This document shows, one piece after another, positions 1 through 64,000 of a stretch of 64,000 nt of DNA. This stretch comes from an uncultured Pelagibacteraceae bacterium (lineage in GTDB: Bacteria; Pseudomonadota; Alphaproteobacteria; Pelagibacterales; Pelagibacteraceae). The notes under the pieces are model-generated. The model was not told where the DNA came from. It was given only the letters and a program-made list of their open reading frames with translations, and did no database searches. The stretch lies in NCBI GenBank assembly GCA_902595125.1, contig CACJOY010000005.1, positions 2,433 to 66,432 on the forward strand, given 5' to 3'. The position numbers and the translations under genes were made by a program. How positions within the stretch are numbered: position 1 is the stretch's first letter; the number at the start of each line of letters is the position of its first letter.

Positions 1-750
1 TCAGGAGATGATTTTATTGTATTGGATAATGAAAAAGAGGCCAAAACATTGAGTGAAAATAGAGCCCAAGAGAGGAAGGAAGGAAAAAATCCTTTAACTT
101 TTGCAACACAAGAGTCAGCGTTCACTGATAAGTCTACTGAAGAATTAAACTTAATAATTAAGTCTGATGTCCATGGGTCTTCGGAGGCTATAAAAAATGC
201 TGTAAGTCAAATTAAACATGATGAAGTTAAGCCAAATATAATTTTGTCTGATATTGGTATGGTTACAGAAACAGATGTAACTTTGGCTAAAGCATCAAAC
301 GCAGTCTTAATAGCTTTTAATGTTAAACCAAGTAAAGAAGCAAAAAAACTTGCTGAAAATGAAAATATTAAAATTTCATCGTATAATATTATTTATGAAG
401 TGTTAGATTATATTAAAAAGAAAATGTCAGGCTTATTGTCTCCTGATGTTAAAGAGACAATTATTGGTACAGCTCAAATTTTAGAAATATTTAAAGTTTC
501 TGGTGCTGGAAAAGTAGCAGGTTCTAAAGTCACAGAGGGTGAAATTACAAATGTCTCTGAGGTGAGAATTATTAGAGATGGAGCTGTAATTTATACAGGA
601 AAAGTTGGAACTTTATTTAGGGAAAAAAATCAAGTAAAAGAGGTTAGTAATGGCCAAGAATGTGGAATTACAGTCAAAGATTATATGGATTTTCAAAAAA
701 ATGATACTATTGAGGCTTTCAGTAAAACGTCTACAGAAAGGTCAATTTAA
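1..750 (+). CDS. infB: Translation initiation factor IF-2, C-terminal part (5' end outside window)
   Basis: Frame is open from base 1 (SGDDFIVLDNEKEAK...). Contains IIKSDVHGSSEAI, IGMVTETDVTLA, YNIIYEVLD and ECGI motifs of IF2 domains; precedes rbfA. Confidence 0.97.
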   Translation, partial: SGDDFIVLDNEKEAKTLSENRAQERKEGKNPLTFATQESAFTDKSTEELNLIIKSDVHGSSEAIKNAVSQIKHDEVKPNIILSDIGMVTETDVTLAKASNAVLIAFNVKPSKEAKKLAENENIKISSYNIIYEVLDYIKKKMSGLLSPDVKETIIGTAQILEIFKVSGAGKVAGSKVTEGEITNVSEVRIIRDGAVIYTGKVGTLFREKNQVKEVSNGQECGITVKDYMDFQKNDTIEAFSKTSTERSI

Positions 751-1118
751 TGGCTGATAGAATAGGGAAACCAATATCACAAAGACAGCTTAGAGTTGGT
801 GAAATGATTAAACAGTCTTTAAGCATGATTTTTATTAGAAATGAGGCTAAGGTTCCGAATTTAGAAACTAATACTATAACTGTAACAGAGGTAAGAATGA
901 GTCAGGACCTTAAAATTGCTAAAGCATATGTTCTTCCATTAGGGGGTAAAAATGCTGAAGAAATAATTCAGGTTTTAAAAGAGTACTCATTTTTAATTAG
1001 AAAAATTTTATCACAGAAAGTCGATATGAAATTTCTTCCAAAACTACTTTTTAGAAAAGATGAATCTTTTGAGTATGCTGAAAAAATTGAAAATTTAATT
1101 AAACAAACGAACAAATAG
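750..1118 (+). CDS. rbfA: Ribosome-binding factor A
   Basis: RQLRVGEMIK...TVTEVRMSQDLKIAKAYV...PKLLFRKDESFEYA; TAATG overlap with infB. Confidence 0.96.
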   Translation: MADRIGKPISQRQLRVGEMIKQSLSMIFIRNEAKVPNLETNTITVTEVRMSQDLKIAKAYVLPLGGKNAEEIIQVLKEYSFLIRKILSQKVDMKFLPKLLFRKDESFEYAEKIENLIKQTNK

Positions 1119-1130
1119 GAAAAATAAGAT

Positions 1131-1379
1131 ATGAATAAAAATGCACAAGAGTTAGCAGCGCATGACAAAGACACTGGATCTTCAGAGATACAGATAGCTT
1201 TGCTAACAGATAAAATTGAAACTCTTTCAAATCATATAAAGAAGTTTAAAAAAGACAAACATTCTTCAGTAGGATTGTTGAGAGCGGTAAACAGAAGAAA
1301 AAAATTGTTAGAATACTTGAAAAAAAATAAAATGGACTCTTACAAAAATGTACTGTCGAAATTGAATTTAAGAAAATAA
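1131..1379 (+). CDS. rpsO: 30S ribosomal protein S15
   Basis: DTGSSEIQIALLT...KDKHSSVGLL...RRKKLLEYL; lies before pnp. Confidence 0.97.
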   Translation: MNKNAQELAAHDKDTGSSEIQIALLTDKIETLSNHIKKFKKDKHSSVGLLRAVNRRKKLLEYLKKNKMDSYKNVLSKLNLRK

Positions 1380-1403
1380 AGATCAAGAAAGATAGAGCTG
1401 ATT

Positions 1404-1439
1404 GGAACGAAACGAACGAAACGAAATGGAAATGAAATG
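1404..1439 (+). repeat. Imperfect short tandem repeat (GAAC/GAAAC/GAAAT units) running into the pnp start codon
   Basis: GGAACGAAACGAACGAAACGAAATGGAAATGAAATG read directly. Confidence 0.8.
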
Positions 1440-3509
1440 TTTAAAGTATATAAAAAAGAAATTGAAGTAGCAGGAAAAAAAATAAGTTTAGAGACAGGTA
1501 AAGTAGCAAGACAGGCAGATGGAGCAATAATAGCAACTAGTGGTGAAACAGTTATTTTAGCAACAGTCGTAGGAGCAAAGAAGGTAAATCCAGACATGGA
1601 TTATTTTCCACTCTCTGTAAATTACCAAGAAAAATATTACGCTGGTGGAAAAATTCCTGGTGGTTATTTTAAAAGAGAAGCAAGACCAACTGAAAGCGAA
1701 ACCCTAATATCAAGATTAATTGATAGGCCAATAAGACCTTTATTTCCTGATGAATTCAAAAATGAGGTACAGTTATTACCAACTGTAATTTCATATGACA
1801 AAGAAAGCCAACCAGATATTTTAGCTATTACTGCCTCATCGGCAGCACTCGCAATTTCTGGTATGCCTTTTATGGGACCTATAGGTGCGTCTAGAGTAGG
1901 ATTTGTTGACGGTAAGTACATTCTTAATCCATCAAAATCTGAATTAGAAAATTCCAGATTAGATTTAGTTGTAGCAGGCACCAAAGATGCCGTGCTTATG
2001 GTTGAGTCTGAAGCAAATGGTTTGACTGAGGAAGAAATGTTAAATGCAGTTAAATTTGGTCATGAGGGTTTTGTTCCAGTGATACAAATGATTGAAGAAC
2101 TTGCTAAAGAATGTCGAAAGCCTGAATGGTCTGTTGAGAAAAAAGACTTGTCGGAGGTTAAGAAAAAACTCGAGGCAACATTTACTGACGATCTTAAAAA
2201 GGCATTTGCAACAAAAGATAAACAAGATAGATCAAACCAAATTTCAGACATTACTGATAAAGCTAAAAAACTTTATGAAGAAGATGAAAACTATACTGAT
2301 CTTGATGTAAACAGCCAATTAAAAAGTTTAGAAAAATCTATCGTAAGAACTGACATCCTCAAGAATAAAAATAGAATTGATGGCAGAGGTTTGTCTGATG
2401 TAAGAGCTATTTCATGTGAAGTTGGAGTTTTACCAAGAACTCATGGCTCTGCATTATTTACTAGAGGTGAAACTCAAGCAATAGTAGTTACTACTTTAGG
2501 CACATCTGATGATGAGCAAAGACTAGAAAGCTTAGATGGTCAAAACAGAGAAAGATTTATGCTTCACTATAATTTTCCTCCCTTCTCAGTTGGTGAAACT
2601 GGAAGAATTGGAACCGGAAGACGTGAGATTGGCCATGGTAAATTAGCTTGGAGAGCAATAAATTCCTCACTTCCTTCAAAAGAGTCTTTCCCGTATACTT
2701 TTAGAATAGTATCTGAAATTACTGAGTCTAATGGCTCTTCTTCAATGGCTACTGTTTGTGGGGCTTCTTTAGCATTAATGGATGCTGGAGTTCCAATTAA
2801 AGAGCCTGTCGCAGGTATTGCAATGGGTTTAATTAAAGAGGGTAATGATTTTAGTGTTCTATCAGATATTTTAGGTGATGAAGATCATTTAGGTGATATG
2901 GACTTCAAAGTTGCTGGAACTAAAGATGGAATTACTTCACTTCAAATGGATATCAAGATTACTGGTATTACTTTTGAAATCATGGAGCAGGCATTAAAAC
3001 AGGCTAAAGATGGAAGAATTCACATCTTAAGCGAAATGAATAAAGCATTATCAGCTTCAAGAGAAGATGTTGGCAAACACACTCCTAAAATGGAACAGGT
3101 GACTGTTGATAAAAAAGACATAGCAGCTGTAATTGGAAAAGGTGGAGCAACAATCAGAGAAATTGTTGAAAAATCAGGTGCAAAAGTTGATGTTAACGAT
3201 GAAGGAGTTGTAACAGTTGCTGCTCCAGATGAAGAGTCTAGAAATATCGCGATGCAAATGATCAAAGACATCACTGCAAAAGCTGAACTAAATAAAATTT
3301 ATTCAGGAAAAGTAATGAAGATAATGGAATTTGGTGCATTCGTTAATTTTTTAGGAAAGCAGGATGGACTTGTTCATATTTCTGAATTAGCAGATAAAAG
3401 AGTTGCTAAAGTTACTGATGTTGTCAAAGAAGGTGATGAAGTCAAAGTTAAAGTCATAGGTTTTGACAGAGGTAAAGTAAAACTTTCGATTAAACAGGCT
3501 GTAGTCTAA
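1437..3509 (+). CDS. pnp: Polyribonucleotide nucleotidyltransferase (PNPase)
   Basis: [61 protein letters not shown]; C-terminal KH and S1 domains. Confidence 0.99.
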
Positions 3510-3516
3510 TAAAATA

Positions 3517-4188
3517 ATGTTAGAAATTTTATATAATATTTATCAAAAAATTGCTTATGGAGATATAAATTACGCAATATTTTTATTAAACTATTTGATA
3601 TGTGCAATAAGTGGTTTTGCTATAATATTTTTTAATTCTTTTTATGGATTTACCTATTTTAGAGATAAGTTTCACATCTATTTAGGAATATTATTACCAA
3701 TCATTGGCTATACAATTACATTGATAATTGGATCTAATATTGCCCTAAGTCTTGGTATGATTGGTGCTTTGTCAATCATTCGTTTTAGAACACCAGTAAG
3801 GTCAAGCTATGAGTTAGTTATTTATTTTTTACTTTTAACTATTGGAATAACTGCATCTGTAGATACTATGGTTACTATAATTTTAACTATAGTTTCACTG
3901 TTAATTTTAGCTTTATTAAGTATAATTTTTAAAAAAAATATATTAGAGTTTTCAGGTAAAAAAAATTTAGAGACTTCAAAAATTACATTAAGTTTTTCCC
4001 TAAAAAATAACAATCAAAATATTAATGAGCTAATTTCAGAAAATAAAAGTATCAACGTATCGATTAAAAAAGATGGAAATTTCTACTTAATAAGCGGTAC
4101 AATTGAATTTCTGAATATTTCGAGATTAGAAAATTTTATAAAAAAGAACGAGGAGAAACTCTTGTCCTATGAGATTTATAAAAATTAG
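3517..4188 (+). CDS. DUF4956-family integral membrane protein
   Basis: Several hydrophobic helices and the family signature SNIALSLGMIGALSIIRFRTPVR..YELV.YFLLLTIGI, recognised from memory of the family; soluble C-terminal tail. Confidence 0.8.
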   Translation: MLEILYNIYQKIAYGDINYAIFLLNYLICAISGFAIIFFNSFYGFTYFRDKFHIYLGILLPIIGYTITLIIGSNIALSLGMIGALSIIRFRTPVRSSYELVIYFLLLTIGITASVDTMVTIILTIVSLLILALLSIIFKKNILEFSGKKNLETSKITLSFSLKNNNQNINELISENKSINVSIKKDGNFYLISGTIEFLNISRLENFIKKNEEKLLSYEIYKN

Positions 4189-6316
4189 AAAAAATTTAAC
4201 AATTATTTTTTTCTTCCTTTTTTTTAATTCTTTCGTTCATGCAGATATAAATTTTGCAACCTCAATACCTAAAGAATTTTATTTTAAACTTTCACCTAAA
4301 GATAGCAGTGGTTTTAATAAAAACTTATTCGAAGCGTTTGTAGACGGCGATACAAAAAGAAAAGACAATATTAAAAAAAAGTATAAAAAATGGTTTAAAG
4401 CTGAACTTTTTACCGATAAAAACAATCTTATCCAAACTAAAATTCGACTAATGGGAAATTGGAAGGATCATTTAAGACCGCCAATATCAAGTTTAAAGGT
4501 TAAGATTATTGATGATAATAGTGTGTCGGGCATGAGACGTTTTAGATTATTTTTACCAAGAACCAGAAATAACGATAATGAAATTTTTTTTACTACAATT
4601 TTAAGATATATAGGTTTTCCAAGTTATTATTCGTCGAATGTAGATGTAAAATTCAATGGAAAAATTTACAAAGCGATTTTACAAGAAGATGCGTCCAAAG
4701 AATTTCTTGAAAGAAATTTTATCCAAGAACTACCAATTTTAAAAATTGATGAGTATAATTATAACAAAGACGAAGAATCTTTAGAGTATTACAACAGTCA
4801 AAAAATAAAGAATTCCTACATAATAGAAAATAGAAAATTTCTCAAAAAAAATTATTCTGAGGAAATAGTTTCAAATGCAATATATTTAGCGAATTCAAAT
4901 ACTTTTAAAAATAGAGTACACAATAATGCCTTTTTCGAGTCTTTGATGTTGAAATATGCAAAACACGCATTACCAGAACATAATAGAAGATATATTTATG
5001 TACCATATACTAATACTTTTATTCCTCTCTATTATGATGGTAATGTAAATTTTCCTATTTTGGAGGAAAAAAAAAATTGTAAGATTTTAAACTCTTTAAT
5101 CTCTAAATTTGAAAATTTTAAGAATGAGTATTACGTTTTAAGTAAAAAAAACTTATCAAAAAAAATGGAGTGTATTGCTGTTGAAATATTAAATTCATAC
5201 GGGGAAATGCACAAAGAGGGAAAACTTTTTCAAGAAAATCAAATTAATGAAGAAATTGAATTTAGCAAAAATTTTTTACTATTAACAAAAAAAATTAAAG
5301 ATTTTATAAATAATAATGAACCCATTTTAAGTATTGAGAATAAAAGTCACGGATATAGCTACTCATTTATGTATAATAAAAAATTTTATAAGTGTTTTTT
5401 GAAATTTAATGTCGATGATGTTTTGGGGTGTGTAGAGCTATCAAAAAAAGATTATGATAAAATATTGTCTAGGGGACAAAAGCTTAAAAAAAATAGTACA
5501 TCGATCAAATTAGCAAATATAAATATAGGTAATTTAGATTATTTTGATAATGTAAGGTTTTTAAAATTTGATAAAGATAAAGAAAATATTGACTATAATA
5601 TTAATAAAAAATTTATTTATATATTAAATGTTGAAGAAAATATAAAACCAAAAAAAATTACGGTAAAATTTCAAAATTTAGATTCAAAATTAATTATTAC
5701 AGGAGATCTTAGTAATCATGAGATCATTTTGGAAAACGAGATAGATATTGCAAATCTTAATTTTTTACCAGGAAATGATATTAATTATTTAAACGGTTGT
5801 ACATCTATTATAAGTGCAAAATTGTCTAATACTAAGATATATGCAAGTAATTTTTATTGTGAAGATGCTTTGAATATTATTAAATCTGAAGGAAACATAG
5901 ATAATATTGAAATTAAAGACTCATTGTTTGATGCAGTTGATTTTGATTTTTCAGATCTAAATATTTCAAATATAAAAATAAAAAAAGCTGGCAATGATTG
6001 TCTAGATTTATCTTTTGGTAATTACCAAGTAAAAAAAGGAGAATTTTTAGAATGTCATGACAAAGGCGTATCATTAGGTGAGAAATCAAAAGGAGATTTT
6101 GATTATATAAAAATTTTAGACTCAAAATATGGGCTTGTTTCAAAAGATAGTAGCATAGCAAATATTTTTAAATTATCAGGAAAAAATATTTCAAAATTTT
6201 GTTTAAGTGCATATAAAAAAAAACAAGAATTTGGTGGAGGAAAAATAAATTTTACAAATGTGAAATGTAATAAAGAATTCTATAATGACGAATTTAGCAT
6301 AATAACAAGAAATTAA
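4169..6316 (+). CDS. Secreted CotH-kinase-like protein with C-terminal right-handed beta-helix
   Basis: Signal-peptide-like N-terminus (..FFFLFFNSFVHA-D). KIRLMG.WKDH..SSLKVK..GMRRFRL..PRTR..NE..V.FNG..LQE...KEFLE and HNRRY.Y.P...PLYYDG resemble CotH-type kinase motifs. C-terminus has beta-helix-like repeats (EDALNII, DAVDFDFS, NDCLDLSFG, DKGVSLGE). Confidence 0.62.
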   Translation: MRFIKIRKNLTIIFFFLFFNSFVHADINFATSIPKEFYFKLSPKDSSGFNKNLFEAFVDGDTKRKDNIKKKYKKWFKAELFTDKNNLIQTKIRLMGNWKDHLRPPISSLKVKIIDDNSVSGMRRFRLFLPRTRNNDNEIFFTTILRYIGFPSYYSSNVDVKFNGKIYKAILQEDASKEFLERNFIQELPILKIDEYNYNKDEESLEYYNSQKIKNSYIIENRKFLKKNYSEEIVSNAIYLANSNTFKNRVHNNAFFESLMLKYAKHALPEHNRRYIYVPYTNTFIPLYYDGNVNFPILEEKKNCKILNSLISKFENFKNEYYVLSKKNLSKKMECIAVEILNSYGEMHKEGKLFQENQINEEIEFSKNFLLLTKKIKDFINNNEPILSIENKSHGYSYSFMYNKKFYKCFLKFNVDDVLGCVELSKKDYDKILSRGQKLKKNSTSIKLANINIGNLDYFDNVRFLKFDKDKENIDYNINKKFIYILNVEENIKPKKITVKFQNLDSKLIITGDLSNHEIILENEIDIANLNFLPGNDINYLNGCTSIISAKLSNTKIYASNFYCEDALNIIKSEGNIDNIEIKDSLFDAVDFDFSDLNISNIKIKKAGNDCLDLSFGNYQVKKGEFLECHDKGVSLGEKSKGDFDYIKILDSKYGLVSKDSSIANIFKLSGKNISKFCLSAYKKKQEFGGGKINFTNVKCNKEFYNDEFSIITRN

Positions 6317-6909
6317 TGAAGAGATATGAAATAAAATTTGATGTTACTGGATATGATTTAACAAATCTTATAACTGAATTACAAATGATTTATCTTTATC
6401 CTCAAAGAAAAATAATTTCAACTTATTATGATACTATATATTTAAAATATTTTAATGATAGTGAAGAAGGGTTATTGCCTAGAAAAAAAGTTAGGGTTAG
6501 AAATTATGAAAATGACAAAAATTTGAATTTAGAAATTAAAGAAACAGAGATAGATTTTCGAAAAAAATTAGTATTAAGTAATATAGATGATAAAAAAGTA
6601 AATGATCTATTAATGAAAAATCACAAATATGATGAAATAGTTTCACCTAAATTGAGAGTTATTTACAACAGAAAATACTTTAAATGCAAGTATGGAAGAA
6701 TTACATATGATTTTAATATTAATTATTTTGATTTAATGTTAGGAAATTTTAATCGAATTTTTTCGCAAAAAAAAATATTAGAACTTAAAAATACAGATTT
6801 AAAACTTAAAGATGAATTTATTAAAAATTTTTCTTTAAAAAATGTAAGATTTTCAAAATATTGTGATGGCATAAGTTCTTTTAAAGATTTTAAAAAAAAA
6901 CAAGCTTGA
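6316..6909 (+). CDS. VTC-domain (polyphosphate polymerase-like, CYTH/TTM tunnel fold) protein
   Basis: RYEIKF, STYYDT, RKKVRVRNY, LEIKE, RITYD, ILELK and RFSKY motifs match the VTC/CYTH-like family; TAATG overlap with the upstream gene. Confidence 0.82.
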   Translation: MKRYEIKFDVTGYDLTNLITELQMIYLYPQRKIISTYYDTIYLKYFNDSEEGLLPRKKVRVRNYENDKNLNLEIKETEIDFRKKLVLSNIDDKKVNDLLMKNHKYDEIVSPKLRVIYNRKYFKCKYGRITYDFNINYFDLMLGNFNRIFSQKKILELKNTDLKLKDEFIKNFSLKNVRFSKYCDGISSFKDFKKKQA

Positions 6910-6931
6910 CTTTTGTCTTTTTTTATCAGTT

Positions 6932-7717
6932 CTAAGAAAAATTTTTAGGATCTGGCATCCCGACTTTATTATATCCAGCATCAACATAATGAATTTCACC
7001 CGTGACTCCGTTGGCAAGGCTGCTTAATAAATATAGTGCTGAATTCCCAACGTCATGGATATCCACGTTTCTTTTTAGTAAAGAATGGTCTTCATTCCAT
7101 TTATATAGGAATTTTGCATCTCCAATGGCTGAAGCAGCTAATGTTTTAATAGGTCCTGCACTTATTGCATTTACTCTCATACCTTTAGCACCCAAGTCTC
7201 TTGCAAGATACTTAACGCTAGATTCTAAAGCAGCCTTACAAACACCCATTACATTGTAATTTGGGATAGCTTTATTTGCTTCGTAACTTAGAGTGATCAG
7301 ACTTCCACCTTCCTTCATCACTTTAGATGCTTCTTTTGCAACTTCCGTAAATGAGAAACATGAAATTAACATGCTTCTTAAAAAGTTTTCTCTTGTAGTG
7401 TTTAAATATTCACCAGATAATTCTGACTTATCTGAAAATGCAATTGCATGAACTACAAAATCAATTTCACCCCATTGAGATTTTACATCTTCAAATAATT
7501 TTGTTACGTCTTCTTTTTTTTCAACATCACAGCTAAATGTTACTTTTGAATTTAATTTTTCAGCTAAAGGAATTACTCTTTTTTTTAAAGCATCACCAAG
7601 ATAAGTGAATGCAAGTTCAGCTCCAGCTTCTGCAAGTTTTTGTGAAATACCCCATGCAATAGATCTCTCATTGGCAACACCCATAATTAATCCTTTTTTA
7701 CCTTTCATTAAACTCAT
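6932..7717 (-). CDS. fabI: Enoyl-ACP reductase (NADH)
   Basis: GLIMGVANERSIAWGI, YNVMGVCKAALE, RVNAISAGPIKTLAA. Confidence 0.97.
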   Translation of the reverse strand: MSLMKGKKGLIMGVANERSIAWGISQKLAEAGAELAFTYLGDALKKRVIPLAEKLNSKVTFSCDVEKKEDVTKLFEDVKSQWGEIDFVVHAIAFSDKSELSGEYLNTTRENFLRSMLISCFSFTEVAKEASKVMKEGGSLITLSYEANKAIPNYNVMGVCKAALESSVKYLARDLGAKGMRVNAISAGPIKTLAASAIGDAKFLYKWNEDHSLLKRNVDIHDVGNSALYLLSSLANGVTGEIHYVDAGYNKVGMPDPKNFS

Positions 7718-7719
7718 AT

Positions 7720-8931
7720 TTAAACCTTTTCAAAAATTAAAGCAGCATTAGTTCCACCAAAACCAAAGCTATTTGACATTACTGTATTTAAAGTTGCACC
7801 AGTTTCTGTTTTTGCAACTATTGGAAATTTTTTTGCCTCTTCATCCATTTCATTTATATTTGCTGATCCAGCAATAAAATTATTTTTCATCATGATTAAA
7901 CAATAAATTGCTTCATGAACTGACGCAGCTCCTAATGGATGACCCGATAAAGATTTTGTTGAACTAATTTTTGGAATATTATCTCCAAAAGTATTTTTAA
8001 CAGAATTTAATTCTGTAATGTCTCCAACTGGAGTAGAAGTTCCGTGAGTATTAATATAATCAATTTTATTTTTAGCTGTAGCCATTGCCATTTGCATACA
8101 TCTTACAGCTCCTTCACCTGATGGTGCTACCATATCATATCCATCTGAAGTTGCTCCATAACCAGTTAATTCCGCATATATTTTAGCACCTCTTGCTTTA
8201 GCATGTTCGTATTCTTCAAGCACTAATACACCGCCACCACCAGCAATTACAAAACCATCTCTAGTTTTATCGTACGCTCTTGATGCAGTCTCTGGAGTAT
8301 CATTATATTTTGATGATAGAGCGGTCATGGCATCAAACATTGCAGTCATGGCCCAATGTATTTCTTCACTACCACCTGCAAATACAACATCTTGTTTACC
8401 CATTTGAATTAACTCCATAGAGTTACCTATACAGTGTCCGCTAGTTGCACATGCAGAACTCATTGTATAATTTGTTCCTTTAATTTTAAAAGGAACTGCT
8501 AATGTTGCAGATGCTGTACTTGCCATTGTTCTTGGCACAATAAAAGGTCCCATTAACTTTGGGGTTTTCGCTCTAGTTTTATCTGCTGCTAGAATTACAT
8601 TTTCAATTGAAGGTCCTCCTGAACCCATTACAATTCCAGTTTTAAAATTACTTACTTCTTTTTCTTCAAGTCCAGAGTCTGCAATCGCTTCTTTCATTGC
8701 AATGTAATTATAAGCAGATCCTGAACCCATAAATCTGATTGTTTTTCTGTCGATATGGTCTTCAAGTTTTATTTTTGGCTTACCATGTACATGACTTTTT
8801 AAATTGTGTTCTTTGTATTCTTCACTAAATGATATCCCAGATTTAGAATTTAAAAGAGATTGATGAACTTCTTCTTGATTGTTACCTAAACAAGATACCA
8901 CTCCTAAACCTGTAACCACTACCCTTCTCAT
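7720..8931 (-). CDS. fabB: Beta-ketoacyl-ACP synthase I
   Basis: [46 protein letters not shown]. Confidence 0.97.
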
Positions 8932-9431
8932 TATTTAAATAGACCTACTTTTAAGCTATCCGCTGAATATATTTTTTTGTCATCAGCTAATACCACTCCA
9001 TTAGCTAAGCCGACAGTTGTCCCTCCTGGAGACATAATTTTTTTCATATCAATTTCATATCTTACTAATTTTATGTTTTGTAAGACTTCACCAGTAAATT
9101 TCACAGTTCCAACACCCAAAGCCCTTCCCTTTCCTGGGTTTCCTATCCATCCTAAGTAAAAACCAACCAGTTGCCACATAGCATCAAGACCTAAACATCC
9201 TGGCATCACTGGGTCTTCTCTAAAATGGCAATCAAAAAACCACAGATCTTTTTTAATATCTAATTCAGCTTTTAAACATCCTTTTTTGAAAGCTCCTTTA
9301 TTATCATTAATTTCTGTTATTCTATCAAACATGAGCATAGGAGGAAGAGGTAACTTTGCATTTCCTGGCCCAAAAAGCTTTCCTTCACCACAATTTAGAA
9401 GCTCGTCATATGAGTAAGAGTTTTTTTTCAT
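8931..9431 (-). CDS. fabA: 3-hydroxydecanoyl-ACP dehydratase/isomerase
   Basis: [38 protein letters not shown]. Confidence 0.98.
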
Positions 9432-9491
9432 AAACTTGATTACTCCTTATTTACTTGATTTTAGCATTTTATAATATAATTATAATAGTAG

Positions 9492-9508
9492 TTTAGAATA
9501 ATTATAAC
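9492..9508 (+). promoter_or_regulatory. Irr-binding ICE-like operator upstream of irr
   Basis: TTTAGAATAATTATAAC matches the alphaproteobacterial ICE consensus TTTRGAAYNRTTCYAAA at 15 of 17 positions. Confidence 0.55.
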
Positions 9509-9526
9509 TAACAATATGTTAAAATC

Positions 9527-9925
9527 GTGAAATATATAGATAAACTAAGAAATTCTGGATTAAGACCTACAAAACAAAGACTTCAAATATGTGAAGTCTT
9601 ATTTAGTACCGAAAAAACATTTCATTTTACTATAAACGACTTGGAACAAAAAATTAAAAATAAGATAAACAATAAAATATCTTTAGCAACTATTTATAAT
9701 ACAGTTCATGCATTTGAAAAAAAAGGATATTTAAAACAAATTCCTATAAATTCAAACCAGACCTATTTTGATACCAACGTTACAGATCATCATCATTTTT
9801 ATGATTTAAAAAATGAAAAACTCATCGACCTAGAAAATTCAGATGTAGGACCTATAAACATTAAAAGAAAAATTAATGGAAAGAAAATTAAGTCTGTTGA
9901 AGTTCTAGTGAAACTTGAAGATTAA
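9527..9925 (+). CDS. irr: Fur-family iron response regulator (Irr type)
   Basis: GLRPTKQRL, HFT, ISLATIYNTV, YFDTN..DHHHFY; divergent from fabA as for rhizobial irr; GTG start. Confidence 0.8.
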   Translation: MKYIDKLRNSGLRPTKQRLQICEVLFSTEKTFHFTINDLEQKIKNKINNKISLATIYNTVHAFEKKGYLKQIPINSNQTYFDTNVTDHHHFYDLKNEKLIDLENSDVGPINIKRKINGKKIKSVEVLVKLED

Positions 9926-9958
9926 GTTATCAATTAATCCAGCGTCATTATTAACCAA

Positions 9959-9987
9959 TTGACACTTGTTTAGAATCATTATAAACA
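9959..9987 (+). promoter_or_regulatory. sigma70-type katG promoter overlapped by an ICE-like operator (9969-9985)
   Basis: TTGACA at 9959-9964, then TTTAGAATCATTATAAA (16/17 match to ICE consensus) spanning the spacer and -10 region. Confidence 0.65.
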
Positions 9988-10018
9988 GGATTTACACTAA
10001 ATTACATGGGGAAAATAA

Positions 10019-12256
10019 ATGAGTACAGAAAATTTAAAAGATAAATCTTTTAATGTTAAAGAATTAAGTAAGTGTCCTTTCACAGGAGCAGGAACACCTG
10101 CAAAATTTTCTGCAGGAAGAGGTCAATCAGTGAGAGACTTTTGGCCAAATAGCTTAAATCTAAAAATTCTTAGTCAGCACTCAAATCTATCTAATCCCAT
10201 GGATAAAAAATTTAGTTATGCAAAAGAATTTAAAAAACTAAATTATGATGCTTTAAAAAAAGATTTAAAAAAACTAATGACAGACTCACAGGAATGGTGG
10301 CCAGCTGATTATGGTCATTATGGACCTCTTTTTATAAGATTAGCTTGGCACGCTGCAGGAACATATAGAACTGGTGATGGCAGAGGTGGAGCTGGAACAG
10401 GAAATCAAAGATTTGCACCACTTAATTCTTGGCCAGATAACGTCAACTTGGATAAGGCAAGATTGCTTCTTTGGCCAATTAAAAAAAAATATGGGAATAA
10501 GATATCTTGGGCAGATTTATTTATATTAGTTGGTAATGTTGCACTAGACTCAATGGGATTTAAAACATTTGGTTTTGGCGCTGGAAGAACAGATATTTGG
10601 GAACCAGAGGATGATATTTACTGGGGATCAGAAAAAGAAATGTTAGGTGTAGAAAGATACACTAAAAAAAGAGATTTAGAACAACCACTTGGTGCTTCAC
10701 ACATGGGTTTGATATACGTAAATCCACAAGGTCCTGATGCTAATCCAGATCCAAAGCTGGCGGCCCATGATATTAGAGAAACATTCGGTAGAATGGCCAT
10801 GAATGACTATGAAACAGCTGCATTAGTGGCTGGTGGTCATACATTTGGAAAATCACATGGAGCAGCGCCTGAGTCGCACAAAGGTCCTGATCCAGAAGCT
10901 TCTAGAATTCAAGATCAGTCTACTGGATGGAACAGCGGATATAAATCTGGAAAAGGTGTTGATACAATAAGCAGCGGTATAGAGGGAGCTTGGACACAAA
11001 ATCCTATTCAATGGGATATGGGCTATTTAGACTGTCTTTATGATCACGAATGGGAGCTTACAAAAAGTCCAGCAGGCGCTCATCAGTGGACACCAAAGAA
11101 AAATGGACAAAAGATAAAAATGGTTCCTGATGCACACAATAAAAATGTTTTTCATCCTCCTATGATGCAAACAACTGATATTTCAATGAAAGTTGATCCA
11201 AGTTACGGGCCTATTACAAAACATTTTCATAAAAATCCAAAAGAATTTCATGATGCATTTGCAAGGGCGTGGTTTAAGCTAACTCATAGAGATATGGGTC
11301 CTAAAGCTTGCTATTTGGGTAAAGATATTCCTAAAGAAGAGCTGATTTGGCAAGATCCAATTGATAAACCAAATTATAAATTAAAAACAAAAGATATCAA
11401 TGATTTAAGATCAAAAGTTTCTAAATCTAAATTATCAGTTTCTGAATTGGTGTCTACTGCATGGGCTTCAGCATCTACTTTTAGAGGCTCTGATAAAAGA
11501 GGTGGGGCTAATGGAGCAAGAATAATGTTAGAGCCACAAAAAAATTGGAAAGTTAATAACCCGAAGCAACTCTCTAAAGTTATCAAAGTTTTGGGGAAAA
11601 TTAAGGACAAATTTGACAGCAAAAAGAAAAACGTTTCGATGGCAGATTTAATTGTTTTAGCTGGTGGTGTTGGTATTGAAATAGCAGCAAAGAAAGCTGG
11701 ATATAAAATAAATGTACCATTCTCAGCAGGTAGGGGAGATGCTAGACAAGACCAAACTGATATCAACTCTTTTGGTTTGTTAGAACCACAAGCAGACGGT
11801 TTTAGAAATTATTTAAATGGTGAAAAATCCATCGTATCTGCAGAAGAAAAATTAATAGACAAAGCTCAATTAATGGGTTTAACGGCTCCTGAAATGATAG
11901 TGCTTATAGGTGGGATGCGTGTTTTGGACACAAACTATGACAATTCTAAAGATGGTATATTTACAAATGCACCTGGTGCGCTAACCAATGATTACTTTTT
12001 AAACTTATTAGATATGAATACAACTTGGAAAGAAACAGACAAATCAGAGCAAAAATTTGTTGGAATTGATCGAAAAACAAAAAAAACCAAATGGAAAGGT
12101 ACGAGAGTTGACCTGATACTTGGTTCTAATTCCCAACTTAGAGCTCTAGCTGAAGTTTATGCGTGTGACGATTCCAAAGATAAATTTATTAAAGATTTTA
12201 CAGCTGCATGGGTCAAAGTGATGAATGCAGACAGGTTTGACTTAAGATTAAATTAA
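10019..12256 (+). CDS. katG: Catalase-peroxidase
   Basis: [60 protein letters not shown]. Confidence 0.99.
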
Positions 12257-12278
12257 AAAAAATGAAATTGAAATAAAT

Positions 12279-12875
12279 ATGGCAACAATTAACTTTGATG
12301 ACTTTTATGAAGTACCAAATCTTAATTTTGATATTTCAAGATTACAATCTGATTTAAACAAGATATTAAAAAATAAAAAATTTAATTCTCCTGGTGTGAC
12401 ACATTTTGGAGCAATTTCACTAAATCAAATTCCAAATGATGAAAATTCTATCAAAGGTAACAATATAAGAGGAAAATACTGGACTATAGCTGACGAAACT
12501 GGCAAGGAAGTTGCAAGAGATATTGATATAGATGAGTCTAAGTATACCCAATTAGTTCCTGAATTTGAAAATACTTACTTTAAAGAGGTTTATGAAATCT
12601 TAATGAAAAAATTTAAACTAGGTAGAGTAAGGCTATTATTAAAAGAACCAAGATCAACTTTAAGTTGGCATAAAGATCCAGAATGTAGACTTCATGTACC
12701 AATAATAACTAACAAGGGATGTTCAATGGTAATCGAAAATGTTGCTAAACACTTACCTGCAGATGGTAAAGTTTGGATAACAAATAACACTAAATATCAT
12801 AATTTTTTTAATGGTGGTGAACAAGCAAGAATTCATTTAGTAGCATGCGTTTTAGAAAGTCCTTTTAAAAATTAA
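12279..12875 (+). CDS. Aspartyl/asparaginyl beta-hydroxylase-like Fe(II)/2-oxoglutarate oxygenase
   Basis: HxD...H facial triad in cupin context: LSWHKD...RLHVPI...NNTKYHNFFNGG...RIHLV. Confidence 0.7.
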   Translation: MATINFDDFYEVPNLNFDISRLQSDLNKILKNKKFNSPGVTHFGAISLNQIPNDENSIKGNNIRGKYWTIADETGKEVARDIDIDESKYTQLVPEFENTYFKEVYEILMKKFKLGRVRLLLKEPRSTLSWHKDPECRLHVPIITNKGCSMVIENVAKHLPADGKVWITNNTKYHNFFNGGEQARIHLVACVLESPFKN

Positions 12876-12886
12876 TTATATTAATT

Positions 12887-13330
12887 TTAATTAATTGATC
12901 CCCAAATATTGTTTGTTTTAATCCAACCACTAAATTTTCCAGTTTCTATTTTACACCAATTTTTTTCACATTTTTTAACAATTATTACTCTCCCTTTTTT
13001 GATTTTTGCAATTGGTCTTGAAAAATTTGATGGTTTTTTAAATAAAATTTTATCCTCTAAGGGGATTATAGAATTATTTGTCTTAAGTTGTGACCAATGT
13101 ATCCATCCACTATTATTTTTTAAATCTATTATCCTTCTCCAGTTTTCTTTTTTATCAATTTGTTTAATTGGCAGATTAATTTTCTTATAAACAAATTTTA
13201 TTGGAGACTCAAAACTCGGTCCATATCTTACATTTACCTTGCCTTTTTTTAATGAAAGAAAAGTTTCATCTGAGACGACATGAAATGGAAAAAAAACCCA
13301 AATTAAAATCAAAAAGATAAATGTTTTCAT
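12887..13330 (-). CDS. Exported SH3-domain protein (two bacterial SH3 repeats)
   Basis: Signal peptide, then VNVRYGPS...P...ENWRRI.D...GWIH and a second repeat ending WCKI...GWI; conserved alphaproteobacterial family. Confidence 0.85.
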   Translation of the reverse strand: MKTFIFLILIWVFFPFHVVSDETFLSLKKGKVNVRYGPSFESPIKFVYKKINLPIKQIDKKENWRRIIDLKNNSGWIHWSQLKTNNSIIPLEDKILFKKPSNFSRPIAKIKKGRVIIVKKCEKNWCKIETGKFSGWIKTNNIWGSIN

Positions 13331-13344
13331 AATTTAGTTTTACA

Positions 13345-14088
13345 TTATCTTTGATATTTTTTAAATTTTATCTTTCTAAAATTTAAATTTAAAAGATCTA
13401 TAATCAATATTTGATTTTTCAGGTTTTGGCCAATTTCCATTATCATTTTTAGAGCTTCGTTTGCTTGTGTTGTTCCTACTATTGAAGCAGTTGTGCCAAG
13501 AACTCCATCAAATTCACAATTTAAAATATCATCAGAAATTTTTTTCTCTTGATAAAAATTTTTTAACGATGCTGTTTTTTTATCTTTAAAATCAAATGTA
13601 AATACATGGCCATCAAATTTACTTATTGCTCCTGTAATTAATTTTTTTTTTAATTTTATACAACAATCATTAATCAAGAATTTAGTTTTAAAATTGTCTG
13701 AACCATCAATTACAATTTCGTAATTTTCAATTATATTTCTAATATTATTCTTATTAAGTCTTGATTTGTAAGTTTTAATTTTAGTAAGTGGATTTATTTC
13801 TTTGAGTTTTTTTGCCGCCACACTAACTTTTGATTTATTTATATCTTTAGAACTAAATAAACTTTGTCTGTGAATATTTGAAAGATCAACTATGTCATTG
13901 TCTATAAGACCAATGGTGCCAATGCCAGCTCTTACCAGGTTTTCTGCAGCAGGACACCCCAAGCCACCAACCCCAACAATTAAAATTTTAGAGGATAAAA
14001 TTTTTTTTTGACCCTTTGCACCTATATTTTTAAGAACTAATTGTCTTGAAAATCTTTCAATTTGAGATTTGCTTAGACTGCCTTTCAT
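13345..14088 (-). CDS. moeB: HesA/MoeB/ThiF-family adenylyltransferase
   Basis: RFSRQLVL..IG..GQ, VGVGGLG, DNDIVDLSNIHRQ, DGSDNFKTKFLIND. Confidence 0.85.
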   Translation of the reverse strand: MKGSLSKSQIERFSRQLVLKNIGAKGQKKILSSKILIVGVGGLGCPAAENLVRAGIGTIGLIDNDIVDLSNIHRQSLFSSKDINKSKVSVAAKKLKEINPLTKIKTYKSRLNKNNIRNIIENYEIVIDGSDNFKTKFLINDCCIKLKKKLITGAISKFDGHVFTFDFKDKKTASLKNFYQEKKISDDILNCEFDGVLGTTASIVGTTQANEALKMIMEIGQNLKNQILIIDLLNLNFRKIKFKKYQR

Positions 14089-14522
14089 TTTCCTGTAGAA
14101 CCAAAACCACTATCTCCCCTTGATGTTTCTGGTAAATTATCTGTTTCCTTTAATTCCATTTTAACAATTGGCGTTAAGACCATTTGAGCAATTCTATCAC
14201 CATTATTAATAGCGAAATCCACCTTGCCATGATTAAAAAGTATTACTTTAATTTCCCCTCTATAATCGCTATCAATTGTTCCAGGTGTATTTAAGACACT
14301 AATATTTTTTTTAACCGCGAGACCAGATCTAGGTCTTATTTGTATCTCATATTCTTTAGAAAAAGCAATGGTTATTCCAGTAGGGACCAAACAAGACGTT
14401 TTTGATTTAATATTTATTGGTTTTTTAATGAATGCCATTAAATCCATTCCTGAAGCACCAGAAGTTTTGTATTCAGGAAGTTTCACATTTGGATCTAATT
14501 TTTTAATCAGTACTTTAACCAT
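14085..14522 (-). CDS. dut: dUTP pyrophosphatase
   Basis: ASGMDL, QIRPRSGLA, GTIDSDYRGEI, RGDSGFGSTG. Confidence 0.98.
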   Translation of the reverse strand: MVKVLIKKLDPNVKLPEYKTSGASGMDLMAFIKKPINIKSKTSCLVPTGITIAFSKEYEIQIRPRSGLAVKKNISVLNTPGTIDSDYRGEIKVILFNHGKVDFAINNGDRIAQMVLTPIVKMELKETDNLPETSRGDSGFGSTGK

Positions 14523-15727
14523 TAGTTAATTTGATTAATTATTCTATCAACAATTTCCTCTGATATTTCTGATTTTTTTTTAAATGCAAGTTTTTCTTTA
14601 TTATTTTTTTTATTTTTGTAATAAACGATTACTTCATTATAGTCAGATTCAAAACCACTGTCTTTTTTCGAAACATCATTAGCTATTATCCAATCACAGT
14701 TTTTGTTTTCTAATTTTAATCGTGCATTTTTATCAATATCATTAGTTTCAGCTGCAAAACCTATAACTAATTTTGGTCTCATGGAATTGTGATTTGAAAC
14801 GTAATTTAATATGTCAATATTTTTTTCTAAGTTTAGAGTTAATTTGTCTTGTTTCTTAATTTTATTTGTGTCTTTTTTATTAACTCTAAAATCAGCAACA
14901 GCTGCAGAAAATATTGCTATATCTACAGGCAAGCTTTCTTGTGTTGCTTTAAACATCTCTTCAGCTGTTTCAACTTTAATTAAGTTTATTTCATCACCAA
15001 TATCTAAATTAGTTGGTCCGGTAATTAATGTTGTTTCAAAACCTCTTTTTGATAAAGATTTTGCAATTTCATAGCCTTGTTTACCGCTTGATTTATTTGA
15101 TATAAATCTAACTGGGTCAATGTACTCTTTTGTAGGACCAGCAGTTACTAGTGCTTTAATTTTTTTATGTTTTTTTTGATATAAAAAAAAATTATTTATT
15201 TCATTTAAAATAATTAATGGATCTGACATTTTTCCTTCTCCATACTCACCACAAGCCATATCACCAATAACTGGACCAATAGTTTTATAACCAAAACTTT
15301 TTAGCTTCTTTAAATTATCTTTTGTTGACTTATGTTCCCACATTCTAACATTCATTGCTGGAACTAAAAAAGTTTGTTTATTAGATGCTAATATCACAGT
15401 TGATGCTAAATCTTCAGATGAACCTTGGCTAAGTTTTGAAATAGTATTTGCAGTAGCTGGCACAACAATGATTAGGTCAGCCCATCTTGATAAACTAATG
15501 TGATCCATTTCATTTTCATTTTCAACACTAAAAAGATCTTCGTAAACTTTACCTTGTGACAAAGAGGCAATCGATAAAGGCGTTACAAATTCCTTGGCGC
15601 TTTTAGTTAAAATAGTTTTAATCTCAGCATTATTTTTTTTAAACAACCTAATTGTCTCTAAACTCTTATATGCAGAAATTCCGCCACAAATTATAAATAG
15701 AATTTTCTTATTTGATAAAACTGTCAT
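14522..15727 (-). CDS. coaBC: Bifunctional phosphopantothenoylcysteine decarboxylase/ligase
   Basis: GGISAYKS, HISLSRWAD, PAMNVRMW, MACGEYGEG, VTAGPTKEYIDPVRFISNKSSGKQG, GFAAET. Confidence 0.97.
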   Translation of the reverse strand: MTVLSNKKILFIICGGISAYKSLETIRLFKKNNAEIKTILTKSAKEFVTPLSIASLSQGKVYEDLFSVENENEMDHISLSRWADLIIVVPATANTISKLSQGSSEDLASTVILASNKQTFLVPAMNVRMWEHKSTKDNLKKLKSFGYKTIGPVIGDMACGEYGEGKMSDPLIILNEINNFFLYQKKHKKIKALVTAGPTKEYIDPVRFISNKSSGKQGYEIAKSLSKRGFETTLITGPTNLDIGDEINLIKVETAEEMFKATQESLPVDIAIFSAAVADFRVNKKDTNKIKKQDKLTLNLEKNIDILNYVSNHNSMRPKLVIGFAAETNDIDKNARLKLENKNCDWIIANDVSKKDSGFESDYNEVIVYYKNKKNNKEKLAFKKKSEISEEIVDRIINQIN

Positions 15728-15735
15728 GATCAGAA

Positions 15736-17304
15736 TTAAAATACCAATAGTCCTAAAATTACAAGGACTAATAAACTAATAATAGACTGATTTCTCAAAG
15801 CAGTCATTTCTGTTTTTTTTATATTTAATGCCGTATAAGAATTAGAATCTTGAGGGATTTGACCGCTAGCCAAATATGTTAGGGCTTGATTTGCTTTATC
15901 CATTATTTCTGGAAATTCAGGTAATCTTTTAATTGCTTCTGTGGTATTTTGAATTGTTTCATTAATAGTAGTCATTGGGTTTTTGGTTTCTTTTAACCAA
16001 TTTTCAAGAACTGGCTTTGAAGTTGTCCAAATATTTGTGTTTGGATTAAGTTTTCTTGCAACACCTTCCACAACAACCATAGTTTTTTGCAACATAAGAA
16101 GTTGGGGTTGTGTTTGCATATTAAATTTTTCTGTAACATCAAATAATTGTTTTAATAATTTACCACCAGAAATATCCTTCACAGCTTGCCCAAAAATTGG
16201 CTCTCCTATAGATCTAAGTGCTTGAGCCAGATCGTCAATAGGAACATTTTTAGGGACTAAGCCTGCCATTAAATGTACCTCAGCAACTTTTCTATAGTCT
16301 CTTTGTATAAAACCAAATAATATCTCTGCAAGAAACCTTTTACTCATTTTATCAAGCCTACCCATTATTCCAAAGTCAATGGGAACAATGTGGCCATTAT
16401 TATTAATAAATATATTTCCTTGGTGCATATCAGCGTGGAAAAAACCATCTCTAACAGCATGTCTTAAAAAACTTTGAATAATATTTTCTGCAATTTTCTC
16501 AGTATTTAAATTTCTTTTTTTAAGTTCTTCAGTTTCCCTGATTGAAACACCATCAACCCAATCCAATGTCATTACATTTTCACTTGTAAAATTCCAATAA
16601 ATTTGAGGAACTTGGAATCCAACATCATTTTTAGTATTTTCAGCGTATTCATTAGCAGCGGCTGCTTCGAATCTTAAATCCATTTCTAGATTTGTGATTT
16701 CTTTAAGTAAAAAAACTACCTCAACTAGTTTTAGTCTTTTTGTTTTTTTAACAATAGACTCAACTAGAAAAGCAAAAAGCATCATAGCGTCTATTTCTTC
16801 GTTGAATATTTTTTTTATATCTGGTCTTAAAATCTTTATAGCCACATCTTTAATTATTCCACCATCGTTAATTTGTGCTTTATGGACCTGTGCTATTGAT
16901 GCGGCTGCTACAGGCTCACTCAAGTTAATTATAGAGTTATAAGTATTTTCACCTAAATCATTTTTTATTATTTCTTTTGCATGAAGAAGTGAAAAAGGAG
17001 GTAATCTGTCCTGAAGATTTTCAAGTTTTTTTGAAAGTTCTTCACCAATAATATCTGGTCTTGTAGCTAAAAATTGACCAAGTTTAATAAATGTTGTGCC
17101 CATTGACTCTAACGAGTCAGACAATCTTTCTCCCTCATCTTTATCTGTATTAAATCTTTTTTTAGAAGAAAATGAAAATGATAGAATTTTAAATAATATT
17201 TTTATAATTAAAGGAGGCTTTTTGAATTTTGAAGTTATATTTAAAATATCTGACATAGCCACTTTTCTTGCAAGTTTGAATAAGATAATTATTTTTCTTA
17301 ACAT
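15736..17304 (-). CDS. ubiB: Ubiquinone biosynthesis kinase-like protein UbiB
   Basis: GTTFIKLGQFLATRPDI, AAASIAQVH, GFFHADMHQGN, DFGIMGRL. Start placed at 17304 (TAATG overlap with ubiE) rather than 17316. Confidence 0.95.
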   Translation of the reverse strand: MLRKIIILFKLARKVAMSDILNITSKFKKPPLIIKILFKILSFSFSSKKRFNTDKDEGERLSDSLESMGTTFIKLGQFLATRPDIIGEELSKKLENLQDRLPPFSLLHAKEIIKNDLGENTYNSIINLSEPVAAASIAQVHKAQINDGGIIKDVAIKILRPDIKKIFNEEIDAMMLFAFLVESIVKKTKRLKLVEVVFLLKEITNLEMDLRFEAAAANEYAENTKNDVGFQVPQIYWNFTSENVMTLDWVDGVSIRETEELKKRNLNTEKIAENIIQSFLRHAVRDGFFHADMHQGNIFINNNGHIVPIDFGIMGRLDKMSKRFLAEILFGFIQRDYRKVAEVHLMAGLVPKNVPIDDLAQALRSIGEPIFGQAVKDISGGKLLKQLFDVTEKFNMQTQPQLLMLQKTMVVVEGVARKLNPNTNIWTTSKPVLENWLKETKNPMTTINETIQNTTEAIKRLPEFPEIMDKANQALTYLASGQIPQDSNSYTALNIKKTEMTALRNQSIISLLVLVILGLLVF

Positions 17305-18008
17305 TAAATTTTCCATCCACTATGTATTGAAACTATCCCGCCAGATAAATTTCTATAACTACATTTTTTAAAACCACTATCCATCATTAATGAAATTAAT
17401 TCATCTTGATTAAGAAAATTATTTATACTTTTGATAAGATATTCGTAAGGCTCTTTTTCTCCTACAACTAATTTTCCTATTGAGGGTATAATTTTGGAAT
17501 AATTTTTATAGATAAAATTTAAACCAGAATTATCTACTTTAGAAAATTCAAGGCATAAAAAACGACCACCTGGTTTTAGCACTCTATAAGCCTCTGACAG
17601 TACTTTTTTTAAATTTTTTGTATTTCTTAATCCAAAGCTTATTGAATAAAAATCAAACGAGCCTTTTGAAATTGGAAGACTTTCAGCGCTAGAAATAATC
17701 CAATTTAGCTGTTTGAAATCTTTCAATTTTTCTTTACCTTTTTTAATCATTCCTTGGTTTGGATCTGCGCAAGTAACTTCTGAGGATTTGTTAACATATT
17801 TTAAAAAAAGTTTTGCTATATCGCCTGTACCACATGCCACATCTATTAATTTTTGATTTTTTGAAGCATTCATCATGTTTATTAAATTTTTCTTCCATAA
17901 ACGGTGAACCCCAAGAGACATAAAATCATTCATCAAATCATATTGGTCATAAACTTGATTAAAGACATTTTGTACTAGTCCTTTTTTATTTTGTAGATAT
18001 TGTTGCAT
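17304..18008 (-). CDS. ubiE: Ubiquinone/menaquinone C-methyltransferase
   Basis: YDLMNDFMSLGVHRLWK, DVACGTGD, SFGLRN, RVLKPGGRF.CLEFS. Confidence 0.96.
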   Translation of the reverse strand: MQQYLQNKKGLVQNVFNQVYDQYDLMNDFMSLGVHRLWKKNLINMMNASKNQKLIDVACGTGDIAKLFLKYVNKSSEVTCADPNQGMIKKGKEKLKDFKQLNWIISSAESLPISKGSFDFYSISFGLRNTKNLKKVLSEAYRVLKPGGRFLCLEFSKVDNSGLNFIYKNYSKIIPSIGKLVVGEKEPYEYLIKSINNFLNQDELISLMMDSGFKKCSYRNLSGGIVSIHSGWKI

Positions 18009-18040
18009 AAAATTAAATTATATATTGAATATAGTATCAA

Positions 18041-18904
18041 ATGCCAGAATTACCAGAAGTAGAAATAGTTAGACGGTCGTTAGAAAAAAAGATTAAACAA
18101 AAAAAAGTAATAAAAGTGTTAGTTAGAAATAGAAATTTAAGGTTTAAGATACCGTTAAATTTTTCAAATTTCTTAAAAAATCAAAAAATAATTAAAGTAG
18201 AAAGAATTTCAAAATATTTAATTTTATATTTATCAAAAAAAGGATATTGCGTTTTACATCTCGGAATGTCTGGAACAATCCATATTATTGAAAATAAAAA
18301 AAAAAAAATGTTAACTAATACGAGTTTTTATAGCTCACCTTTATTACCAAAAAAACACAATCACTTAGAAATTATATTTAAAAATTTAAAAGTTGTTTAT
18401 AATGATCCACGAAGATTTGGATTTTTTCAAATAATAAGAAATAAAGATTTATTAATTAAAAAATTTAGTCGTCTTGGTCCCGAACCATTCAATCCAAAGT
18501 TTAATGAAAATTATGTTATTAATTATTTAAAAAAAAAAGAAAAAAAAATTAAAAATTTTTTATTAGATCAAAATTTTGTATCTGGAATTGGTAATATTTA
18601 TGCAAGTGAAATCTTGTTTTTGAGCAAGATTAATCCTAATAAAAAAGCAGGTCTTGTGAATAAAATAGAATGTAAAGAAATCATTAAAAATTCAAAAAAA
18701 GTTCTTTCTGATGCAATAAATAAAGGAGGCTCAAGTATAAGAGATTTTAAAAATATTTCAGGTAAAGAAGGAAATTTTCAAAAAAATTTTAAAGTTTATC
18801 AAAGAGAAGGTTTAGCTTGTAAAAGATTGTTTTGTACTGGATTTATACAAAAAAAAATTATTTCTAATAGATCCACATTCTTTTGTAATAATTGCCAAAA
18901 ATAA
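18041..18904 (+). CDS. mutM: Formamidopyrimidine-DNA glycosylase
   Basis: MPELPEVE, HLGMSG, DPRRFG, GIGNIYASE and a C-terminal zinc finger. Confidence 0.98.
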   Translation: MPELPEVEIVRRSLEKKIKQKKVIKVLVRNRNLRFKIPLNFSNFLKNQKIIKVERISKYLILYLSKKGYCVLHLGMSGTIHIIENKKKKMLTNTSFYSSPLLPKKHNHLEIIFKNLKVVYNDPRRFGFFQIIRNKDLLIKKFSRLGPEPFNPKFNENYVINYLKKKEKKIKNFLLDQNFVSGIGNIYASEILFLSKINPNKKAGLVNKIECKEIIKNSKKVLSDAINKGGSSIRDFKNISGKEGNFQKNFKVYQREGLACKRLFCTGFIQKKIISNRSTFFCNNCQK

Positions 18905-18916
18905 TAAATTATTTGA

Positions 18917-18945
18917 TTGACCAATATAAATTCTGCAGTTATACC
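18917..18945 (+). promoter_or_regulatory. Putative sigma70 promoter of rpsT
   Basis: TTGACC-N17-TATACC ending 9 nt before the ATG at 18955. Confidence 0.55.
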
Positions 18946-18954
18946 CCTGCGCGT

Positions 18955-19215
18955 ATGGCAAATACTAAATCAGCAATTAAAAGAATTCGAAGAATATCAA
19001 AACAGACTGCTGTTAATAAAGCTAGAAAAAGTAGATATAAGAATGCACTAAAGAAAATGAACTTGCTGATTGAAAATAAAAAAAAATCAGATGCTCTAAA
19101 GTTCTTACCTAAGTTGAATTCTGAACTAACAAAGATTGCAAAGACAGGAATCATTAAAAGACAAAACGCTTCAAGAAATGTCTCAAGAATTACTAAAAAG
19201 ATTGCATTAATATAA
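18955..19215 (+). CDS. rpsT: 30S ribosomal protein S20
   Basis: MANTKSAIKRIR...NKARKSR...ASRNVSRI. True start is the internal ATG at 18955, not 18892. Confidence 0.96.
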   Translation: MANTKSAIKRIRRISKQTAVNKARKSRYKNALKKMNLLIENKKKSDALKFLPKLNSELTKIAKTGIIKRQNASRNVSRITKKIALI

Positions 19216-19440
19216 GTTAAATACTTCTGGTTGATTCAACTTAAAGCATACGCATCATATATGAATCATAAATCTTAATTTACAATATTTAGACTTAGTA
19301 AATTTTAGTTTATTTTATTTCAATCATAAATTTTATTTATTTTTTAATACATAAAAAAAATTTTTGTCAAAGAATTTTTGAAAAAAAAAAAAATACACAA
19401 TCATAGATTTTATTTTTTTTTGATTATCACAATTTATTTG

Positions 19441-19469
19441 TTGCAAAACTTTCATTAAGGTTCTATCTC
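19441..19469 (+). promoter_or_regulatory. Putative dnaA promoter
   Basis: TTGCAA-N17-TATCTC, 15 nt before the ATG. Confidence 0.45.
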
Positions 19470-19484
19470 AAGTTTCCCCTAAAA

Positions 19485-20894
19485 ATGAATAATTCTTATA
19501 AAAATAAAAAATTAAACGCTAATGAGTTAGATTGGAATTTAATCCAGAATGATTTGCGGAATAACTTAGGAAAAGATATTTATGAAAGTTGGCTAAAAAA
19601 AATAAGTTTTGTAGAAGAATTAAATAATTATCTAATATTATCTGTACCAACAAGATTTATAAGGGATTGGATTACTTCTAGGTACTTAGACCAAATTTTA
19701 CAATTAATAAAAAATTATAAGAAGGATTTGATAAGAATAGAATTTAAAATTGATGAAAAAATTGACAACAAAGAAATCAATATTAAGGAATTTAATAAAA
19801 AAGAAAGTGTAGAAAATATTTCTTTTATAAAAGATTCTTATCTTCAGTATAATCGTATAGATCCAAATAAAAGGTTTGACAACTTTATCATTGGATCAAG
19901 TAATAAATTAGCTTATGAAGCTTCTTTAAAAGTTTCAGAAAATATTTCTCATTATAATCCACTTTATATTTATGGAGGTGTGGGAATGGGAAAAACACAT
20001 TTATTAAATTCTATTGGTTTTGAATTGAAAAAAAATAATAAAGTAATGTTTATTTCTGCAGAACGTTTTATGTATCAATTTGTAAAATCAATTAAATCAA
20101 ACGAAATGGTTAAATTTAAAGAGTATTTCAGAAATACAGACGTTTTATTAATTGACGACATACAGTTTATGAACGGAAAAGAAGCAATGCAAGAGGAGTT
20201 TTTTCATACTTTTAATGCATTAATTGATAAAGGATCACAAATAATTCTTTCTGCTGATAGAGCACCAAATAAACTGTCTCGTATTCAAGAAAGAATTAAA
20301 TCTAGATTTTCTGGTGGCCTAGTTGTTGATATTCAGAAACCAGATTATGACTTAAGAAAAAAAATTGTTGAAAAAAAAACTGACGAATTAAGCAGCTTGT
20401 ATCCTGACAAATTAAAAATTTCGAAAGAAATTCAGGATTTTATTAGCACTGAAATCTCAGCAAGCGTTAGAGAGCTCACAGGTGCAATCAATAGGATAGT
20501 TTCTTTTTCTAGAATTTATAATAAAATTCCAAATTTAGCTGAAACAAAAATAGTTCTAAAAGACTTATTAAATCTCTCAGAAAATAAAGTTACAATCGAT
20601 TTAATCCAAACTTTGGTTTGTAAATATTTTAAAATAAGTAAAAATGAAATGCTATCATCACGTAGATCAAGATATTTGGTTAGACCACGACAGACTGCTA
20701 TCTATTTAACTAAAATCTTAACATCAAAATCACTGCCTGAAATTGGAAGAGAATTCTCCAATAGGGATCATACCACAATAATACATTCCGTAAAAACCAT
20801 TGAAAAACTCAAGGAAAATGATTCCTCAATGGTTGATAGTATAAACAAGTTAAAAAATCAGATCTTATATAATAATAAAGAAAATGAAATTTAA
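19485..20894 (+). CDS. dnaA: Chromosomal replication initiator DnaA
   Basis: NPLYIYGGVGMGKTHLL, LLIDDIQF, QEEFFHTFN, RPRQ.AIYL, RDHTTIIH. Confidence 0.99.
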   Translation: MNNSYKNKKLNANELDWNLIQNDLRNNLGKDIYESWLKKISFVEELNNYLILSVPTRFIRDWITSRYLDQILQLIKNYKKDLIRIEFKIDEKIDNKEINIKEFNKKESVENISFIKDSYLQYNRIDPNKRFDNFIIGSSNKLAYEASLKVSENISHYNPLYIYGGVGMGKTHLLNSIGFELKKNNKVMFISAERFMYQFVKSIKSNEMVKFKEYFRNTDVLLIDDIQFMNGKEAMQEEFFHTFNALIDKGSQIILSADRAPNKLSRIQERIKSRFSGGLVVDIQKPDYDLRKKIVEKKTDELSSLYPDKLKISKEIQDFISTEISASVRELTGAINRIVSFSRIYNKIPNLAETKIVLKDLLNLSENKVTIDLIQTLVCKYFKISKNEMLSSRRSRYLVRPRQTAIYLTKILTSKSLPEIGREFSNRDHTTIIHSVKTIEKLKENDSSMVDSINKLKNQILYNNKENEI

Positions 20895-21996
20895 TATTAA
20901 TCAACAAGATTTACAACAAGCATTAAACTATTGTCAGGGCGTAATTGAAAAAAGAAGCACTCTTCCAATATTGTCAAATATATTACTTGATGTTCAAAGC
21001 ACCAAGTTAACTATTACCGCTACTGATTTGGATCTAATTTTTATTCATCAATTAGAAAATATTGAAGTTCTAGAGGAAGGCAAAACTACTACAACTTCAT
21101 CAATTATGTATGATATTATAAGAAAGTTTACCTCAGGTAAAAAAATCAATTTAACTTTGACTGACTCAAGTAAATTACATTTAGAGTCTGAAAAATCAAT
21201 TTTTAATTTAAATTGCATAAATGCTTCAGAATTTCCTTTGACAGATGAAAATTTTAATGAGAACGAATTTTCAATAAAATCAAAACAATTATTAAAATTA
21301 CTTAATAAATGTAAATTTTCTGTTTCAAATGATGAAACAAGACATTATTTAAGTGGGATTTATATTCATCAAACAGAGGTAGAAGATAAAAATTATTTAA
21401 CAGCAGTTGCAACTGATAGTCACAGAATGTCGATCTCAAAGATAAGATTAGATCAAAAGATAAACTTTGATCCAGTCATTTTACCCAAAAAAACTATTTT
21501 TCAACTATCCTCTTTATTAGAGAATTATGATGGAGAAGTTAAAATTTCAAATGTAAAGTCCAAAATAAAATTTGAATTAAATAACAGTATATTAATTTCT
21601 AAATTAATTGATGGAAAATTTCCAAATTATATTCAGGTTATTCCAAAGAACAATCAAAAAAAATTAGAAGTGGGGTTAAAAATTTTTTTAGACTCTGTAG
21701 ATAGAGTTGCTTCTGTATCTTTGGATAAAAAAGATGGAGTTAAATTTAATCTCACAAAAGATACTTTGAATTTATCAGTGAATAATACAAATAGTGGAGA
21801 TGGAAAAGAGACAATAATTGTAAATTTTGAACATGATTTAGAAATTAGCTTCAATTCTAGATATTTAATTGATGTTGCGTCACAAATTGATGGTGAAAAG
21901 ATAGAAATTTTTTTAAATGACACTGGCTCACCTGCTTTAATAAAAGATCCAGGTGATTTTGATAGTATTTATGTAGTAATGCCAATGAAAGGTTAA
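20884..21996 (+). CDS. dnaN: DNA polymerase III beta sliding clamp
   Basis: STLPILSNILL, ATDLD, DETRHYLSG, ATDSHR, LIDGKFPNY, VVMPMK. Confidence 0.98.
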   Translation: MKFNINQQDLQQALNYCQGVIEKRSTLPILSNILLDVQSTKLTITATDLDLIFIHQLENIEVLEEGKTTTTSSIMYDIIRKFTSGKKINLTLTDSSKLHLESEKSIFNLNCINASEFPLTDENFNENEFSIKSKQLLKLLNKCKFSVSNDETRHYLSGIYIHQTEVEDKNYLTAVATDSHRMSISKIRLDQKINFDPVILPKKTIFQLSSLLENYDGEVKISNVKSKIKFELNNSILISKLIDGKFPNYIQVIPKNNQKKLEVGLKIFLDSVDRVASVSLDKKDGVKFNLTKDTLNLSVNNTNSGDGKETIIVNFEHDLEISFNSRYLIDVASQIDGEKIEIFLNDTGSPALIKDPGDFDSIYVVMPMKG

Positions 21997-22703
21997 TTCA
22001 ACAAGTCTAGTTCTGAGTAAATATTATTTTCTAAAATTTTGAGAAATTCATCCTTAGAGAGATCAGCTGATATAGGTTTTAAGATTGATATTGTAATCGA
22101 TTTGTGGCTCTGATTAATTCCAGTTTTGGGCCAAACATATCCAGAGTTTATTGCTATCGGTTGACAGGAAATTTTTAATTTTTCATATATTTTTGATGCA
22201 CCTTTTTTAAATGGTGGCCTTTCATGCGGTAAAACTCTTGTACCCTGAGGAAAAATAATTATAGGTCTATTAGTAATGGAAATTGCTTGAGAAATATTTT
22301 CATAAAAATCAAGATTACTTTTTGAAATTTTATTTCTTTTAATTGATATAGATCCAATTTTTTTTAAATACCATCCAAATAAGGGAACAAAAAGTAATTC
22401 TTTTTTTAATATGAAAATTGGCGAGTTAAAAAGTGTTTGTAAGTAAAATGTTTCAAACATTGATTGGTGAGATGAGGCAATAAAAAATTTTTGATTAAGT
22501 ATAATATTTTCTTTTCCTTTTACTGTAATTTTAGTAGATAAAAAAAAGTTTAAACAAAAACCAGTCCAATAACCCATTAACTTGCCACCATAAAGTGCTA
22601 TTTTTTGAGGTAGAAAAAATGAAGGTATAAATAAAAGGGAAATAACAACAATTCCTGTAAAAAAGAAAATTAAAAATATCGATTTTTTTATCATTCCTAT
22701 CAA
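21993..22703 (-). CDS. plsC: 1-acyl-sn-glycerol-3-phosphate acyltransferase
   Basis: HQSMFET (Hx4D-like), ILKKEL, IFPQGTR, PFKKG. Confidence 0.88.
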   Translation of the reverse strand: MIGMIKKSIFLIFFFTGIVVISLLFIPSFFLPQKIALYGGKLMGYWTGFCLNFFLSTKITVKGKENIILNQKFFIASSHQSMFETFYLQTLFNSPIFILKKELLFVPLFGWYLKKIGSISIKRNKISKSNLDFYENISQAISITNRPIIIFPQGTRVLPHERPPFKKGASKIYEKLKISCQPIAINSGYVWPKTGINQSHKSITISILKPISADLSKDEFLKILENNIYSELDLLN

Positions 22704-22706
22704 AAG

Positions 22707-23921
22707 CTATAGAAAATCTTTATGCTTTTGTCTTTTTCTAATAACTTTTATTTTTGATCCATTAATTAATAATTCTGGAGGTTTTGGTCTCATGTTATAG
22801 TTTGAGCTTAAAGACATACCATAAGCACCTACATCACATATTACTATAAGATCTTTTTCTTTAATTTCTTGAAATTTATTTAAACTTGAAAATTTATCAG
22901 TGCTTTCACAAATAGGTCCAACAAATTCGTAGGATTTTTTTATTTTTTTTCTTATTCTAATAGAGGGTAATGTTTTATGAGAAGCTCCGTATAAAGCAGG
23001 CCTCATGAAATCGTTCATAGCAGCATCAAGAATTACAAAATTTTTTTCTTTATTTTTTTTAATATAAATTACTTTAGAAACCAAAATGCCAGTATTTCCA
23101 ATTATAGATCTACCTGGCTCAAAAATGACTTTAGATTTATGTTTTTTTAAAAATTTTTCAATTTCTTTACTATATCTATTGTAATTAAGTTTCTTGTCTT
23201 TTTCATCATAAGAAATACCCATACCTCCACCTAAATCAATAAATTCAAATTTGTGATTACTTTTATCAATAATTTTATCTACAACTTTAAGCATTTTTTC
23301 ATAAGGTCTATTATCTAAAATTTGACTTCCAATATGAACACTTAGACATATTGGTTTCAAATTATTTGAAATTTTACAATAATTTATAAGTTCCAAAAAT
23401 TCTTTTTCATTTACACCAAATTTATTTTCTTTTTTCCCTGTCGAAATCTGATTTAAAGTTTTTGCGTCTGTATTTGGGTTGAGCCTTATACCAATTTGTA
23501 CCTTTTTGCCTTTTAATTTACCGACACGATTAATCTCCTGGATTTCACTTTTTGACTCAGCGTTAATTAGTAATATATTTTTATCTATTGCAAAACTAAT
23601 CTCTTTAGATGTTTTGCCAACTCCAGAAAAAACAATTTTTTTTGGATTAATCCCTGCTTTTAAAGCAATCATTAATTCACCCATTGAAACAACATCAGCA
23701 CCTAGTCCAAACTTTTTAATCTCTTTAATTAAACTTACATTAGTATTTGATTTAATAGCAAAACATATTAGAGGAGAAAAAGATTTAAAACTCTTTTTAA
23801 AATTAACAATATTTTTTTTTAACTGATTATGCGAATAACAATAAGAAGGGGTACCAAATCTCTTTGCTATATTTTGAATACTTATTTTTTCAATTGTTAG
23901 TTTATTTTTAATATATTTCAT
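22707..23921 (-). CDS. lysA: Diaminopimelate decarboxylase
   Basis: FAIKSN, HIGSQI, DLGGG, FEPGR, GPICESTD, GAYG.S.SSNYN. Confidence 0.97.
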   Translation of the reverse strand: MKYIKNKLTIEKISIQNIAKRFGTPSYCYSHNQLKKNIVNFKKSFKSFSPLICFAIKSNTNVSLIKEIKKFGLGADVVSMGELMIALKAGINPKKIVFSGVGKTSKEISFAIDKNILLINAESKSEIQEINRVGKLKGKKVQIGIRLNPNTDAKTLNQISTGKKENKFGVNEKEFLELINYCKISNNLKPICLSVHIGSQILDNRPYEKMLKVVDKIIDKSNHKFEFIDLGGGMGISYDEKDKKLNYNRYSKEIEKFLKKHKSKVIFEPGRSIIGNTGILVSKVIYIKKNKEKNFVILDAAMNDFMRPALYGASHKTLPSIRIRKKIKKSYEFVGPICESTDKFSSLNKFQEIKEKDLIVICDVGAYGMSLSSNYNMRPKPPELLINGSKIKVIRKRQKHKDFL

Positions 23922-24049
23922 TAAGCATTGTTTTTAATTAAGATTTGCACATTATTTTTTTTGGATTTTTTATACTCAGGATCTCCTTTTTTTCCACAAG
24001 AAAAAATTATGCAGCTCAATAACAAAGTTAATAGTATTTTTTTACTCAT
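23921..24049 (-). CDS. lptM: Small lipoprotein, LptM/YifL (LPAM_2) family, 42 aa; not in ORF track
   Basis: Hand translation MSKKILLTLLLSCIIFSCGKKGDPEYKKSKKNNVQILIKNNA*. Lipobox-like FSC followed by GKKG; ATGA overlap with argH and TAATG overlap with lysA. Confidence 0.72.
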   Translation of the reverse strand: MSKKILLTLLLSCIIFSCGKKGDPEYKKSKKNNVQILIKNNA

Positions 24050-25437
24050 ATTTGTTTTCTATATTTAATTATCATTTTTTTAATATTATCAAAAGATGTT
24101 CCGCCATATGATTTCTTAGAATTAACAGAATTCTTTAAATCAAACACTTTTAAAACATCATTTGTAAGTTTTGGTTCAAACTTTCTTAATTCTTCCATGG
24201 AAAGTTCACCAAGTTTTCTTTTTTTCTTTTCAGCAAAATTTATTATTGAGGCTGTTATTTCATAGGCCTTTCTAAATGACAATGAATGATTTTTAACAAG
24301 ATAGTCTGCTAGGTCTGTCGCCGTAGTGTAACCGGTATTAGCTAGCTCTAACATAATTTTTTTATTAGGAGTACAATTTTTTAAAATTTCATTAAAAATT
24401 TTAAGACAATTTACCAGTGTATCATTGGTATCAAAAATAAGCTTTTTGTCGTCTTGAAGATCTTTAAAATATGATAATGGAAGTCCCTTTAATATAGTTA
24501 ACATTGAAAATAAATTACCATACGCACTTCCTGTTTTACCTCTTAAGTATTCAAGAAGATCTGGATTTTTTTTTTGAGGCATTATTGACGAGCCAGTTAC
24601 TATTTTGTCAGACAAATTTATTAGCTTGAAACCATCTGAATTCCATATAATCAATTCCTCTGCTATTCGAGAAATATGCATTGAACAGACTGAGGCATTA
24701 TATAAAAAATCTAAAACAAAATCTCGATCAGAGACTGTATCAATTGAATTATTAGTTGGTTTTTTAAATCCAAGTTTTTTACTTGTATAATTTCTATCTA
24801 TGTTGAAAGAAGTTCCTGTTAAAGCTGCAACACCTAACGGATTTTCATCAAGATTATTTAAAGCATGATTAAATTTTTTTTTATCTCTTTCAAACATTTC
24901 TACATAAGCCAATAGATAGTGTGCAAAAGAAACTGGTTGCGCGTTTTTAAGGTGTGTAAAGCCAGGCATTATAGTATCTATATTTTTTGATGCTAAGTTT
25001 AATGTGCTATGAATAATTTTATTTATTAATATGTTTATTTCTTTGATTGAGGATCTTATCCAAATTTTAAAATCTGTTATAACTTGGTCATTTCTTGAAC
25101 GACCAGTATGAATATATCCCGCTTCTTCGCCTATAATTTGAAAAAGTCTTTTTTCAATATTGATATGTATATCTTCATAATTTTGGTTAAACTCAAATTT
25201 TTTGTTTGAAATTTCTTTTTCTATTTTACTCAAACCATAAATAATTTTATTTTTAATTTTAAATGAGATAATTTTTTGTTTAAATAACATTTCCACATGA
25301 GCTATTGACCCAGCAATATCTTCTTTATAAAGTCTTTTATCTACATTTAAAGAATTACCAAATTTAAGCAAACTTTGAGACATATTACTCTTTATTCTGG
25401 TGCCCCATATTGCTCTGTTGTTTTTATTTTTTGTCAT
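24046..25437 (-). CDS. argH: Argininosuccinate lyase
   Basis: EDIH, HTGRSRNDQ, MPGFTHL..AQP, GSSIMPQKKNPD. Confidence 0.98.
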   Translation of the reverse strand: MTKNKNNRAIWGTRIKSNMSQSLLKFGNSLNVDKRLYKEDIAGSIAHVEMLFKQKIISFKIKNKIIYGLSKIEKEISNKKFEFNQNYEDIHINIEKRLFQIIGEEAGYIHTGRSRNDQVITDFKIWIRSSIKEINILINKIIHSTLNLASKNIDTIMPGFTHLKNAQPVSFAHYLLAYVEMFERDKKKFNHALNNLDENPLGVAALTGTSFNIDRNYTSKKLGFKKPTNNSIDTVSDRDFVLDFLYNASVCSMHISRIAEELIIWNSDGFKLINLSDKIVTGSSIMPQKKNPDLLEYLRGKTGSAYGNLFSMLTILKGLPLSYFKDLQDDKKLIFDTNDTLVNCLKIFNEILKNCTPNKKIMLELANTGYTTATDLADYLVKNHSLSFRKAYEITASIINFAEKKKRKLGELSMEELRKFEPKLTNDVLKVFDLKNSVNSKKSYGGTSFDNIKKMIIKYRKQI

Positions 25438-25461
25438 GATAATTAGTTATACCTATTTAAC

Positions 25462-25971
25462 ATGAGATTTTTAATATTATTTATATTTTTAATGTCGAAT
25501 TCTTTTGCGAATGAAGTTATCGATATAAAAAATCTCGTAATCAATAAAAAATTAAAAAAATATGATGGTTTAACGTTTTTTAACGATAAAAATGAGCAAT
25601 TAAATCTTAAAGAATTCAAGGGAAAATTAGTTATCTTAAATTTCTGGGCTACTTGGTGTGCTCCCTGTAAAGAGGAGATGCCCTCTCTAGATTTATTACA
25701 AACACATGAAAATTTAGACAACCTTAAAATATTTCCGATTAATGTAGGGAAAGATGGAGTTGAAAAATCAGTTTCTTTTTTTGAGGATTTGCAAATTAAA
25801 AATCTAGAAATTTATTTTGATCCTCCAATAACTTTAGCAAAAAAATTTAGTTTAAGAGGAATTCCAACATCAATTTTATTTGATAAAGATGGTTTAGAAT
25901 TTGCTAGAATTATTGGTTCAATAGATTTTGGAGATGAAAATTTTATTAAATGGCTAAGTAATTATAATTAG
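25462..25971 (+). CDS. tlpA: TlpA/ResA-family thiol:disulfide oxidoreductase
   Basis: LNFWATWCAPCKEEMPSL; divergent from argH as in other Alphaproteobacteria. Confidence 0.88.
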   Translation: MRFLILFIFLMSNSFANEVIDIKNLVINKKLKKYDGLTFFNDKNEQLNLKEFKGKLVILNFWATWCAPCKEEMPSLDLLQTHENLDNLKIFPINVGKDGVEKSVSFFEDLQIKNLEIYFDPPITLAKKFSLRGIPTSILFDKDGLEFARIIGSIDFGDENFIKWLSNYN

Positions 25972-26171
25972 TTCTTAAAAAAATATGCAAAACTTACTAG
26001 AGCTATAATTGCAATAAATTGTAATAAAACTCTTAATTGCATCAATTTATTTGAATATTTTTTACTGGTTTCTCCACCTTTAAATAATGTACCTATACCG
26101 AGTATAAGAACAACACCGACACCTATCAATAAAGTTATTGATAATATTTTTACTAATATTTCAGTGATCAT
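25968..26171 (-). CDS. HIG1-like twin-transmembrane small protein
   Basis: Two hydrophobic helices with SNKLMQLRVLLQF signature. Confidence 0.85.
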   Translation of the reverse strand: MITEILVKILSITLLIGVGVVLILGIGTLFKGGETSKKYSNKLMQLRVLLQFIAIIALVSFAYFFKN

Positions 26172-26220
26172 TATTGTATTGTAAGTTGTTTTAAAAATAA
26201 AAAAACATAAATCATAATGT

Positions 26221-26886
26221 ATGACATTTTGTCTAGAATCAACCTTAATTAAACCAGAAAAAAATGTAAAGATTCAAAGTGCAGTTATTTTATTACATGG
26301 TTATGGAGGAGATGGAAAAGATATAAGCATGTTGTCTTTGAATTGGAAAAGGCATTTACCAAATACAATATTTATTTGTCCAAATGGACATGAAAAATGT
26401 CCAATCAATCCATCTGGATATCAATGGTTTGATTTAACCAAAGATAATTCTGAATATATTTTGAATGAAACTAAAAAAGCAGAAAAAAAGTTAAATGTAT
26501 TCATTCAGGAGGTTAAAAAAGAATTTAATTTAGAAAATAATAAAATTTGTTTATCTGGATTTAGTCAGGGCTGTATGATGTCTATAAATTTAGGGTTAAT
26601 TTCAGATCAAGAATATGGATGTATTGTTGGATTTTCAGGGAAAATTATCAATCAAGAAGATTTAAAATCTAGAAAAAAAGTTTCAACTCCTACTTTACTT
26701 GTTCACGGTGACTCTGATCAAGTAGTATCACCTAATTTTATGTTAGAAGCAAAAGATTTTTTTATTAGAAACAAAGTTAAAATAGAAACTCATTTAATTG
26801 AAAACTGCGACCATCATATTCCTATCGAAGCATCAAGTATTGCATTAGATTATATTAAAAAAAATTTAATGTTTACAAAATATTGA
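26221..26886 (+). CDS. Phospholipase/carboxylesterase (alpha/beta hydrolase)
   Basis: LHGYG, QWF, GFSQG nucleophile elbow, HGDSD, DHHI. Confidence 0.9.
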   Translation: MTFCLESTLIKPEKNVKIQSAVILLHGYGGDGKDISMLSLNWKRHLPNTIFICPNGHEKCPINPSGYQWFDLTKDNSEYILNETKKAEKKLNVFIQEVKKEFNLENNKICLSGFSQGCMMSINLGLISDQEYGCIVGFSGKIINQEDLKSRKKVSTPTLLVHGDSDQVVSPNFMLEAKDFFIRNKVKIETHLIENCDHHIPIEASSIALDYIKKNLMFTKY

Positions 26887-26917
26887 AATAAAGATTTAAT
26901 TGAGTTAGAAATAAGCA

Positions 26918-27487
26918 ATGAATAATTTTATTGAACAGGGTCTTTCTTTAGAAAAATGTCCAGCATTAGTTTTGAATGCAGATTATAGACCATTAAGTTA
27001 CTATCCATTATCATTATGGTCATGGCAAGATACTGTCAAATCGGTATTTCTAGATAGAGTTATTATAGTAAGCACCTATGACAGAGTTGTAAGAAGTCCA
27101 TCATTTAATATGGAATTACCAAGTGTTATTGCTTTAAAAGATTATATTGTTCCTCAGTCAAGACCAAGCTTTACAAGATTTAATGTTTTTTTAAGAGATA
27201 AGTTTTCTTGTCAATATTGTGGGAGTGGAGATGAACTAACATTTGATCATTTACTACCTAGGTCCAAAGGTGGAGAAACAAACTGGGATAATGTTGTGAC
27301 AGCTTGCTCCTCTTGCAATGTAAAGAAAGGTGGAAAATTATTGAAATCATCTGGTATGAATCTTACTCAATATCCTTTTCAACCCTCCACAGAAGATTTG
27401 CATCGTAATGGTAAAAATTTTCCCCCAAATTATTTACATAAAAGTTGGATGGATTATTTATATTGGGATGTCGAATTAGAGGCTTAA
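26918..27487 (+). CDS. HNH endonuclease (conserved alphaproteobacterial McrA-like family)
   Basis: LVLNADYRPL, NVFLRD, CQYCG, TFDHLLPRSKGG, NVVTACSSCN. Confidence 0.9.
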   Translation: MNNFIEQGLSLEKCPALVLNADYRPLSYYPLSLWSWQDTVKSVFLDRVIIVSTYDRVVRSPSFNMELPSVIALKDYIVPQSRPSFTRFNVFLRDKFSCQYCGSGDELTFDHLLPRSKGGETNWDNVVTACSSCNVKKGGKLLKSSGMNLTQYPFQPSTEDLHRNGKNFPPNYLHKSWMDYLYWDVELEA

Positions 27488-27490
27488 GAC

Positions 27491-28021
27491 TTATACTTTT
27501 TCCGAAATACGAATTGCTATTTTTGAACCTGTTTTAATAATTTTATCCATAATTGAATAAAGTCCTTTTTTTGAAGCACCTTCTTCATAAGCTATATCCT
27601 TATGATGAAGTTCATCTTGTCTAAACTTAGTTATCTTTTTTTTTAATTCCTTTTCTTCCGGGCCCAATTGATTGATTTGACTTAAATAATGTTTGTCAAT
27701 TACCTCTTCAACCGATGCGGTACATAGCATCGCTGCTTTTTTTCCTAATAAAGTCGATCCAAACCCTAAGCCTATACCTAATAAATCCCATAAAGGTAAA
27801 AATTTTGTTGGTTCAATATTCCTTTTTTTAATTTCACTTTCAAAAAATTGACAATGTTCTATCTCATGCACTTTCATATCTTCTATAGTTTTTTTCAAAT
27901 CATCATTTTTAATAATTGTATTTAAAGCTAATAATTGACCTTCATAAATTTTTACAGCACCTCTCTCACCAGCATGGTCAACTCTAATAAACTCCTCAAC
28001 TTTAATATCTGTTTTTTTCAT
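27491..28021 (-). CDS. coq7: Demethoxyubiquinone hydroxylase (Coq7, di-iron)
   Basis: RVDHAGERGA..IY.GQ, E.EH, VEEVI..HY, DEL.H. Confidence 0.92.
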   Translation of the reverse strand: MKKTDIKVEEFIRVDHAGERGAVKIYEGQLLALNTIIKNDDLKKTIEDMKVHEIEHCQFFESEIKKRNIEPTKFLPLWDLLGIGLGFGSTLLGKKAAMLCTASVEEVIDKHYLSQINQLGPEEKELKKKITKFRQDELHHKDIAYEEGASKKGLYSIMDKIIKTGSKIAIRISEKV

Positions 28022-28490
28022 AAATTATAAAAACTTTTGATAAGATAGAAATAAATAATAAACTTATTAGAATATTAATACTTGTTAGTGATAATCCAAA
28101 AATCCTAAATGTCACATCTTTACAGCTAATAATTCTCTCATTTAATTGTTTAAGTAAATCCTCTTTTTCAATGTTTTCAGTAAAATTTTTTACGTTACAA
28201 ACAGCTGATTCTTGAAAAAATCCTTGCTCTATACCGTAATGATATATTGATATTGAAAGAGAAAAAACAGAAGTGAGAATTAATAATAAAATAATAAATT
28301 TCTCACTTTTTTTAAAAACAAATATTATGATTATCAAAATAATACTTAATCCATAGGGAATTCTTTCTATTAAACATAAATTACAAGGTTGATGCCCAAG
28401 AACATGTTCTATAAAATATGCAGAAATTAATGCAACTAAACTAAATAAAAAAATTATTTTTAAGTAAAATTCAGCTTTTAAATTAAACAT
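28002..28490 (-). CDS. dsbB: DsbB-family disulfide bond formation protein
   Basis: QPCNLCLIERIPY, YHYGIE, second Cys pair, transmembrane helices. Confidence 0.85.
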   Translation of the reverse strand: MFNLKAEFYLKIIFLFSLVALISAYFIEHVLGHQPCNLCLIERIPYGLSIILIIIIFVFKKSEKFIILLLILTSVFSLSISIYHYGIEQGFFQESAVCNVKNFTENIEKEDLLKQLNERIISCKDVTFRIFGLSLTSINILISLLFISILSKVFIIYEKNRY

Positions 28491-29088
28491 GGGATTTAAA
28501 AATTAAATAAATTATCATAAAAATAACAACAATTAAGATTCCTAGAATTGTAAACCATTTAGCGCCATGTTCATGCATAAATTTAGTGAATAAATCGCCG
28601 AATTTATAAGATAAGTATGCAACTATGTAAAAACGCAAACCTCTTGAAATTATGCTTATAAAAATAAATATAAAAAAATTAAATCCTATTAGACCACTAG
28701 CTATAGTAAAAACTTTATAAGGAAGAGGAGTAAAACCTGCTAAAAAAAGAATACTCAGCCATGCGTAAAAACCATCACTACTGACCAGATTATTTTTAAT
28801 AATAGACAATTTATCTTCATAGTCGTAAAAGCTCATAATTTTTGATCCAAAATCAAAAAAAAATGCTCCAATAAAATAACCAAGAATACCGCCCAAAACT
28901 GAGAAAATTGTCGTTATAATGAAAATCTTTATAAACTCATTTTTTTTTGAAATTACCATAGGTATGATCATTACGTCTGGGGGAATCGGAAAAAATGAAC
29001 TTTCAATAAAAGAGACAACAGCTAAATATAATTTTGAACTTTTGTGAGCTGCTAATTCTAAACATTTTTTATAAAGATTATTAAACAT
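28483..29088 (-). CDS. YqaA/DedA (VTT-domain) membrane protein
   Basis: SFIESSFFPIPPDVM, SVLGG..GY, FTPLPYKVFTIASG, SRGLRF. Confidence 0.9.
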   Translation of the reverse strand: MFNNLYKKCLELAAHKSSKLYLAVVSFIESSFFPIPPDVMIIPMVISKKNEFIKIFIITTIFSVLGGILGYFIGAFFFDFGSKIMSFYDYEDKLSIIKNNLVSSDGFYAWLSILFLAGFTPLPYKVFTIASGLIGFNFFIFIFISIISRGLRFYIVAYLSYKFGDLFTKFMHEHGAKWFTILGILIVVIFMIIYLIFKSHV

Positions 29089-29147
29089 TTTTTGGTTTTA
29101 TTATAATTTTACTTCTTATACTATTTAATTAATTATTAAATAATTAA

Positions 29148-29232
29148 GGGCGAATGGCGGAACTGGTAGACGCGCACGACTCAAAATCGTGTTTCGCAAG
29201 AAGTGAGAGTTCGATTCTCTCTTCGCCCACCA
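29148..29232 (+). tRNA. tRNA-Leu (CAA)
   Basis: GGGCGAATGGCGGAACTGGTAGACG...; anticodon stem CACGA/TCGTG with loop CTCAAAA; long variable arm; GTTCGA T-loop; ends CCA. Confidence 0.97.
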
Positions 29233-29236
29233 AACT

Positions 29237-30937
29237 ATGCAATTAAGTAGAATAAACAGTTTAGTAGAACTTTTTTTTACAAAGTATAAAGAAATAGATT
29301 CAGTTTCTGAAAAACCATTTTTAAAATGGTTAAAAGAAAATGAAAAAGATTTTTTAACTTGGCAACAAGTTGCATCAAAAATTCAAATTTTATCTGAACA
29401 TTTAAGAACAAAGTTGAATAAAGGAGACCGGTGCATCTTATTATCTGAAAATCGACCTGAATGGCTTATCTCTGATATATCAATAATGAATGCAGGTGGT
29501 GTCACGGTACCATTGTTTACAACTTATTCAGAGAAAGACTATGAGTACATTATTAATGATTGTAAGCCAAAAATTTGTATCGTCTCTAATGAAATCCAAT
29601 TAAAAAAAATTGAAAAATTTATCTCTGATGAGATTAAAGTTTTATCCATTGAAAACTTAAATGAAAGAGTTGAGAATATAGAAAATATTTTTAATGAACA
29701 TTCAAAAAAAAATAAATCAAATCCTCATATTAGTTTTAATCAAAATCTTGAAAGAAAAGATCTTGCTTGCATCATTTATACATCTGGCACAACTGGCAAT
29801 CCTAAAGGAGTAATGCTTAGTCATGGAGGAATTTTATCAAATTGTGAAGGTGCTCAAGAAATATTAAATCAATTAGTTCAAAATAGTGAACCTACTTTTT
29901 TGACATGGTTACCGTTATCTCATTCATATGAGCATGCAGTTCAATTTGTTCAAATTTCGCTTGGTGCAAAAATTTATTATGCTGAAAGTCTAGAGAAGTT
30001 GTTATCAAATATGTCTATTGCAAAACCTACAATTATGACAGCTGTCCCAAGATTTTATCAAAATTTATACAGCAAAATTTCAATTAATTTTTCAAAACAG
30101 AAAGGTTTCAAAAAAAAATTGATTTCATCCACGATTTCACTCGGAATTAAAAAACTTAATAATGAGAATTTAGCATTTAGAGAAAAATTGATTAATTTCT
30201 TTTGTGAAAAACTAGTAAGAAAAAAGATTAAAAATCAGTTCGGTGGAAAACTAAAGGCCTTTGTATCTGGGGGTGGCGCCTTAGACCAAAAAATTGGAGA
30301 ATTTTTAAACGCTATAGGATTACCCACTCTTCAAGGTTACGGCCTTACCGAGGCCTCACCTGTTGTGAGCTGTAATATTCCTGGAAAAATCAGAATCGAC
30401 ACAGTTGGGCCTCCTTTTAAAACAAACCAGGTAAATATAGCTGAAGATGGTGAAATTTTAGTAAAAGGTGAAAATGTCATGCTTGGTTATTGGAATATGA
30501 AAAAAGAGACATCTGATGTCATAATAGATGGCTGGTTGCATACTGGTGACATTGGAGAGATCACTGAAGATGGAAATTTAAAAATCACTGATAGAAAAAA
30601 AGAAATAATAGTTAGTCTTGGTGGAGATAACATTTCACCATCTAAAATTGAAAATTTATTATGTTTAAATGAAAAAATTAAACAAAGTTTTGTTTATGGA
30701 GATAAGAAAACTTATTTGGTAGCGTTGATTGTTACTGAAAGTACAGAAAATAGAAAAGAAATTGAAATTTTTTTAGAAAATTTAAATAAAACTTTATCTT
30801 TAGTAGAAAAAGTTAAAAAATTTAAATTAATTAAAGAAGAATTTTCAATTGAAAATGGAATGTTAACACCAACATTAAAATTAAAAAGAAAAAAAATTTT
30901 AGAAAAATATAAAGAAGATTTAGAAAAACTTTATTAA
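29237..30937 (+). CDS. fadD: Long-chain fatty acid-CoA ligase (AMP-binding)
   Basis: IIYTSGTTGNPKGVMLSH, LPLSHSYE, QGYGLTE, WLHTGDIG, TPTLKLKR. Confidence 0.9.
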   Translation: MQLSRINSLVELFFTKYKEIDSVSEKPFLKWLKENEKDFLTWQQVASKIQILSEHLRTKLNKGDRCILLSENRPEWLISDISIMNAGGVTVPLFTTYSEKDYEYIINDCKPKICIVSNEIQLKKIEKFISDEIKVLSIENLNERVENIENIFNEHSKKNKSNPHISFNQNLERKDLACIIYTSGTTGNPKGVMLSHGGILSNCEGAQEILNQLVQNSEPTFLTWLPLSHSYEHAVQFVQISLGAKIYYAESLEKLLSNMSIAKPTIMTAVPRFYQNLYSKISINFSKQKGFKKKLISSTISLGIKKLNNENLAFREKLINFFCEKLVRKKIKNQFGGKLKAFVSGGGALDQKIGEFLNAIGLPTLQGYGLTEASPVVSCNIPGKIRIDTVGPPFKTNQVNIAEDGEILVKGENVMLGYWNMKKETSDVIIDGWLHTGDIGEITEDGNLKITDRKKEIIVSLGGDNISPSKIENLLCLNEKIKQSFVYGDKKTYLVALIVTESTENRKEIEIFLENLNKTLSLVEKVKKFKLIKEEFSIENGMLTPTLKLKRKKILEKYKEDLEKLY

Positions 30938-31053
30938 TTCAAGTTGAAATTTGATTATAAAGCGCATAAACATTAACTTTTTTTAACATTTAATTAAAAA
31001 AAATAATTAATCAATTAATTTTTTTTTATAAAATTTTTCTTTTAATTAAAGAA

Positions 31054-31082
31054 TTGACATAACGTGTATAAAAAAATAAAAA
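31054..31082 (+). promoter_or_regulatory. Putative promoter of the small basic peptide gene
   Basis: Perfect TTGACA, 17-nt spacer, TAAAAA; preceded by a long A/T tract (UP-element-like). Confidence 0.6.
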
Positions 31083-31134
31083 TAACATAACAGCGAATCA
31101 ATTTGATTCGTTTAACTAAAAAAGGGAGCTAAAG

Positions 31135-31212
31135 ATGCCTAAGAGAAGAAAAAAAGCAAAGAAAGCTAAGAAAAAAGCTAAGAAAAAAGCTAAGAAAAGA
31201 AGAAGAAGATAA
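31135..31212 (+). CDS. 25-aa Lys/Arg/Ala-rich peptide MPKRRKKAKKAKKKAKKKAKKRRRR; not in ORF track
   Basis: Hand translation; Shine-Dalgarno AGGGAG at 31123-31128, upstream promoter and downstream terminator; internal 12-bp repeat AAGAAAAAAGCT. Confidence 0.72.
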   Translation: MPKRRKKAKKAKKKAKKKAKKRRRR

Positions 31213-31231
31213 TAACTTAGTATTCTTTATT

Positions 31232-31274
31232 AAAAACGCTTCTCATAACGTAAAGTGTGAGAGGCGTTTTTTTT
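31232..31274. terminator. Bidirectional rho-independent terminator between the small peptide gene and convergent carD
   Basis: AAAAACGCTTCTCATA...TGTGAGAGGCGTTTTTTTT: long stem with G-U pairs flanked by A and T tracts. Confidence 0.85.
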
Positions 31275-32169
31275 ATTCCTCTAAAGGTGTTTCATTATCT
31301 GTTTCCGCCTCAGTAATCGTATCTTCCACTTGAGGCAAGTTAGATGCTGAAGGTTTTGTTGATGGAGATGTTTTAGGTTGATCCACTAAGTTTCTTTTTA
31401 AGGCTTTGTCTAACTTTTTCTGGGTATCCTCTAAAGATATATTAAGTATAATTTGAAATTCTGATAATATTCTCTCATAAGCTTTTTCAAAAAGTTGTCT
31501 TTCACTATAAGATTGATCAACCATTAGATCATCACCTTTATTTAGGTCTCTCACCACCTCTGCAAGTTCATAAATTTTACCCGATGAGATCTTTGCTTCA
31601 TATTCTTGTGCCCTTCTACTCCACATAGATCTTTTTATTTTTGGTTTGCTTTTAAGAATAGAGATACATTTATTAACTTGGTTAATAGTTGCTAAGTGAC
31701 GAAGATGAGACTGTTTATTTACTGGAACCATTCCATTAGCTTTATCTTTTTCAAATTTTATAACATATGTTTCAACATCAATCCCACCAATGTTGATTTT
31801 TTTAAATTCTGTAATTTGACCCACACCATGTTTGGGGTATACAATGTAATCTTTTACTTTATATTCCCTCTTTTCTGTTTCTTGTTTTTTTACTTTTTTT
31901 ATTTCTGGCTTTATTTCGTTACTTTTTGAAATTCTTAGATTGTCTGTTTTTGTATCTGATTTAGTCTCAGCTTTATTTAACTGTTTTTTAATCTTATTTT
32001 TTTTAACTTTAGATTTTATTATTTTTTTTGACTTTTTTAGTAAAACTTTATTAGGATTTGATTTTGGTTTTTTAATTACTTTTTTTTTAACTTTTTTTAT
32101 TGTTTTTTTTTTAAATGTTTTCTTTAAAATACTTTTTAAACTTATCTTGCTCATCTTTATATTTTTCAT
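31273..32169 (-). CDS. carD: CarD/CdnL transcription factor with long Lys-rich N-terminal extension
   Basis: Core domain [41 protein letters not shown]. Exact start uncertain (32169 or 32154). Confidence 0.9.
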
Positions 32170-32437
32170 GATCCGCTGGAGGATCTTTTTTTTCAGTTAT
32201 ATTTGGCCAGATTTCAGAATAATTTTTATTCAATTCTAACCATTTTTCGCTTCCAGGTTCTGTGTCAGCTTTGATTGCATCAACAGGGCACTCCGGTTCA
32301 CAAACGCCACAATCTATACACTCATCAGGCTTAATTACAAGCATATTTTTTCCTTCGTAGAAACAGTCTACTGGACATACATCAACGCAATCCATCAATT
32401 TACATTTAATACAATTTTGATTTACTAAATAAGTCAT
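32111..32437 (-). CDS. fdxA: 7Fe/8Fe ferredoxin (FdxA type)
   Basis: [20 protein letters not shown]...[15 protein letters not shown]. Confidence 0.96.
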
Positions 32438-32850
32438 TAAGAATATTCATTCCTAATTTTAGTTTTAATATTACCCATCACATCACTGTCTATATATAAT
32501 AAACCTGCAAGTTTCCTCATTAAACTTGTCTCATATACATCTGCTTCATTGTTCGAATAAACTATTCTCCATAAATTCTCTACTATCTCAATTTTTTTTT
32601 GATAATTCATGTTTTTAACTTCTTTTGTAAAATCTAATATTTGATTTGAGTCTTCTTCAATTTTTTTTCCTTTCTCTAAAATTTCATTTATATCCTCATT
32701 TTTAGCACCAATCTTAATTAAAGTTTGTTTAATGATTTCAGCCTCTTTATTTGAGTAGTTTTCGTCAATTTTAGCAGCATGTATTAGTAGTGCTGCAACA
32801 TTTATAAAATGTTTGTTTCCATTTTTATCTAAACTTTTATTAAAAAACAT
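32437..32850 (-). CDS. TerB-family (tellurite resistance-like) protein
   Basis: [36 protein letters not shown]. Confidence 0.85.
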
Positions 32851-32855
32851 TCTTG

Positions 32856-35336
32856 TTAATTAAAATTTAAGTTTTTTAAAATCCCAAAAGGACTTTCTTT
32901 ATTGTTTTTTTTATTAAATACTTTTTTATTTATTTTTTTTGGTGAATACTTAAAAAATATTTCGTCTTTTTTTTCAGAAATTTTATAATTCATATTTTTT
33001 AAAACTTTTTTAAAACTTTCCTTATTACAACCAAGTAAATTTAACATCTCTGGTATCATTTTAATTTCTTTGTCTTTTTTTGGATTCGAATTGATAATTT
33101 GTACAAACAATCTTTCTAAAATGTCAATTCTCACATAGTAATTATCAAATTTTTCAAAACCACATAACAACATAAAATTTTTATTTTTGAAATTACTATC
33201 TTTCAAAAAATTTAGTCCAAAAGTTGGTGGTTTTAAATCAAAGTTTTTTTGTTGGAAGTTTTTCCAAAGTAATGTCCTTAACGAAACAGCCTCAGGTTTG
33301 ATAAGTCTGTGTAAAAAAACGTGATATCTTCCAAACTTTACACCCAAATCTCTTAAAATTTTTCTTTCATTTTGTTCGAGATTTTTAAGATAATCTGAAA
33401 CCTGTTCTCTTTTGAGAACGCCATTATTTTCATATAGTTGATAAGCTAAAGCTTTAATCGATGAATTCTTTTCTTTTAGATTTTTTAAATCTAAAAGACT
33501 CTTTAAAATTATCTCTATCTTATTTTTAATCCATTTTTCTAAAAAAATTATTAGTTTTTGTTTTTGTTCTTGTTCTAAAATATCGTCAATTATTAATTCA
33601 AGGTTTGGATTTAAATAGTCTTTACCAGGTGTTAATTTTCCAATTGCAAACTTGTTCCAATATATTTTAAAGTCATCTTTTAATTCAACTAAACCAGTGT
33701 TGATAATAATTTGAATTCTTCTTTCAAGTTCTGGACCAACAGTTTGTCTTGCTGCTTTTTTAAGAGATTTGATATCAGTTTCTAAAGCACCTTTTTTTAG
33801 ATCAAGTTCTAATTTAAGTCCGTTGATTTTCCCTATAAATTGATTGTCAATCATTACCTCATTATTTTCTAAAATCTTTGTGTTAAATTCCATATCTTGT
33901 TTTAAACCCCTAGCTAAAACGCTTGCTCTTTTATCAATAAAGGTTTTTGTAAGTTCTTCATGCAGTCTATCTGAGAGTTTATCTTCTAATAATTTTGTTT
34001 TTTCAATCCAATAATTTTGATTTTCTATCCAGTTATTTTTATTTGAAACATAAGACCAAGTTCGCACATTTGCAATTCTATTTGATAAAGAATCTACATT
34101 ACCCTCTAATTTATCTAATTTTACTAGCTGTAATCGCATAAAATCATCACTTATTTTACTTTTTTCACTATTTAAAAATTTAAATACATTTCCAATTACA
34201 TCGTAATGGTTTCCGTATGTTTTCTTTACAAAGTCAGGGATTTGACAACATTCCCATAGTAAACTCAGTTTATGTTTATCAAATTTGATATTTTCTAAAT
34301 TTTTATCCCTTAAAAAAAATTTAAGTGCTTTTTCATCTTCGCATTCATTTATTTTTCTTAACCAATCTTTGTCTGGTCGTTCATCTAAAGATTTTATTAA
34401 TGCTGATGGATTGTTAAAATTTAAATTTGTATTTCGCCAATAAAGAAATTGAATTTCCTCAAATTTATGATTTTCAAGTAGATCAACGTCTTCGGCATTA
34501 ATTTCTTTACATTGTCCTGTAATTCCAAAACTTCCATCATTTAAGTATCTCCCCGCTCTTCCAGCAATCTGTCCAATCTCAGACAAATTCAATTTTCTTA
34601 GTTTTCTTCCATCAAATTTTTTTAGGTTTGAAAAATAGACATGACTCAGGTCCATATTTATACCCATTCCAATAGCATCTGTTGCAACCAAAAAATCAAC
34701 ATCACCTGATTGATATAATTCAACTTGGGCATTACGTGTTTTGGGACTTAAAGATCCCATGACAATTGCTGCACCACCTTTTTGTCTTCTTATCAGCTCT
34801 GCTATCGCATAAACTTCCTCAGCCGAGAAAGCGATTATTGCTGTTTTACGGTCTATTCTAGAAATTTTTTTGTGACCAGCATAGGAAAGTTTTGATAATC
34901 TATTCCTATTTATAAACTCTATATCATCATCTAATTTAGAGATTATATTTTTAATCGTATTTGATCCCATGAACATCGTTAATTTTGTTCCTCTCATATT
35001 AATTAATCTATCAGTAAATATGTGTCCACGTTCATGATCGGCGCACATCTGTATTTCATCAACACCTACAAAATCAAGATGTTTATCTATTGGCATAGAC
35101 TCAACAGTACATAAGAAATACTTTGCATTAGGTGGAATAATTTTTTCCTCTCCAGTGATCAGAGCAACATTATCTATACTTATTTGTTTAACAACCTTAT
35201 CATAAACTTCCCGTGCTAGTAACCTAAGAGGGAAACCAATCATCCCACTGTCAAAAGAAAGCATTGTTTCTATGGCCAGATGAGTTTTTCCAGTATTAGT
35301 TGGTCCAAGAACAGCAGTAATTTTATTTTTAATCAT
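32856..35336 (-). CDS. Suv3/MgpS-like SF2 helicase
   Basis: LGPTNTGKT, PLRLLAREVY, VDEIQM, ATDAIGMG.N, QIAGRAGR; upstream of fdxA-carD as in other Alphaproteobacteria. Confidence 0.9.
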   Translation of the reverse strand: MIKNKITAVLGPTNTGKTHLAIETMLSFDSGMIGFPLRLLAREVYDKVVKQISIDNVALITGEEKIIPPNAKYFLCTVESMPIDKHLDFVGVDEIQMCADHERGHIFTDRLINMRGTKLTMFMGSNTIKNIISKLDDDIEFINRNRLSKLSYAGHKKISRIDRKTAIIAFSAEEVYAIAELIRRQKGGAAIVMGSLSPKTRNAQVELYQSGDVDFLVATDAIGMGINMDLSHVYFSNLKKFDGRKLRKLNLSEIGQIAGRAGRYLNDGSFGITGQCKEINAEDVDLLENHKFEEIQFLYWRNTNLNFNNPSALIKSLDERPDKDWLRKINECEDEKALKFFLRDKNLENIKFDKHKLSLLWECCQIPDFVKKTYGNHYDVIGNVFKFLNSEKSKISDDFMRLQLVKLDKLEGNVDSLSNRIANVRTWSYVSNKNNWIENQNYWIEKTKLLEDKLSDRLHEELTKTFIDKRASVLARGLKQDMEFNTKILENNEVMIDNQFIGKINGLKLELDLKKGALETDIKSLKKAARQTVGPELERRIQIIINTGLVELKDDFKIYWNKFAIGKLTPGKDYLNPNLELIIDDILEQEQKQKLIIFLEKWIKNKIEIILKSLLDLKNLKEKNSSIKALAYQLYENNGVLKREQVSDYLKNLEQNERKILRDLGVKFGRYHVFLHRLIKPEAVSLRTLLWKNFQQKNFDLKPPTFGLNFLKDSNFKNKNFMLLCGFEKFDNYYVRIDILERLFVQIINSNPKKDKEIKMIPEMLNLLGCNKESFKKVLKNMNYKISEKKDEIFFKYSPKKINKKVFNKKNNKESPFGILKNLNFN

Positions 35337-35547
35337 TTCTATCTTTGGTATATATTTATTTTTACATACCAGATATTGTTAGTCCTAAAGAACAAAAATG
35401 GACTAAAACATGACCGAATCGGACAGTAAAAAGTTCTCATTTACAAAAAAAACAAAGCTTACTTTATCACAATTAGAAATATTTCTATAATAATTATTCT
35501 AAAAAATATGAGCCTTTAATTGTTGTAGGCACAAAATAATAAAAATT

Positions 35548-35952
35548 CTAAGTTTTGATTTTTAATATTTTCCAAACACCAGAAGCAGAAGTTATAATTT
35601 TATTGTTACATTTTAGCTCACAAAATAAAAAGACAAGTGTTTTAGTTTTTTTTAAAATTTTAACATTTCCAATAATTTCATCGCCGATTTTAGACGCTCC
35701 TATAAATTTTAAATCTAAAGAGATTGTTACACATGGTGAATTTTCTGCTGATCTATGAGCTGCGGTACCAGCTCCTGCATCCACTAATGCTGATAAATAA
35801 CCTCCATGAGTAATTCCTGCAGCATTGAGATGATTTTCATTTATAGTAGACTTAAATTCATATTCATTATCAGAAACGTTTCTAAACAAAACACCTCCAT
35901 TATGCATCATGAAACCTGGCTTTAAACTAATTTGTTCAAATTTATCAGACAT
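35548..35952 (-). CDS. PaaI-family thioesterase
   Basis: HLNAAGITHGGYL.ALVD.GAG hotdog-fold motif. Confidence 0.9.
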   Translation of the reverse strand: MSDKFEQISLKPGFMMHNGGVLFRNVSDNEYEFKSTINENHLNAAGITHGGYLSALVDAGAGTAAHRSAENSPCVTISLDLKFIGASKIGDEIIGNVKILKKTKTLVFLFCELKCNNKIITSASGVWKILKIKT

Positions 35953-35958
35953 ATTTTT

Positions 35959-36057
35959 TTATAATATAAAAGTTAAGATTAATAAAATAATAAAAATAAT
36001 TATAAAAAAATATATTACTGACATTTGTAGAGATGATTTAAAAAGCCAATTTAACAT
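35959..36057 (-). CDS. Candidate 32-aa single-pass membrane microprotein; not in ORF track
   Basis: MLNWLFKSSLQMSVIYFFIIIFIILLILTFIL*, with AAGGA Shine-Dalgarno 7 nt upstream; fills the gap between tRNA-Arg and the PaaI gene. Confidence 0.45.
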   Translation of the reverse strand: MLNWLFKSSLQMSVIYFFIIIFIILLILTFIL

Positions 36058-36070
36058 TTTTTTCCTTATA

Positions 36071-36147
36071 TGGCGCGCCTGCTAGGAGTCGAACCCAGAA
36101 CCTCCTGGTCCGTAGCCAAGCGCTCTATCCAGTTGAGCTACAGGCGC
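36071..36147 (-). tRNA. tRNA-Arg (ACG)
   Basis: Reverse complement GCGCCTGTAGCTCAACTGGATAGAGCGCTTGGCTACGGACCAGGAGGTTCTGGGTTCGACTCCTAGCAGGCGCGCCA. Confidence 0.97.
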
Positions 36148-36220
36148 ATATTATAATTTTATTTAATTATATTATATGTAATTTTTAGTGTATTTTGTGA
36201 AGAAGACAAATTTAAATTTT

Positions 36221-37396
36221 ATGAAAAAACAGTTTAATGAAGTAGTGATAGTTGGAGCAGCAAGAACACCGATAGGCGCGTATAAAGGTGCATATAAAGA
36301 TATTAAAGCTCATTCACTTGGTTCGTTTGTAATTAAAGAGGTTCTTAAAAGAAGTAATATTTTACAAGATGAAGTTGATGAAGTAATTATGGGACAAGTT
36401 TTGACTGCAGGCTCTGGTCAAAATCCAGCGAGACAAGCCGCTATAAGTGCAAATATTCCTATTTCTAAACCTGCTCATATCGTAAATCAAGTTTGTGGAT
36501 CGGGGTTACGAGCTGTAATTTCTGGATATCAGTCGATTAAATTAGGAGAAATTAAAACAGTTGTTGTAGGTGGTCAAGAAAATATGTCAATAGCACCGCA
36601 TTCAATTCTTTTTAGGTATGGGAAAAAAATTTCTGAAAATGAGTTAGTGGATACAATGATTTATGATGGTTTAATTGATGCATTTAATAATTATCACATG
36701 GGTGTAACAGCAGAAAATGTTGCAGAAAAATTTAAAATAACAAGAGAAAAACAAGATATATTTGCATTAGACTCACAAACGAAAACTCAAATTGCAATTA
36801 ACAAAAATAAATTTGACGAAGAAATAGTCCCAATTAATCATAATGGAAAAATCATTAAAAGAGATGAACATCCAAGAATTAATTTAAATATTTCTGATTT
36901 AAAAAAACTTAAAACTGTCTTTAAGAAAAATGGAACAGTCACACCAGGTAACTCATCGGGAATTAATGATGGATCGGCAGCATTATTACTTATGACACAT
37001 GATGAAGCTGAAAAAAAATCTATTGAACCATTAGCAAAAATAATATCATGGGCTTCAGTTGGTGTTGAACCATCACTAATGGGATTAGGACCTATCGGAG
37101 CTGTCAAAAAAGCCATCAAAAAAGCTAATTGGAAAATAGATGAGATAGATCTTTTTGAAATTAATGAGGCATTTGCAGCGCAAAGTATTGCAGTCATAAA
37201 TGAACTTAAAATTGATAAAAATAAAGTTAATGTAAATGGCGGTGCTATTGCTCTAGGTCATCCTATTGGAGCCTCAGGGGCAAGAATTTTAGTTACACTT
37301 TTACATGAAATGAAAAAACAAAATAAAAAAAAAGGCTGTGCCACCTTATGTATAGGCGGTGGAATGGGCATAGCTCTATGTGTTGAAAGAGATTAA
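36221..37396 (+). CDS. atoB: Acetyl-CoA C-acetyltransferase (thiolase)
   Basis: GQNPARQAA, NQVCGSG, NSSGINDGSA, NEAFAAQ, GHPIGASG, LCIGGGMG. Start placed at ATG 36221. Confidence 0.92.
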   Translation: MKKQFNEVVIVGAARTPIGAYKGAYKDIKAHSLGSFVIKEVLKRSNILQDEVDEVIMGQVLTAGSGQNPARQAAISANIPISKPAHIVNQVCGSGLRAVISGYQSIKLGEIKTVVVGGQENMSIAPHSILFRYGKKISENELVDTMIYDGLIDAFNNYHMGVTAENVAEKFKITREKQDIFALDSQTKTQIAINKNKFDEEIVPINHNGKIIKRDEHPRINLNISDLKKLKTVFKKNGTVTPGNSSGINDGSAALLLMTHDEAEKKSIEPLAKIISWASVGVEPSLMGLGPIGAVKKAIKKANWKIDEIDLFEINEAFAAQSIAVINELKIDKNKVNVNGGAIALGHPIGASGARILVTLLHEMKKQNKKKGCATLCIGGGMGIALCVERD

Positions 37397-37509
37397 GAAT
37401 TTATTTTTTTGAACTTTTCTTTTAATAAAATCTTTTGTATCCAAGTTTTAGCATCTATGCAGTTACTAATTTTTGGTTGAATAAGGGAATATAATAACTT
37501 TTTAAACAT
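37393..37509 (-). CDS. Possible 38-aa ORF convergent with thiolase
   Basis: MFKKLLYSLIQPKISNCIDAKTWIQKILLKKKFKKINS*; TTAA stop-stop overlap like real convergent pairs in this window; no clear RBS or homology. Confidence 0.25.
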   Translation of the reverse strand: MFKKLLYSLIQPKISNCIDAKTWIQKILLKEKFKKINS

Positions 37510-37603
37510 ATAAATATTTTTAAATTTAAGAATGTCCAAAAATTGATCAGATTGTGTTAAAATTTGCAATTTACTTCAATTTTTTGGTGTATAACATACT
37601 AAA

Positions 37604-40600
37604 ATGAGTAAAAAATTATTTGTTCCTGACATAGGTGAGTTTGAGAATGTTGAAGTAATTGAACTTTTAGTAAAAGAGGGCCAAGAAATTAAAAAAAACG
37701 ATCCTGTAGTAACAATTGAAAGTGACAAGTCAAGTGTAGAAATTCCATCTTCAATAGAGGGAAAAATAGAAAAAATTGAGGTTAAAGTAGGAGATAAAGT
37801 TTCTAAAGATGATTTGCTTTTGACTATCTCAAATAATGAAATTGTTTCTTCTGAAGTAGAGGACGTTCCAAAAAATACAGAGAATTTAATTCAAGAAGCT
37901 GAAACATCTTTAAAAAAATCCCAAGAACAGCAATTTTCAAAATCTGAAAATGAAATTTCAAGTAAAAAATTTGAAAAAAAAAAAGAAGAACCAAGTAGTT
38001 CTCAAAAAAAAACTACCAAAATTCAATTACTAAATAAAGATGATATTGATCCACAAGAAACAAGCGAATGGCTAGACTCCTTGTCATCAGTCATTGAAAA
38101 GGACGGTAATAAAAGAGCTCATTATTTAATTAAAGAGTTGATCAATAAAGCATATACAGCAGGAGCGAATATTCCATACACACAAAATACCCCATACATA
38201 AACACAATTCCAGTTAGTGAAGAGAAGAAGTCTAATGGAGATCAAAATATTGAGAGAAGAATAAGATCTTTGATAAGGTGGAATTCAGCTGCAATGGTGG
38301 TGAGAGCAAATAAAAAACATCCTGAACTTGGAGGACATATTGGAACATTTGCTTCAGCTGCAACACTTTATGATGTTGGAATGAATCATTTCTGGAGAGC
38401 AAAAAACAATAAGTTTGGAGGAGATTTGATTTATTTTCAAGGTCATAGTGCACCAGGAATGTATGCAAGAGCTTTTCTTGAGGGAAGGATGACTGAAAAA
38501 CAATTAGATAATTTTAGACAGGAAGTAAATCCTGGAGGGCTATCTTCTTATCCACATCCGTGGTTGATGCCAAACTTTTGGCAATTTCCGACAGTATCTA
38601 TGGGATTAGGTCCAATGTTGGCAATTTATCAAGCAAGATTTATGAAATATTTAATAAATAGAGGCTTAATAAAAGACGAGGGAAGAAAAGTTTGGGCATT
38701 TTTAGGAGATGGTGAAATGGACGAACCTGAGTCCTTAGGTGCGATTGGTTTAGCTGCAAGAGAAAAATTAGACAATTTAATATTTGTCATAAACTGTAAT
38801 TTACAGAGACTAGATGGCCCAGTTAGAGGTAATGGAAAAATAATTCAAGAACTAGAGGGAATTTTTAGGGGTGCAGGGTGGAATGTTATTAAAGTTATTT
38901 GGGGATCTTATTGGGACTCTTTACTACTCAATGATAGCACAGGACATTTAGTTAAAACTATGAACGAAACAGTTGATGGCGAATATCAGGCAATGAAAGC
39001 CAGAGATGGTGCCTATGTGAGGGAAAAGTTTTTTGGAAAATATCCAGAAACAAGAGAATTGGTATCAAGTCTATCTGATAAAGATATTTGGAGATTAAAC
39101 AGAGGTGGTCATGATCCTCATAAAGTCTTTGCTGCTTACGATAAGGCATCAAAAAATGTCGGCAGTCCTACTGTAATAATTGCAAAAACTATCAAAGGAT
39201 ATGGAATGGGAAAAAGTGGTGAAAGTGTAAATACAACACACCAAACTAAAAAATTAGATATTGAAGATTTAATGTATTACAGAGACAGATTTGATGTACC
39301 ACTTACAGATGAACAAGTGAGAAATATTGAATATTATAAACCTGATCAAAATTCAGCTGAGATAAAATATATTAAAGAGAGAAGGCTTCAACTTGGTGGG
39401 TTTATTCCTGAGAGAACCACCTACGCAAAACCTATTAAAACCCCTCCTAAAAATATTTTTGATAATATGAAAGAGTCTACTGGCAAAAAGGAAATGTCAA
39501 CAACAATGGCTTTAGTCAGAATGTTAACAAACCTTCTTAGAGATAAAAATGTTGCACCAAGACTTGTTCCAATTATTCCTGATGAAGCAAGAACTTTTGG
39601 TATGGAGGGATTTTTTCAAAAAGTTGGGATTTACGCCCATGAGGGACAGAAATATGAACCAGAAGACTCTGCTCAATTAAGTTCTTATAGAGAAGAAAAA
39701 AGTGGTCAAGTTCTGGAAGAAGGTATAACAGAAGCAGGTGCTATGTCGTCATGGATTGCTGCTGGAACGTCATACACTAATCATGATATTGAAATGATCC
39801 CAATTTACTTATTTTATTCAATGTTTGGTTTCCAAAGGATAGGAGATTTTGCATGGGCAGGTGCTGACAGTCAATCACGTGGTTTTTTAATTGGAGCGAC
39901 TGCTGGAAGAACTACTCTCGCGGGTGAAGGATTACAACATCAAGACGGCCATAGCCATTTATTAGCTTCAACAATTCCAAATTGTATTTCTTATGATCCA
40001 ACTTTTCATTACGAGTTAGCTGTAATTTTTAGAGAGGGATTGAGAAGAATGCATGAAAAAAAGGAAAATATTTTTTATTATATTACAACAATGAATGAAA
40101 AATATCCTCATCCTGAAATTCCTAAAGATAAAAAATATGAAGAAGGAATTTTAAAAGGCATGTATAAAATTAAAGAATTTAATAATCATAAAAAAACAAA
40201 GTTACAATTTCTTGGATCTGGTTCAATTTTAAGGGAAATGATATCTGGAGCAGAAATATTGCAAAAGGAATACAAAATAGACAGTGAGATTTGGAGTGTG
40301 ACCAGTTTTAATGAACTTAGAAAAGATGGATTAGAAATTCAAAGATATAATCTTCTTAACCCCAACAAAGAACAAAAAAAATCATATGTTGAAAAATGTC
40401 TTGGCGGAACTGAAGGTCCAATATTAGCAGCATCAGACTATATGAGAATGAACTCAGATCAAATTCATCCTTATATAAATAAAAGTTTTTATTCTTTAGG
40501 AACTGATGGATTTGGAAGAAGCGATACAAGAAAAAATTTAAGAAAATTTTTTGAGGTTGATAAAGAGCATATAGTTGCGTATGGACTAAGCGTTTTAGCA

Positions 40601-40690
40601 AAAGAGCAACTTTTAGCTTCAAAGTATGCTACTGAGGCTATGAAAAAATATAAAATCGATAGTGAAAAACCAATGCCAACTAAAATGTAA
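37604..40690 (+). CDS. aceE: Pyruvate dehydrogenase E1 (homodimeric AceE type) with N-terminal lipoyl domain
   Basis: N-terminus VPDIGEFENVEV...IESDKSSVEIPS (lipoyl-Lys motif), charged linker, then DIDPQET.EW, GGHIGTFAS, PTVSMGLGP, GDGEMDEPES, GEGLQHQD. Confidence 0.96.
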   Translation: MSKKLFVPDIGEFENVEVIELLVKEGQEIKKNDPVVTIESDKSSVEIPSSIEGKIEKIEVKVGDKVSKDDLLLTISNNEIVSSEVEDVPKNTENLIQEAETSLKKSQEQQFSKSENEISSKKFEKKKEEPSSSQKKTTKIQLLNKDDIDPQETSEWLDSLSSVIEKDGNKRAHYLIKELINKAYTAGANIPYTQNTPYINTIPVSEEKKSNGDQNIERRIRSLIRWNSAAMVVRANKKHPELGGHIGTFASAATLYDVGMNHFWRAKNNKFGGDLIYFQGHSAPGMYARAFLEGRMTEKQLDNFRQEVNPGGLSSYPHPWLMPNFWQFPTVSMGLGPMLAIYQARFMKYLINRGLIKDEGRKVWAFLGDGEMDEPESLGAIGLAAREKLDNLIFVINCNLQRLDGPVRGNGKIIQELEGIFRGAGWNVIKVIWGSYWDSLLLNDSTGHLVKTMNETVDGEYQAMKARDGAYVREKFFGKYPETRELVSSLSDKDIWRLNRGGHDPHKVFAAYDKASKNVGSPTVIIAKTIKGYGMGKSGESVNTTHQTKKLDIEDLMYYRDRFDVPLTDEQVRNIEYYKPDQNSAEIKYIKERRLQLGGFIPERTTYAKPIKTPPKNIFDNMKESTGKKEMSTTMALVRMLTNLLRDKNVAPRLVPIIPDEARTFGMEGFFQKVGIYAHEGQKYEPEDSAQLSSYREEKSGQVLEEGITEAGAMSSWIAAGTSYTNHDIEMIPIYLFYSMFGFQRIGDFAWAGADSQSRGFLIGATAGRTTLAGEGLQHQDGHSHLLASTIPNCISYDPTFHYELAVIFREGLRRMHEKKENIFYYITTMNEKYPHPEIPKDKKYEEGILKGMYKIKEFNNHKKTKLQFLGSGSILREMISGAEILQKEYKIDSEIWSVTSFNELRKDGLEIQRYNLLNPNKEQKKSYVEKCLGGTEGPILAASDYMRMNSDQIHPYINKSFYSLGTDGFGRSDTRKNLRKFFEVDKEHIVAYGLSVLAKEQLLASKYATEAMKKYKIDSEKPMPTKM

Positions 40691-40691
40691 C

Positions 40692-41621
40692 ATGACTTTA
40701 GATGATAATACTTTTCTGATGCCTGCATCACCTAAGGTAAGGAAATTTGCTAGAGAATTGGGTGTTGATATAAATGAAGTTGCGGGTAGTGAAAGGTTAG
40801 GAAGAGTAACGGAAAAAGATATTAAATTATTTGTTTCAAAAAAAAACAATCAAAAAGATAGCACTAAAACAAAAGACGATAGCAACATTATTCTCGAATA
40901 TTCTCATTCTGAATTTGGAAATATAGAAATAAAAGAAATTCCACGAGTAAAAAAAATTTCATCAAAATATTTAATCAATTCATGGCGCAATATTCCTCAT
41001 GTAACAAATCATGACGAGGCTGATATTACAGAAATGGAAGAATTTAGAAATTCTCTTACAGATATTTATACAGGTGAAAAAATGAAAATTACCCCTTTAG
41101 CATTTATAGTTAAAGCTTTGACCTTATCTCTTAAGAAATTTCCAAATTTTAATAGTTCAATAGATGAAATAGATAAAGGAAAAATAACATTAAAGAAATA
41201 CTTTCATATCGGAATAGCAGTAGATACAGAAAATGGATTAATGGTTCCAAAACTTAGAAATGCTGATAATAAAAAAATTTCTACAATTAGTAATGAGTTA
41301 AAGGAATTGAGTGAAAAATGTAGAAAACTTAAGATTGATAAAAAAGAATTATTTGGAGGCTCAATGACTATAACAAGTCTGGGAGGTATTGGGGGCTCAT
41401 TTTTCACACCAATCATAAATTTTCCTGAGGTCGCAATTTTAGGAGTAGGCCGATCACAAAAAAAACAAATATTTAAAGATGGAAAATTTGTTTCAAGGAT
41501 AATTCTACCGTTATCTCTTTCATATGATCATAGGATAATAGATGGAGCTGAGGCAGCCAGATTTAATAATGATTTGAAAGAAAATTTAGGTAAAAATTTT
41601 GCTTATAAATTAGCTTTATAA
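40692..41621 (+). CDS. aceF: Dihydrolipoamide acetyltransferase E2 lacking a lipoyl domain
   Basis: Begins at the subunit-binding domain (ASPKVRKFARELGVD...GRVT..D); catalytic domain IPHVT, PIINFPEVAILG, SYDHRIIDGA. Start at ATG 40692. Confidence 0.93.
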   Translation: MTLDDNTFLMPASPKVRKFARELGVDINEVAGSERLGRVTEKDIKLFVSKKNNQKDSTKTKDDSNIILEYSHSEFGNIEIKEIPRVKKISSKYLINSWRNIPHVTNHDEADITEMEEFRNSLTDIYTGEKMKITPLAFIVKALTLSLKKFPNFNSSIDEIDKGKITLKKYFHIGIAVDTENGLMVPKLRNADNKKISTISNELKELSEKCRKLKIDKKELFGGSMTITSLGGIGGSFFTPIINFPEVAILGVGRSQKKQIFKDGKFVSRIILPLSLSYDHRIIDGAEAARFNNDLKENLGKNFAYKLAL

Positions 41622-41651
41622 ATTTTGTTAATTAATTAGAATTAACCAAAA

Positions 41652-42749
41652 ATGATAGAAAATATAAAAATTTTACAAAAAGAATTGAATGTAAAGTTCA
41701 GTGATAAAATTCAAGATAATTTTCCATTTATATGGTTAAGAGATCATGCAAAAGATGAGTTAAATTGGGACGAAAGATCAAATCAAAGAAAAACTTTTAC
41801 AGCACAAATAGATTCAAATTTGCAGATTAAGGAAGCATTTATTTTAGATGGTGGTAAATCACTCAGTATATTATGGTCAGATTTAAATTCAGCTATTAAT
41901 TATTCACACGATTTTTTGAAAAAAAATATATTGAATAAAAAAACAAATACATCAAATTTTCAATTGTGGAAGATCGAAGATATAAATGAAAAAATTTTTA
42001 TTGACTACAAGTCAGCTTTATCAAATAAAGGTTTTAAGATTTTTTTAAAAAATTTATATGATTATGGTTTTTGTGTAATTAAAGATTGTCAAAAAGAAAT
42101 AAATACTGTTGAAAAAATCGCAAAAAAAATTGGTTACGTTAGACAATCAATTTTTGGAGGACTATGGAGTTTTGAGTCTAATGAAAATATGGCAGACAGC
42201 GCTTATACTTCAGAAGAATTAAGACCTCATACTGATGCAACATATAGTAATGATGCGCCAGGTCTTCAATTACTTTTATGCTGTCACTATAATGCTCAAG
42301 GAGGAGAGTCCATTATGGTTGATGGATTTAAAATTGCAGATGTTATCAAAAAGCAAGATAAAGATTTATTTGATATTCTATCAACTGTAGAGGTACCAGG
42401 GAATTATGTAGGTGATGGTGTATTTTTAGAGTCTCAAAGACCAATTTTCAAACTTGATAAAGACAAAGAAATTGTACAAGTAAGTTTTAATAATTATGAT
42501 AGAGCAGCATTTAGGTTAGAAAATGATTTAATGATAAAATTTTATGAGGCGATTAAAAAATTTGATCTGATGGCTAATCATGAGGATTTTCAATGGAGAC
42601 ATATATTAAAACCAGGAGAACTACTAATTTTTAATAATTGGAGAATTTTACATGGCAGAAAAGCTTTTAAAGGATCAAGAAAAATGTCAGGCTGTTATAT
42701 TAATAAAGAGGATTTCGACAGTGTGTGTAAAATCAATAATATAATTTAA
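41652..42749 (+). CDS. Trimethyllysine dioxygenase / gamma-butyrobetaine hydroxylase-like TauD-family enzyme
   Basis: N-terminal WLRDH domain, AYT...LRPHTDATY, PGLQLL.C, DGF, FNNWRILHGRKAF..R...GCY. Confidence 0.85.
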   Translation: MIENIKILQKELNVKFSDKIQDNFPFIWLRDHAKDELNWDERSNQRKTFTAQIDSNLQIKEAFILDGGKSLSILWSDLNSAINYSHDFLKKNILNKKTNTSNFQLWKIEDINEKIFIDYKSALSNKGFKIFLKNLYDYGFCVIKDCQKEINTVEKIAKKIGYVRQSIFGGLWSFESNENMADSAYTSEELRPHTDATYSNDAPGLQLLLCCHYNAQGGESIMVDGFKIADVIKKQDKDLFDILSTVEVPGNYVGDGVFLESQRPIFKLDKDKEIVQVSFNNYDRAAFRLENDLMIKFYEAIKKFDLMANHEDFQWRHILKPGELLIFNNWRILHGRKAFKGSRKMSGCYINKEDFDSVCKINNII

Positions 42750-42774
42750 ATCTTAAGGTTTAAATTTTTTTATT

Positions 42775-43668
42775 ATGAGTAAATCTTTTTCAATATTCTG
42801 TGCACTGATAACCACCTTTATCTGGGGAACAGCTTTTATTGCACAAGATACTGGAATGGATAACATTGGGCCTTTAACATTTAATGCCTCTAGATTTGTT
42901 GTTGGATTTATTGTCATACTTCCTTTTGCATTTATATTTGAGCGGCATAAAATAAAAAAAGAGATCCAATCTCACAAGTACGTATTTTTTAAATTATTAA
43001 TAATAATGGGTGTTTCACTTTTTTTAGGAACAGCGTTACAGCAAACATCTTTAAAATTCACAAATGTTGCAAACGCTGCCTTCTTTACTGTTTTTTATGT
43101 TCCATTAGTTCCAATATTATTATTCATTATTTACTCCAAAAAAGTTCATTGGAGTATATGGCCCTCAATTTTGTTATGTATTTATGGTGTTTATTTATTG
43201 AGCAATTTTGCAGATTCTCAAGTAATGCTTGGCGATGGATTAGTGATTTTATGTTCTTTATTTTGGGCTTTTCATATTATTTTTGCAGGAAAATTTATGG
43301 AAATATTTGATATACCAATTTTCTATGCATCAGTGCAAGCTTTAGTAGTTGCAAGTTTATCAATCATTTTTGCTTTACTATTTGAGGAAATAAATTTTTC
43401 TAATATAATTTTAGAAAGTACATCAATAATTTATGCAGGAGCATTATCTGGAGGTATAGCTTTTACCTTACAAATGTTTGCACAAAAAAATATTGAGGAA
43501 GCGCCAGCAGCAATAATATATTCTTTAGAAGGTGTTTTTGCAGTAATAGCAGCATGGATAATTTTGAATCAAGTTTTAGAAGTAGATAACATTATTGGTT
43601 GTATTTTAATTTTATTGGCAGTTTTGTTTTCTCAGCTGGCTCCTATGAAAAAATCTAATAATAAATAA
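42775..43668 (+). CDS. DMT/EamA-family transporter
   Basis: Two EamA repeats: IWGTAFIAQ, AAFFTVFYVP, LGDGL, YSLEGVFA..AAW. Confidence 0.9.
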   Translation: MSKSFSIFCALITTFIWGTAFIAQDTGMDNIGPLTFNASRFVVGFIVILPFAFIFERHKIKKEIQSHKYVFFKLLIIMGVSLFLGTALQQTSLKFTNVANAAFFTVFYVPLVPILLFIIYSKKVHWSIWPSILLCIYGVYLLSNFADSQVMLGDGLVILCSLFWAFHIIFAGKFMEIFDIPIFYASVQALVVASLSIIFALLFEEINFSNIILESTSIIYAGALSGGIAFTLQMFAQKNIEEAPAAIIYSLEGVFAVIAAWIILNQVLEVDNIIGCILILLAVLFSQLAPMKKSNNK

Positions 43669-44422
43669 TAAAGATTAATATTAATGCAACAATTATTCTA
43701 TAAATTACGAATACACTTAATGAAAATTTGTTAATATAAAACAGAAAAAATCTAATTGTAATATACGAAAATAAAAAAGATAAAAATATAGATATTGCAA
43801 TTAAATAGTTAATTTCAATAGACTGAGAAGTAATATTTTTAAGGCTTAAAAAGCTTGCTCCAGTTAAAGCTGGTATGGATAATAAAAAAGAAATTTTACC
43901 TGAGTCCACTCTACTATACTTTAAAAATCTTGCAGCTGTCATTGTTATTCCTGCACGGCTAACACCAGGAATCAAAGCAAGAATTTGGAATAATCCTATA
44001 AATAAAATAGATTTTATATTAAGATTTGAAGAAATATTTTTATCAATTTTTCTTTGATCCGCAAAGTAAAGAATGATCCCAAAAAATAAAGTTGTCCATG
44101 CAATAACTTTAATATTTCTTAGTAAATGTATAGTCTCGGTGGTATATAAAAAATAACCAAAAAATATGAGAGGAAGAGATCCTACAGTCATTAAAATCAG
44201 AAGTTTTCTATTGTTTTTTAAATCGAACAATTCTCCTCTAAAATAAAATACAATCGCTATTAACGATCCAAAATGAAGACCTACATCTATTAATAAAGAG
44301 CTAGACCTAAAATTATAAAAATTTGATACTAAAATTAGATGGGATGAAGAACTAATTGGTAAAAATTCTGAAATTCCTTGAACAGCGGAAAGAATTATTA
44401 TTTCTATAAAATCTTGGATCAT
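43655..44422 (-). CDS. uppP: Undecaprenyl-diphosphate phosphatase
   Basis: QGISEFLPISSSSHL, LHFGSL, QILALIPGVSRAG.T, SFLLSIP. Confidence 0.96.
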   Translation of the reverse strand: MIQDFIEIIILSAVQGISEFLPISSSSHLILVSNFYNFRSSSLLIDVGLHFGSLIAIVFYFRGELFDLKNNRKLLILMTVGSLPLIFFGYFLYTTETIHLLRNIKVIAWTTLFFGIILYFADQRKIDKNISSNLNIKSILFIGLFQILALIPGVSRAGITMTAARFLKYSRVDSGKISFLLSIPALTGASFLSLKNITSQSIEINYLIAISIFLSFLFSYITIRFFLFYINKFSLSVFVIYRIIVALILIFIIYY

Positions 44423-44528
44423 ACTATTGTCGTAACTTAAATAATATCCATTTTAAACAATTCGATTTAATCATATTAGGTATGCAAATTTTTTTTTTTA
44501 TACATTTTAAGCTAAATAAAGATAATTA

Positions 44529-44549
44529 TAGGTCATAATAACTGACCTA
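44529..44549. promoter_or_regulatory. Perfect 7-bp inverted repeat (operator-like) in the uppP/gltD divergent region
   Basis: TAGGTCA-TAATAAC-TGACCTA, upstream of a TATAAT at 44578-44583. Confidence 0.5.
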
Positions 44550-44605
44550 AATAATACTTTTATTAGTAAAAACAATGTATAATTTGCCTAAAATCTAAAA
44601 ATTTT

Positions 44606-46045
44606 ATGACAGATAAAATGTTAAAATTTGTAAAAATAGGTCAACAAACTCCACCTAAAAGGAAGGTCGGCAATAGAAAAGAAGATTTTAAAGAAATCTA
44701 TGATGAGTTTATTACCAAAAAAGCTGAGGAACAGTCAAGCAGATGCTCTCAATGTGGAGTTCCATTCTGTCAAGTTCATTGTCCTTTGAGTAACAACATA
44801 CCAGATTGGTTAAAACTTACGGCCGAAGGAAGATTAAAAGAGGCTTACGAATTATCTCAAAGTACTAACAACATGCCAGAGGTATGCGGAAGAATTTGTC
44901 CTCAGGATAGATTGTGTGAAGGTAACTGTGTAATTGAACAATCAGGCCATGGAACAGTAACTATTGGTTCAGTTGAGAAATATATTAACGATACAGCTTG
45001 GGACCAAGGCTGGGTAAAACCAATTATTTTGAAACATGAGAAAGACCAAAGTGTTGGAATTATTGGTGCTGGTCCAGCAGGTCTAGCAGCTGCCGAACAG
45101 TTAAGAAAAAATGGATATAAAATAACTATTTATGATCGATATGATCGTGCGGGTGGATTATTGATTTATGGTATTCCTAATTTCAAACTTGAAAAGCATG
45201 TAGTTGAGCGTAGAACAAAATTATTAAAAGATGGTGGTATAAAATTTGTTCAAAATTTTGAAGTTGGTAAAGATGCATCCTTAGAACAATTACGAAAAAA
45301 ACATGATGCAATCCTAATTGCTACCGGTGTTTATAAGCCAAGAGAAGTAGAATTACCTGGTAACGATTTGAATAATATTTTCCCAGCAATGGAATTTTTG
45401 ACAGCGTCAAATAAAAAAGGTTTAGGTGATAAAGTAGAGTTATTTGAAAAAGGAACTTTAAATGCTGAGGGAAAAGATGTTGTTGTAATAGGTGGTGGTG
45501 ATACAGCTATGGATTGTGTTAGAACATCAGTTAGGCAAAAAGCAAAGACTGTTAAGTGTTTATATAGAAGAGATAAAGAAAATATGCCTGGGTCGGCCAG
45601 AGAAGTTGCAAATGCTGAGGAAGAAGGTGTTGAGTTCGTTTGGCTTTCAAGTCCCAAAGAATTTAAAGGTAAAAATAAAATTGAGGGAATAGTTGTTAAC
45701 CAAATTGAATTAGGCAAACCAGATGAGACAGGAAGACGAAGACCAGAAATCAAAGAAGATTCAGAGTTTGAGTTAAAAGCAGATATGGTAATCAAAGCTC
45801 TTGGATTTGATCCAGAAAATTTACCACTATTATTTGATGCTCAAGAATTACAAGTAACAAAATGGGGAACAATTAAGACTGACTTTGATACTATGCAAAC
45901 AAATTTAAATGGAGTTTTTGCTGCAGGAGACATTGTAAGAGGAGCTTCATTAGTAGTATGGGCAATTAAAGATGGAAGAGATGCTGCTTCTTCTATGAAA
46001 ACATATCTTGAAGATATGGAAATAAAAAAAACAAAAGTAGCATAA
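44606..46045 (+). CDS. gltD: Glutamate synthase small subunit
   Basis: RCSQCGVPFC...CP, CGRICPQDRLCEGNC, GAGPAGL, GGGDTAMDC, FAAGD.VRGASLVVWA. Confidence 0.98.
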   Translation: MTDKMLKFVKIGQQTPPKRKVGNRKEDFKEIYDEFITKKAEEQSSRCSQCGVPFCQVHCPLSNNIPDWLKLTAEGRLKEAYELSQSTNNMPEVCGRICPQDRLCEGNCVIEQSGHGTVTIGSVEKYINDTAWDQGWVKPIILKHEKDQSVGIIGAGPAGLAAAEQLRKNGYKITIYDRYDRAGGLLIYGIPNFKLEKHVVERRTKLLKDGGIKFVQNFEVGKDASLEQLRKKHDAILIATGVYKPREVELPGNDLNNIFPAMEFLTASNKKGLGDKVELFEKGTLNAEGKDVVVIGGGDTAMDCVRTSVRQKAKTVKCLYRRDKENMPGSAREVANAEEEGVEFVWLSSPKEFKGKNKIEGIVVNQIELGKPDETGRRRPEIKEDSEFELKADMVIKALGFDPENLPLLFDAQELQVTKWGTIKTDFDTMQTNLNGVFAAGDIVRGASLVVWAIKDGRDAASSMKTYLEDMEIKKTKVA

Positions 46046-49000
46046 TGAAAAACTATAAAAAAAACTTAGATTTACTCACACAAAACCATGTTTATTCAAA
46101 AGAAATGGAACATGATGCTTGTGGAGTTGGTTTAATTGCATCTACAGATGGAAAAAAATCCAGGGCTATAGTTGAATATGGAATTGAAGCTTTAAAAGCA
46201 GTTTGGCACAGAGGAGCAGTAGATGCAGATGGAAAAACTGGTGATGGAGCTGGAATACATGTTGAAATTCCAAAAGATTTTTTTATAGAAAAAATACAAG
46301 TCACCGGACATGATTATGATAACTCTGAAATCTGTGTAGGAATGATTTTTCTACCTAGAAATGACTATCAAGCACAAGAGAATTGTAAAACAATTGTTGA
46401 AAGTGAACTTACCAAAAATAATTTTAGCATATATGGTTGGCGACAAGTGCCAGTAAATTCCAAAGTTTTGGGCGAAAAAGCTCTTCAAACAATGCCAGAA
46501 ATTATTCAGGTTCTTTTTAAATCTAATGATCCCAATCTATTAGATAAAAACTTAGAAAGAAACATTTATGAAATAAGAAAAAGAATCGAAAATAAAACTT
46601 TTGATGCATCAATGAATAATTTTTATATTTGTTCAATGAGCTCAAAGTCTATAATTTATAAAGGACTATATTTAGCAGAGGCATTATCGGACTTTTATCT
46701 AGACTTAAAAGATTCAAGATTTATTTCAAGATATGTAATTTTTCATCAAAGATTTTCAACAAACACAGCACCTAGCTGGAGTTTAGCGCAACCATTTAGA
46801 GCTATAGCGCATAATGGCGAGATAAATACTTATAAAGGAAATAAAAACTGGATGAAAGTTCACGAGCAAGAAATGAGTAGCCCACTTTTTAATAATATAG
46901 AAAATTTAAAACCAGTAATCCAAAAAGGAGTTTCAGATTCTGCTGCTTTAGATAATGTATTTGAGTTATTGAATAGATCAGGCCAATCAGCACCATTAGC
47001 TAAATTGATGCTTATACCTGATGCGTGGTCAAAAAAAAATAAGACATTATCAAAAAGTCACCAACAATTATTTAATTTTTTAAATAGTACAATGGAACCG
47101 TGGGATGGACCTGCTGCAATCGCCGCCACAGATAATGAATGGGTTATAGCAGCAAATGATAGAAATGGTCTTAGACCTCTAAGGTATACTATTACAAAAG
47201 ATAATATGATCTTTGCAGGTTCAGAGACTGGGATGATTGATTTAAACGAAAAAAAAATATTAACTAAAGGTAGATTAGGCCCCGGTGAAATAATTGGTGT
47301 TAGAATTGAAAAAGGTAAAGTTTTTTCGAACGGTCAAATAAAAGATTATCTAGCTAAAGAATTCAAACATTTCAATTCTCAAATAATTGATTTAGATGAA
47401 AAATTATCAATCCAAAACGAGAAATATAACTTTGATGGTGAAAGTTTAAGGAGAAGACAATATACTTTTGGAATTAGTTTGGAGGATCTAGAGCTTATTT
47501 TACATCCAATGGCAGAAGATGCAAAAGAAGCAACAGGCTCAATGGGTGATGATACACCTTTAGCTGTATTGTCTGACAAATACAGACCGCTTTATCATTT
47601 TTTTAGACAAAATTTTAGCCAGGTAACCAATCCACCAATAGACTCTTTAAGGGAAAATAAAGTAATGAGTTTAAAAACTAGATTTGGAAATTTAGGTAAT
47701 ATTCTTGATTTTGATACTCTTACAAAAGAGAATATTTATGTTTTAAATAGTCCTATTTTATCAAATTCACAATTTGAAAAGTTTACAAATTTTTTTGGTA
47801 AAAATTCTTTAATAATAAATTGTACTTTCTCTAAGGATGAAAACTTAACAGAATCAATTGTCAGAATACAAAAAGAAGCAGAGATAGCAGTAAGACAAGG
47901 TGTTACCCAACTAATTTTGAGTGATAAAGATATTGCTTCTGAAAGGTTACACATGCCTATGTTGTTATGTGTGGGTGCCATAAATACATTTTTGACTCAA
48001 AAAAAATTAAGGGGGTATGTTTCAATAAATGTACAATCAGGTGAAGCTTTAGATACGCATTCATTTGCAACGTTAATTGGTGTTGGAGCAACAACAGTCA
48101 ATCCTTATTTAGCTTTCGATAGCCTTTTTCAAAGACACGAAAAAAAACTTTTTGGACAATATAGTTTTGATGAATGCATTCAAAGATATATAAATTCAGT
48201 GAACGCTGGTCTCTTGAAAATAATGTCTAAGATGGGGATTTCAGTCTTAAGCTCATACAGAGGTGGTTGTAATTTTGAAACTGTTGGATTAAGTAGAACG
48301 ATTGTTAACGACTATTTTCCTGGAGTAACATCAAAAATTTCAGGCATAGGCTTAATTGGAATTGAAAAAAAAATAAGAGAAATTCATAAAGAAGCCTTTG
48401 AAAGCACGGAAACTATTTTACCAATTGGTGGTATTTATAGATATAGAAAAAATGGAGAAACTCATCAATATCAAGGAAGACTAATTCATCTATTACAAAG
48501 CGCAGTTGGATCTAATTCATATGAAGCTTATAAAAAATATGCAGATGGAATATATAATTTACCACCAATTAACTTAAGAGATCTTATTAATTTTAGAAAG
48601 AAGAAATTAGGTCCGCCAATAAAAATTTCTGAGGTTGAACCAATAGACGAAATACTTAAAAGATTTGGTAGTGGAAGTATGTCTCATGGAGCTTTATCAA
48701 AGGAGGCACACGAGACCTTAGCAATAGGTATGAATAGAATTAAAGGAGCTTCTTGTAGTGGAGAAGGTGGTGAAGATGATAAAAGATTTAAAGTTATGGA
48801 TAGTGGAGATAGTGCAAATTCCAGAGTTAAGCAAATCGCGTCTGCGAGATTTGGTGTGACAATTAACTATCTAAATAATTGCAATGAGATAGAAATTAAG
48901 ATGGCTCAAGGAGCAAAACCAGGAGAGGGTGGTCAATTACCAGGATTTAAGGTTACTAAAGAAATTGCAAGACTGAGACACTCTACTCCAGGGGTAACTT

Positions 49001-50550
49001 TAATCTCTCCACCACCTCACCACGACATATATTCAATTGAGGATTTAGCTCAATTAATTTATGATTTAAAACAAGCTAATCCGAAAGCAAGAGTAGGTGT
49101 TAAGTTAGTGGCTTCTTCAGGAATAGGAACTATTGCTGCTGGTGTGGCTAAAGCTAAAGCTGACATTATTTTAATTTCTGGTCACAACGGTGGTACGGGA
49201 GCAACGCCACAAACTAGTGTTAAATATGTTGGCATTCCTTGGGAGATGGGCCTTACTGAGGCTAATCAAGTTCTTACACTAAATAATTTAAGACATAAAG
49301 TTACTTTAAGAACAGATGGAGGAATTAAAACTGGAAGAGATGTAGTCATCGCAGCAATGATGGGAGCAGAGGAGTATGGAGTTGCAACAACAGCTTTAGT
49401 CGCTATGGGATGTATTATGGTAAGACAATGTCATTCAAATACTTGTCCTGTTGGTGTTTGTACACAAGATGAAAAATTAAGAGAAAAATTTACAGGTACA
49501 CCAGATAAAGTAGTAAACTTATTTACTTTTATTGCTTCAGAAGTTAGAGAGATTTTATCAGAATTAGGATTTAAATCATTAAATGATGTGATCGGAAGAA
49601 CAGATTTATTAATGCAGGTAAATAAAGCATCACCAAATTTGGATGATTTAGATTTAAATCCACTATTTGTTCAAGCTGACCCAGGTAATAATAAAAGATA
49701 TTGCGAAATTACTGAGATTAATAAAGTACCTGATACATTAGATCAACAAATTTGGCCAGAGATTGAAAAAAGTTTGAACAAATCAGAAAAAATTGAAAAT
49801 GAGTTTATAATTAAAAATACTAATAGAGCAGTTGGTACTAGAATTTCTCATAATTTATATAAAAAATATGGATATCAAAAGTTGGATCAAAATTTTTTAA
49901 CTTTAAATTTTAAAGGTTCTGCTGGCCAATCTTTCGGTGCATTTTCAGCTAAAGGTTTAAAACTTATTCTTAAGGGAGATGCAAACGATTACGTTGGTAA
50001 AGGATTATCGGGTGCAACGATTACAATAAAACTCTCTGATGAAAGTAACTTAGTCTCAAATGAAAATACTATAATAGGTAATACTGTTCTTTATGGCGCT
50101 ACATCCGGAAAACTTTTTGCTGCTGGACAAGCTGGAGATAGATTTGCAGTAAGAAACTCAGGTGCAATATCTGTTATTGAGGGCTGTGATTCTAATGGTT
50201 GTGAATATATGACAGGAGGCACTGTAGTAGTATTAGGAAATGTTGGAGATAACTTTGCGGCAGGCATGACAGGAGGAATGGCATTTATTTATGACAAGTC
50301 AAAAGAATTTGAAAAAAATGTAAATCCCGAGTCAGTTTTGTGGCAAAATGTTGAAACAGAATATTGGATAAATTATTTAAAAAAATTAGTTTTAGAACAT
50401 TTTGAAGAAACAGGCTCTATTATTTCGAAAAATATTGTCGAAAACTTTGAAAAAGAAATAAAAAATTTCTTACAAGTTTGTCCAAAAGAAATGTTAAATA
50501 AACTTAAAAACCCGATTTCATTAAAGCAAAAAATAAAAGAAGTTAGCTAA
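46045..50550 (+). CDS. gltB: Glutamate synthase large subunit
   Basis: DACGVG, HQRFSTNT, AHNGEINT, PWDGPA, IKMAQGAKPGEGGQLPG, CHSNTCPVGV. Confidence 0.99.
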   Translation: MKNYKKNLDLLTQNHVYSKEMEHDACGVGLIASTDGKKSRAIVEYGIEALKAVWHRGAVDADGKTGDGAGIHVEIPKDFFIEKIQVTGHDYDNSEICVGMIFLPRNDYQAQENCKTIVESELTKNNFSIYGWRQVPVNSKVLGEKALQTMPEIIQVLFKSNDPNLLDKNLERNIYEIRKRIENKTFDASMNNFYICSMSSKSIIYKGLYLAEALSDFYLDLKDSRFISRYVIFHQRFSTNTAPSWSLAQPFRAIAHNGEINTYKGNKNWMKVHEQEMSSPLFNNIENLKPVIQKGVSDSAALDNVFELLNRSGQSAPLAKLMLIPDAWSKKNKTLSKSHQQLFNFLNSTMEPWDGPAAIAATDNEWVIAANDRNGLRPLRYTITKDNMIFAGSETGMIDLNEKKILTKGRLGPGEIIGVRIEKGKVFSNGQIKDYLAKEFKHFNSQIIDLDEKLSIQNEKYNFDGESLRRRQYTFGISLEDLELILHPMAEDAKEATGSMGDDTPLAVLSDKYRPLYHFFRQNFSQVTNPPIDSLRENKVMSLKTRFGNLGNILDFDTLTKENIYVLNSPILSNSQFEKFTNFFGKNSLIINCTFSKDENLTESIVRIQKEAEIAVRQGVTQLILSDKDIASERLHMPMLLCVGAINTFLTQKKLRGYVSINVQSGEALDTHSFATLIGVGATTVNPYLAFDSLFQRHEKKLFGQYSFDECIQRYINSVNAGLLKIMSKMGISVLSSYRGGCNFETVGLSRTIVNDYFPGVTSKISGIGLIGIEKKIREIHKEAFESTETILPIGGIYRYRKNGETHQYQGRLIHLLQSAVGSNSYEAYKKYADGIYNLPPINLRDLINFRKKKLGPPIKISEVEPIDEILKRFGSGSMSHGALSKEAHETLAIGMNRIKGASCSGEGGEDDKRFKVMDSGDSANSRVKQIASARFGVTINYLNNCNEIEIKMAQGAKPGEGGQLPGFKVTKEIARLRHSTPGVTLISPPPHHDIYSIEDLAQLIYDLKQANPKARVGVKLVASSGIGTIAAGVAKAKADIILISGHNGGTGATPQTSVKYVGIPWEMGLTEANQVLTLNNLRHKVTLRTDGGIKTGRDVVIAAMMGAEEYGVATTALVAMGCIMVRQCHSNTCPVGVCTQDEKLREKFTGTPDKVVNLFTFIASEVREILSELGFKSLNDVIGRTDLLMQVNKASPNLDDLDLNPLFVQADPGNNKRYCEITEINKVPDTLDQQIWPEIEKSLNKSEKIENEFIIKNTNRAVGTRISHNLYKKYGYQKLDQNFLTLNFKGSAGQSFGAFSAKGLKLILKGDANDYVGKGLSGATITIKLSDESNLVSNENTIIGNTVLYGATSGKLFAAGQAGDRFAVRNSGAISVIEGCDSNGCEYMTGGTVVVLGNVGDNFAAGMTGGMAFIYDKSKEFEKNVNPESVLWQNVETEYWINYLKKLVLEHFEETGSIISKNIVENFEKEIKNFLQVCPKEMLNKLKNPISLKQKIKEVS

Positions 50551-51289
50551 TAATTAATTTCAGTTCTTTATTAATTAATTTCAAAAATCTAGGAGAGGAT
50601 AAACTATGGTCGCCATTTTTAATAATCACTAGCTTTTTTTTTGCATTTTTAAAAATCCTCAAAACTTTTTTTGAGTAGGAAATTGGCACTACTTCATCTT
50701 TTTGTCCATGTATCATAGTAACATTAATTTTAGATGTTATTTTTTTATTTAAAACTCTATTTTTTCTACCATCTTTGATCAATTGAAGAGTTATAGGATA
50801 GGTATAATCTCCATGTTCAAAATTATAAATCTTTTTAAAAATTATTTCTTTTTTTACTTTTTTAGAAAATTTTTTCCACATTAAATTTTCTAAAAATTCA
50901 GGCGCCGACCCAATTCCTAAAAAACCTATTATTTGATTTTTTATGAATTTGAATTGATTCAGCGAAATCCATGCTCCCATGCTAGATCCTACAAGAATTA
51001 TTTTGTTTTTTTTTATATGTTTATTTATTAACAGTTTTGTTTCGTTGGTCCATTTGGAGATATTACCATTTGTAAATTTTCCTGATGATTTACCATGTCC
51101 AGAATATTCAAGAGCAAGGAAACCTAATTTATGCTTTTTTGCAAAATTTAAAAGAGTTCTAGGTTTTTTCCCCTCTAAATCTGACATAAAGCCATGTAAA
51201 AAAACAATATACACACCCTTTTTTTGTACAAGTTTTAAGTATCTGATTTTTTTAGTTTTATTTATTCTGATGTAACTGAAGTTATTCAT
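50543..51289 (-). CDS. Alpha/beta hydrolase
   Basis: FLHGFMSD..G.K, YSGHGKS.G, VGSSMGAW, HGQKD, GDHSLS. Confidence 0.9.
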   Translation of the reverse strand: MNNFSYIRINKTKKIRYLKLVQKKGVYIVFLHGFMSDLEGKKPRTLLNFAKKHKLGFLALEYSGHGKSSGKFTNGNISKWTNETKLLINKHIKKNKIILVGSSMGAWISLNQFKFIKNQIIGFLGIGSAPEFLENLMWKKFSKKVKKEIIFKKIYNFEHGDYTYPITLQLIKDGRKNRVLNKKITSKINVTMIHGQKDEVVPISYSKKVLRIFKNAKKKLVIIKNGDHSLSSPRFLKLINKELKLIIS

Positions 51290-51331
51290 TAAAGTTTATT
51301 AGTTTAAGCTATTATTATATAATCTTATTCA

Positions 51332-52486
51332 ATGACGTCTAATATAAAAGTTTTACAAGTAATACCAAAACTAGGTTACGGCGGTGCAGAAACAGGCTGT
51401 TATGATTTAGCACACTATTTACCAGAAAATGATTGTGAATCTTTTATTGTTACTAGTGGTGGGGAATTAACTAAGTTTGTAAACAAAGAGAAGGTAAAAT
51501 TAATTAGACTACCCGTTCATAGTAAAAACCCAATACTCATTTTTATTAATTCAATTATTTTAATTTTAATAATCTTATTTTTTAACATATCCATCATTCA
51601 TGCAAGAAGCCGCGCTCCAGCCTGGTCATGCTTAATAGCAACAAAATTAACTAGAAGGAAATTTGTTACAACTTTTCATGGTACTTATAATTTTAGTGGA
51701 AAATTTAAAAAATTTTATAATTCAGTTATGGTAAGATCAGATCTAATAATTGCTGGATCAAATTTTATCTTTTCACATATAAAAAAAAATTACTCAGAGT
51801 TTTTAAACATAAAAAAAAAATTTCTTGTAATTTTTAGAGGAATAAATGTTGACTATTTTGATCCATCTACAAAATTAGACAATGATGAAAAAAAATTGCT
51901 TCAAAAGTGGGAAATAAATCAAGAAAAAAAAATTATACTTATGCCGGGACGACTTACTTCTTGGAAAGGACAAGAACTATTTATTGAAGCAATTAATTTA
52001 GTAAAAATCGAGTTAGGCTTTGAAGCATTCCATGCTGTGATACTTGGAAATGATCAAGGTAGAAATTTATATAAAAAAAAATTAATTCGGCTAACTGAAC
52101 AGTACCGCTTATCCAATCAAATTAAATTTATTGACCATTGCAAGGATATGGCATTAGCATATAAAGTTTCAGATGTAATAGTATCAGCCTCTATAGAACC
52201 TGAGGCATTTGGAAGAGTTGCAGTTGAAGCACAGTCTATGGAAAAAATTATTATTGCAAGTAATATTGGCGGTTCTAATGAAACTATAATTGACGAAAAA
52301 ACCGGCTTTCTATTCAATTCTGGAGACGCAGTATCTTTAAGTAAAAAAATTATTGGAGTGATAAATATGGATGAAACGTTGATTAAACAGATGGGCAAAG
52401 AAGGAAGAAAAAATATAATAAAAAAATTTAATGTTGAAAAAATGTGTTTTTCTACTTATTCAGAGTATAAAAGACTAATAAATTAA
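51332..52486 (+). CDS. Glycosyltransferase family 4
   Basis: GGAETG, HARSRAPAW, TTFHG, GRLTSWKGQ, EPEAFGRVAVEAQ. Confidence 0.92.
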   Translation: MTSNIKVLQVIPKLGYGGAETGCYDLAHYLPENDCESFIVTSGGELTKFVNKEKVKLIRLPVHSKNPILIFINSIILILIILFFNISIIHARSRAPAWSCLIATKLTRRKFVTTFHGTYNFSGKFKKFYNSVMVRSDLIIAGSNFIFSHIKKNYSEFLNIKKKFLVIFRGINVDYFDPSTKLDNDEKKLLQKWEINQEKKIILMPGRLTSWKGQELFIEAINLVKIELGFEAFHAVILGNDQGRNLYKKKLIRLTEQYRLSNQIKFIDHCKDMALAYKVSDVIVSASIEPEAFGRVAVEAQSMEKIIIASNIGGSNETIIDEKTGFLFNSGDAVSLSKKIIGVINMDETLIKQMGKEGRKNIIKKFNVEKMCFSTYSEYKRLIN

Positions 52487-54406
52487 ATGCCTATTATTAC
52501 ACTACCAGATCAAAAAAAAATTGATTTTCCCAAAGAGGTAACCGGGTTAGAAATTGCAGAAAAGATAAGTAAATCATTATCCAAACAAGCACTAGTAATG
52601 AGTGTGGATGGAGAACTCAAAGATTTATATTTTTCTATAAATAAAAACTCTTCAGTAAAAATTTTTACAGCAAAAGATCCAGAGGGACTAGAGGTTATTA
52701 GACATGATACAGCGCATATTATGGCCATGGCTGTTCAAGAATTATATCCTGGTACTCAAGTTACAATTGGACCTGTGATAGAAAATGGATTTTATTACGA
52801 TTTTGCAAGGAAAGATCCTTTTACAAGCGATGATCTAAAAAAGATTGAAAAAAGAATGTCAGAAATTATTGATAAAGATGTAGAAACGAGAAGAGAAGTT
52901 TGGGAAAGAGAAAAAGCAATTACTCATTTTAAAAAGATTGGAGAAAAATACAAAGCTGAAATCATTGAAAGTATTCCAAAAAACGAGGAGCTTTCAGTTT
53001 ATCATCATGGTGATACTTGGTATGACTTGTGTAGAGGCCCACATCTGGTGTCCTCTGGGAAAATTGTTAAAGCTTTCAAACTTACTAAAGTTTCTGGAGC
53101 ATATTGGCGTGGAGACTCTAAAAATGAAATGCTTCAAAGAATTTATGGAACTGGCTGGGCATCTCAAAAAGATTTAGATGATTATTTAAAAAGAATTGAG
53201 GAAGCAGAAAAAAGAGATCATAGAAAATTGGGAAAAGAAATGGATTTATTTCATTTTCGAGAAGAGAGCCCAGGTTCTGTTTTTTGGCATGAAAAAGGTT
53301 GGGCCTTATTTCAAAAATTAATAAATTACATGAGAGCACGACAAGATGCAGCTGGTTATAGAGAAGTAAATACACCCGAAGTATTAGATAGATTATTATG
53401 GGAGAAATCTGGTCATTGGGAAAAATACGGAGAAAACATGTATACTTCAGAAACTCCAGATGAAAAAATATTTGCAATAAAGCCCATGAATTGTCCAGGA
53501 CATATTCAAGTTTTTAACCAAGGTTTAAAAAGTTATAGAGATTTACCATTAAGAATAACAGAATTTGGAAAAGTTCATCGTTATGAGCCATCTGGTGCTC
53601 TTCATGGATTGTTAAGGGTAAGAGCATTTACGCAGGATGATGCACATATATTTTGTTCAGAGGATCAAATTACTAGCGAATGTTTAAATGTGACAAATTT
53701 AATTTTAGATATTTATAAAGATTTGGGTTTTGAAAATGTCGTACTAAAGTATGCTGATCGACCAGAAGTTCGTGTTGGTGATGATAAAGTTTGGGATAGA
53801 GCTGAAGCATCATTGTTGGAGGCAGTTAAAGCCTCTAAATTGAAATATACTATTAATAAGGGCGAAGGAGCATTTTATGGTCCTAAAATAGAATTTGTTT
53901 TAAGAGATGCAATTGGTAGAGATTGGCAATGTGGAACAATACAGGTTGATTTAAACTTACCTGGTAGATTAGATGCTTCTTATGTTGATAAAGATGGAAC
54001 AAAAAAAATTCCCGTGATGTTACATCGGGCATTGTTTGGTTCACTTGAAAGATTTATTGGAATTTTAATTGAGAATTATGCAGGAAAGTTTCCATTTTGG
54101 ATTTCGCCGTTACAAACAGTTGTTATTCCAATCTCAGAAGATTTTGAAGATTATGCTAAAAAAGTATCAGAAAAAATTAAAAAAAATGGCATGAGTTCAT
54201 TAGTTGATTTAAAAAACCACAATTTGAATTATAAAATTAGGGAACATTCACTAGCAAAAGTCCCTGTTTTATTAATTTGTGGTAAAAAAGAAGTTGACAC
54301 TAACTCTGTAACCATTAGAAGATTGGATTCTAATAAACAAGAAAATATGGAACTAAATTTATTCTTAAAAAAATATTCTGCTTTAAATAAAGTATCTTCA
54401 AACTAA
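52487..54406 (+). CDS. thrS: Threonyl-tRNA synthetase
   Basis: TGS domain, [48 protein letters not shown]. Confidence 0.99.
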
Positions 54407-54952
54407 GTGGCAGATTTCAAACAAAATTATTTCCAAAGAAGAACAAAAGATCGAGGCCCAAGATCAAATAATAGAATTTCTTCTCCAGAAATTCAAGTTA
54501 TAGGAAGTGATGGAGAAAATTTAGGAATTTTAAATACAAATGAAGCAATTTCTATGGCTAAAAATCAAGGTCTTGATTTAATAGAGATAGCACCCAATGC
54601 TAACCCTCCCGTTTGTAAGATCATGGATATGGGAAAATATAAATATGATGCTCAAAAAAAAGCAAACCTAGCTAAAAAAAAACAAAAAATTGTCTCTTTA
54701 AAAGAAATTAAAATGCGACCTGTAACAGAGACTCATGATTATGAATTTAAAGTTAAAAATGCAAAAAAATTTATTGCAAAAGGAGATAAGGTAAAATTTA
54801 CAATTAGATTTAAGGGTCGAGAACTTCAACATTCTCATTTGGGTAATGAATTAATGACTAAGATTAAAGAAGACATGAAAGATATAGGAAAAGTAGAATT
54901 ACATCCAAAATTTGACGGAAAACAAATGATTATGGTAATTCAGCCTTTATAG
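54407..54952 (+). CDS. infC: Translation initiation factor IF-3
   Basis: GLDLIEIAPNANPPVCKIMDMGKYKY, KEIKMRP, GDKVK..IRFKGRE; GTG start abutting the thrS stop. Confidence 0.96.
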   Translation: MADFKQNYFQRRTKDRGPRSNNRISSPEIQVIGSDGENLGILNTNEAISMAKNQGLDLIEIAPNANPPVCKIMDMGKYKYDAQKKANLAKKKQKIVSLKEIKMRPVTETHDYEFKVKNAKKFIAKGDKVKFTIRFKGRELQHSHLGNELMTKIKEDMKDIGKVELHPKFDGKQMIMVIQPL

Positions 54953-54965
54953 GCTTTAATTGAGG

Positions 54966-54994
54966 TTGTAAATTTACATCATTCTTTGTATAAA
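54966..54994 (+). promoter_or_regulatory. Putative promoter of rpmI-rplT
   Basis: TTGTAA-N17-TATAAA, 11 nt before the ATG. Confidence 0.5.
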
Positions 54995-55005
54995 CTCGCA
55001 GAATT

Positions 55006-55212
55006 ATGCCAAAACTTAAAACTAAAAGCTCAGCAAAAAAAAGATTTAAAGTATCAGCAAGAGGTAAAGTGATAATGGCTCAAGCTGGCAAAAGGCATGG
55101 AATGATTAAAAGAACTAATTCTCAAATCAGAAAATTAAGAGGCACTACTACGATGTCAAAACAAGATGGAAAAATTGTTAAGTCGTACATGCCCTACAGT
55201 TTAAGAGGTTAA
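55006..55212 (+). CDS. rpmI: 50S ribosomal protein L35
   Basis: [15 protein letters not shown]. Confidence 0.97.
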
Positions 55213-55213
55213 A

Positions 55214-55570
55214 ATGGCAAGAACTAAAAGAGGTGTAGTAAGTAGAGCTAAACATAAAAAAGTTTTAAAGGCTGTAAAAGGACAATGGGGAAGAAGAAAA
55301 AATACTATAAGAGTTGCAAAACAAGCTATGGAAAAAGCTATGCAATATGCTTATAGAGATCGAAGAAATAAAAAAAGAGATTTTAAATCATTATGGATTC
55401 AGAGAATAAATGCAGGTGTAAGGACAGAGGGATTAACCTACTCAAGGTTTATTAATGGGTTGAATAAGTGTGGGATTAAAATAGATCGTAAAATTCTAGC
55501 TGAAATTGCTTATGATAGTCCAGAAGCCTTTAAAACTATAGTACAAAAAGCTCAATCTGCTTTAAATTAA
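55214..55570 (+). CDS. rplT: 50S ribosomal protein L20
   Basis: [36 protein letters not shown]. Confidence 0.98.
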
Positions 55571-55613
55571 TCTTCACTATTGTTTTATTTCACTGAAGAA
55601 ATAATCTGTAAAA

Positions 55614-56681
55614 ATGTCTGATCTAAAAAAATTAAAAGAGGAATTTCTCTTAAGACTTAAAGAGAGATTAGATTTATCAGAGATAAACCAAATCAAATCA
55701 GATCTATTTGGTAAAAATGGACTAATTTCATTGCAATTTAAAAAAATTGGATCAATCGATGAGACTGAGAGAAAAAAATTCGCATCTAACTTAAATGTTA
55801 TAAAGGACGAACTACAAGAGTTAATTGATTCAAAAATAAATGAAATACAAAATGCAGAAATAAATAAAAAATTAGATAAAGAAAAAATTGATATTACTTT
55901 ACCAGAAAGATCCTTTGTAAGAGGAAAAATTCATCCTGTGTCACAAACAATTGATGAGATATCATCTATCTTTTCAGAAATAGGTTATAGCGTCGAAGAG
56001 GGACCAGATGTGGAAAATGAATACAATAATTTCACAGCATTAAATACCCCAGATAACCATCCAGCAAGAGATATGCACGATACTTTCTATTTAGATGAAA
56101 AAAAACAGAAACTATTACGTACTCACACTTCCCCAGTTCAAATTAGAACTATGCTAAAAGACAAGCCGCCCTTTAAGATTATTGCTCCTGGAAGAACATA
56201 TAGATCGGATAGCGACCAAACACATGCTCCTATGTTCCATCAAGTTGAAGGTCTTCATATAGATAAAAATATAAATATGGGTCATTTAAAAGGATGTTTA
56301 AATTATTTTATTAAAGAGTTTTTTGAAGTAGATAAAATAAAAATGAGATTTAGACCAAGTCATTTTCCTTTTACAGAGCCATCTGCTGAAGTTGACATCG
56401 GATATGAGATGAAAGATGGAAAAATAGTTATAGGTGAAGGTGATAAATGGCTTGAAATTTTAGGATGTGGAATGGTTCATCCAAATGTTTTAAAGAATGT
56501 GAAAGTTGATCCAAAAAAGTTTCAAGGATATGCATTTGGCATCGGGATAGATAGACTAGCGATGTTAAAATATGGAATTAATGATCTAAGAGCTTTCTTT
56601 GATTGTGATTATAGATGGCTAAATCACTTTGGATTTGATCCTCTAGACGTGCCAACGAACTATAGAGGCTTAAGTAGATGA
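55614..56681 (+). CDS. pheS: Phenylalanyl-tRNA synthetase alpha subunit
   Basis: [43 protein letters not shown]. Confidence 0.99.
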
Positions 56682-59083
56682 AGATCACATTTGAATGGCT
56701 TAAAGATCATTTAAAGACAAATTTAAAAGAAAAAAATCTTTTAGATCAATTAACTAATATAGGACTAGAAGTAGAGAGTGTAGGTAATCTGTCTGCTGAA
56801 AATGACCTATTTAAAATAGCAAAAATTATAAAAGCTGAAAAACATCCTAACGCCGATCGACTCAAGATTTGTGATGTAGACGTGGGAGAAAAAAACCTTA
56901 AAAAGGTTGTGTGTGGTGCAACCAATGCAAAAGCGGGATTAATAACAATATATGCTCCTCCAGGTGCAATTATTCCTAAAACTAAAACGAAATTAGTAGA
57001 AGCTAAAATTAGAGGCGTTACTTCAAATGGAATGCTTTGTTCTGAATCTGAATTAAATTTGTCAGATGAAAGCGATGGAATAACTGAGCTATCAAAAAAA
57101 TATGAAAAAAGTATTGGTAAGAGATATTTTTCAAAACCAAAATCTAATCTAATTGATTTATCTATAACACCTAATAGGCCAGATTGTCTTGGTGTAAGAG
57201 GAATAGCTAGAGATCTTGCCGCGTCAGGTTTTGGAAAATTAAAGAATTTAAAAGAAAAAAAATTAAGATCAAAAAAAAAACAAACCCTAAGAATAAGAAT
57301 TATCAGAGAAAAAATTCAAGGATGTAATGCTTTTGGAAGTTGTTTAATTACAAATGTAAAAAATACTGAAAGCCCTCAATGGCTTAAAGAGAAACTAATT
57401 TCTATTGGTCAAAAACCAATTTCTGCAATAGTTGATGTAACAAATTTTGTAATGTTTGATATAAATCGTCCATTACATGCATATGATGCTGATAAAATCG
57501 ATAAAAGTATAATTGTTCGAAACTCTAGGTCTGGAGAAGAATTTACAGCCCTAGACAATAAAAACTACAAATTGGAAAGTGGTATGTGTGTAATAAGTGA
57601 CCATAAAGGTGTCTTAGGTCTCGGAGGAATTATTGGAGGCACAAGGTCTGGCACAGAATTTAATACAAAAAATATATTATTAGAGTCAGCTTATTTTGAA
57701 CCTAGATCTATAAGGAATACCGCAAAAAAATTGAATCTTGATACAGATGCAAAATTTAGATTTGAGAGAGGGATTGATCCATTATCTATAGAAGAAGGAT
57801 TAAATAAAGCAGCTTTACTAATCAGAGATATTTGTGGTGGGGAGATAAGTAAGATTGATATTCAAAAAATTGAGTCTTACAAAAATAATACAATTAAATT
57901 TGATATTAATTTGTTTGAAAAAGTATCTGGTATCAAAATTTCTAAAAGGGAGATGATAAAAATTTTAGAGGAACTTGGGTTTAAGGTAAAAAAAAGTAGA
58001 AATAATTTTGAATTAACAATTCCATCTTGGAGACCTGACATCTCACAAGAAGTAGATATAGTTGAAGAGTTAATAAGAATAAGTGGTTATGAAAAAATAA
58101 AAACTATAAATCCAATTAAAGAAAGAACAAAATCTACTTTGACTCAACCTCAAAAATTATTTCATTTTTTACAAAGATCAATTGCATCAAAAGGTTATCT
58201 TGAAGCAATTACATGGTCTTTTACAGATTCAAATTATAACGATCACTTTAAGGGTTCAAATAAAGAAGTTAAAATCATAAATCCAATAAGTTCTGAATTG
58301 GGTGTGTTAAGAAGTTCAATATTTTCAAACTTAATTATGTATCTAAATAAAAATTTAGATAGAGGTTTTAAAGATTTATCAATATTTGAAATCGGTCCTA
58401 TTTTTATTGGTTCTAACCCTGGTGAGCAAAATACAGTTTTATGTGGTCTTGCATCAGGTAAAAAATCTAGACTATCTTGGATCGATCAAGAGAGAAATCT
58501 TGACGTATTTGATATAAAAAGAGATGTAGTACAAACCTTAGTTGAAGCAGGTTATAATTCAGAAAAATTTTATATTGATAATGAAGTACCTGATTATTAT
58601 CATCCAGGAAAATCTGGTAGGTTATTTTTAAATGAGGAAAAAGAGAAAGTAGCGGCCTTTTTTGGTGAAATACATCCCAATATCTTGAAAAAAATTGATA
58701 TAAAAACAGAGTCCTTGCTAGGATTTGAAATTTTTGTAGATAATCTAAACTTACCAAAAAAGACTTTAAATAATCAGAAAAAAAAATTTATAGTTTCAGA
58801 CTATCAGAAATCAGAGAGGGATTTTGCATTCATAGTTGATAAGAATTTAAGTTCTCAAGATTTAATAAAAACTATCTCAAGCATTGATAAAAACTTGATT
58901 TCAAATATAAGAATTTTTGATGTTTATGAGGGTGACAACATACCAAGAGATAAAAAATCTATAGCTATTAACGTCACAATACGATCTAATGAAAAAACGC
59001 TTAATGAAGCTGATTTAGAAAATATTAATAAATTGATTATTAAAACAGTCGAAAATAGAACTGGTGCAAAAATTCGATCTTAA
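56678..59083 (+). CDS. pheT: Phenylalanyl-tRNA synthetase beta subunit
   Basis: [45 protein letters not shown]. Confidence 0.98.
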
Positions 59084-59089
59084 AATTTG

Positions 59090-60895
59090 ATGAGCACTAT
59101 TGATAACATAAGAAATTTTGCAATTATTGCACACATTGATCACGGTAAATCAACAATTGCTGATAGAATAATTCACAAATGTGGAGGTTTAACAGAAAGA
59201 GAAATGAAAGCACAAGTTTTAGATTCAATGGATATAGAAAGGGAGAGAGGAATAACAATAAAAGCTCAAACTGTAAAATTAAATTATAAATCTAAAAATG
59301 GGAAACAATATATTTTGAACATAATAGATACTCCAGGTCATGTAGATTTTAGCTATGAAGTAAGTAGATCTCTTTATGCATGTGAGGGTTCTATTTTGAT
59401 TGTAGATAGTACGCAAGGAGTTGAAGCACAAACTTTAGCTAATGTCTATCAGGCTTTGGAAATCAATCATGAGATTATTCCAGTTTTAAATAAAATTGAT
59501 CTACCTGCCTCTGATTTAGATAAGACAAATAAACAAATTGAAGATGTAATTGGTATAGATACTGAAAATGCAGTGCCCTGCTCTGGAAAAACAGGAGAAG
59601 GAATTGATGAAATATTGGAACAGATAATAAATCAATTACCAGGCCCTATAGGAAACTCAAATGAAAATCTTAAATGCTTATTGGTTGATAGTTGGTACGA
59701 TACTTATCTGGGTGTAGTTATTTTAGTAAGAGTTATAAATGGTAAAATAACTAAAAATATGAAAATTAAAATGCTTTCAACTGATCAAGATTATATAGTC
59801 GAAAAAGTTGGAGTTTTTACGCCAAAAGCAAAAGATATTAATGAATTAAATGCTGGTGAAATCGGCTTTATAACAACAGGAATAAAAGTTTTATCTGAGA
59901 CAAAAGTAGGTGATACAATTTGTGATGCATCTAAAGTAAAAGTTGATCCTCTACCAGGCTTCAAACCAAGCAAACCGGTAGTGTTTTGTGGATTATTCCC
60001 AGTTGATAGTTCCGAATACCAAAAATTAAAAGAAGGATTAGCAAAATTACAATTAAATGATGCAAGTTTTTCTTTTGAGGCCGAGTCGTCTTCAGCATTA
60101 GGATTAGGTTTTAGATGCGGGTTTTTAGGATTACTACATCTTGAGATAATAACTGAGAGGTTAGAGAGAGAATTTGATGTGAATTTACTCACTACTACAC
60201 CAGGAGTAGTTTACAAAGTAAATTTAAACAATGGTGATATTATTGATTTACAAAATCCATCAAGCTTACCAGATCCTACATTAATAAAATTTATTGAAGA
60301 ACCATGGATAAGAGCAACTATAATTACACCTGATCAATATTTAGGGTCTATTATCAAGTTATGTCAGGATAAAAGAGGAATCCAAATAAATTTAGCCTAC
60401 TCAGGTAACAGAGCAGTTTTAAGCTATGAGCTTCCGTTAAATGAAGTAGTATTTGATTTTAATGACAGAATAAAATCAATGACTAGTGGTTATGCCAGTT
60501 TTGATTATGAAATGATAGATCATAGAGATGGCGATCTAGTTAAATTAGGAATTTTGGTAAATGGCGAGCCTGTAGATGCTCTTGCAATGATGATACATAA
60601 AGATTTTGCCCAACGGACTGGTAGAGAAGTTTGTGAAAAATTAAAAGATTTAATACCGAGGCATAACTTTATGATACCAGTTCAAGCAGCAATAGGTGGA
60701 AAAATTATTGCACGCGAAACTATAAAGGGTTTTAAAAAAGATGTTTTAACTAAAATTCACGGTGGTGGTGCAACAGATAGAAAAAGAAAATTATTAGAAA
60801 AACAAAAAAAAGGAAAAGCTAGATCAAAACAGTTTGGTAGAGTTGAAATTCCCCAAGAGGCATTTATTGGGGTTCTTAAAATAAGTAAAGAATAA
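59090..60895 (+). CDS. lepA: Elongation factor 4
   Basis: [47 protein letters not shown] at 59090 (TTG at 59087 also in frame). Confidence 0.99.
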
Positions 60896-60901
60896 AATAC
60901 T

Positions 60902-61687
60902 ATGAATATTTATGATACCTTTATCTATAACAATGAAGATTTGATATTAGACATAAGGCTAAATTATCTTAATAAATTTGTTGAAAAATTTATTATTGTC
61001 GAAGCAAAATTTACTCACCAAGGAAAAGAAAAAACTAAATTTTTAGATTTAAATAGTTTTAAAAAATTTAAAAACAAGATAATACATCTTTTTATTGAAA
61101 ATTTTCCTCCAAACTTATCAAATTGGGAGAGAGAAAATTTTCAAAGGAATTACATCTCAAATGGTTTTCAAAAAATTCAAGACGATGATTTTATAATAAT
61201 TTCTGATATAGATGAAATTCCTAATTTAAGTAAATTTAAATATAATAATAAATTAAGATATACAGCATTTTGTCAAAAAAACTTTTCATATAAATTCAAT
61301 TTAATTAATAAAACTTTTCCAACATGGTATGGTACAAAAGGGTGTAAAAAAAAACATTTAAAAACACCACAGTGGCTTAGAAATCAAAAAATTAAAAAAA
61401 GAACTTTTTTAAATTTTTTTAATATTAAATGGCATATAATAAATGATGGTGGGTGGCATTTTTCTTATTTGATGAGCCCCAATCAAATTAGAGAAAAAAT
61501 TATGTCTTTTGGACATGCTGAATTCAATCATGAAAAATTTACAGATATTACAAAGATTGAGGAAAAAGTTAATAAAAATTTAGATTTGTACGATAGAGAT
61601 CAAATTTATGAAAAAGTAGATTTTGATAATTCATTTCCTTTAGTAATTCATCAAGATAAAAAAAATTTGAGTAAATGGATTATTTAA
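60902..61687 (+). CDS. Glycosyltransferase family 17 (MGAT3-like N-acetylglucosaminyltransferase)
   Basis: YD.F.YNNE..LDIRL..L...V..FIIVEA..TH.G, RENFQRN, SDIDEIP, GGWHFSY. Confidence 0.8.
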   Translation: MNIYDTFIYNNEDLILDIRLNYLNKFVEKFIIVEAKFTHQGKEKTKFLDLNSFKKFKNKIIHLFIENFPPNLSNWERENFQRNYISNGFQKIQDDDFIIISDIDEIPNLSKFKYNNKLRYTAFCQKNFSYKFNLINKTFPTWYGTKGCKKKHLKTPQWLRNQKIKKRTFLNFFNIKWHIINDGGWHFSYLMSPNQIREKIMSFGHAEFNHEKFTDITKIEEKVNKNLDLYDRDQIYEKVDFDNSFPLVIHQDKKNLSKWII

Positions 61688-61695
61688 AAAAATTA

Positions 61696-63351
61696 TTATA
61701 AGCAATTTTTTTTAACGTGAAAAATATATAAATTATTATTACTAGCTAATTTCTTTCTACTTAAACATTTATTTAGCCATTCAAATTCTTTAATTTCATC
61801 ATTTTTAAAGCCTGCTGTATTATCAATGATTATTTGCGTTACATTATTATCAACAATCTTACTTTTAAAAAAGTTTTCAAAATTCTTTCTTAATTTATGA
61901 TTTTTCGATGGATAAGTTGCATTAACATGCCAATATTTTACTGGCGATAGATCTTTTTTATCAAGAATTAAATTATAAATTTGATAATCAGTAATAAGTA
62001 TATATTTTTCATCAGAGTCTAGGCTTTTTAAGTATTCAAAAGTGTCAAATATAAGTTTTTTTTCAATCTCCGAATTCTTAAAATAAACAGTTTTCCATTT
62101 AAGATATTTCAATTTATTATCAATAATCTCGGCGTTAAAACTCTCAGCAATTTCGCCTTTTTTTAAATCATCCCATGCTCTTATTTTTACATATTTCTCA
62201 AAGTAAAATGATGTAGATATAAATAAATAAATTAAAACATAGTAACGTAAAGATATTTTTTTTTTTAAAAAAAAAGCAATAAGTATAAATAAATATATAA
62301 ATATATATAAAATTTCGTATCTCAAAATTCGATAAAAGCAATACGTAATCATAATGAACAAAATATATTTTATAATTTTTGAATTAGACTTATCGATAGA
62401 ATGAAAGTAATAAAACAAAGCACAGAAAATTGGTATTAATGAAAATGTTATTGGTTGATTATTTGAATGTATTTCATAAATACTTATTATTAAAGATAAT
62501 CCAAATATAAAAAATATGTTGTGAATTTTTTTTGATAAAAAACTACTATATAAAGAAGGAATAATTAAAAATAAAAGAAAAAATATTTTTGAAATTTTGT
62601 CATAAAAGTAACCATAACTTAAATTTGAAAATCTGTTTTCACCAAGAATAGTTGCGAAAATAAAGTATTGATCAATGATATTTTGTAAAGAAACATTATT
62701 TGATAAAAAAAATAAGACATAAAAAGAAATCGCAAACAAAGAAGATAAAATCAATATTATAAAATTTCTCTTATTAACTGGAGAAAACATTCTAGAGAAA
62801 TAAATGATTATGTAAAAAAAAATAAAATATGTTGTTGGTACCTGTTTTATAAAAAAAGTTGTCAAAAAAATAAAAACACCGATAAATAGAAGATAATTTT
62901 TATTTTCTTTAAGACCTATAATTAAAATAAAAAAAGAAACTATGCTCAGAGCAAGAGAATTATGCTCAACAGTTGGGTTACCTGTAGGTGGAAACATTAA
63001 CAATCCAGAGCAAACAGAGTAAAAGAAAGAATCAATTGTATTAAGATCTAACTTTTTTAAAAAAATGAATACAGAAATTGAGTAAATACAATTTAACAAA
63101 GACGCATGAATGATTAGACTTTGCCAATTCGAACCAAAAATTTTGTAAATCGTAGATTGCCAAATATCTAAAATTGGCCCAGTTATTGAATAATAATCTC
63201 TAAAAGGAAAGTCACCTTTTAAAATCCTATGACCAGAGTTAAAATTTTGAAGATCATCCAATGGCATTAAACCTTGATGACCAAAATAAAAGTTAACGAA
63301 AAAAGAAATAAATAAGATAAAAATTATTGATGATAATTCTATTAATTTCAT
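61696..63351 (-). CDS. Large polytopic membrane protein, probable GT-C fold glycosyltransferase
   Basis: First external loop with PLDD and G..P..DY....GP, about 12 hydrophobic segments, KQVP motif, soluble C-terminal domain. Confidence 0.6.
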   Translation of the reverse strand: MKLIELSSIIFILFISFFVNFYFGHQGLMPLDDLQNFNSGHRILKGDFPFRDYYSITGPILDIWQSTIYKIFGSNWQSLIIHASLLNCIYSISVFIFLKKLDLNTIDSFFYSVCSGLLMFPPTGNPTVEHNSLALSIVSFFILIIGLKENKNYLLFIGVFIFLTTFFIKQVPTTYFIFFYIIIYFSRMFSPVNKRNFIILILSSLFAISFYVLFFLSNNVSLQNIIDQYFIFATILGENRFSNLSYGYFYDKISKIFFLLFLIIPSLYSSFLSKKIHNIFFIFGLSLIISIYEIHSNNQPITFSLIPIFCALFYYFHSIDKSNSKIIKYILFIMITYCFYRILRYEILYIFIYLFILIAFFLKKKISLRYYVLIYLFISTSFYFEKYVKIRAWDDLKKGEIAESFNAEIIDNKLKYLKWKTVYFKNSEIEKKLIFDTFEYLKSLDSDEKYILITDYQIYNLILDKKDLSPVKYWHVNATYPSKNHKLRKNFENFFKSKIVDNNVTQIIIDNTAGFKNDEIKEFEWLNKCLSRKKLASNNNLYIFHVKKNCL

Positions 63352-63407
63352 TTTATCTTATCTTAATATACTATTAAAAAGGTTTTTAAGTAATTTTAAA
63401 AGAAATA

Positions 63408-64000
63408 ATGAAAATAAACAATATTTCAATTGTAATTCCAATTTTAAATGAGGAAAAAAATCTTATTAAGCTGACTAAAGGAATTAAGAATATAAAGAAA
63501 AAATTAAAAATCAAAAATTTTGAATTAATTTACATTGATGATAATTCTACTGATAATACAAAAATAATACTTAAAAATTTATTATTAAAAAATGAATTTT
63601 TAAAATTTCACATAAGAAAAGAGAAGAATAGAGATTTGTCTAAATCATGTATTTTTGGTTTCGAAAAATCAAAGTATGAAAATATAATTGTAATGGATGG
63701 AGATTTGCAGCATCCACCAAAATTTATTGAACACCTAACAAAAAAGTATTTTATCAAAAGGGCGGATATTGTAATTGGTAGTAGAAATTTGTTAGAAAAA
63801 AAAAATTCTGGTCTTAGTTTTTTTAGATATATCAGTTCTTTAACAATTATATATGTTATCAGTTTTTTTCTTGGAAAAAAAACATCAGATCCATTAAGTG
63901 GTTTTTTTATATTCAAAAAAAAAATTTACAAAAAAAACAAAAAAAAATTATATGCAAATGGTTATAAAATTTTAGCCGATCTTATATATAACTCCGATAA
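63408..64000 (+). CDS. GT2 polyprenol-phosphate glycosyltransferase (DPM1-like), truncated by window end; not in ORF track
   Basis: Hand translation MKINNISIVIPILNEEKNL...IDDNSTD...VMDGDLQHPP...DIVIGSR...SDPLSGFF; frame open to base 64000. Confidence 0.88.
   Translation, partial: MKINNISIVIPILNEEKNLIKLTKGIKNIKKKLKIKNFELIYIDDNSTDNTKIILKNLLLKNEFLKFHIRKEKNRDLSKSCIFGFEKSKYENIIVMDGDLQHPPKFIEHLTKKYFIKRADIVIGSRNLLEKKNSGLSFFRYISSLTIIYVISFFLGKKTSDPLSGFFIFKKKIYKKNKKKLYANGYKILADLIYNSD

Follow-up and report, generated by a model that had tools for sequence, protein, structure and literature searches.

A recurrent DUF4956/CotH-like/VTC gene trio in a Pelagibacter genome, a possible polyphosphate-linked module of the cell envelope

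Organization of the locus and its relatives

The window, a stretch of 64,000 nucleotides of DNA from an uncultured Pelagibacteraceae bacterium, carries at positions 3517-6909 three co-oriented overlapping genes which encode a DUF4956 membrane protein, an exported protein of 715 amino acids and a VTC-domain protein. The open reading frames and both overlaps lie exactly where the earlier note, made from the sequence alone, had placed them, and the topology that it had assigned to the products was recovered as well (a signal peptide in ORF2, no hydrophobic segment in ORF3 and five hydrophobic helices in ORF1). The features are as follows.

3517..4188, + strand: gene of the DUF4956 membrane protein, 223 aa (ORF reading, Pfam DUF4956)
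aa about 19-43, 51-71, 73-90, 97-115 and 117-145 of the DUF4956 protein: predicted helices (hydropathy)
aa 156-222 of the DUF4956 protein: predicted C-terminal ACT-like beta-alpha-beta-beta-alpha-beta domain (AF2)
4150-4155: GAGGAG, Shine-Dalgarno-like, upstream of the large-gene start (read from the letters)
4169..4188, + strand: 20-nt overlap, from the start of the large gene to the stop of the DUF4956 gene (read directly from the letters)
4169-6316, + strand: gene of the CotH-like/beta-helix exported protein, 715 aa (ORF reading)
4169..4243, + strand: Sec-type signal peptide, aa 1-25 of the large protein, MRFIKIRKNLTIIFFFLFFNSFVHA followed by D (sequence reading)
4256..5488, + strand: CotH-like protein-kinase-fold domain, aa about 30-440 (profile and Foldseek)
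4964..4966, + strand: codon of His266, aligned with the catalytic Asp of CotH (D224 in B. cereus, D228 in B. subtilis; MAFFT)
5036..5038, + strand: codon of Asp290 in the YYDG motif, matching the CotH Asp that binds metal (D247 in B. cereus, D251 in B. subtilis; alignments)
5786..6313, + strand: right-handed parallel beta-helix, C-terminal, aa about 540-715 (AF2, pLDDT above 90)
6314..6318, + strand: TAATG, in which the large-gene stop overlaps the VTC-gene start (read directly from the letters)
6316..6909, + strand: gene of the VTC-domain (triphosphate-tunnel) protein, 197 aa (ORF reading, Pfam VTC)

The DUF4956 gene begins 8 nt past the stop codon of pnp, and no terminator was predicted in the gap between them. 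The trio is located in a core region flanked by pnp and fabI, about 13 kb from dnaA; reading of its flanks in the 64,000-nt window revealed neither glycan genes nor pel (pelDEADAFG) neighbours, and the trio does not lie in a glycan island. Comparison with a second Pelagibacter genome gave dN/dS values of 0.07-0.10 for all three genes, indicative of purifying selection.

VTC served to retrieve 80 loci from marine metagenomes, and a CotH-like gene was found next to it in 77 of the 78 that could be evaluated and DUF4956 in all 43 evaluable ones, with the gene orders DCV, DVC and CDV and all three genes kept in each. The trio was present in every context examined, including a Paracoccaceae MAG (ordered VTC-DUF4956-CotH) and a Planococcus plasmid, where it lies beside a glycosyltransferase. 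The arrangement (77/78 and 43/43 loci) is far beyond chance, and the co-occurrence elsewhere on which the earlier proposal had been made to depend beforehand was thus observed. The family comprises 9,514 clusters at 50% identity and is overwhelmingly marine.

The flanks of related loci consist mostly of nucleotide-sugar, glycosyltransferase and polysaccharide-biosynthesis genes (counted with no matched control), their ORFs matching Epimerase, GDP_Man_Dehyd, UDPG_MGDP_dh, GT1, GT2, Polysacc_synt_2, NeuB, Wzy_C and Polysacc_deac_1; here, with the same reservation about the control, the suggested link to a surface polymer gained ground. Recognisable pel genes were not seen beside the related marine loci in the flank survey, and a trio in a tenA/TauE context has no flanking glycan genes. 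In P0269, P0340 and P0417 the signal-peptide-bearing protein has at its C-terminus a family-I pyrophosphatase domain that is complete and shows the DGDPLD signature (E 1e-32 to 1e-34); as judged from these sequences, this fusion of exported protein and inorganic pyrophosphatase, seen in some members, is new here.

Products of the three genes

ORF3 matches Pfam VTC (PF09359) at E 1.8e-13; its 51.1 bits exceed the cutoff of 23, and residues 3-189 align to profile positions 2-234 of 235, which upholds its proposed identity. PF09359 is found in 50/50 homologues, one of which additionally matches Pfam CYTH, and the family profile retrieved Vtc4 (3g3q, E 2.5e-6) as well as Vtc2 and Vtc3 from the PDB. 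The invariant residues are R3, E5, K7, R31, Y37, D39, E51, R56, K58, R60, R62, E73, K75, Y117, R119, R128, D132, E156, K158, S180 and K181; the motifs RYEIK, RKKVRVR, LEIK, ILELK and FSKY singled out in the earlier reading are all there and fall on invariant family columns. With the residue numbering offset checked against full-length Vtc4 (8i6v), R264, R266, K281, Y359 and R361 of Vtc4 correspond to invariant R60, R62, K75, Y117 and R119, and R373, E426, K428, S457 and K458 to invariant R128, E156, K158, S180 and K181. These phosphate- and metal-binding tunnel residues of Vtc4 are reportedly of functional importance, according to Hothorn et al. in 2009. Active Vtc4 is set apart from inactive Vtc2 and Vtc3 by K200, the catalytic Lys of strand beta-1. 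The invariant R3-x-E5-x-K7 lies inside the Pfam VTC match, and on the span of that model only, HMMER having left the strand unaligned to the PDB chains, K7 would be the counterpart of K200. The protein has no hydrophobic segment and is predicted to be soluble and cytoplasmic.

The assignment of ORF1 to DUF4956 (PF16316) proved sound, with E 1.8e-10 and 41.3 bits, above the gathering threshold of 30.6, and nearly all listed homologues carry the same annotation. The search gave 950 homologues, and the family alignment has the invariant core GSNIALSLGMIGALSI-RFRTPxR-YEL. The AF2 model (pLDDT 76) matched ACT domains only in Foldseek (E about 7e-3, probability 1.0), and for the membrane part no sequence or fold match was obtained in the PDB. 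The arginine-rich loop (RFRTPxR) and the ACT-like domain are predicted, from hydropathy and a positive-inside count, to face the cytoplasm. As modelled, this architecture of five helices and a cytoplasmic ACT-like domain looks MgtC-like: in MgtC/SapB proteins, too, a cytoplasmic ACT-like domain comes after several TM helices, whereas the window protein has no Pfam MgtC match at E <= 0.1. MgtC is a regulator of F-ATPase and PhoR and is not known to act as a channel or together with a TTM enzyme. The DUF4956 protein of Streptococcus intermedius has been termed MgtC-like by its authors (PMC12345266).

No lipobox was found on reading the signal peptide of the large protein, and a similar N-terminus was detected by a simple heuristic in 194 of 219 family members. 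ORF2 alone gave no Pfam hit at E <= 0.1 and no NCBIfam hit. The window protein stays below the gathering threshold of Pfam CotH (PF08757), which matches only 1/33 of its relatives; L007, a Paracoccaceae orthologue of the same architecture, passes with 37.7 bits against 23.8. The family profile matched B. cereus CotH (5jd9, E 4.9e-4, residues 76-297) in the PDB, and Foldseek with the AlphaFold2 model (pLDDT 89.3) ranked CotH first (5jda E 2e-7, 5jd9 E 4e-7, probability 1.0, target-normalised TM 0.52), the beta-helix enzymes coming after it. The HMM search proposed in the earlier note succeeded for VTC and DUF4956 and failed for CotH on the single ORF2 sequence, for which the family profile and the structure were needed; the kinase fold that it had named in advance as decisive was found by both routes (5jd9 by profile, 5jda by Foldseek). 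Profile and model confirm an atypical CotH kinase-like fold for the N-terminal domain.

Residues conserved in this domain among 228 members are G96, D100, H101, S108, F125, R133, E138, E173, K177, E178, E181, H266, N272, R273, D290 and G291. Alignment by MAFFT to the B. cereus CotH fragment puts His266 on the catalytic-Asp position, and His stands there in 227/228 members, the lone exception being a misaligned insertion; in L007, which reads SDHAVGVN, the His-to-Asn spacing equals the Asp-to-Asn spacing of CotH. Asp290 is 97% conserved among the 228 members (5 Glu). The CotH-like kinase of the earlier note therefore kept its fold and its metal-binding Asp and lost its canonical catalytic Asp, invariant His266 being there instead. 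The exported domain reads as a non-canonical CotH kinase, the invariant His of the marine clade apparently being new here; since the canonical Asp is absent, phosphotransfer itself is not assured. In B. subtilis CotH the D228Q substitution is inactive (PMC7821199).

The beta-helix that had been proposed for the large protein was seen both in the AF2 model and in Foldseek, where it matched CBA120 TSP2, PL3 pectate lyase and the AlgG/AlgE4 epimerases at E 0.01-0.4 only; relatives give weak Pfam Beta_helix matches. It carries six conserved Cys and about 17 invariant residues in all, described as charged, the essentially invariant ones being E565, D566, N569, D588, D591, D593, D610, D613, S615, D631, K632, S635, E638, K659, D660, K684 and K685. 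To judge from the alignment, a beta-helix with invariant charged residues and conserved cysteines is likewise new here.

Relation to known systems

The literature lists genes for CotH, a polyP polymerase and DUF4956 among the accessory genes of Pel loci in Gram-positive bacteria and assigns them no role (10.1101/768473; PMC12345266), in agreement with the earlier statement that the trio recurs in bacteria without a demonstrated function. Their hosts are Streptococcus, Clostridium and Bifidobacterium, examples being SIR_1592-1594 of S. intermedius and NELoc-2 of C. perfringens (10.1101/768473; PMC12345266; PMC2879425). The S. intermedius authors did not find the trio outside Pel loci (PMC12345266), a confinement contradicted by the marine, Paracoccaceae and other non-Pel loci found here. 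In S. intermedius, deletion of the DUF4956 gene led to more Pel and that of cotH to less, with altered aggregation, and no phenotype was reported for deletion of the VTC gene (PMC12345266). In the Gram-positive trio, as here, members of the three families lie side by side in one orientation, CotH is secreted and DUF4956 combines TM helices with an ACT-like domain; theirs adjoins exopolysaccharide genes, whereas the host here is a diderm alphaproteobacterium (Pelagibacter) with no pel neighbours, the gene order is DUF4956-CotH-VTC, His replaces the catalytic Asp and a beta-helix takes the place of FN3. The trio-associated CotH of the Gram-positive Planococcus retains the canonical Asp. The trio is a known kind of module, and its SAR11 form differs from the Gram-positive form described.

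The locus resembles the eukaryotic VTC complex in that its enzyme belongs to the VTC-domain fold family and keeps the basic and acidic residues of the Vtc4 tunnel, in that this enzyme is encoded with an obligatory membrane partner and perhaps, by analogy, in the idea that synthesis is coupled to translocation into a compartment without ATP. The catalytic domain here, however, is a separate 197-aa protein without SPX or TM domain, and its partner is DUF4956 (five helices and an ACT-like domain) instead of the three-helix VTC1/DUF202; PDB sequence and fold searches detected no structural likeness between the membrane part of DUF4956 and the VTC channel.

Bacillus CotH (5JD9/5JDA), the best profile and fold match of the N-terminal domain, shares with the window protein the N-lobe G, H, S, E and FL motifs and the metal-binding Asp; it differs in having the catalytic Asp where the window protein has His, in being made in the ATP-containing mother cell while the window protein is exported, and in lacking the added beta-rich middle region and beta-helix. 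Residues about 540-715 resemble in fold PL3 pectate lyase, AlgG/AlgE4 and phage tailspike depolymerases, and in the model their Asp/Lys-rich face recalls that of Ca2+-dependent lyases, but no family HMM came over threshold and the Foldseek matches are as weak as given above.

Possible function of the module

We infer, with a confidence somewhat short of even, that the trio is one functional module with the cell envelope, most probably a surface glycan, as its target. The best available explanation, held just as tentatively, is that polyP is made inside, passed via DUF4956 and used outside. At the membrane, the VTC protein would turn ATP into polyphosphate or some other phosphoanhydride; a DUF4956 oligomer would let it pass to the periplasm, a compartment without ATP; the exported kinase-fold enzyme would use it as phosphoryl donor, possibly via a phospho-His266 intermediate; the Asp/Lys ladder of the beta-helix would bind an invariant ligand (polyP-metal or a glycan backbone); and leftover pyrophosphate would be hydrolysed, in some relatives by the pyrophosphatase fused to the same exported protein. 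This explanation is favoured by the linkage of the trio, the invariant Vtc4-type residues, the signal peptide and cysteines, the kinase fold, the pyrophosphatase fusions, which point to phosphoanhydride chemistry outside the cytoplasm, and the glycan-gene flanks; the altered Pel levels and aggregation of S. intermedius DUF4956 or cotH mutants argue for the glycan link (PMC12345266). Against it stand a DUF4956 that is unlike the VTC channel and MgtC-like, the missing catalytic Asp, the silent VTC deletion of S. intermedius beside two others that shift Pel oppositely, and the trios without glycan flanks here and in the tenA/TauE context. A search of the literature found no biochemical work on any bacterial VTC, DUF4956 or secreted CotH. 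That bacteria have in this trio a counterpart of the eukaryotic VTC synthase-translocase, one that feeds an energy-rich phosphodonor to the periplasm, where a phospho-His relay (poly)phosphorylates surface glycans and the pyrophosphatase clears the end product, seems possible though on the unlikely side.

The CYTH/TTM superfamily includes many hydrolases and cyclases, and one VTC homologue matches CYTH too, so that the VTC protein could be a triphosphatase or a small-signal TTM enzyme; with the ACT-like domain of DUF4956 sensing a cytoplasmic metabolite, the pair would control how active or how stable the exported CotH-like protein is, or do the same for glycan synthases, and no phosphodonor would cross the membrane. 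The MgtC-like architecture and the S. intermedius phenotypes (PMC12345266) suit such a regulatory module, which we consider unlikely yet worth weighing, as it leaves unexplained the full invariant Vtc4-type residue set, the periplasmic pyrophosphatase fusions and the powering of an exported kinase-fold enzyme.

Somewhat less probable is the export of polyP as an end in itself, as a periplasmic or surface cation buffer, pseudo-capsule or phosphorus store, with the exported protein receiving, anchoring or trimming the chain and no glycan being phosphorylated. The VTC and topology evidence serves this reading equally, the fusions would fit chain trimming, and the beta-helix ladder, which stays invariant across a family with varying glycan loci at its flanks, points to a ligand that is itself invariant; the conserved active-site motifs H266, N272, D290 and E173, however, suggest transfer chemistry, and the persistent linkage to glycan-biosynthesis loci suggests an organic acceptor.

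An overwhelmingly marine family, the pyrophosphatase fusions and the charged ladder might also be expected of phosphorus acquisition in the oligotrophic ocean, in which the exported protein would capture environmental polyP or PPi, DUF4956 import it and VTC run backwards (polyP + ADP to ATP) or hydrolyse it. This is improbable, given that Firmicutes of the gut and mouth also have the trio, next to Pel loci (10.1101/768473), as does the Planococcus plasmid, next to a glycosyltransferase, that the neighbours of the trio are glycan and not pst/pho genes, and that no outer-membrane uptake component is linked to it. Slightly less probable still is an ordinary ATP-dependent Ser/Thr kinase like Bacillus CotH, targeting secreted or envelope proteins with VTC and DUF4956 as loosely related neighbours, for although the CotH fold and metal-binding Asp are kept and the Gram-positive CotH has the canonical Asp, His replaces it in all of about 228 members, export leads into a compartment without ATP and the VTC/DUF4956 linkage is near-absolute and survives changes of gene order.

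To our knowledge the energy supply of bacterial extracytoplasmic kinases is an unsolved problem, which arises from the lack of ATP beyond the inner membrane, and we know of no role for bacterial VTC-domain proteins, bacterial polyphosphate being attributed to PPK enzymes. A Vtc4-like enzyme connected to an exported kinase-fold enzyme via a membrane partner offers a testable answer to both questions. The trio occurs in some of the most abundant bacteria of the ocean, where phosphorus is scarce and surface glycans influence interactions with phages and grazers, and in an opportunistic streptococcus the same module affects aggregation that depends on Pel (PMC12345266). If polyP made inside is indeed used outside, it would be a new means of energising extracytoplasmic chemistry, one to be found in SAR11 and in marine bacteria of the SUP05 and roseobacter types and also, with the canonical Asp retained, in the biofilm loci of Gram-positive bacteria.

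Organization and setting of the trio

The three open reading frames lie where the earlier note had placed them, and the two junctions that it had described, a 20-nt overlap of ORF1 and ORF2 (4169-4188) and a TAATG motif joining ORF2 and ORF3 (6314-6318), were seen in a direct read of the DNA.

3517-4188, + strand: ORF1, DUF4956 membrane protein (223 aa)
4169-6316, + strand: ORF2, large exported CotH-like/beta-helix protein (715 aa)
6316-6909, + strand: ORF3, VTC-domain protein (197 aa)

The window is AT-rich (approximately 29% G+C) and is a close match to an assembly of Candidatus Pelagibacter ubique with identical gene order, in which infB, rbfA, rpsO and pnp are followed by the trio and then by fabI, fabB, fabA, fur and katG. 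The trio region is core genome. The dN/dS ratios determined against a second Pelagibacter genome were 0.07 for ORF1, 0.10 for ORF2 and 0.08 for ORF3, with 0.04 for pnp. The pnp stop codon and the DUF4956 start are 8 nt apart (3507-3517), with no terminator predicted in between, therefore the trio may be carried on the rpsO-pnp transcript. In this AT-rich DNA the promoter scan was uninformative (41 promoter-like sites versus 40.7 expected), and so was the terminator scan. ORF3 ends 22 nt from the convergent fabI. The G+C content over the large gene (4001-6000) is 23.5%, whereas the housekeeping genes on either side have about 32%, a drop that may stem from a foreign origin or from relaxed composition; the chromosomal position of the trio differs between SAR11-type contigs.

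Further features were recorded elsewhere in the window.

18001-20891: dnaA together with the very AT-rich stretch ahead of it (22.6% G+C over 18-20 kb), probably the replication origin region
19485-20891: dnaA, followed by gltB, aceE, thrS, pheT and lepA
32859-35336, - strand: 826-aa protein with an N-terminal Suv3-type DEXQ helicase domain and about 550 C-terminal residues without an assigned domain
37604-40687, + strand: pyruvate dehydrogenase E1 with an N-terminal biotin/lipoyl-attachment domain (residues 5-75), a fusion unusual for E1
61699-63351, - strand: 551-aa ORF, unmatched in Pfam at E <= 1e-6, where the AT content of the window peaks (21.4% G+C)

Predicted properties of the three proteins

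None of the three proteins had an informative NCBIfam match. ORF3 scores above the Pfam VTC threshold; a PDB search with its single sequence gave no match at E <= 1, and a 26-sequence profile of the family matched the structures of Vtc4, Vtc2 and Vtc3. The residues invariant in the family (R60, R62, K75, Y117, R119, R128, E156, K158, S180 and K181) align with identical residues of Vtc4 (R264, R266, K281, Y359, R361, R373, E426, K428, S457 and K458, respectively; numbering verified against full-length Vtc4). An R-x-E-x-K motif at the N-terminus of the family is invariant as well and probably includes the equivalent of K200; the strand that carries it lies outside the HMMER alignment of the truncated profile with Vtc4, which starts at residue 27. 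No hydrophobic segment was found in ORF3.

ORF1 passes the Pfam DUF4956 threshold, and the core of its family, GSNIALSLGMIGALSI-RFRTPxR-YEL, is almost invariant. The AlphaFold model (pLDDT 76) shows five helices and, after them, a beta-alpha-beta-beta-alpha-beta domain. The positive-inside rule predicts a cytoplasmic position for the ACT-like domain and for the arginine loop. The DUF4956 profile found no match among PDB sequences even at E <= 10, and the Foldseek matches of the model in the PDB were ACT domains only, confined to the C-terminal ACT-like tail; a likeness of the membrane part to the VTC channel is therefore unsupported.

The single ORF2 sequence matched nothing in Pfam or NCBIfam, and a 33-sequence profile retrieved Bacillus cereus CotH (E 4.9e-4). 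The kinase fold proposed for this protein in the earlier note was borne out by a confident AlphaFold model (pLDDT 89.3, pTM 0.89), which in the PDB is matched best by both CotH entries (E 2e-7, probability 1.0) and next by right-handed beta-helix enzymes over the C-terminal 175 residues. ORF2 starts with a predicted Sec signal peptide. It has ten cysteines, and six of them, all in the beta-helix, are conserved in at least 90% of the family, as expected of an oxidising compartment. Within the protein, conservation is highest in the beta-helix, where about 17 essentially invariant charged or polar residues form ladders of Asp and Lys on successive rungs.

In Bacillus subtilis CotH the substitution D228Q or D251A abolishes activity (PMC7821199). 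Alignment with the B. cereus CotH fragment placed His266 of ORF2 under the first Asp (B. subtilis D228), Asn272 under the catalytic-loop Asn and Asp290 under the second Asp (B. subtilis D251). The 228 family members compared have an effectively invariant His266; Asn272 is kept in 89% (the remainder having Asp) and Asp290 in 97%. The orthologue from a Paracoccaceae metagenome-assembled genome (L007), which shares the CotH-plus-beta-helix architecture and passes Pfam CotH, reads SDHAVGVN, with His at the exact CotH Asp-to-Asn spacing. The CotH of a Gram-positive trio on a Planococcus plasmid (L095) keeps the catalytic Asp in a canonical NID...WDFN. A canonical CotH kinase is ruled out for ORF2 by the catalytic-loop alignment. 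Hence the marine clade is a kinase-fold enzyme with His at the catalytic-base position, where this residue might serve as base or carry the phosphoryl group.

Linkage of the trio and its neighbours

All three genes were together in every context retrieved. These included two other SAR11-type settings (one next to tenA/TauE, one in a NeuB/glycosyltransferase island), a locus adjoining formyltransferase, PIG-L and GT1 genes, Candidatus Pseudothioglobus singularis, the Paracoccaceae genome (L007) and additional metagenome contigs. The earlier note had made its proposal depend on co-occurrence elsewhere. When 80 marine metagenome loci were fetched through the VTC protein alone (10-sequence alignment) and then scanned with the DUF4956 and CotH-like HMMs, a CotH-like gene was adjacent in 77 of the 78 loci with enough flank (the exception had only 104 nt upstream) and DUF4956 was present in all 43 extending far enough, therefore chance adjacency is rejected. 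Gene order was altered in four loci of this set; it is permuted in several lineages, yet all three genes are kept.

Gene orders among the retrieved loci
DUF4956-VTC-CotH-like: L033, L034, L066
CotH-like-DUF4956-VTC: L063
VTC-DUF4956-CotH: L007, L095
CotH-like on the opposite strand: L061

The large-protein family is big and mostly unnamed: in a full scan of 1.84 billion representatives its profile reached 9,514 clusters at E <= 0.001, of which 4,509 also passed E <= 1e-30, and the top 150 matches all covered the full length.

The 124 non-redundant ORFs around the trio in 18 long loci, a survey that is qualitative because it had no matched control, were mainly NAD-dependent epimerases/dehydratases, GDP-mannose dehydratase, UDP-glucose dehydrogenase, GT1, GT2, Polysacc_synt_2, NeuB, nucleotidyl transferases and methyltransferases. 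Wzy_C, a Wzx-type flippase, Glycos_transf_4 and a polysaccharide deacetylase also occur in single loci.

In a minority of family members (P0269, P0340 and P0417, with P0348 also listed) there is a C-terminal pyrophosphatase fusion. In the first three the CotH-like/beta-helix protein, starting with a signal peptide in each case, is extended by an entire family-I inorganic pyrophosphatase domain with the DGDPLD signature (E 1e-32 to 1e-34). As judged from sequence, the product would be an extracytoplasmic PPase, and the fusion places predicted pyrophosphate chemistry in the compartment of the kinase-fold enzyme.

L012:7001-9841: P0269, pyrophosphatase fusion
L014:7001-9937: P0417, pyrophosphatase fusion
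L012:4845-6260: second, shorter CotH-like paralogue just upstream of the trio, which consists of the N-terminal kinase-fold domain (HMM positions 8-358) and lacks the beta-helix

Significance of the module

The cotH, polyP-polymerase and DUF4956 genes have been described as accessory genes that are conserved together at the Pel loci of Gram-positive bacteria (10.1101/768473), and the same set is carried by NELoc-2 of Clostridium perfringens (PMC2879425, PMC11677781). Streptococcus intermedius strains that lack the DUF4956 or the cotH gene have changed Pel amounts and aggregate half as much, and deletion of the VTC gene gave no phenotype (PMC12345266). The Planococcus maritimus plasmid locus (NZ_CP059541.1, L095:4470-12824) has the NELoc-2 layout: hypothetical, polyP-polymerase-domain, DUF4956, CotH kinase family, 689-aa hypothetical, HEAT repeat and glycosyltransferase. 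Because earlier papers already describe the trio, as an accessory set that is uncharacterised, it is not a categorically new system. The literature searched assigned no biochemical function to it, and searches for bacterial VTC function and for SAR11 plus VTC or CotH returned nothing relevant. Relative to that literature we believe the following to be new: the trio outside Pel loci, in SAR11 and many other marine diderms, the family size, the His-for-Asp active site, the conserved beta-helix and the pyrophosphatase fusion.

We tentatively favour a model in which the VTC protein would make polyP or a related anhydride, DUF4956 would pass it outward and the exported enzyme would use it. It would account for the strict pairing of an ATP-using tunnel enzyme in the cytoplasm with a kinase-fold enzyme that is exported, for the pyrophosphatase that is now and then fused on the outer side, and for a beta-helix surface that stays invariant though the glycan loci next to it vary. 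Against the model count the absence of structural support for DUF4956 as a conduit, the lack of a phenotype in the streptococcal VTC mutant and the MgtC-like, possibly regulatory architecture of DUF4956. That architecture would suit a regulatory module, which we consider unlikely; polyP export as the end product itself is slightly less likely still, and both scavenging of polyP or PPi and an ordinary ATP-dependent protein kinase are improbable. The mechanism of the earlier note is plausible and better motivated than before, if unproven, and its observation is confirmed. The trio is a genuine module, conserved, under selection and widespread; it is predicted to span the inner membrane, with VTC inside, DUF4956 in the membrane and the kinase-fold enzyme outside, and it is habitually linked to surface-glycan genes.

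Follow-up and report, generated by a model that had tools for sequence, protein, structure and literature searches.

A short gene for a strongly basic peptide is conserved between fadD and carD in SAR11

The fadD-carD intergenic region encodes a 25-residue polybasic peptide

The window, as the DNA analysed here is called in the following, is a stretch of 64,000 nucleotides from an uncultured Pelagibacteraceae bacterium with a genome GC content of 28.7%. A small ORF lies in it between a gene for a fadD-like acyl-CoA synthetase on the same strand, for which no terminator of its own was detected, and the convergent carD, which served as synteny anchor; the CarD protein of the window has the Pfam domains CarD_TRCF_RID and CarD_C and a lysine-rich N-terminal extension of about 100 amino acids. 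The features of the region are:

29237..30937, + strand: fadD-like acyl-CoA synthetase, 566 aa, upstream neighbour
31054..31059, + strand: putative -35 box TTGACA (by promoter-like score and conservation across Pelagibacterales clades)
31077..31083, + strand: -10-like element TAAAAAT, 17-18 nt spacer from the -35 box
31092..31112, + strand: predicted 5'-proximal stem-loop, 9 bp, AGCGAATCA-ATT-TGATTCGTT
31123..31128, + strand: Shine-Dalgarno sequence AGGGAG, 6 nt upstream of the ATG
31135..31212, + strand: coding sequence of the small ORF, MPKRRKKAKKAKKKAKKKAKKRRRR, 25 aa, 3.1 kDa, stop codon TAA
31232..31274, no strand assigned: intrinsic terminator, 16-pair stem, T8 tail on the + strand and T5 tail on the - strand
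31273..32169, - strand: carD, convergent neighbour

A preliminary description of this DNA had proposed a hidden stand-alone gene with a promoter, a Shine-Dalgarno sequence, an ATG at 31135, a 25-amino-acid peptide and a terminator, and all of these are found where it placed them. The peptide MPKRRKKAKKAKKKAKKKAKKRRRR has 13 lysines and 6 arginines among its 25 residues (19/25), no aspartate or glutamate and a net charge of about +18 to +19; its stop codon is directly followed by a second in-frame TAA (31213-31215). With a K+R fraction of 0.76 it is the only one of the 218 ATG-initiated ORFs of 20-50 amino acids in the window that exceeds 0.45, and 0/30 sequence shuffles contained a comparably K/R-rich ORF. 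Presumably, the 25-amino-acid form falls below common gene-caller length cut-offs. An exact look-up in a collection of 15 billion proteins found 0/21 variants; of the controls, L36 (38 amino acids) was present, and the mycobacterial bS22 (33 amino acids) and an 85-amino-acid orthologue that had been called by a gene caller were absent.

Expression signals are conserved

Of 69 distinct Ia upstream sequences, nearly all (at least 80%) keep the -35 box TTGACA, with a variable spacer, and the box is also found in subclade II, in more divergent SAR11 clades and in the deep Pelagibacterales clade described below; it is one of three sites that share the top score (10/12) among the promoter-like matches in the surrounding 6 kb. 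The block AAAAAAATAAAAATA at the -10-like element is nearly invariant in Ia, and TAAAAAT is found in the deep clade too. Transcription would thus start near 31089-31091, with the 5' stem-loop about 2-4 nt from the predicted 5' end. The stem is invariant in Ia while the loop varies; in other clades ACGAATCA is conserved, and the hairpin after it has either another 3' arm or a displaced stem. There is a single copy of the palindrome GAATCA-N2-4-TGATTC in the window, as in each locus, and we therefore disfavour a regulon. Because the 3' arm of the palindrome differs among clades, we take it for an RNA hairpin rather than for a repressor operator.

The Shine-Dalgarno region AGGGAGCTAAAGATG is invariant in Ia, and GGGAG or GGAG precedes the small ORF in every clade. 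The terminator hairpin (31232-31271, with a run of 8 T) is by far the strongest of four detected in 6 kb and is common to the small gene and carD, the stop codon of the latter (31273-31275) being placed inside the T/A tract; its stem begins only about 20 nt after the stop codon of the small ORF. The 12 core pairs of the stem have one broken cell of 540, with wobble or compensatory changes, and every clade has a GC-rich hairpin and a T run after the small ORF, with differing sequence. The small ORF itself is essentially unstructured and the predicted fold consists of the 5' hairpin and the terminator only. Clear Shine-Dalgarno motifs and terminators had been described as uncommon in this window, and two counts support this: in a crude test, an SD-like sequence was absent at 42 of 51 long ORFs of the window, and terminator-like sites in positions 1..20000 were weak and not in excess of shuffle expectation. 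Taken together, the sequence signals suggest that the small gene is independently transcribed and probably highly expressed. Its product is probably an intrinsically disordered polycation.

An Rfam search of the locus returned sub-threshold chance matches only. The region between fadD and carD that holds the small ORF is not mentioned by Meyer et al. 2009, and our literature search found no publication on a small polybasic SAR11 gene. In-situ start sites have been mapped on HTCC7211 by mdRNA-Seq in the Red Sea (PMC5069720), in tables that list annotated genes only.

The small ORF is present across the SAR11 clades sampled

Comparisons cover about 3-10 kb around carD per locus; the best 120 CarD protein matches were all more than 84% identical, and distant clades were reached via a 50%-representative search. 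The order fadD - small ORF - carD, the synteny of which the preliminary description had named as a check, is held in all SAR11 clades sampled, with FadD identities as low as 51%, and the small ORF is convergent to carD throughout the order, also in loci with another gene upstream; neighbours in the region are fadD, carD, ferredoxin and TerB. The small ORF is intact in 78 of 80 CarD-anchored Ia-like loci, the two exceptions being 1-nt deletions within A-runs, and in 76 of 76 subclade II loci with room for it. Among the divergent metagenome loci that offer it 139 nt or more, all but one have it, and the exception is a 1-nt frameshift.

Copies of the small gene in phages were considered and rejected: KKAKKKAKKKAKK does occur in 31 viral contigs, but there it belongs to the tail of a larger ORF or to a spurious frame, and none of the 31 has a stand-alone orthologue.

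The peptide is under selection for its chemistry while its length varies

The SAR11 loci encode 114 distinct peptides of 19-58 amino acids, always in frame and always free of aspartate and glutamate (K 52%, R 21%, A 16%, T 3%, P 2%, V 0.3%). Length is characteristic of the clade: 19-20 amino acids in one clade, 21-25 in subclade II, 22-36 in Ia and 29-58 in another. Ia alone has at least 13 length variants, all with the frame kept and with length differences in multiples of 3 nt; AKKK/TKKK units occur there. Core-SAR11 forms have a conserved head M(A/P)K(K/R)RKK, AKKK/TKKK units and an R-rich end and have lost proline, and another SAR11 clade has PAKK/PAAKK-repeat forms of 48-58 amino acids; position 2 is always Ala or Pro. 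The length of the small ORF changes by gain or loss of short K-rich repeat units.

Substitutions were counted on the edges of a minimum spanning tree between close variants. Of 47 recent substitutions, 38 are synonymous, eight exchange K and R and one exchanges A and T; 38/47 are at codon position 3, compared with a neutral expectation of 27% (p=4e-25). A->G at codon position 1, which would change K to E, was found 0 times even though it is an equally likely mutation, and K was never replaced by E, Q, N or I among the counted substitutions. The codons AAG and GCT are over-used in the small ORFs and the longest A-run is at most 10; with genome codon usage, 43% of the small ORFs would have A-runs of at least 11. 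Indels of 1 nt within A7-A9 runs, expected to be the commonest mutation, occur in 3 of about 220 loci. On these sequence comparisons, selection favours a basic, acid-free, non-hydrophobic composition.

The preliminary description had made its case depend on the reading frame being preserved in relatives, and it is: the frame is intact in the Ia-like and subclade II loci counted above and length changes are in multiples of 3. That the locus is no gene at all, and instead an A-rich spacer or a small RNA with an incidental ORF, is barely conceivable. A-rich DNA does read as Lys at such a low GC content, and repeat slippage in units of 9, 12 and 15 nt would by itself yield in-frame length changes. 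However, neither accounts for the excess of changes at codon position 3 with no A->G at position 1, for the rarity of 1-nt indels in A-runs or for the conservation of ATG, Shine-Dalgarno sequence and stop codon around an ORF of a kind that no shuffle produced; a small RNA is further disfavoured as no Rfam family reached threshold. The substitution pattern has already effectively refuted the non-gene reading. By its pattern of substitution, the small ORF is a genuine protein-coding gene under strong purifying selection, and the proposal of a hidden stand-alone gene is strongly supported by the kept frame, by substitutions that are mostly synonymous or K<->R and by the order-wide conservation of promoter, Shine-Dalgarno sequence and terminator.

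A deep Pelagibacterales clade has an AAPKK-repeat protein at the same position

In a deeper Pelagibacterales clade the same position is occupied by a protein of 60-94 amino acids that consists of AAPKK repeats (MEELKIIFAKAKKKAKKKAAPKKRKAAPKKKKK...) and shares the promoter and the GAACGAATCAATTTGATTC hairpin with the 25-amino-acid form. Only an 11-residue head, MEELKIIFAKA, is non-basic. Gene callers did call these 60-94-amino-acid proteins. Genome position and shared motifs show the protein to be a positional orthologue of the small ORF; the case for homology of the two forms is made by position and by the promoter and 5'UTR motifs that they have in common, their protein sequences not being alignable. 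The AAPKK repeats have a classic histone H1 tail composition, and the series from 94 to 19 residues shows how small an H1-like protein can get and yet stay under selection.

Comparison with known basic proteins

Searches of Pfam and NCBIfam with five variants (25, 25, 30, 36 and 67 amino acids) gave no match at E<=10, and phmmer searches of the PDB with the peptide gave 0 matches at the same threshold; as positive control, M. smegmatis bS22 retrieved bS22 (E 1e-13) and mS38 (E 0.1-1) from the PDB. The Pfam models of the H1 family (linker_histone PF00538, Hc1 PF07432, HC2 PF07382) did not match, forms of 58-82 amino acids included, and neither did the protamine profiles in Pfam match the peptide.

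Likeness to histone H1 and to the bacterial H1-like proteins (Hc1, Hc2 and the AlgP/PhaF tail) is in composition, namely K/A/P(T)-rich, acid-free low complexity; in the AAPKK/PAKK motifs of the longer SAR11 orthologues; and, with Hc2 and AlgP, in short tandem units with a copy number that varies between strains. Non-specific electrostatic binding of DNA or polyphosphate would be a further likeness, by analogy expected for the SAR11 peptide. In contrast to H1 with its winged helix and to AlgP and Hc1 with their helical N-terminal domains, the SAR11 peptide is wholly tail, with no folded or N-terminal domain, and it is 3-10 times shorter than known H1-like proteins. Protamines, which are eukaryotic and typically more than half Arg, are likewise very short, extremely basic and fold-less polycations, and DNA condensation would be a functional analogy only: the SAR11 family is Lys-dominated (52% K, 21% R) and not Arg-dominated, and has no homology, no Cys and no phosphorylation sites. 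The peptide resembles bS22 (of the AURKAIP1/COX24 family, found in mycobacteria, Bacteroidetes and Borrelia), mS38 and eL41 in having 25-33 amino acids and more than 60% K/R, and bS22 also in being encoded by a stand-alone gene that is routinely missed in annotation, but it has no detectable sequence relation to bS22, lacks its conserved M/H/L/Q positions and is highly plastic in length, while bS22 is near-invariant.

Nearly all of the 114 variants lack hydrophobic residues other than Ala and the initiator Met, which argues against a type I toxin or a membrane-active peptide. An attenuator leader peptide is disfavoured by the next gene being the convergent carD and by a fold with no competing helix, and leader families in Rfam scored far below threshold on the locus.

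Possible functions of the peptide

The small peptide is most likely a miniaturised K/A/P-rich protein of the histone H1 C-terminal tail type and, to judge from composition and orthologues, a DNA/RNA binder. Of the H1-tail or protamine-like polyanion binder that had been suggested for this locus, the H1 part gains from the AAPKK positional orthologue and the PAKK/PAAKK intermediates, the protamine analogy is loose as the peptide is Lys-dominated, and the function is one that we infer. In our judgement there is an even chance that the peptide is a disordered polycation, made in large amounts, which neutralises nucleic acid and compacts it, above all in the nucleoid.

The transcript, from near 31090 and about 185 nt long, would carry the stem-loop at its 5' end and the strong terminator hairpin at its 3' end and would be a short stable mRNA, efficiently translated from the strong Shine-Dalgarno sequence. 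Removal of the initiator Met, which in the window variant would leave a peptide of 3002.8 Da, is probable since Ala or Pro invariably follows it. The peptide would bind polyanions through charge alone, with no sequence specificity, and could therefore serve as a genetically encoded bulk counter-ion and condensing agent alongside HU; its chief target would be chromosomal DNA, with RNA inevitably bound as well, and it would help to pack 1.3 Mb of DNA in one of the smallest free-living cells. By a back-of-envelope estimate, neutralising 10% of the chromosome phosphates would take about 14,000 peptides. [quoted passage not shown] SAR11 already expresses HU strongly, hupA being among the top start sites in the tables of PMC5069720, so that the need for another compaction factor is not obvious. 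Composition alone does not discriminate between DNA, rRNA, mRNA and polyphosphate as preferred partner.

A tiny ribosomal protein like eL41 or bS22 had been named as an alternative. The peptide would then be a functional analogue of bS22, mS38, eL41 or Thx that sits in an rRNA cleft or coats rRNA and is unannotated owing to its size, which we regard as rather unlikely. Its precedent is bS22 itself, a non-annotated helical protein of about 33 amino acids with 61% K/R that was found only by cryo-EM and is predicted in more bacteria because the rRNA pocket is structurally conserved; mitochondria, which are of alphaproteobacterial descent, have mS38 in this pocket (10.1101/2023.04.16.537070). The strong expression signals of the small gene would suit a stoichiometric ribosome component, and in a Nomurabacteria genome a similar ORF of 30 amino acids precedes rpmA by about 120 nt. 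However, the small gene lies outside any ribosomal-protein operon, its product has no hydrophobic or aromatic anchor residues, and no sequence similarity and no PF08213 or NCBIfam match was found in searches where the bS22 control retrieved both bS22 and mS38. A fixed rRNA pocket is moreover hard to reconcile with peptides of 19-58 amino acids, and 60-94 in the deeper clade; bS22 has one substitution across all Borrelia groups (10.1101/2023.04.16.537070). The missing match and the 3-fold length variation within the order thus disfavour the ribosomal alternative.

Still less probable is a polyphosphate or other non-nucleic polyanion partner, with the peptide organising or neutralising polyP granules or forming coacervates: the charge density of the peptide would give strong polyP binding, the lysine-rich KPAA tail of AlgP localises to polyP granules and spaces them, and polycationic peptides form condensates with polyP (PMC9239181), but the AlgP tail binds DNA too, no polyP genes are linked to the locus and DNA and RNA phosphates likely exceed polyP phosphates in a P-limited cell. 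Very improbable, finally, is a regulatory ORF, in which the act of translating a Lys/Arg-rich leader, and not the peptide made, would matter: it would respond to the supply of Lys/Arg-tRNA or to ribosome stalling and so tune read-through of the shared terminator and antisense transcription into carD. The short distance of about 20 nt between stop codon and terminator stem and the order-wide convergence with carD on a shared terminator, despite a changing upstream neighbour, would fit such a role; against it stand the lack of a co-oriented gene downstream and of an alternative anti-terminator pairing in the fold, and the tandem stops and 16-bp terminator, which favour efficient termination. Selection on residue chemistry, Ala or Pro at position 2 and the 3-fold length range fit a functional product instead.

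Implications for SAR11 cell biology

No bacterial lineage in the ocean is more abundant than SAR11, which is also a model for genome streamlining and has a cell volume of about 0.01-0.05 cubic micrometres. Genes retained in streamlined genomes are presumed to pay, and a Lys/Arg-rich protein is costly in nitrogen. The small gene is conserved order-wide, shows stronger expression signals than anything around it and has probably been overlooked, being under gene-caller length cut-offs and encoding a product that trypsin would cut into very small pieces; it thus indicates a gap in basic cell biology, which may be the charge neutralisation and packing of 1.3 Mb of DNA and of ribosomes in a tiny cell. 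Returning to the nucleic-acid-compacting polycation, a far-reaching version of it, which we put forward tentatively and think doubtful as a whole, is a SAR11 'macro-polyamine': a free, fold-less peptide of about +19, specified by charge density and length only, present at 10^4 or more copies per cell as the main macromolecular counter-ion for nucleoid and ribosomes, miniaturised from an ancestral H1-like protein of 60-94 amino acids during genome streamlining and tuned in length by clade. If true, it would be a new class of bacterial chromatin- or RNA-associated component that standard annotation and tryptic proteomics are likely to miss. If the peptide were ribosomal instead, we know of no earlier report of a lineage-specific ribosomal microprotein from Alphaproteobacteria. 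The small gene is a concrete target for the re-analysis of marine metatranscriptomes and of non-tryptic metaproteomes.

Polybasic mini-ORFs in other phyla

The strict pattern MPKKKKKA..KK has four matches in 185,579 genomes, one of them the tail of a topoisomerase I; by this test, the polybasic family has no demonstrable wide spread outside Pelagibacterales. Stand-alone polybasic mini-ORFs were found in an uncultured bacterium (19 amino acids), Nomurabacteria (30), Peribacteria (25) and Acidobacteriota (67). Their neighbourhoods differ from those of SAR11 and their low complexity precludes establishing homology; the likeness consists of a MPKK(K/R)KKA head, a K/A/T body and a K/R-rich end. Each of these mini-ORFs is followed by a predicted hairpin, which in three of them is part of an intrinsic terminator with a T run and in the fourth stands by itself; a clear Shine-Dalgarno sequence is present in two only, one of the three and the fourth.

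A polybasic small ORF convergent to carD

The window has a GC content of 28.7%, and its gene content and best relatives identify it as SAR11 subclade Ia-like. Between fadD and the convergent carD (31273..32169, reverse strand) it has a small ORF that the preliminary description had claimed as a hidden stand-alone gene, and the ORF, its TTGACA-N17-TAAAAA promoter, AGGGAG motif and strong terminator were all found where described:

31054, forward strand: -35 box TTGACA, followed by 17 nt and TAAAAA(T)
31092-31112, forward strand: 9-bp 5' stem-loop, from the fold
6 nt 5' of the ATG, forward strand: Shine-Dalgarno AGGGAG
31135..31212, forward strand: small ORF with ATG start, product MPKRRKKAKKAKKKAKKKAKKRRRR
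31232-31274, both strands: intrinsic terminator, a 16-pair hairpin followed by T8

The peptide consists of 13 Lys, 6 Arg, 4 Ala and 1 Pro besides the initiator Met, has no acidic residue, and has a mass of 3.1 kDa with a computed net charge of about +18 to +19. Its K+R fraction is 0.76, compared with 0.45 for the next-best of 218 small ORFs, and shuffled windows produced no ORF like it: it is a gross outlier among the small ORFs of the window. Shine-Dalgarno-like sequences and convincing terminators are indeed scarce elsewhere in the window.

Coding evidence and purifying selection

With the convergent carD as anchor, 80 species-level, Ia-like Pelagibacteraceae loci were surveyed. A simple filter finds a K/R-rich ORF at the equivalent place in 76, and in two further loci the ORF is preceded by an additional ATG in the same frame; the last two (L001 and L028) have a single-base deletion within an A-run, most simply explained by homopolymer sequencing error. 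Pooling these loci with a pattern scan gave 144 distinct Ia contexts with 57 intact ORF sequences encoding 32 peptides. These have 13 different lengths (22-36 aa), every one in frame. Apart from the initiator M, their residues are confined to K, R, A, T, S and, at position 2, P. The reading frame, on whose preservation in relatives the preliminary description had staked its gene, is thus kept, and loci with a 1-nt indel are rare.

Substitutions were counted along minimum-spanning-tree edges between close variants of equal length. The 47 changes comprise 38 synonymous ones, eight K<->R and one A<->T, and codon position 3 takes 38; the share expected by chance to be synonymous or K<->R is 27% (binomial p = 4e-25). 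Lys to Glu through A to G at position 1, equally probable, does not occur among the 47. Repeat slippage could give in-frame length changes, but it explains neither the pattern of substitutions nor why 1-nt indels are almost absent from runs of A7-A9. Lys is encoded by AAG in 26-38% of cases in the small ORFs versus 11% in long ORFs, GCT is favoured over GCA for Ala, and the longest A-run averages 7.3 and never exceeds 10. When the peptides are back-translated with the codon usage of the genome, the mean rises to 10.9 and 43% of the ORFs have runs of at least 11. Such a codon choice is what one would expect if slippery poly(A) stretches are avoided in an mRNA that is translated. Judged from sequence, the small ORF is a protein-coding gene under purifying selection.

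In the window (31150-31215) all Ala-Lys pairs are written GCT-AAG, so that the +2 frame meets a TAA stop at each, and tandem TAA TAA (TAG TAA in most relatives) closes the ORF. Together with the capped A-runs, this may be a design limiting the damage from ribosome slippage on A-rich codons. The 1-nt indels of L001 (~810-890), L028 (~3960-4090) and L333 (~3440-3560) lie in A6-A8 runs; the frame then either stops early or reads through antisense to carD, giving products of 85-114 aa. Errors in homopolymer sequencing or assembly are the probable cause, with true slippage or phase variation possible for L028, as this is a finished chromosome.

Promoter, 5' hairpin and terminator

Within 6 kb, the TTGACA site scores 10 of 12, tied top among promoter-like matches, and the terminator of the small gene is the best terminator match. 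The -35 box and the A-rich -10 block hardly change across 69 distinct upstream sequences from Ia, while the spacer and the stretch just downstream of the boxes vary freely; conserved boxes with a variable spacer are the signature of a promoter. The stem CGAATCA/TGATTCG and AGGGAGCTAAAGATG are invariant in the same set and the loop is variable. Transcription probably starts at ~31089-31091, which would place the stem-loop 2-4 nt from the 5' end. In E. coli, 5'-terminal stem-loops shield mRNAs from 5'-end-dependent RNase E attack. The coding part of the transcript folds as unstructured, and the mRNA would be short (~185 nt), stable and efficiently translated. In the terminator, the 12 core pairs are broken in 1 of 540 cells, and the stem varies by G-C to G-U changes plus one double change. 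As the carD stop codon directly precedes it on the other strand, the terminator serves both genes.

The 5' palindrome occurs once in the window and once per locus. In other clades ACGAATCA is conserved, but the hairpin after it has another 3' arm or its stem is displaced; a repressor operator was therefore dropped as a reading, and uniqueness together with these changes argues for an RNA element.

Phylogenetic range and length

More distant CarDs were found by searching representatives at 50% identity with the C-terminal half of CarD, covering a few kb around carD per genome; subclade labels are established for HIMB058 (II) and the named Ia strains. The representative P0134 led to subclade II (HIMB058 and relatives), in which the convergent ORF (21-25 aa, e.g. 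MAKRRKKAKKKTKKKAKKRRRRR) is present in each of the 76 loci whose sequence continues past carD. P0152, from metagenome contigs, led to several more SAR11-like clades with CarDs 57-85% identical to it. A small ORF, from 19-20 aa (MAKKRKKAKKKKSSKKKRR) up to 48-58 aa with PAKK/PAAKK repeats (MAKKRKKAAKKKVAKKPAKRKVAKKKPAAKKRKPAAKKKAPAKKRKPAKKKTAKKRKR), is present in nearly all of these loci where at least 139 nt are available for it; in one, L333, the frame is shifted by 1 nt. The order fadD, small ORF, carD is constant across the P0152-type loci, with FadD identity down to 51%, and the fadD-carD synteny that had been proposed as a check is kept throughout the SAR11 loci examined.

The CarD P0161 is 49% identical and belongs to genomes named Pelagibacterales by NCBI, which retain the order TerB, ferredoxin, carD and have a pipeline-called gene convergent to carD (60, 61, 82, 85 and 94 aa). 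Its product (MEELKIIFAKAKKKAKKKAAPKKRKAAPKKKKKAAKKKAAPKRKNAAPKKKKKAAKRKKR and longer AAPKK-repeat versions) has no match in Pfam; upstream are TTGACAC-N-TAAAAAT and the same GAACGAATCAATTTGATTC hairpin. Because position, promoter and 5'UTR motifs are shared, synteny and regulatory motifs mark the short and long forms as orthologous, and the family would span from a typical 60-94 aa protein resembling the K/A/P-rich tail of histone H1 down to 19 aa. Overall, 157 distinct ORF sequences were collected, encoding 114 peptides (K 52%, R 21%, A 16%).

Length is clade-specific (loci L342, L344 and L345 versus L330-L341): the peptides of one clade are the shortest (19-20 aa, with SS where others have A), and those of another, at 48-58 aa and with repeats that include P, are the longest. 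One idea is that length is tied to the salinity or ionic strength of the habitat. In L402 (~3450-3560) the AAPKK-repeat orthologue is broken by a run of ~100 N in the scaffold; the repeat region breaks short-read assemblies, so long-form lengths from MAGs may be unreliable.

Relation to known proteins and proposed role

No family in Pfam, NCBIfam, PDB or Rfam matches the small gene or its peptide, and the literature searched has no description of it. The exact-sequence protein collection has neither an annotated bS22 nor the pipeline-called 85-aa orthologue, so a claim that the gene was never annotated is not warranted. Gene callers usually apply a minimum of 90 nt, and the 25-aa form falls below this. 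In predicted action the peptide resembles an H1-type lysine-rich tail but, having neither domain nor profile match, falls outside the H1, Hc1, Hc2 and AlgP families.

The features under selection are charge, with K<->R tolerated and acidic, amide and hydrophobic residues never seen (Val at 0.3% among 114 variants apart), spacers of small residues (A/T/G/S/P), an N-terminal head M-(A/P)-K-(K/R)-(K/R)-K-K and an Arg-rich end; length, register and repeat number are not kept. Methionine aminopeptidase can remove the initiator Met before Ala or Pro, the residues found at position 2. As chemistry is kept while length, register and repeat number vary, the selection profile matches a disordered polycation that works through bulk electrostatics rather than a ligand of a shaped site. 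Among characterised proteins, the closest analogues are H1-like lysine-rich tails, whose repeat number varies and which bind polyP as well as DNA (PMC9239181, PMC2848022), and Pelagibacter holds far more DNA in a given volume than E. coli does (PMC10906006). Selection profile, analogy and dense packing favour a role as nucleic-acid counter-ion and condensing agent centred on the nucleoid, to which we give about an even chance. Of the earlier proposal of a nucleoid-condensing or polyanion-binding peptide, the polycation part gains from the H1-tail-like orthologues, while the partner would follow by analogy. By calculation, ~14,000 copies would neutralise 10% of the chromosomal phosphate. This number of 25-aa peptides would be, by rough estimate, a small share of cell protein mass.

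A tiny ribosomal protein, the alternative raised in the preliminary description, has a precedent in bS22, which is tiny, 61% K/R, unannotated and seated in a conserved rRNA pocket, and whose equivalent site in mitochondria is filled by mS38. The SAR11 peptide, however, has no similarity to any solved chain by the same method that links bS22 to mS38, lacks the hydrophobic positions of both and varies 3- to 5-fold in length where bS22 is almost invariant, which makes this reading unlikely. That the partner is polyP is plausible by analogy to AlgP, but supporting gene linkage is absent and we consider it improbable. A regulatory leader affecting carD via the shared terminator is very improbable, given that selection acts on residue chemistry and the fold has no anti-terminator; a chance or non-coding stretch is excluded for practical purposes.

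Neighbouring genes and look-alikes

The N-terminal ~100 residues of the SAR11 CarD (window 31870-32169, reverse strand) form a lysine-rich, low-complexity extension before the CarD_TRCF_RID domain, so the RNA-polymerase-binding CarD and the convergent mini-gene both have H1-like basic tracts. The extension is also lysine-rich in the CarD representative P0122 and, with a different sequence, in P0161; many distant representatives have 300-540 aa. A tRNA-Leu(CAA) gene (29148-29232, forward strand) lies upstream of fadD, with 4 nt between it and the start codon at 29237; in the P0161 clade, a tRNA gene and not fadD is upstream of the small gene.

Stand-alone polybasic ORFs with an MPKK(K/R)KKA head are present in other phyla, by homology or convergence:

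L142:784-843, forward strand: uncultured bacterium, 19 aa, MPKKKKKAKKMKKKHKKRK
L167:769-861, forward strand: Nomurabacteria (CPR), 30 aa, ~120 nt upstream of rpmA
L231:1328-1405, reverse strand: Peribacteria (CPR), 25 aa, near eno
L145:1875-2078, reverse strand: Acidobacteriota MAG, 67 aa

A clear Shine-Dalgarno is present in L142 and L145, and a terminator with T run in L142, L167 and L231; L145 has the hairpin only. The 514-bp contig JABAAY010000122.1 (L171), binned as 'Mycoplasmatales bacterium', has a SAR11-type unit with SAR11 5'UTR and terminator and is almost certainly a mis-binned SAR11 fragment. A 469-aa, apparently enzymatic SAR11 protein (...VPYNLRQSGPTKVE(L/M)L(M/I)STRVRKSPYWHL...) starts with the polybasic tag MPKK(N/R)KKAKK (L132:809, L135:5075, L157:2690, L172:6294, L176:4997 and others).

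What the first reader, a model, noticed from the sequence alone, without database searches (positions are those of the whole stretch)
37604..41621. Domain-swapped pyruvate dehydrogenase: lipoyl arm on E1, none on E2
Seen: AceE begins with a full lipoyl domain (ESDKSSVEIPS) and a charged linker, while AceF begins directly at the E1/E3-binding domain. No lpd gene is adjacent. Known: in canonical complexes lipoyl domains are on E2, and most Alphaproteobacteria use the heterotetrameric PdhA/PdhB E1 rather than homodimeric AceE. Inference: a horizontally derived AceE/AceF pair whose swinging arm was relocated, which changes lipoyl stoichiometry and coupling at the key carbon entry point of a pyruvate-dependent organism.
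Basis: partly seen in the sequence, partly recalled or inferred. Interest (0 to 1): 0.65.

Follow-up and report, generated by a model that had tools for sequence, protein, structure and literature searches.

The report
SAR11 pyruvate dehydrogenase: lipoyl arm on E1
In this SAR11 (Pelagibacter) genome the lipoyl "swinging arm" of pyruvate dehydrogenase sits on the E1 enzyme and is missing from E2, a real and selected arrangement that arose in two steps: all relatives examined copied the arm onto E1, and one sub-lineage later deleted it from E2.

Summary
AceE (37604-40690) is one 1028-residue reading frame. It holds a lipoyl domain (residues 1-76, lipoyl-lysine K42), a roughly 70-residue linker, and a complete E. 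coli-type E1p. AceF (40692-41621) starts one base after the aceE stop and has only a subunit-binding domain and a catalytic domain.

It is not a misassembly. Error-free contigs from three independent metagenome studies span both junctions.

All 78 Pelagibacteraceae loci with a complete aceE carry the lipoyl-AceE fusion. AceF keeps its own paralogous lipoyl domain in 62 of 73 rows. Only one AceF lineage has lost it, by a single inferred deletion. That lineage includes this window, part of subclade Ia.4, and more than 110 metagenome protein clusters.

The aceF alleles with and without the domain move between lineages by recombination. Both the E1-borne domain and the domain-less E2 are under purifying selection (dN/dS about 0.08).

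Best reading (0.7): the E1-borne arm is the only pyruvate-dehydrogenase arm here. It reaches the E2 core because E1's N-terminal helices bind E2's subunit-binding domain.

I rate it a new variant of a known kind.

The parts
37604..40690 (+). aceE: a single ORF encoding lipoyl domain, linker and homodimeric-type pyruvate dehydrogenase E1p (1028 aa)
   Evidence: TIGR00759 scores 1426 bits. Residues 146-1025 align to E. coli E1p residues 6-883 (PDB 1l8a, 1115 bits).
37604..37831 (+). N-terminal lipoyl domain (residues 1-76); lipoyl-lysine K42 at 37727-37729 in the motif TIESDKSSVEIPS
   Evidence: PF00364 E 3.5e-18. The best structural relatives by sequence are the E. coli E2p lipoyl domains (7b9k, 107 bits). 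AF2 predicts a beta-barrel with pLDDT 71-89. The ESDKS motif is present in 73 of 73 rows and dN/dS is 0.076.
37832..38038 (+). Linker (residues 77-145), rich in K/E/S/Q and variable in length
   Evidence: AF2 pLDDT is below 50 over 79-96 and 109-138. The linker is 68-82 aa in the AceE clade that holds all rows lacking the AceF lipoyl domain, against 57-60 aa in the other rows.
37865..37918 (+). Conserved element within the linker (V88-K105, VPKNTENLIQEAETSLKK); function unknown
   Evidence: Present in 71 of 73 rows. Its columns are at least 95% conserved among 62 distinct linkers. It overlaps a low-confidence predicted helix at 91-114.
38039..38173 (+). Canonical E1p N-terminal helices (residues 146-190), the segment that binds the E2 subunit-binding domain in E. 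coli
   Evidence: Aligns to E. coli E1p residues 6-50 and to the 49-residue E1 peptide chain 9h1n_C. AF2 predicts helices 150-185 with pLDDT about 80. The role in E. coli is taken from PMC10849603.
40692..41621 (+). aceF: E2p without a lipoyl domain (309 aa), starting 1 nt after the aceE stop
   Evidence: Residues 6-296 align to E. coli E2p residues 323-619 (7b9k, 238 bits). TIGR01348 scores 329 bits against a cut-off of 552 because the lipoyl part is missing.
40722..40823 (+). [quoted passage not shown]
   Evidence: PF02817 E 2.9e-12.
40932..41588 (+). AceF acetyltransferase catalytic/core domain with the DHRIIDGA active-site motif
   Evidence: PF00198 E 7e-77. The alignment to E. coli E2p is. 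dN/dS is 0.084 among the alleles lacking the lipoyl domain.
40186..41651 (+). Recombination tract relative to the closest genome (L001): the aceE 3' end plus all of aceF
   Evidence: DNA identity between the window and L001 is 0.90-0.96 in the flanks and 0.71-0.84 (mostly 0.71-0.80) here. L001 has a 334-bp insertion that encodes an AceF lipoyl domain.

Best explanation
This is the aceE-aceF operon of a SAR11 (Pelagibacteraceae) bacterium, encoding a pyruvate dehydrogenase complex of the E. coli (AceE/AceF) type whose lipoyl arm has been moved. Step 1 happened before the sampled Pelagibacteraceae diverged: a lipoyl domain paralogous to that of AceF was fused, through a 57-82-residue linker, to the N-terminus of AceE. 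Step 2 happened in one AceF lineage that includes this genome and part of subclade Ia.4: AceF lost its own lipoyl domain and most of the adjoining linker by an in-frame deletion, leaving only the subunit-binding and catalytic domains.

Proposed mechanism (inferred, not shown). E1 dimers dock on the AceF subunit-binding domain through their conserved N-terminal helices, as in E. coli. The lipoyl domain hangs from those helices on its linker, so it is tethered to the E2 core non-covalently. It is reductively acetylated at an E1 active site, delivers the acetyl group to the AceF catalytic domain, and is re-oxidised by an E3 encoded elsewhere. The number of arms is then set by E1 occupancy, two per E1 dimer, rather than by E2 copy number.

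Shown here: the domain architecture, its conservation, purifying selection, an inferred single loss, and allele exchange. Inferred: lipoylation, that the E1-borne arm serves E2 and E3, and that it is the only arm used.
For: Architecture.

The fusion is present in 78 of 78 complete aceE ORFs among 80 loci, and in all 120 best protein clusters.

AceF has its own lipoyl domain in 62 rows and lacks it in 11.

On the AceF tree the rows without the domain form one side of a branch (support 96/93), so one change suffices.

The E1 and E2 lipoyl domains split 100/100 by position. Identity is 85% among E1 domains, 79% among E2 domains and 61% between the two sets, so they are old paralogs.

The N-terminus of the domain-less AceF (MT[ED]N.T...SASPKV) lines up with the end of the lipoyl-to-PSBD linker of the domain-bearing alleles (TDQNKVFNISSASPKV), as expected for a deletion.

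Purifying selection: dN/dS is 0.076 for the E1 lipoyl domain (0.10 within the rows that lack the AceF domain) and 0.084 for the domain-less AceF catalytic domain, with dS about 1, so the state is old and maintained.

Domain-less AceF proteins of 303-331 aa make up more than 110 of the 120 best clusters, from ENA, JGI, Tara and NCBI. Tara and JGI contigs show the same pair of genes in the same synteny.

Both junctions are confirmed in independent metagenomes.

The E1 N-terminal segment that binds the PSBD in E. coli (PMC10849603) is retained directly after the linker.

The linker is 8-22 residues longer in the AceE clade where the AceF domain was lost.
Against: There is no biochemical evidence here: lipoylation of K42, transfer from the E1-borne arm to E2 and E3, and complex assembly are all untested.

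The rest of the genome could not be searched. SucB, GcvH or a second E2p with lipoyl domains could also serve AceF.

dN/dS of the domain-less AceF catalytic domain is about twice that of the domain-bearing alleles (0.084 against 0.043), which could mean mildly relaxed constraint.

No RNA run holding the stretch could be listed.

In Zymomonas-type complexes the E1-borne lipoyl domain coexists with one on E2, and its role is not settled (my own knowledge), so an E1-borne domain is not proven to be a full substitute.
Confidence: 0.7

Rival explanations
1. The domain-less AceF borrows lipoyl domains from another lipoylated protein of the cell, such as SucB of the 2-oxoglutarate dehydrogenase complex, much as actinobacterial OdhA uses the lipoyl domains of AceF. 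The E1-borne domain is then auxiliary or regulatory and is not the acyl carrier for E2.
For: Sharing of lipoyl domains between complexes is established in Corynebacterium (PMC7568260 and PMC10415282, listed). An earlier unverified scan note (e1-4496719) describes another domain-less E2 that was proposed to borrow arms. The rest of this genome was not searchable.
Against: E1p enzymes recognise their cognate lipoyl domains specifically (my own knowledge). A cognate AceF-type lipoyl domain under purifying selection sits on the very E1 that docks on this E2. The loss from AceF is seen only in loci whose AceE already carries the arm.
Confidence: 0.12
2. A second, canonical E2p with lipoyl domains is encoded elsewhere in the genome and forms the real core. 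The domain-less AceF is then a redundant or specialised paralog.
Against: SAR11 genomes are about 1.2-1.3 Mb and streamlined (my own knowledge; genome sizes in the supplement of PMC7318151). In every locus the only aceF sits directly behind aceE in conserved synteny. No second lipoyl motif occurs in the 64-kb window. The domain-less AceF is under purifying selection.
Confidence: 0.05
3. Loss of the AceF lipoyl domain is mildly deleterious or neutral decay. Pyruvate dehydrogenase activity in this lineage is reduced or dispensable, and the arrangement has no adaptive or mechanistic meaning.
For: dN/dS of the domain-less AceF catalytic domain is higher than that of the domain-bearing alleles (0.084 against 0.043). 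Two genomes of the clade (L001, L008) carry re-imported domain-bearing alleles.
Against: dN/dS of 0.08 is still strong purifying selection. dS of about 1 among the domain-less alleles shows long persistence. More than 110 intact diverged clusters exist in the oceans. The catalytic motif is intact. Pyruvate is a key carbon source for SAR11 (my own knowledge).
Confidence: 0.08
4. An assembly or gene-calling artefact created the fusion or removed the AceF lipoyl domain.
For: The two lipoyl domains are paralogous repeats that could in principle confuse assemblers.
Against: Error-free contigs from three studies span both junctions. The same state occurs in 10 independent single-cell or metagenome-assembled genomes and in Tara/JGI contigs. 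A collapse between the two repeats would delete aceE itself, not only the AceF domain.
Confidence: 0.01

Closest known systems
E. coli / Azotobacter-type pyruvate dehydrogenase complex (homodimeric AceE; AceF with 1-3 lipoyl domains, PSBD and catalytic domain; cubic 24-mer core)
   Same: The E1p core aligns end to end with E. coli E1p (residues 6-883), including the N-terminal PSBD-binding segment. AceF's PSBD and catalytic domain align with E. coli E2p residues 323-619, with DHRxxDG intact. The lipoyl domain is of the E2p type.
   Different: The lipoyl domain is on E1 and not on E2. AceF corresponds to the engineered PSBD-plus-catalytic-domain construct lacking lipoyl domains used in PMC10849603. 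No lpd gene is adjacent.
Alphaproteobacterial / Zymomonas mobilis complex with a lipoyl domain on E1-beta (PdhB; NCBIfam NF008854; Neveling et al. 1998, cited from my own knowledge)
   Same: An N-terminal lipoyl domain is borne by an E1 subunit. The PdhB model NF008854 gives a weak match to residues 15-139, covering the lipoyl domain and linker.
   Different: There E1 is the heterotetrameric alpha2-beta2 type and E2 keeps its lipoyl domain. Here E1 is the homodimeric AceE type, and in this lineage E2 has none.
E3 (Lpd) with an N-terminal lipoyl domain (Neisseria and Ralstonia type; PDB 5u25)
   Same: A lipoyl domain is relocated or duplicated onto a peripheral subunit. Chain 5u25_A residues 14-85 match this lipoyl domain.
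   Different: The carrier there is E3 and E2 keeps its lipoyl domains.
Actinobacterial OdhA/KGD-AceF hybrid complex
   Same: It is a natural 2-oxoacid dehydrogenase in which the catalytic acyltransferase part has no lipoyl domain of its own and depends on an arm carried by another polypeptide (PMC10415282, PMC7568260).
   Different: There the E2o catalytic domain is fused to E1o and borrows arms from the E2p of another complex. Here E2 remains a separate core protein and the arm is fused to its own E1.
SAR11 alleles with lipoyl domains on both AceE and AceF (for example L001, L014, and the HIMB2226 locus L075)
   Same: Same operon, same synteny and the same lipoyl-AceE fusion.
   Different: AceF retains a roughly 75-residue lipoyl domain and linker (414-446 aa against 303-309 aa), and the AceE linker is mostly 57-60 aa instead of 68-79 aa.

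Membership tests
Homodimeric pyruvate dehydrogenase E1 (AceE, TIGR00759) | Full-length match above the curated equivalog cut-off | tested here: met
   1426 bits against a cut-off of 859.9, residues 145-1026 matching model positions 3-883 of 885.
Homodimeric pyruvate dehydrogenase E1 (AceE, TIGR00759) | ThDP-binding GDG...NCN motif and end-to-end collinearity with a solved E1p | tested here: met
   GDGEMDEPES...NCNLQRLDGP aligns with E. coli 1l8a; residues 146-1025 match 6-883.
Homodimeric pyruvate dehydrogenase E1 (AceE, TIGR00759) | Pyruvate decarboxylation and reductive acetylation activity | not testable with these tools
   Needs an enzyme assay.
Lipoyl domain (PF00364, E2p type) | Domain match above the gathering score, with the lysine in a DK[AS] hairpin motif rather than the biotinyl MKM motif | tested here: met
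   65.7 bits against 22.1. The motif is ESDK42SS. The best matches are E. coli E2p lipoyl domains. AF2 predicts a beta-barrel with pLDDT 71-89.
Lipoyl domain (PF00364, E2p type) | Covalent lipoylation of the lysine | not testable with these tools
   Needs an anti-lipoate blot or mass spectrometry.
Canonical E2p (AceF, TIGR01348 PDHac_trf_long) | One or more N-terminal lipoyl domains | tested here: not met
   There is no PF00364 match. The ORF starts 1 nt after the aceE stop. TIGR01348 scores 329 bits against a cut-off of 552.
Canonical E2p (AceF, TIGR01348 PDHac_trf_long) | PSBD plus acyltransferase catalytic domain with DHRxxDG | tested here: met
   PF02817 E 2.9e-12; PF00198 E 7e-77; DHRIIDGA present; aligned to 7b9k residues 323-619.
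Lipoyl-E1-beta (PdhB, NF008854) of alpha2-beta2-type complexes | Heterotetrameric E1-beta body behind the lipoyl domain | tested here: not met
   22 bits against a cut-off of 454, and only the lipoyl domain and linker match. The body is AceE.
Actinobacterial OdhA-type E1-E2 fusion | E2 catalytic domain fused to E1 | tested here: not met
   There is no PF00198 match on AceE. AceF is a separate ORF.

The most novel reading that the evidence does not exclude
In a widespread SAR11 lineage (part of subclade Ia.4) the pyruvate dehydrogenase complex works with a swinging arm that is not covalently part of the E2 core. Each arm is anchored only through E1's N-terminal helices bound to the E2 subunit-binding domain, so arm number follows E1 occupancy. 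The strictly conserved 18-residue helix in the linker (VPKxTENLIxEAExxLxK) is a new docking element that positions the arm. Because aceF alleles with and without the lipoyl domain are exchanged by recombination, the E1-borne arm alone would be sufficient for function in nature.
Probability: 0.45. Interest if true: 0.72.

Novelty: new variant of a known kind. Interest (0 to 1): 0.6.

Why it matters
Textbook 2-oxoacid dehydrogenase complexes place the lipoyl arm on the E2 core. Natural exceptions add arms to E1-beta or E3, or let an arm-less module borrow arms from another complex. This case would be a complete natural transfer of the arm to a homodimeric E1.

It occurs in the ocean's most abundant heterotroph, at the step where pyruvate enters central metabolism. 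It comes with ready-made natural controls, namely sister alleles that still have the E2 arm.

It offers a direct test of three questions. Must the arm be covalently attached to the core? How does arm number limit flux? How does E1 recognise its lipoyl domain, given that a tethered E1-lipoyl-domain pair may be easier to trap structurally?

It also illustrates genome streamlining by removal of a redundant domain, and recombination of functional alleles among SAR11 lineages.

Tried and rejected

2. Misassembly: rejected.

3. Fusion outside SAR11 among the nearest AceE relatives: the 150 best 50%-identity representatives were inspected, and ten long or N-terminally extended ones were scanned with Pfam. 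None has a lipoyl domain. Earlier scan notes report an independent fusion in marine group II archaea; I did not verify this.

4. Conserved linker element as a remnant of a PSBD: hhalign probability 0.07%. As a copy of E1's N-terminal helices: probability 0.33%. Both ideas rejected.

5. Riboswitch or other RNA element upstream of aceE: Rfam finds only two tRNAs in the window. Promoter-like sites are at chance level and no terminator lies between aceE and the downstream genes.

6. Expression: no RNA run holding the stretch could be listed.

7. Literature: no paper in the library links SAR11/Pelagibacter with lipoyl domains on E1.

8. Taxon names for the nearest non-SAR11 representatives: the listing of cluster members gave almost none. 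A search with P0121 showed that its relatives are named Betaproteobacteria.

9. Several independent losses of the AceF lipoyl domain were suggested by the AceE tree (2-3 changes). I rejected this in favour of one loss plus recombination, from the AceF tree and the recombination tract.


Full report
OBSERVATION. The ORF at 37604-40690 (+) encodes 1028 residues. Residues 5-75 match Pfam Biotin_lipoyl (E 3.5e-18). Residues 145-1026 match the NCBIfam aceE equivalog TIGR00759 (1426 bits, cut-off 860). The motif TIESDK42SSVEIPS is of the lipoyl type (DK[AS]), not the biotinyl type (MKM), and it is the only such motif in the 64-kb window. Against solved structures, residues 146-1025 align end to end with E. 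coli E1p residues 6-883. The N-terminal domain matches all three lipoyl domains of E. coli E2p (7b9k, 107 bits). The aceE stop (TAA, 40688-40690) is followed one base later by the ATG of aceF at 40692. AceF (309 aa) has only an E3_binding/PSBD domain and the 2-oxoacid_dh catalytic domain, with DHRIIDGA intact. It aligns with E. coli E2p residues 323-619. No Lpd-type disulfide motif occurs in the window. The flanking genes are a thiolase and a TauD/GBBH-type dioxygenase.

NOT AN ARTEFACT. Contigs from public marine metagenomes of three different studies lie on the stretch without a single difference across both critical junctions. These are the lipoyl-domain-to-linker-to-E1 stretch (37633-38257) and the aceE-stop-to-aceF-start junction (40549-40892, 40588-40743, 40559-40745). 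The best holder may be the sample of origin, but the other runs are independent of it. The same gene pair in the same synteny occurs in ten independent single-cell or metagenome-assembled genomes and in Tara and JGI contigs.

WHAT RELATIVES SHOW: TWO STEPS, NOT ONE SWAP. A scan of species-representative genomes with the first 199 residues found 281 relatives. The 80 best are all Pelagibacteraceae/Pelagibacterales. All 78 loci with a complete aceE have the lipoyl domain in frame with E1, and so do all 120 best protein clusters. In most loci, however, 340-380 bp lie between the aceE stop and the PSBD of aceF, and these bases encode a second lipoyl domain at the N-terminus of AceF. Of 73 scorable rows, 62 have it (AceF of 414-446 aa) and 11, including the window, lack it (309 aa).

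The two sets of lipoyl domains separate by position with 100/100 support. Identity is 85% among E1 domains, 79% among E2 domains and 61% between the sets. They are therefore old paralogs without recent gene conversion. On the AceF tree the rows lacking the domain form one side of a branch (96/93), so a single change is enough. Lipoyl-bearing E2 is the near-universal state elsewhere, and the N-terminus of the short AceF lines up with the end of the lipoyl-to-PSBD linker of the long alleles. That change is therefore a deletion.

On the AceE tree the short-AceF rows share a 13-row clade with two long-AceF genomes, L001 and L008. The AceF of those two nests deep inside other long-AceF groups. Against L001, its closest relative, the window is 90-96% identical in DNA on both sides but only 71-84% identical (mostly 71-80%) from 40186 to 41651. 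This is a recombination tract that replaces aceF. Alleles with and without the E2 arm thus circulate and are exchanged among lineages.

Short AceF proteins (303-331 aa, PF02817 plus PF00198 only) make up more than 110 of the 120 best clusters in the 5.8-billion-protein collection, some seen on up to 74 contigs. A 303-aa variant sits behind a 1024-aa lipoyl-AceE in Tara and JGI contigs. Members of the short-AceF group (SAG-MED37, AG-345-O09, AG-325-E08) are classified as SAR11 subclade Ia.4, two of them as genomospecies I, in the supplement of PMC7318151. Other Ia.4 genomes keep the long AceF.

SELECTION. dN/dS is 0.076 for the E1-borne lipoyl domain (0.10 within the short-AceF group) and 0.015 for the E1 core. 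For the AceF catalytic domain it is 0.084 in the short alleles and 0.043 in the long alleles. dS is about 1 among the short alleles. Both the E1 arm and the arm-less E2 are maintained by selection, and the state is old. The constraint on the short AceF is slightly weaker.

ANATOMY AND LIKELY MECHANISM. An AlphaFold2 model (mean pLDDT 74) gives a beta-barrel for residues 1-78 (pLDDT 71-89) and a low-confidence linker. It also gives confident helices at 150-185. [quoted passage not shown] The arm is thus attached exactly at the point where E1 holds on to E2. The chain lipoyl domain, linker, [E1 helices bound to PSBD], linker, catalytic core reproduces the canonical order of domains, but with one covalent link replaced by a protein-protein contact.

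I infer the following cycle. The arm is acetylated at an E1 active site, unloads at the AceF catalytic domain, and is re-oxidised by an E3 encoded elsewhere. If the E. coli stoichiometry of 16 E1 dimers to 24 E2 to 8 E3 dimers (PMC10849603) applied, there would be about 32 arms per core here. That compares with about 56 in SAR11 carrying both arms and 72 in E. coli.

Two further observations fit a working arm. The linker is 68-82 residues in the AceE clade where AceF lost its arm, against 57-60 elsewhere. An 18-residue element, VPKxTENLIxEAExxLxK, is nearly invariant inside an otherwise variable linker. Its function is unknown. It is neither PSBD-like nor a copy of the E1 N-terminal helices.

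COMPARISON WITH WHAT IS KNOWN. Lipoyl domains on peripheral subunits are known. One case is E1-beta of Zymomonas and many Alphaproteobacteria (NCBIfam NF008854 matches the lipoyl and linker part weakly; the literature is cited from my own knowledge). Another is E3 of Neisseria-type complexes (PDB 5u25 matches). In both cases E2 keeps its own arm. Arm-less acyltransferase modules are known in actinobacterial OdhA, which borrows arms from AceF. The present case combines a homodimeric AceE-type E1 that carries the arm with an E2 that has none.

Among the 150 nearest 50%-identity AceE representatives, none outside the SAR11 group showed a lipoyl domain. The nearest representative is 53% identical and its relatives are named Betaproteobacteria. 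Earlier notes of this scan report the same lipoyl-AceE fusion in other genomes and, independently, in marine group II archaea. First-reader notes also report 303-aa arm-less E2s behind lipoyl-E1. I verified only the SAR11 part. Full-text searches found no paper that describes the SAR11 arrangement. The domain architecture is nevertheless visible in precomputed Pfam annotation.

LIMITS. I therefore could not list the genome's other lipoyl proteins, its E3 or its lipoate-attachment enzymes, and could not exclude a second E2p. No RNA run could be listed. The horizontal origin of the AceE/AceF pair was not tested with a rooted tree.

VERDICT. The most likely explanation (0.7) is a functional pyruvate dehydrogenase whose only dedicated swinging arm is carried by E1. 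It arose by duplication of the arm onto E1 before the sampled Pelagibacteraceae diverged, followed by deletion of the arm from E2 in one lineage. I rate it a new variant of a known kind, with interest 0.6.

Noticed in passing
window 37865-37918 (AceE residues 88-105): A nearly invariant 18-residue element, VPKxTENLIxEAExxLxK, lies inside the otherwise variable lipoyl-to-E1 linker. It is present in 71 of 73 loci and overlaps a low-confidence predicted helix. It is not PSBD-like and not a copy of the E1 N-terminal helices. Its function is unknown.
   Followed up: partly
window 40186-41651, compared with L001 8580-10380: A recombination tract covers aceF. The closest genome, L001, is 90-96% identical in the flanks but 71-84% identical here, and it carries an aceF allele with a lipoyl domain. 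L008 shows the same pattern on the trees.
   Followed up: yes
window 41652-42749: A TauD-family dioxygenase with a GBBH-like N-terminal domain sits directly behind aceF. Among the 80 loci it is present only in L001, L003 and L005; elsewhere aceF is followed at once by the EamA transporter gene. It is therefore a variable insertion in the operon's tail.
   Followed up: partly
window 19485-21996: dnaA and dnaN lie about 16-18 kb upstream of aceE, so the operon is close to the likely replication origin.
   Followed up: no
window 26918-27487: A free-standing HNH endonuclease ORF (189 aa) lies between a carboxylesterase gene and small ORFs on the opposite strand.
   Followed up: no
protein P0276 (JGI metagenome, 486 aa): An AceF with a lipoyl domain and an exact internal tandem duplication of about 67 residues at the start of the catalytic domain (KNEFEHSDFGEIEIKDIPRVKK...TGEKIK, twice). 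It is probably an assembly repeat artefact or a rare variant.
   Followed up: no
L025 6001-9093 (AceE linker): A seven-residue tandem duplication, NIQVVNN/NIQVVNK, sits in the linker just before the E1 N-terminus. It shows that the linker changes length by small duplications.
   Followed up: no
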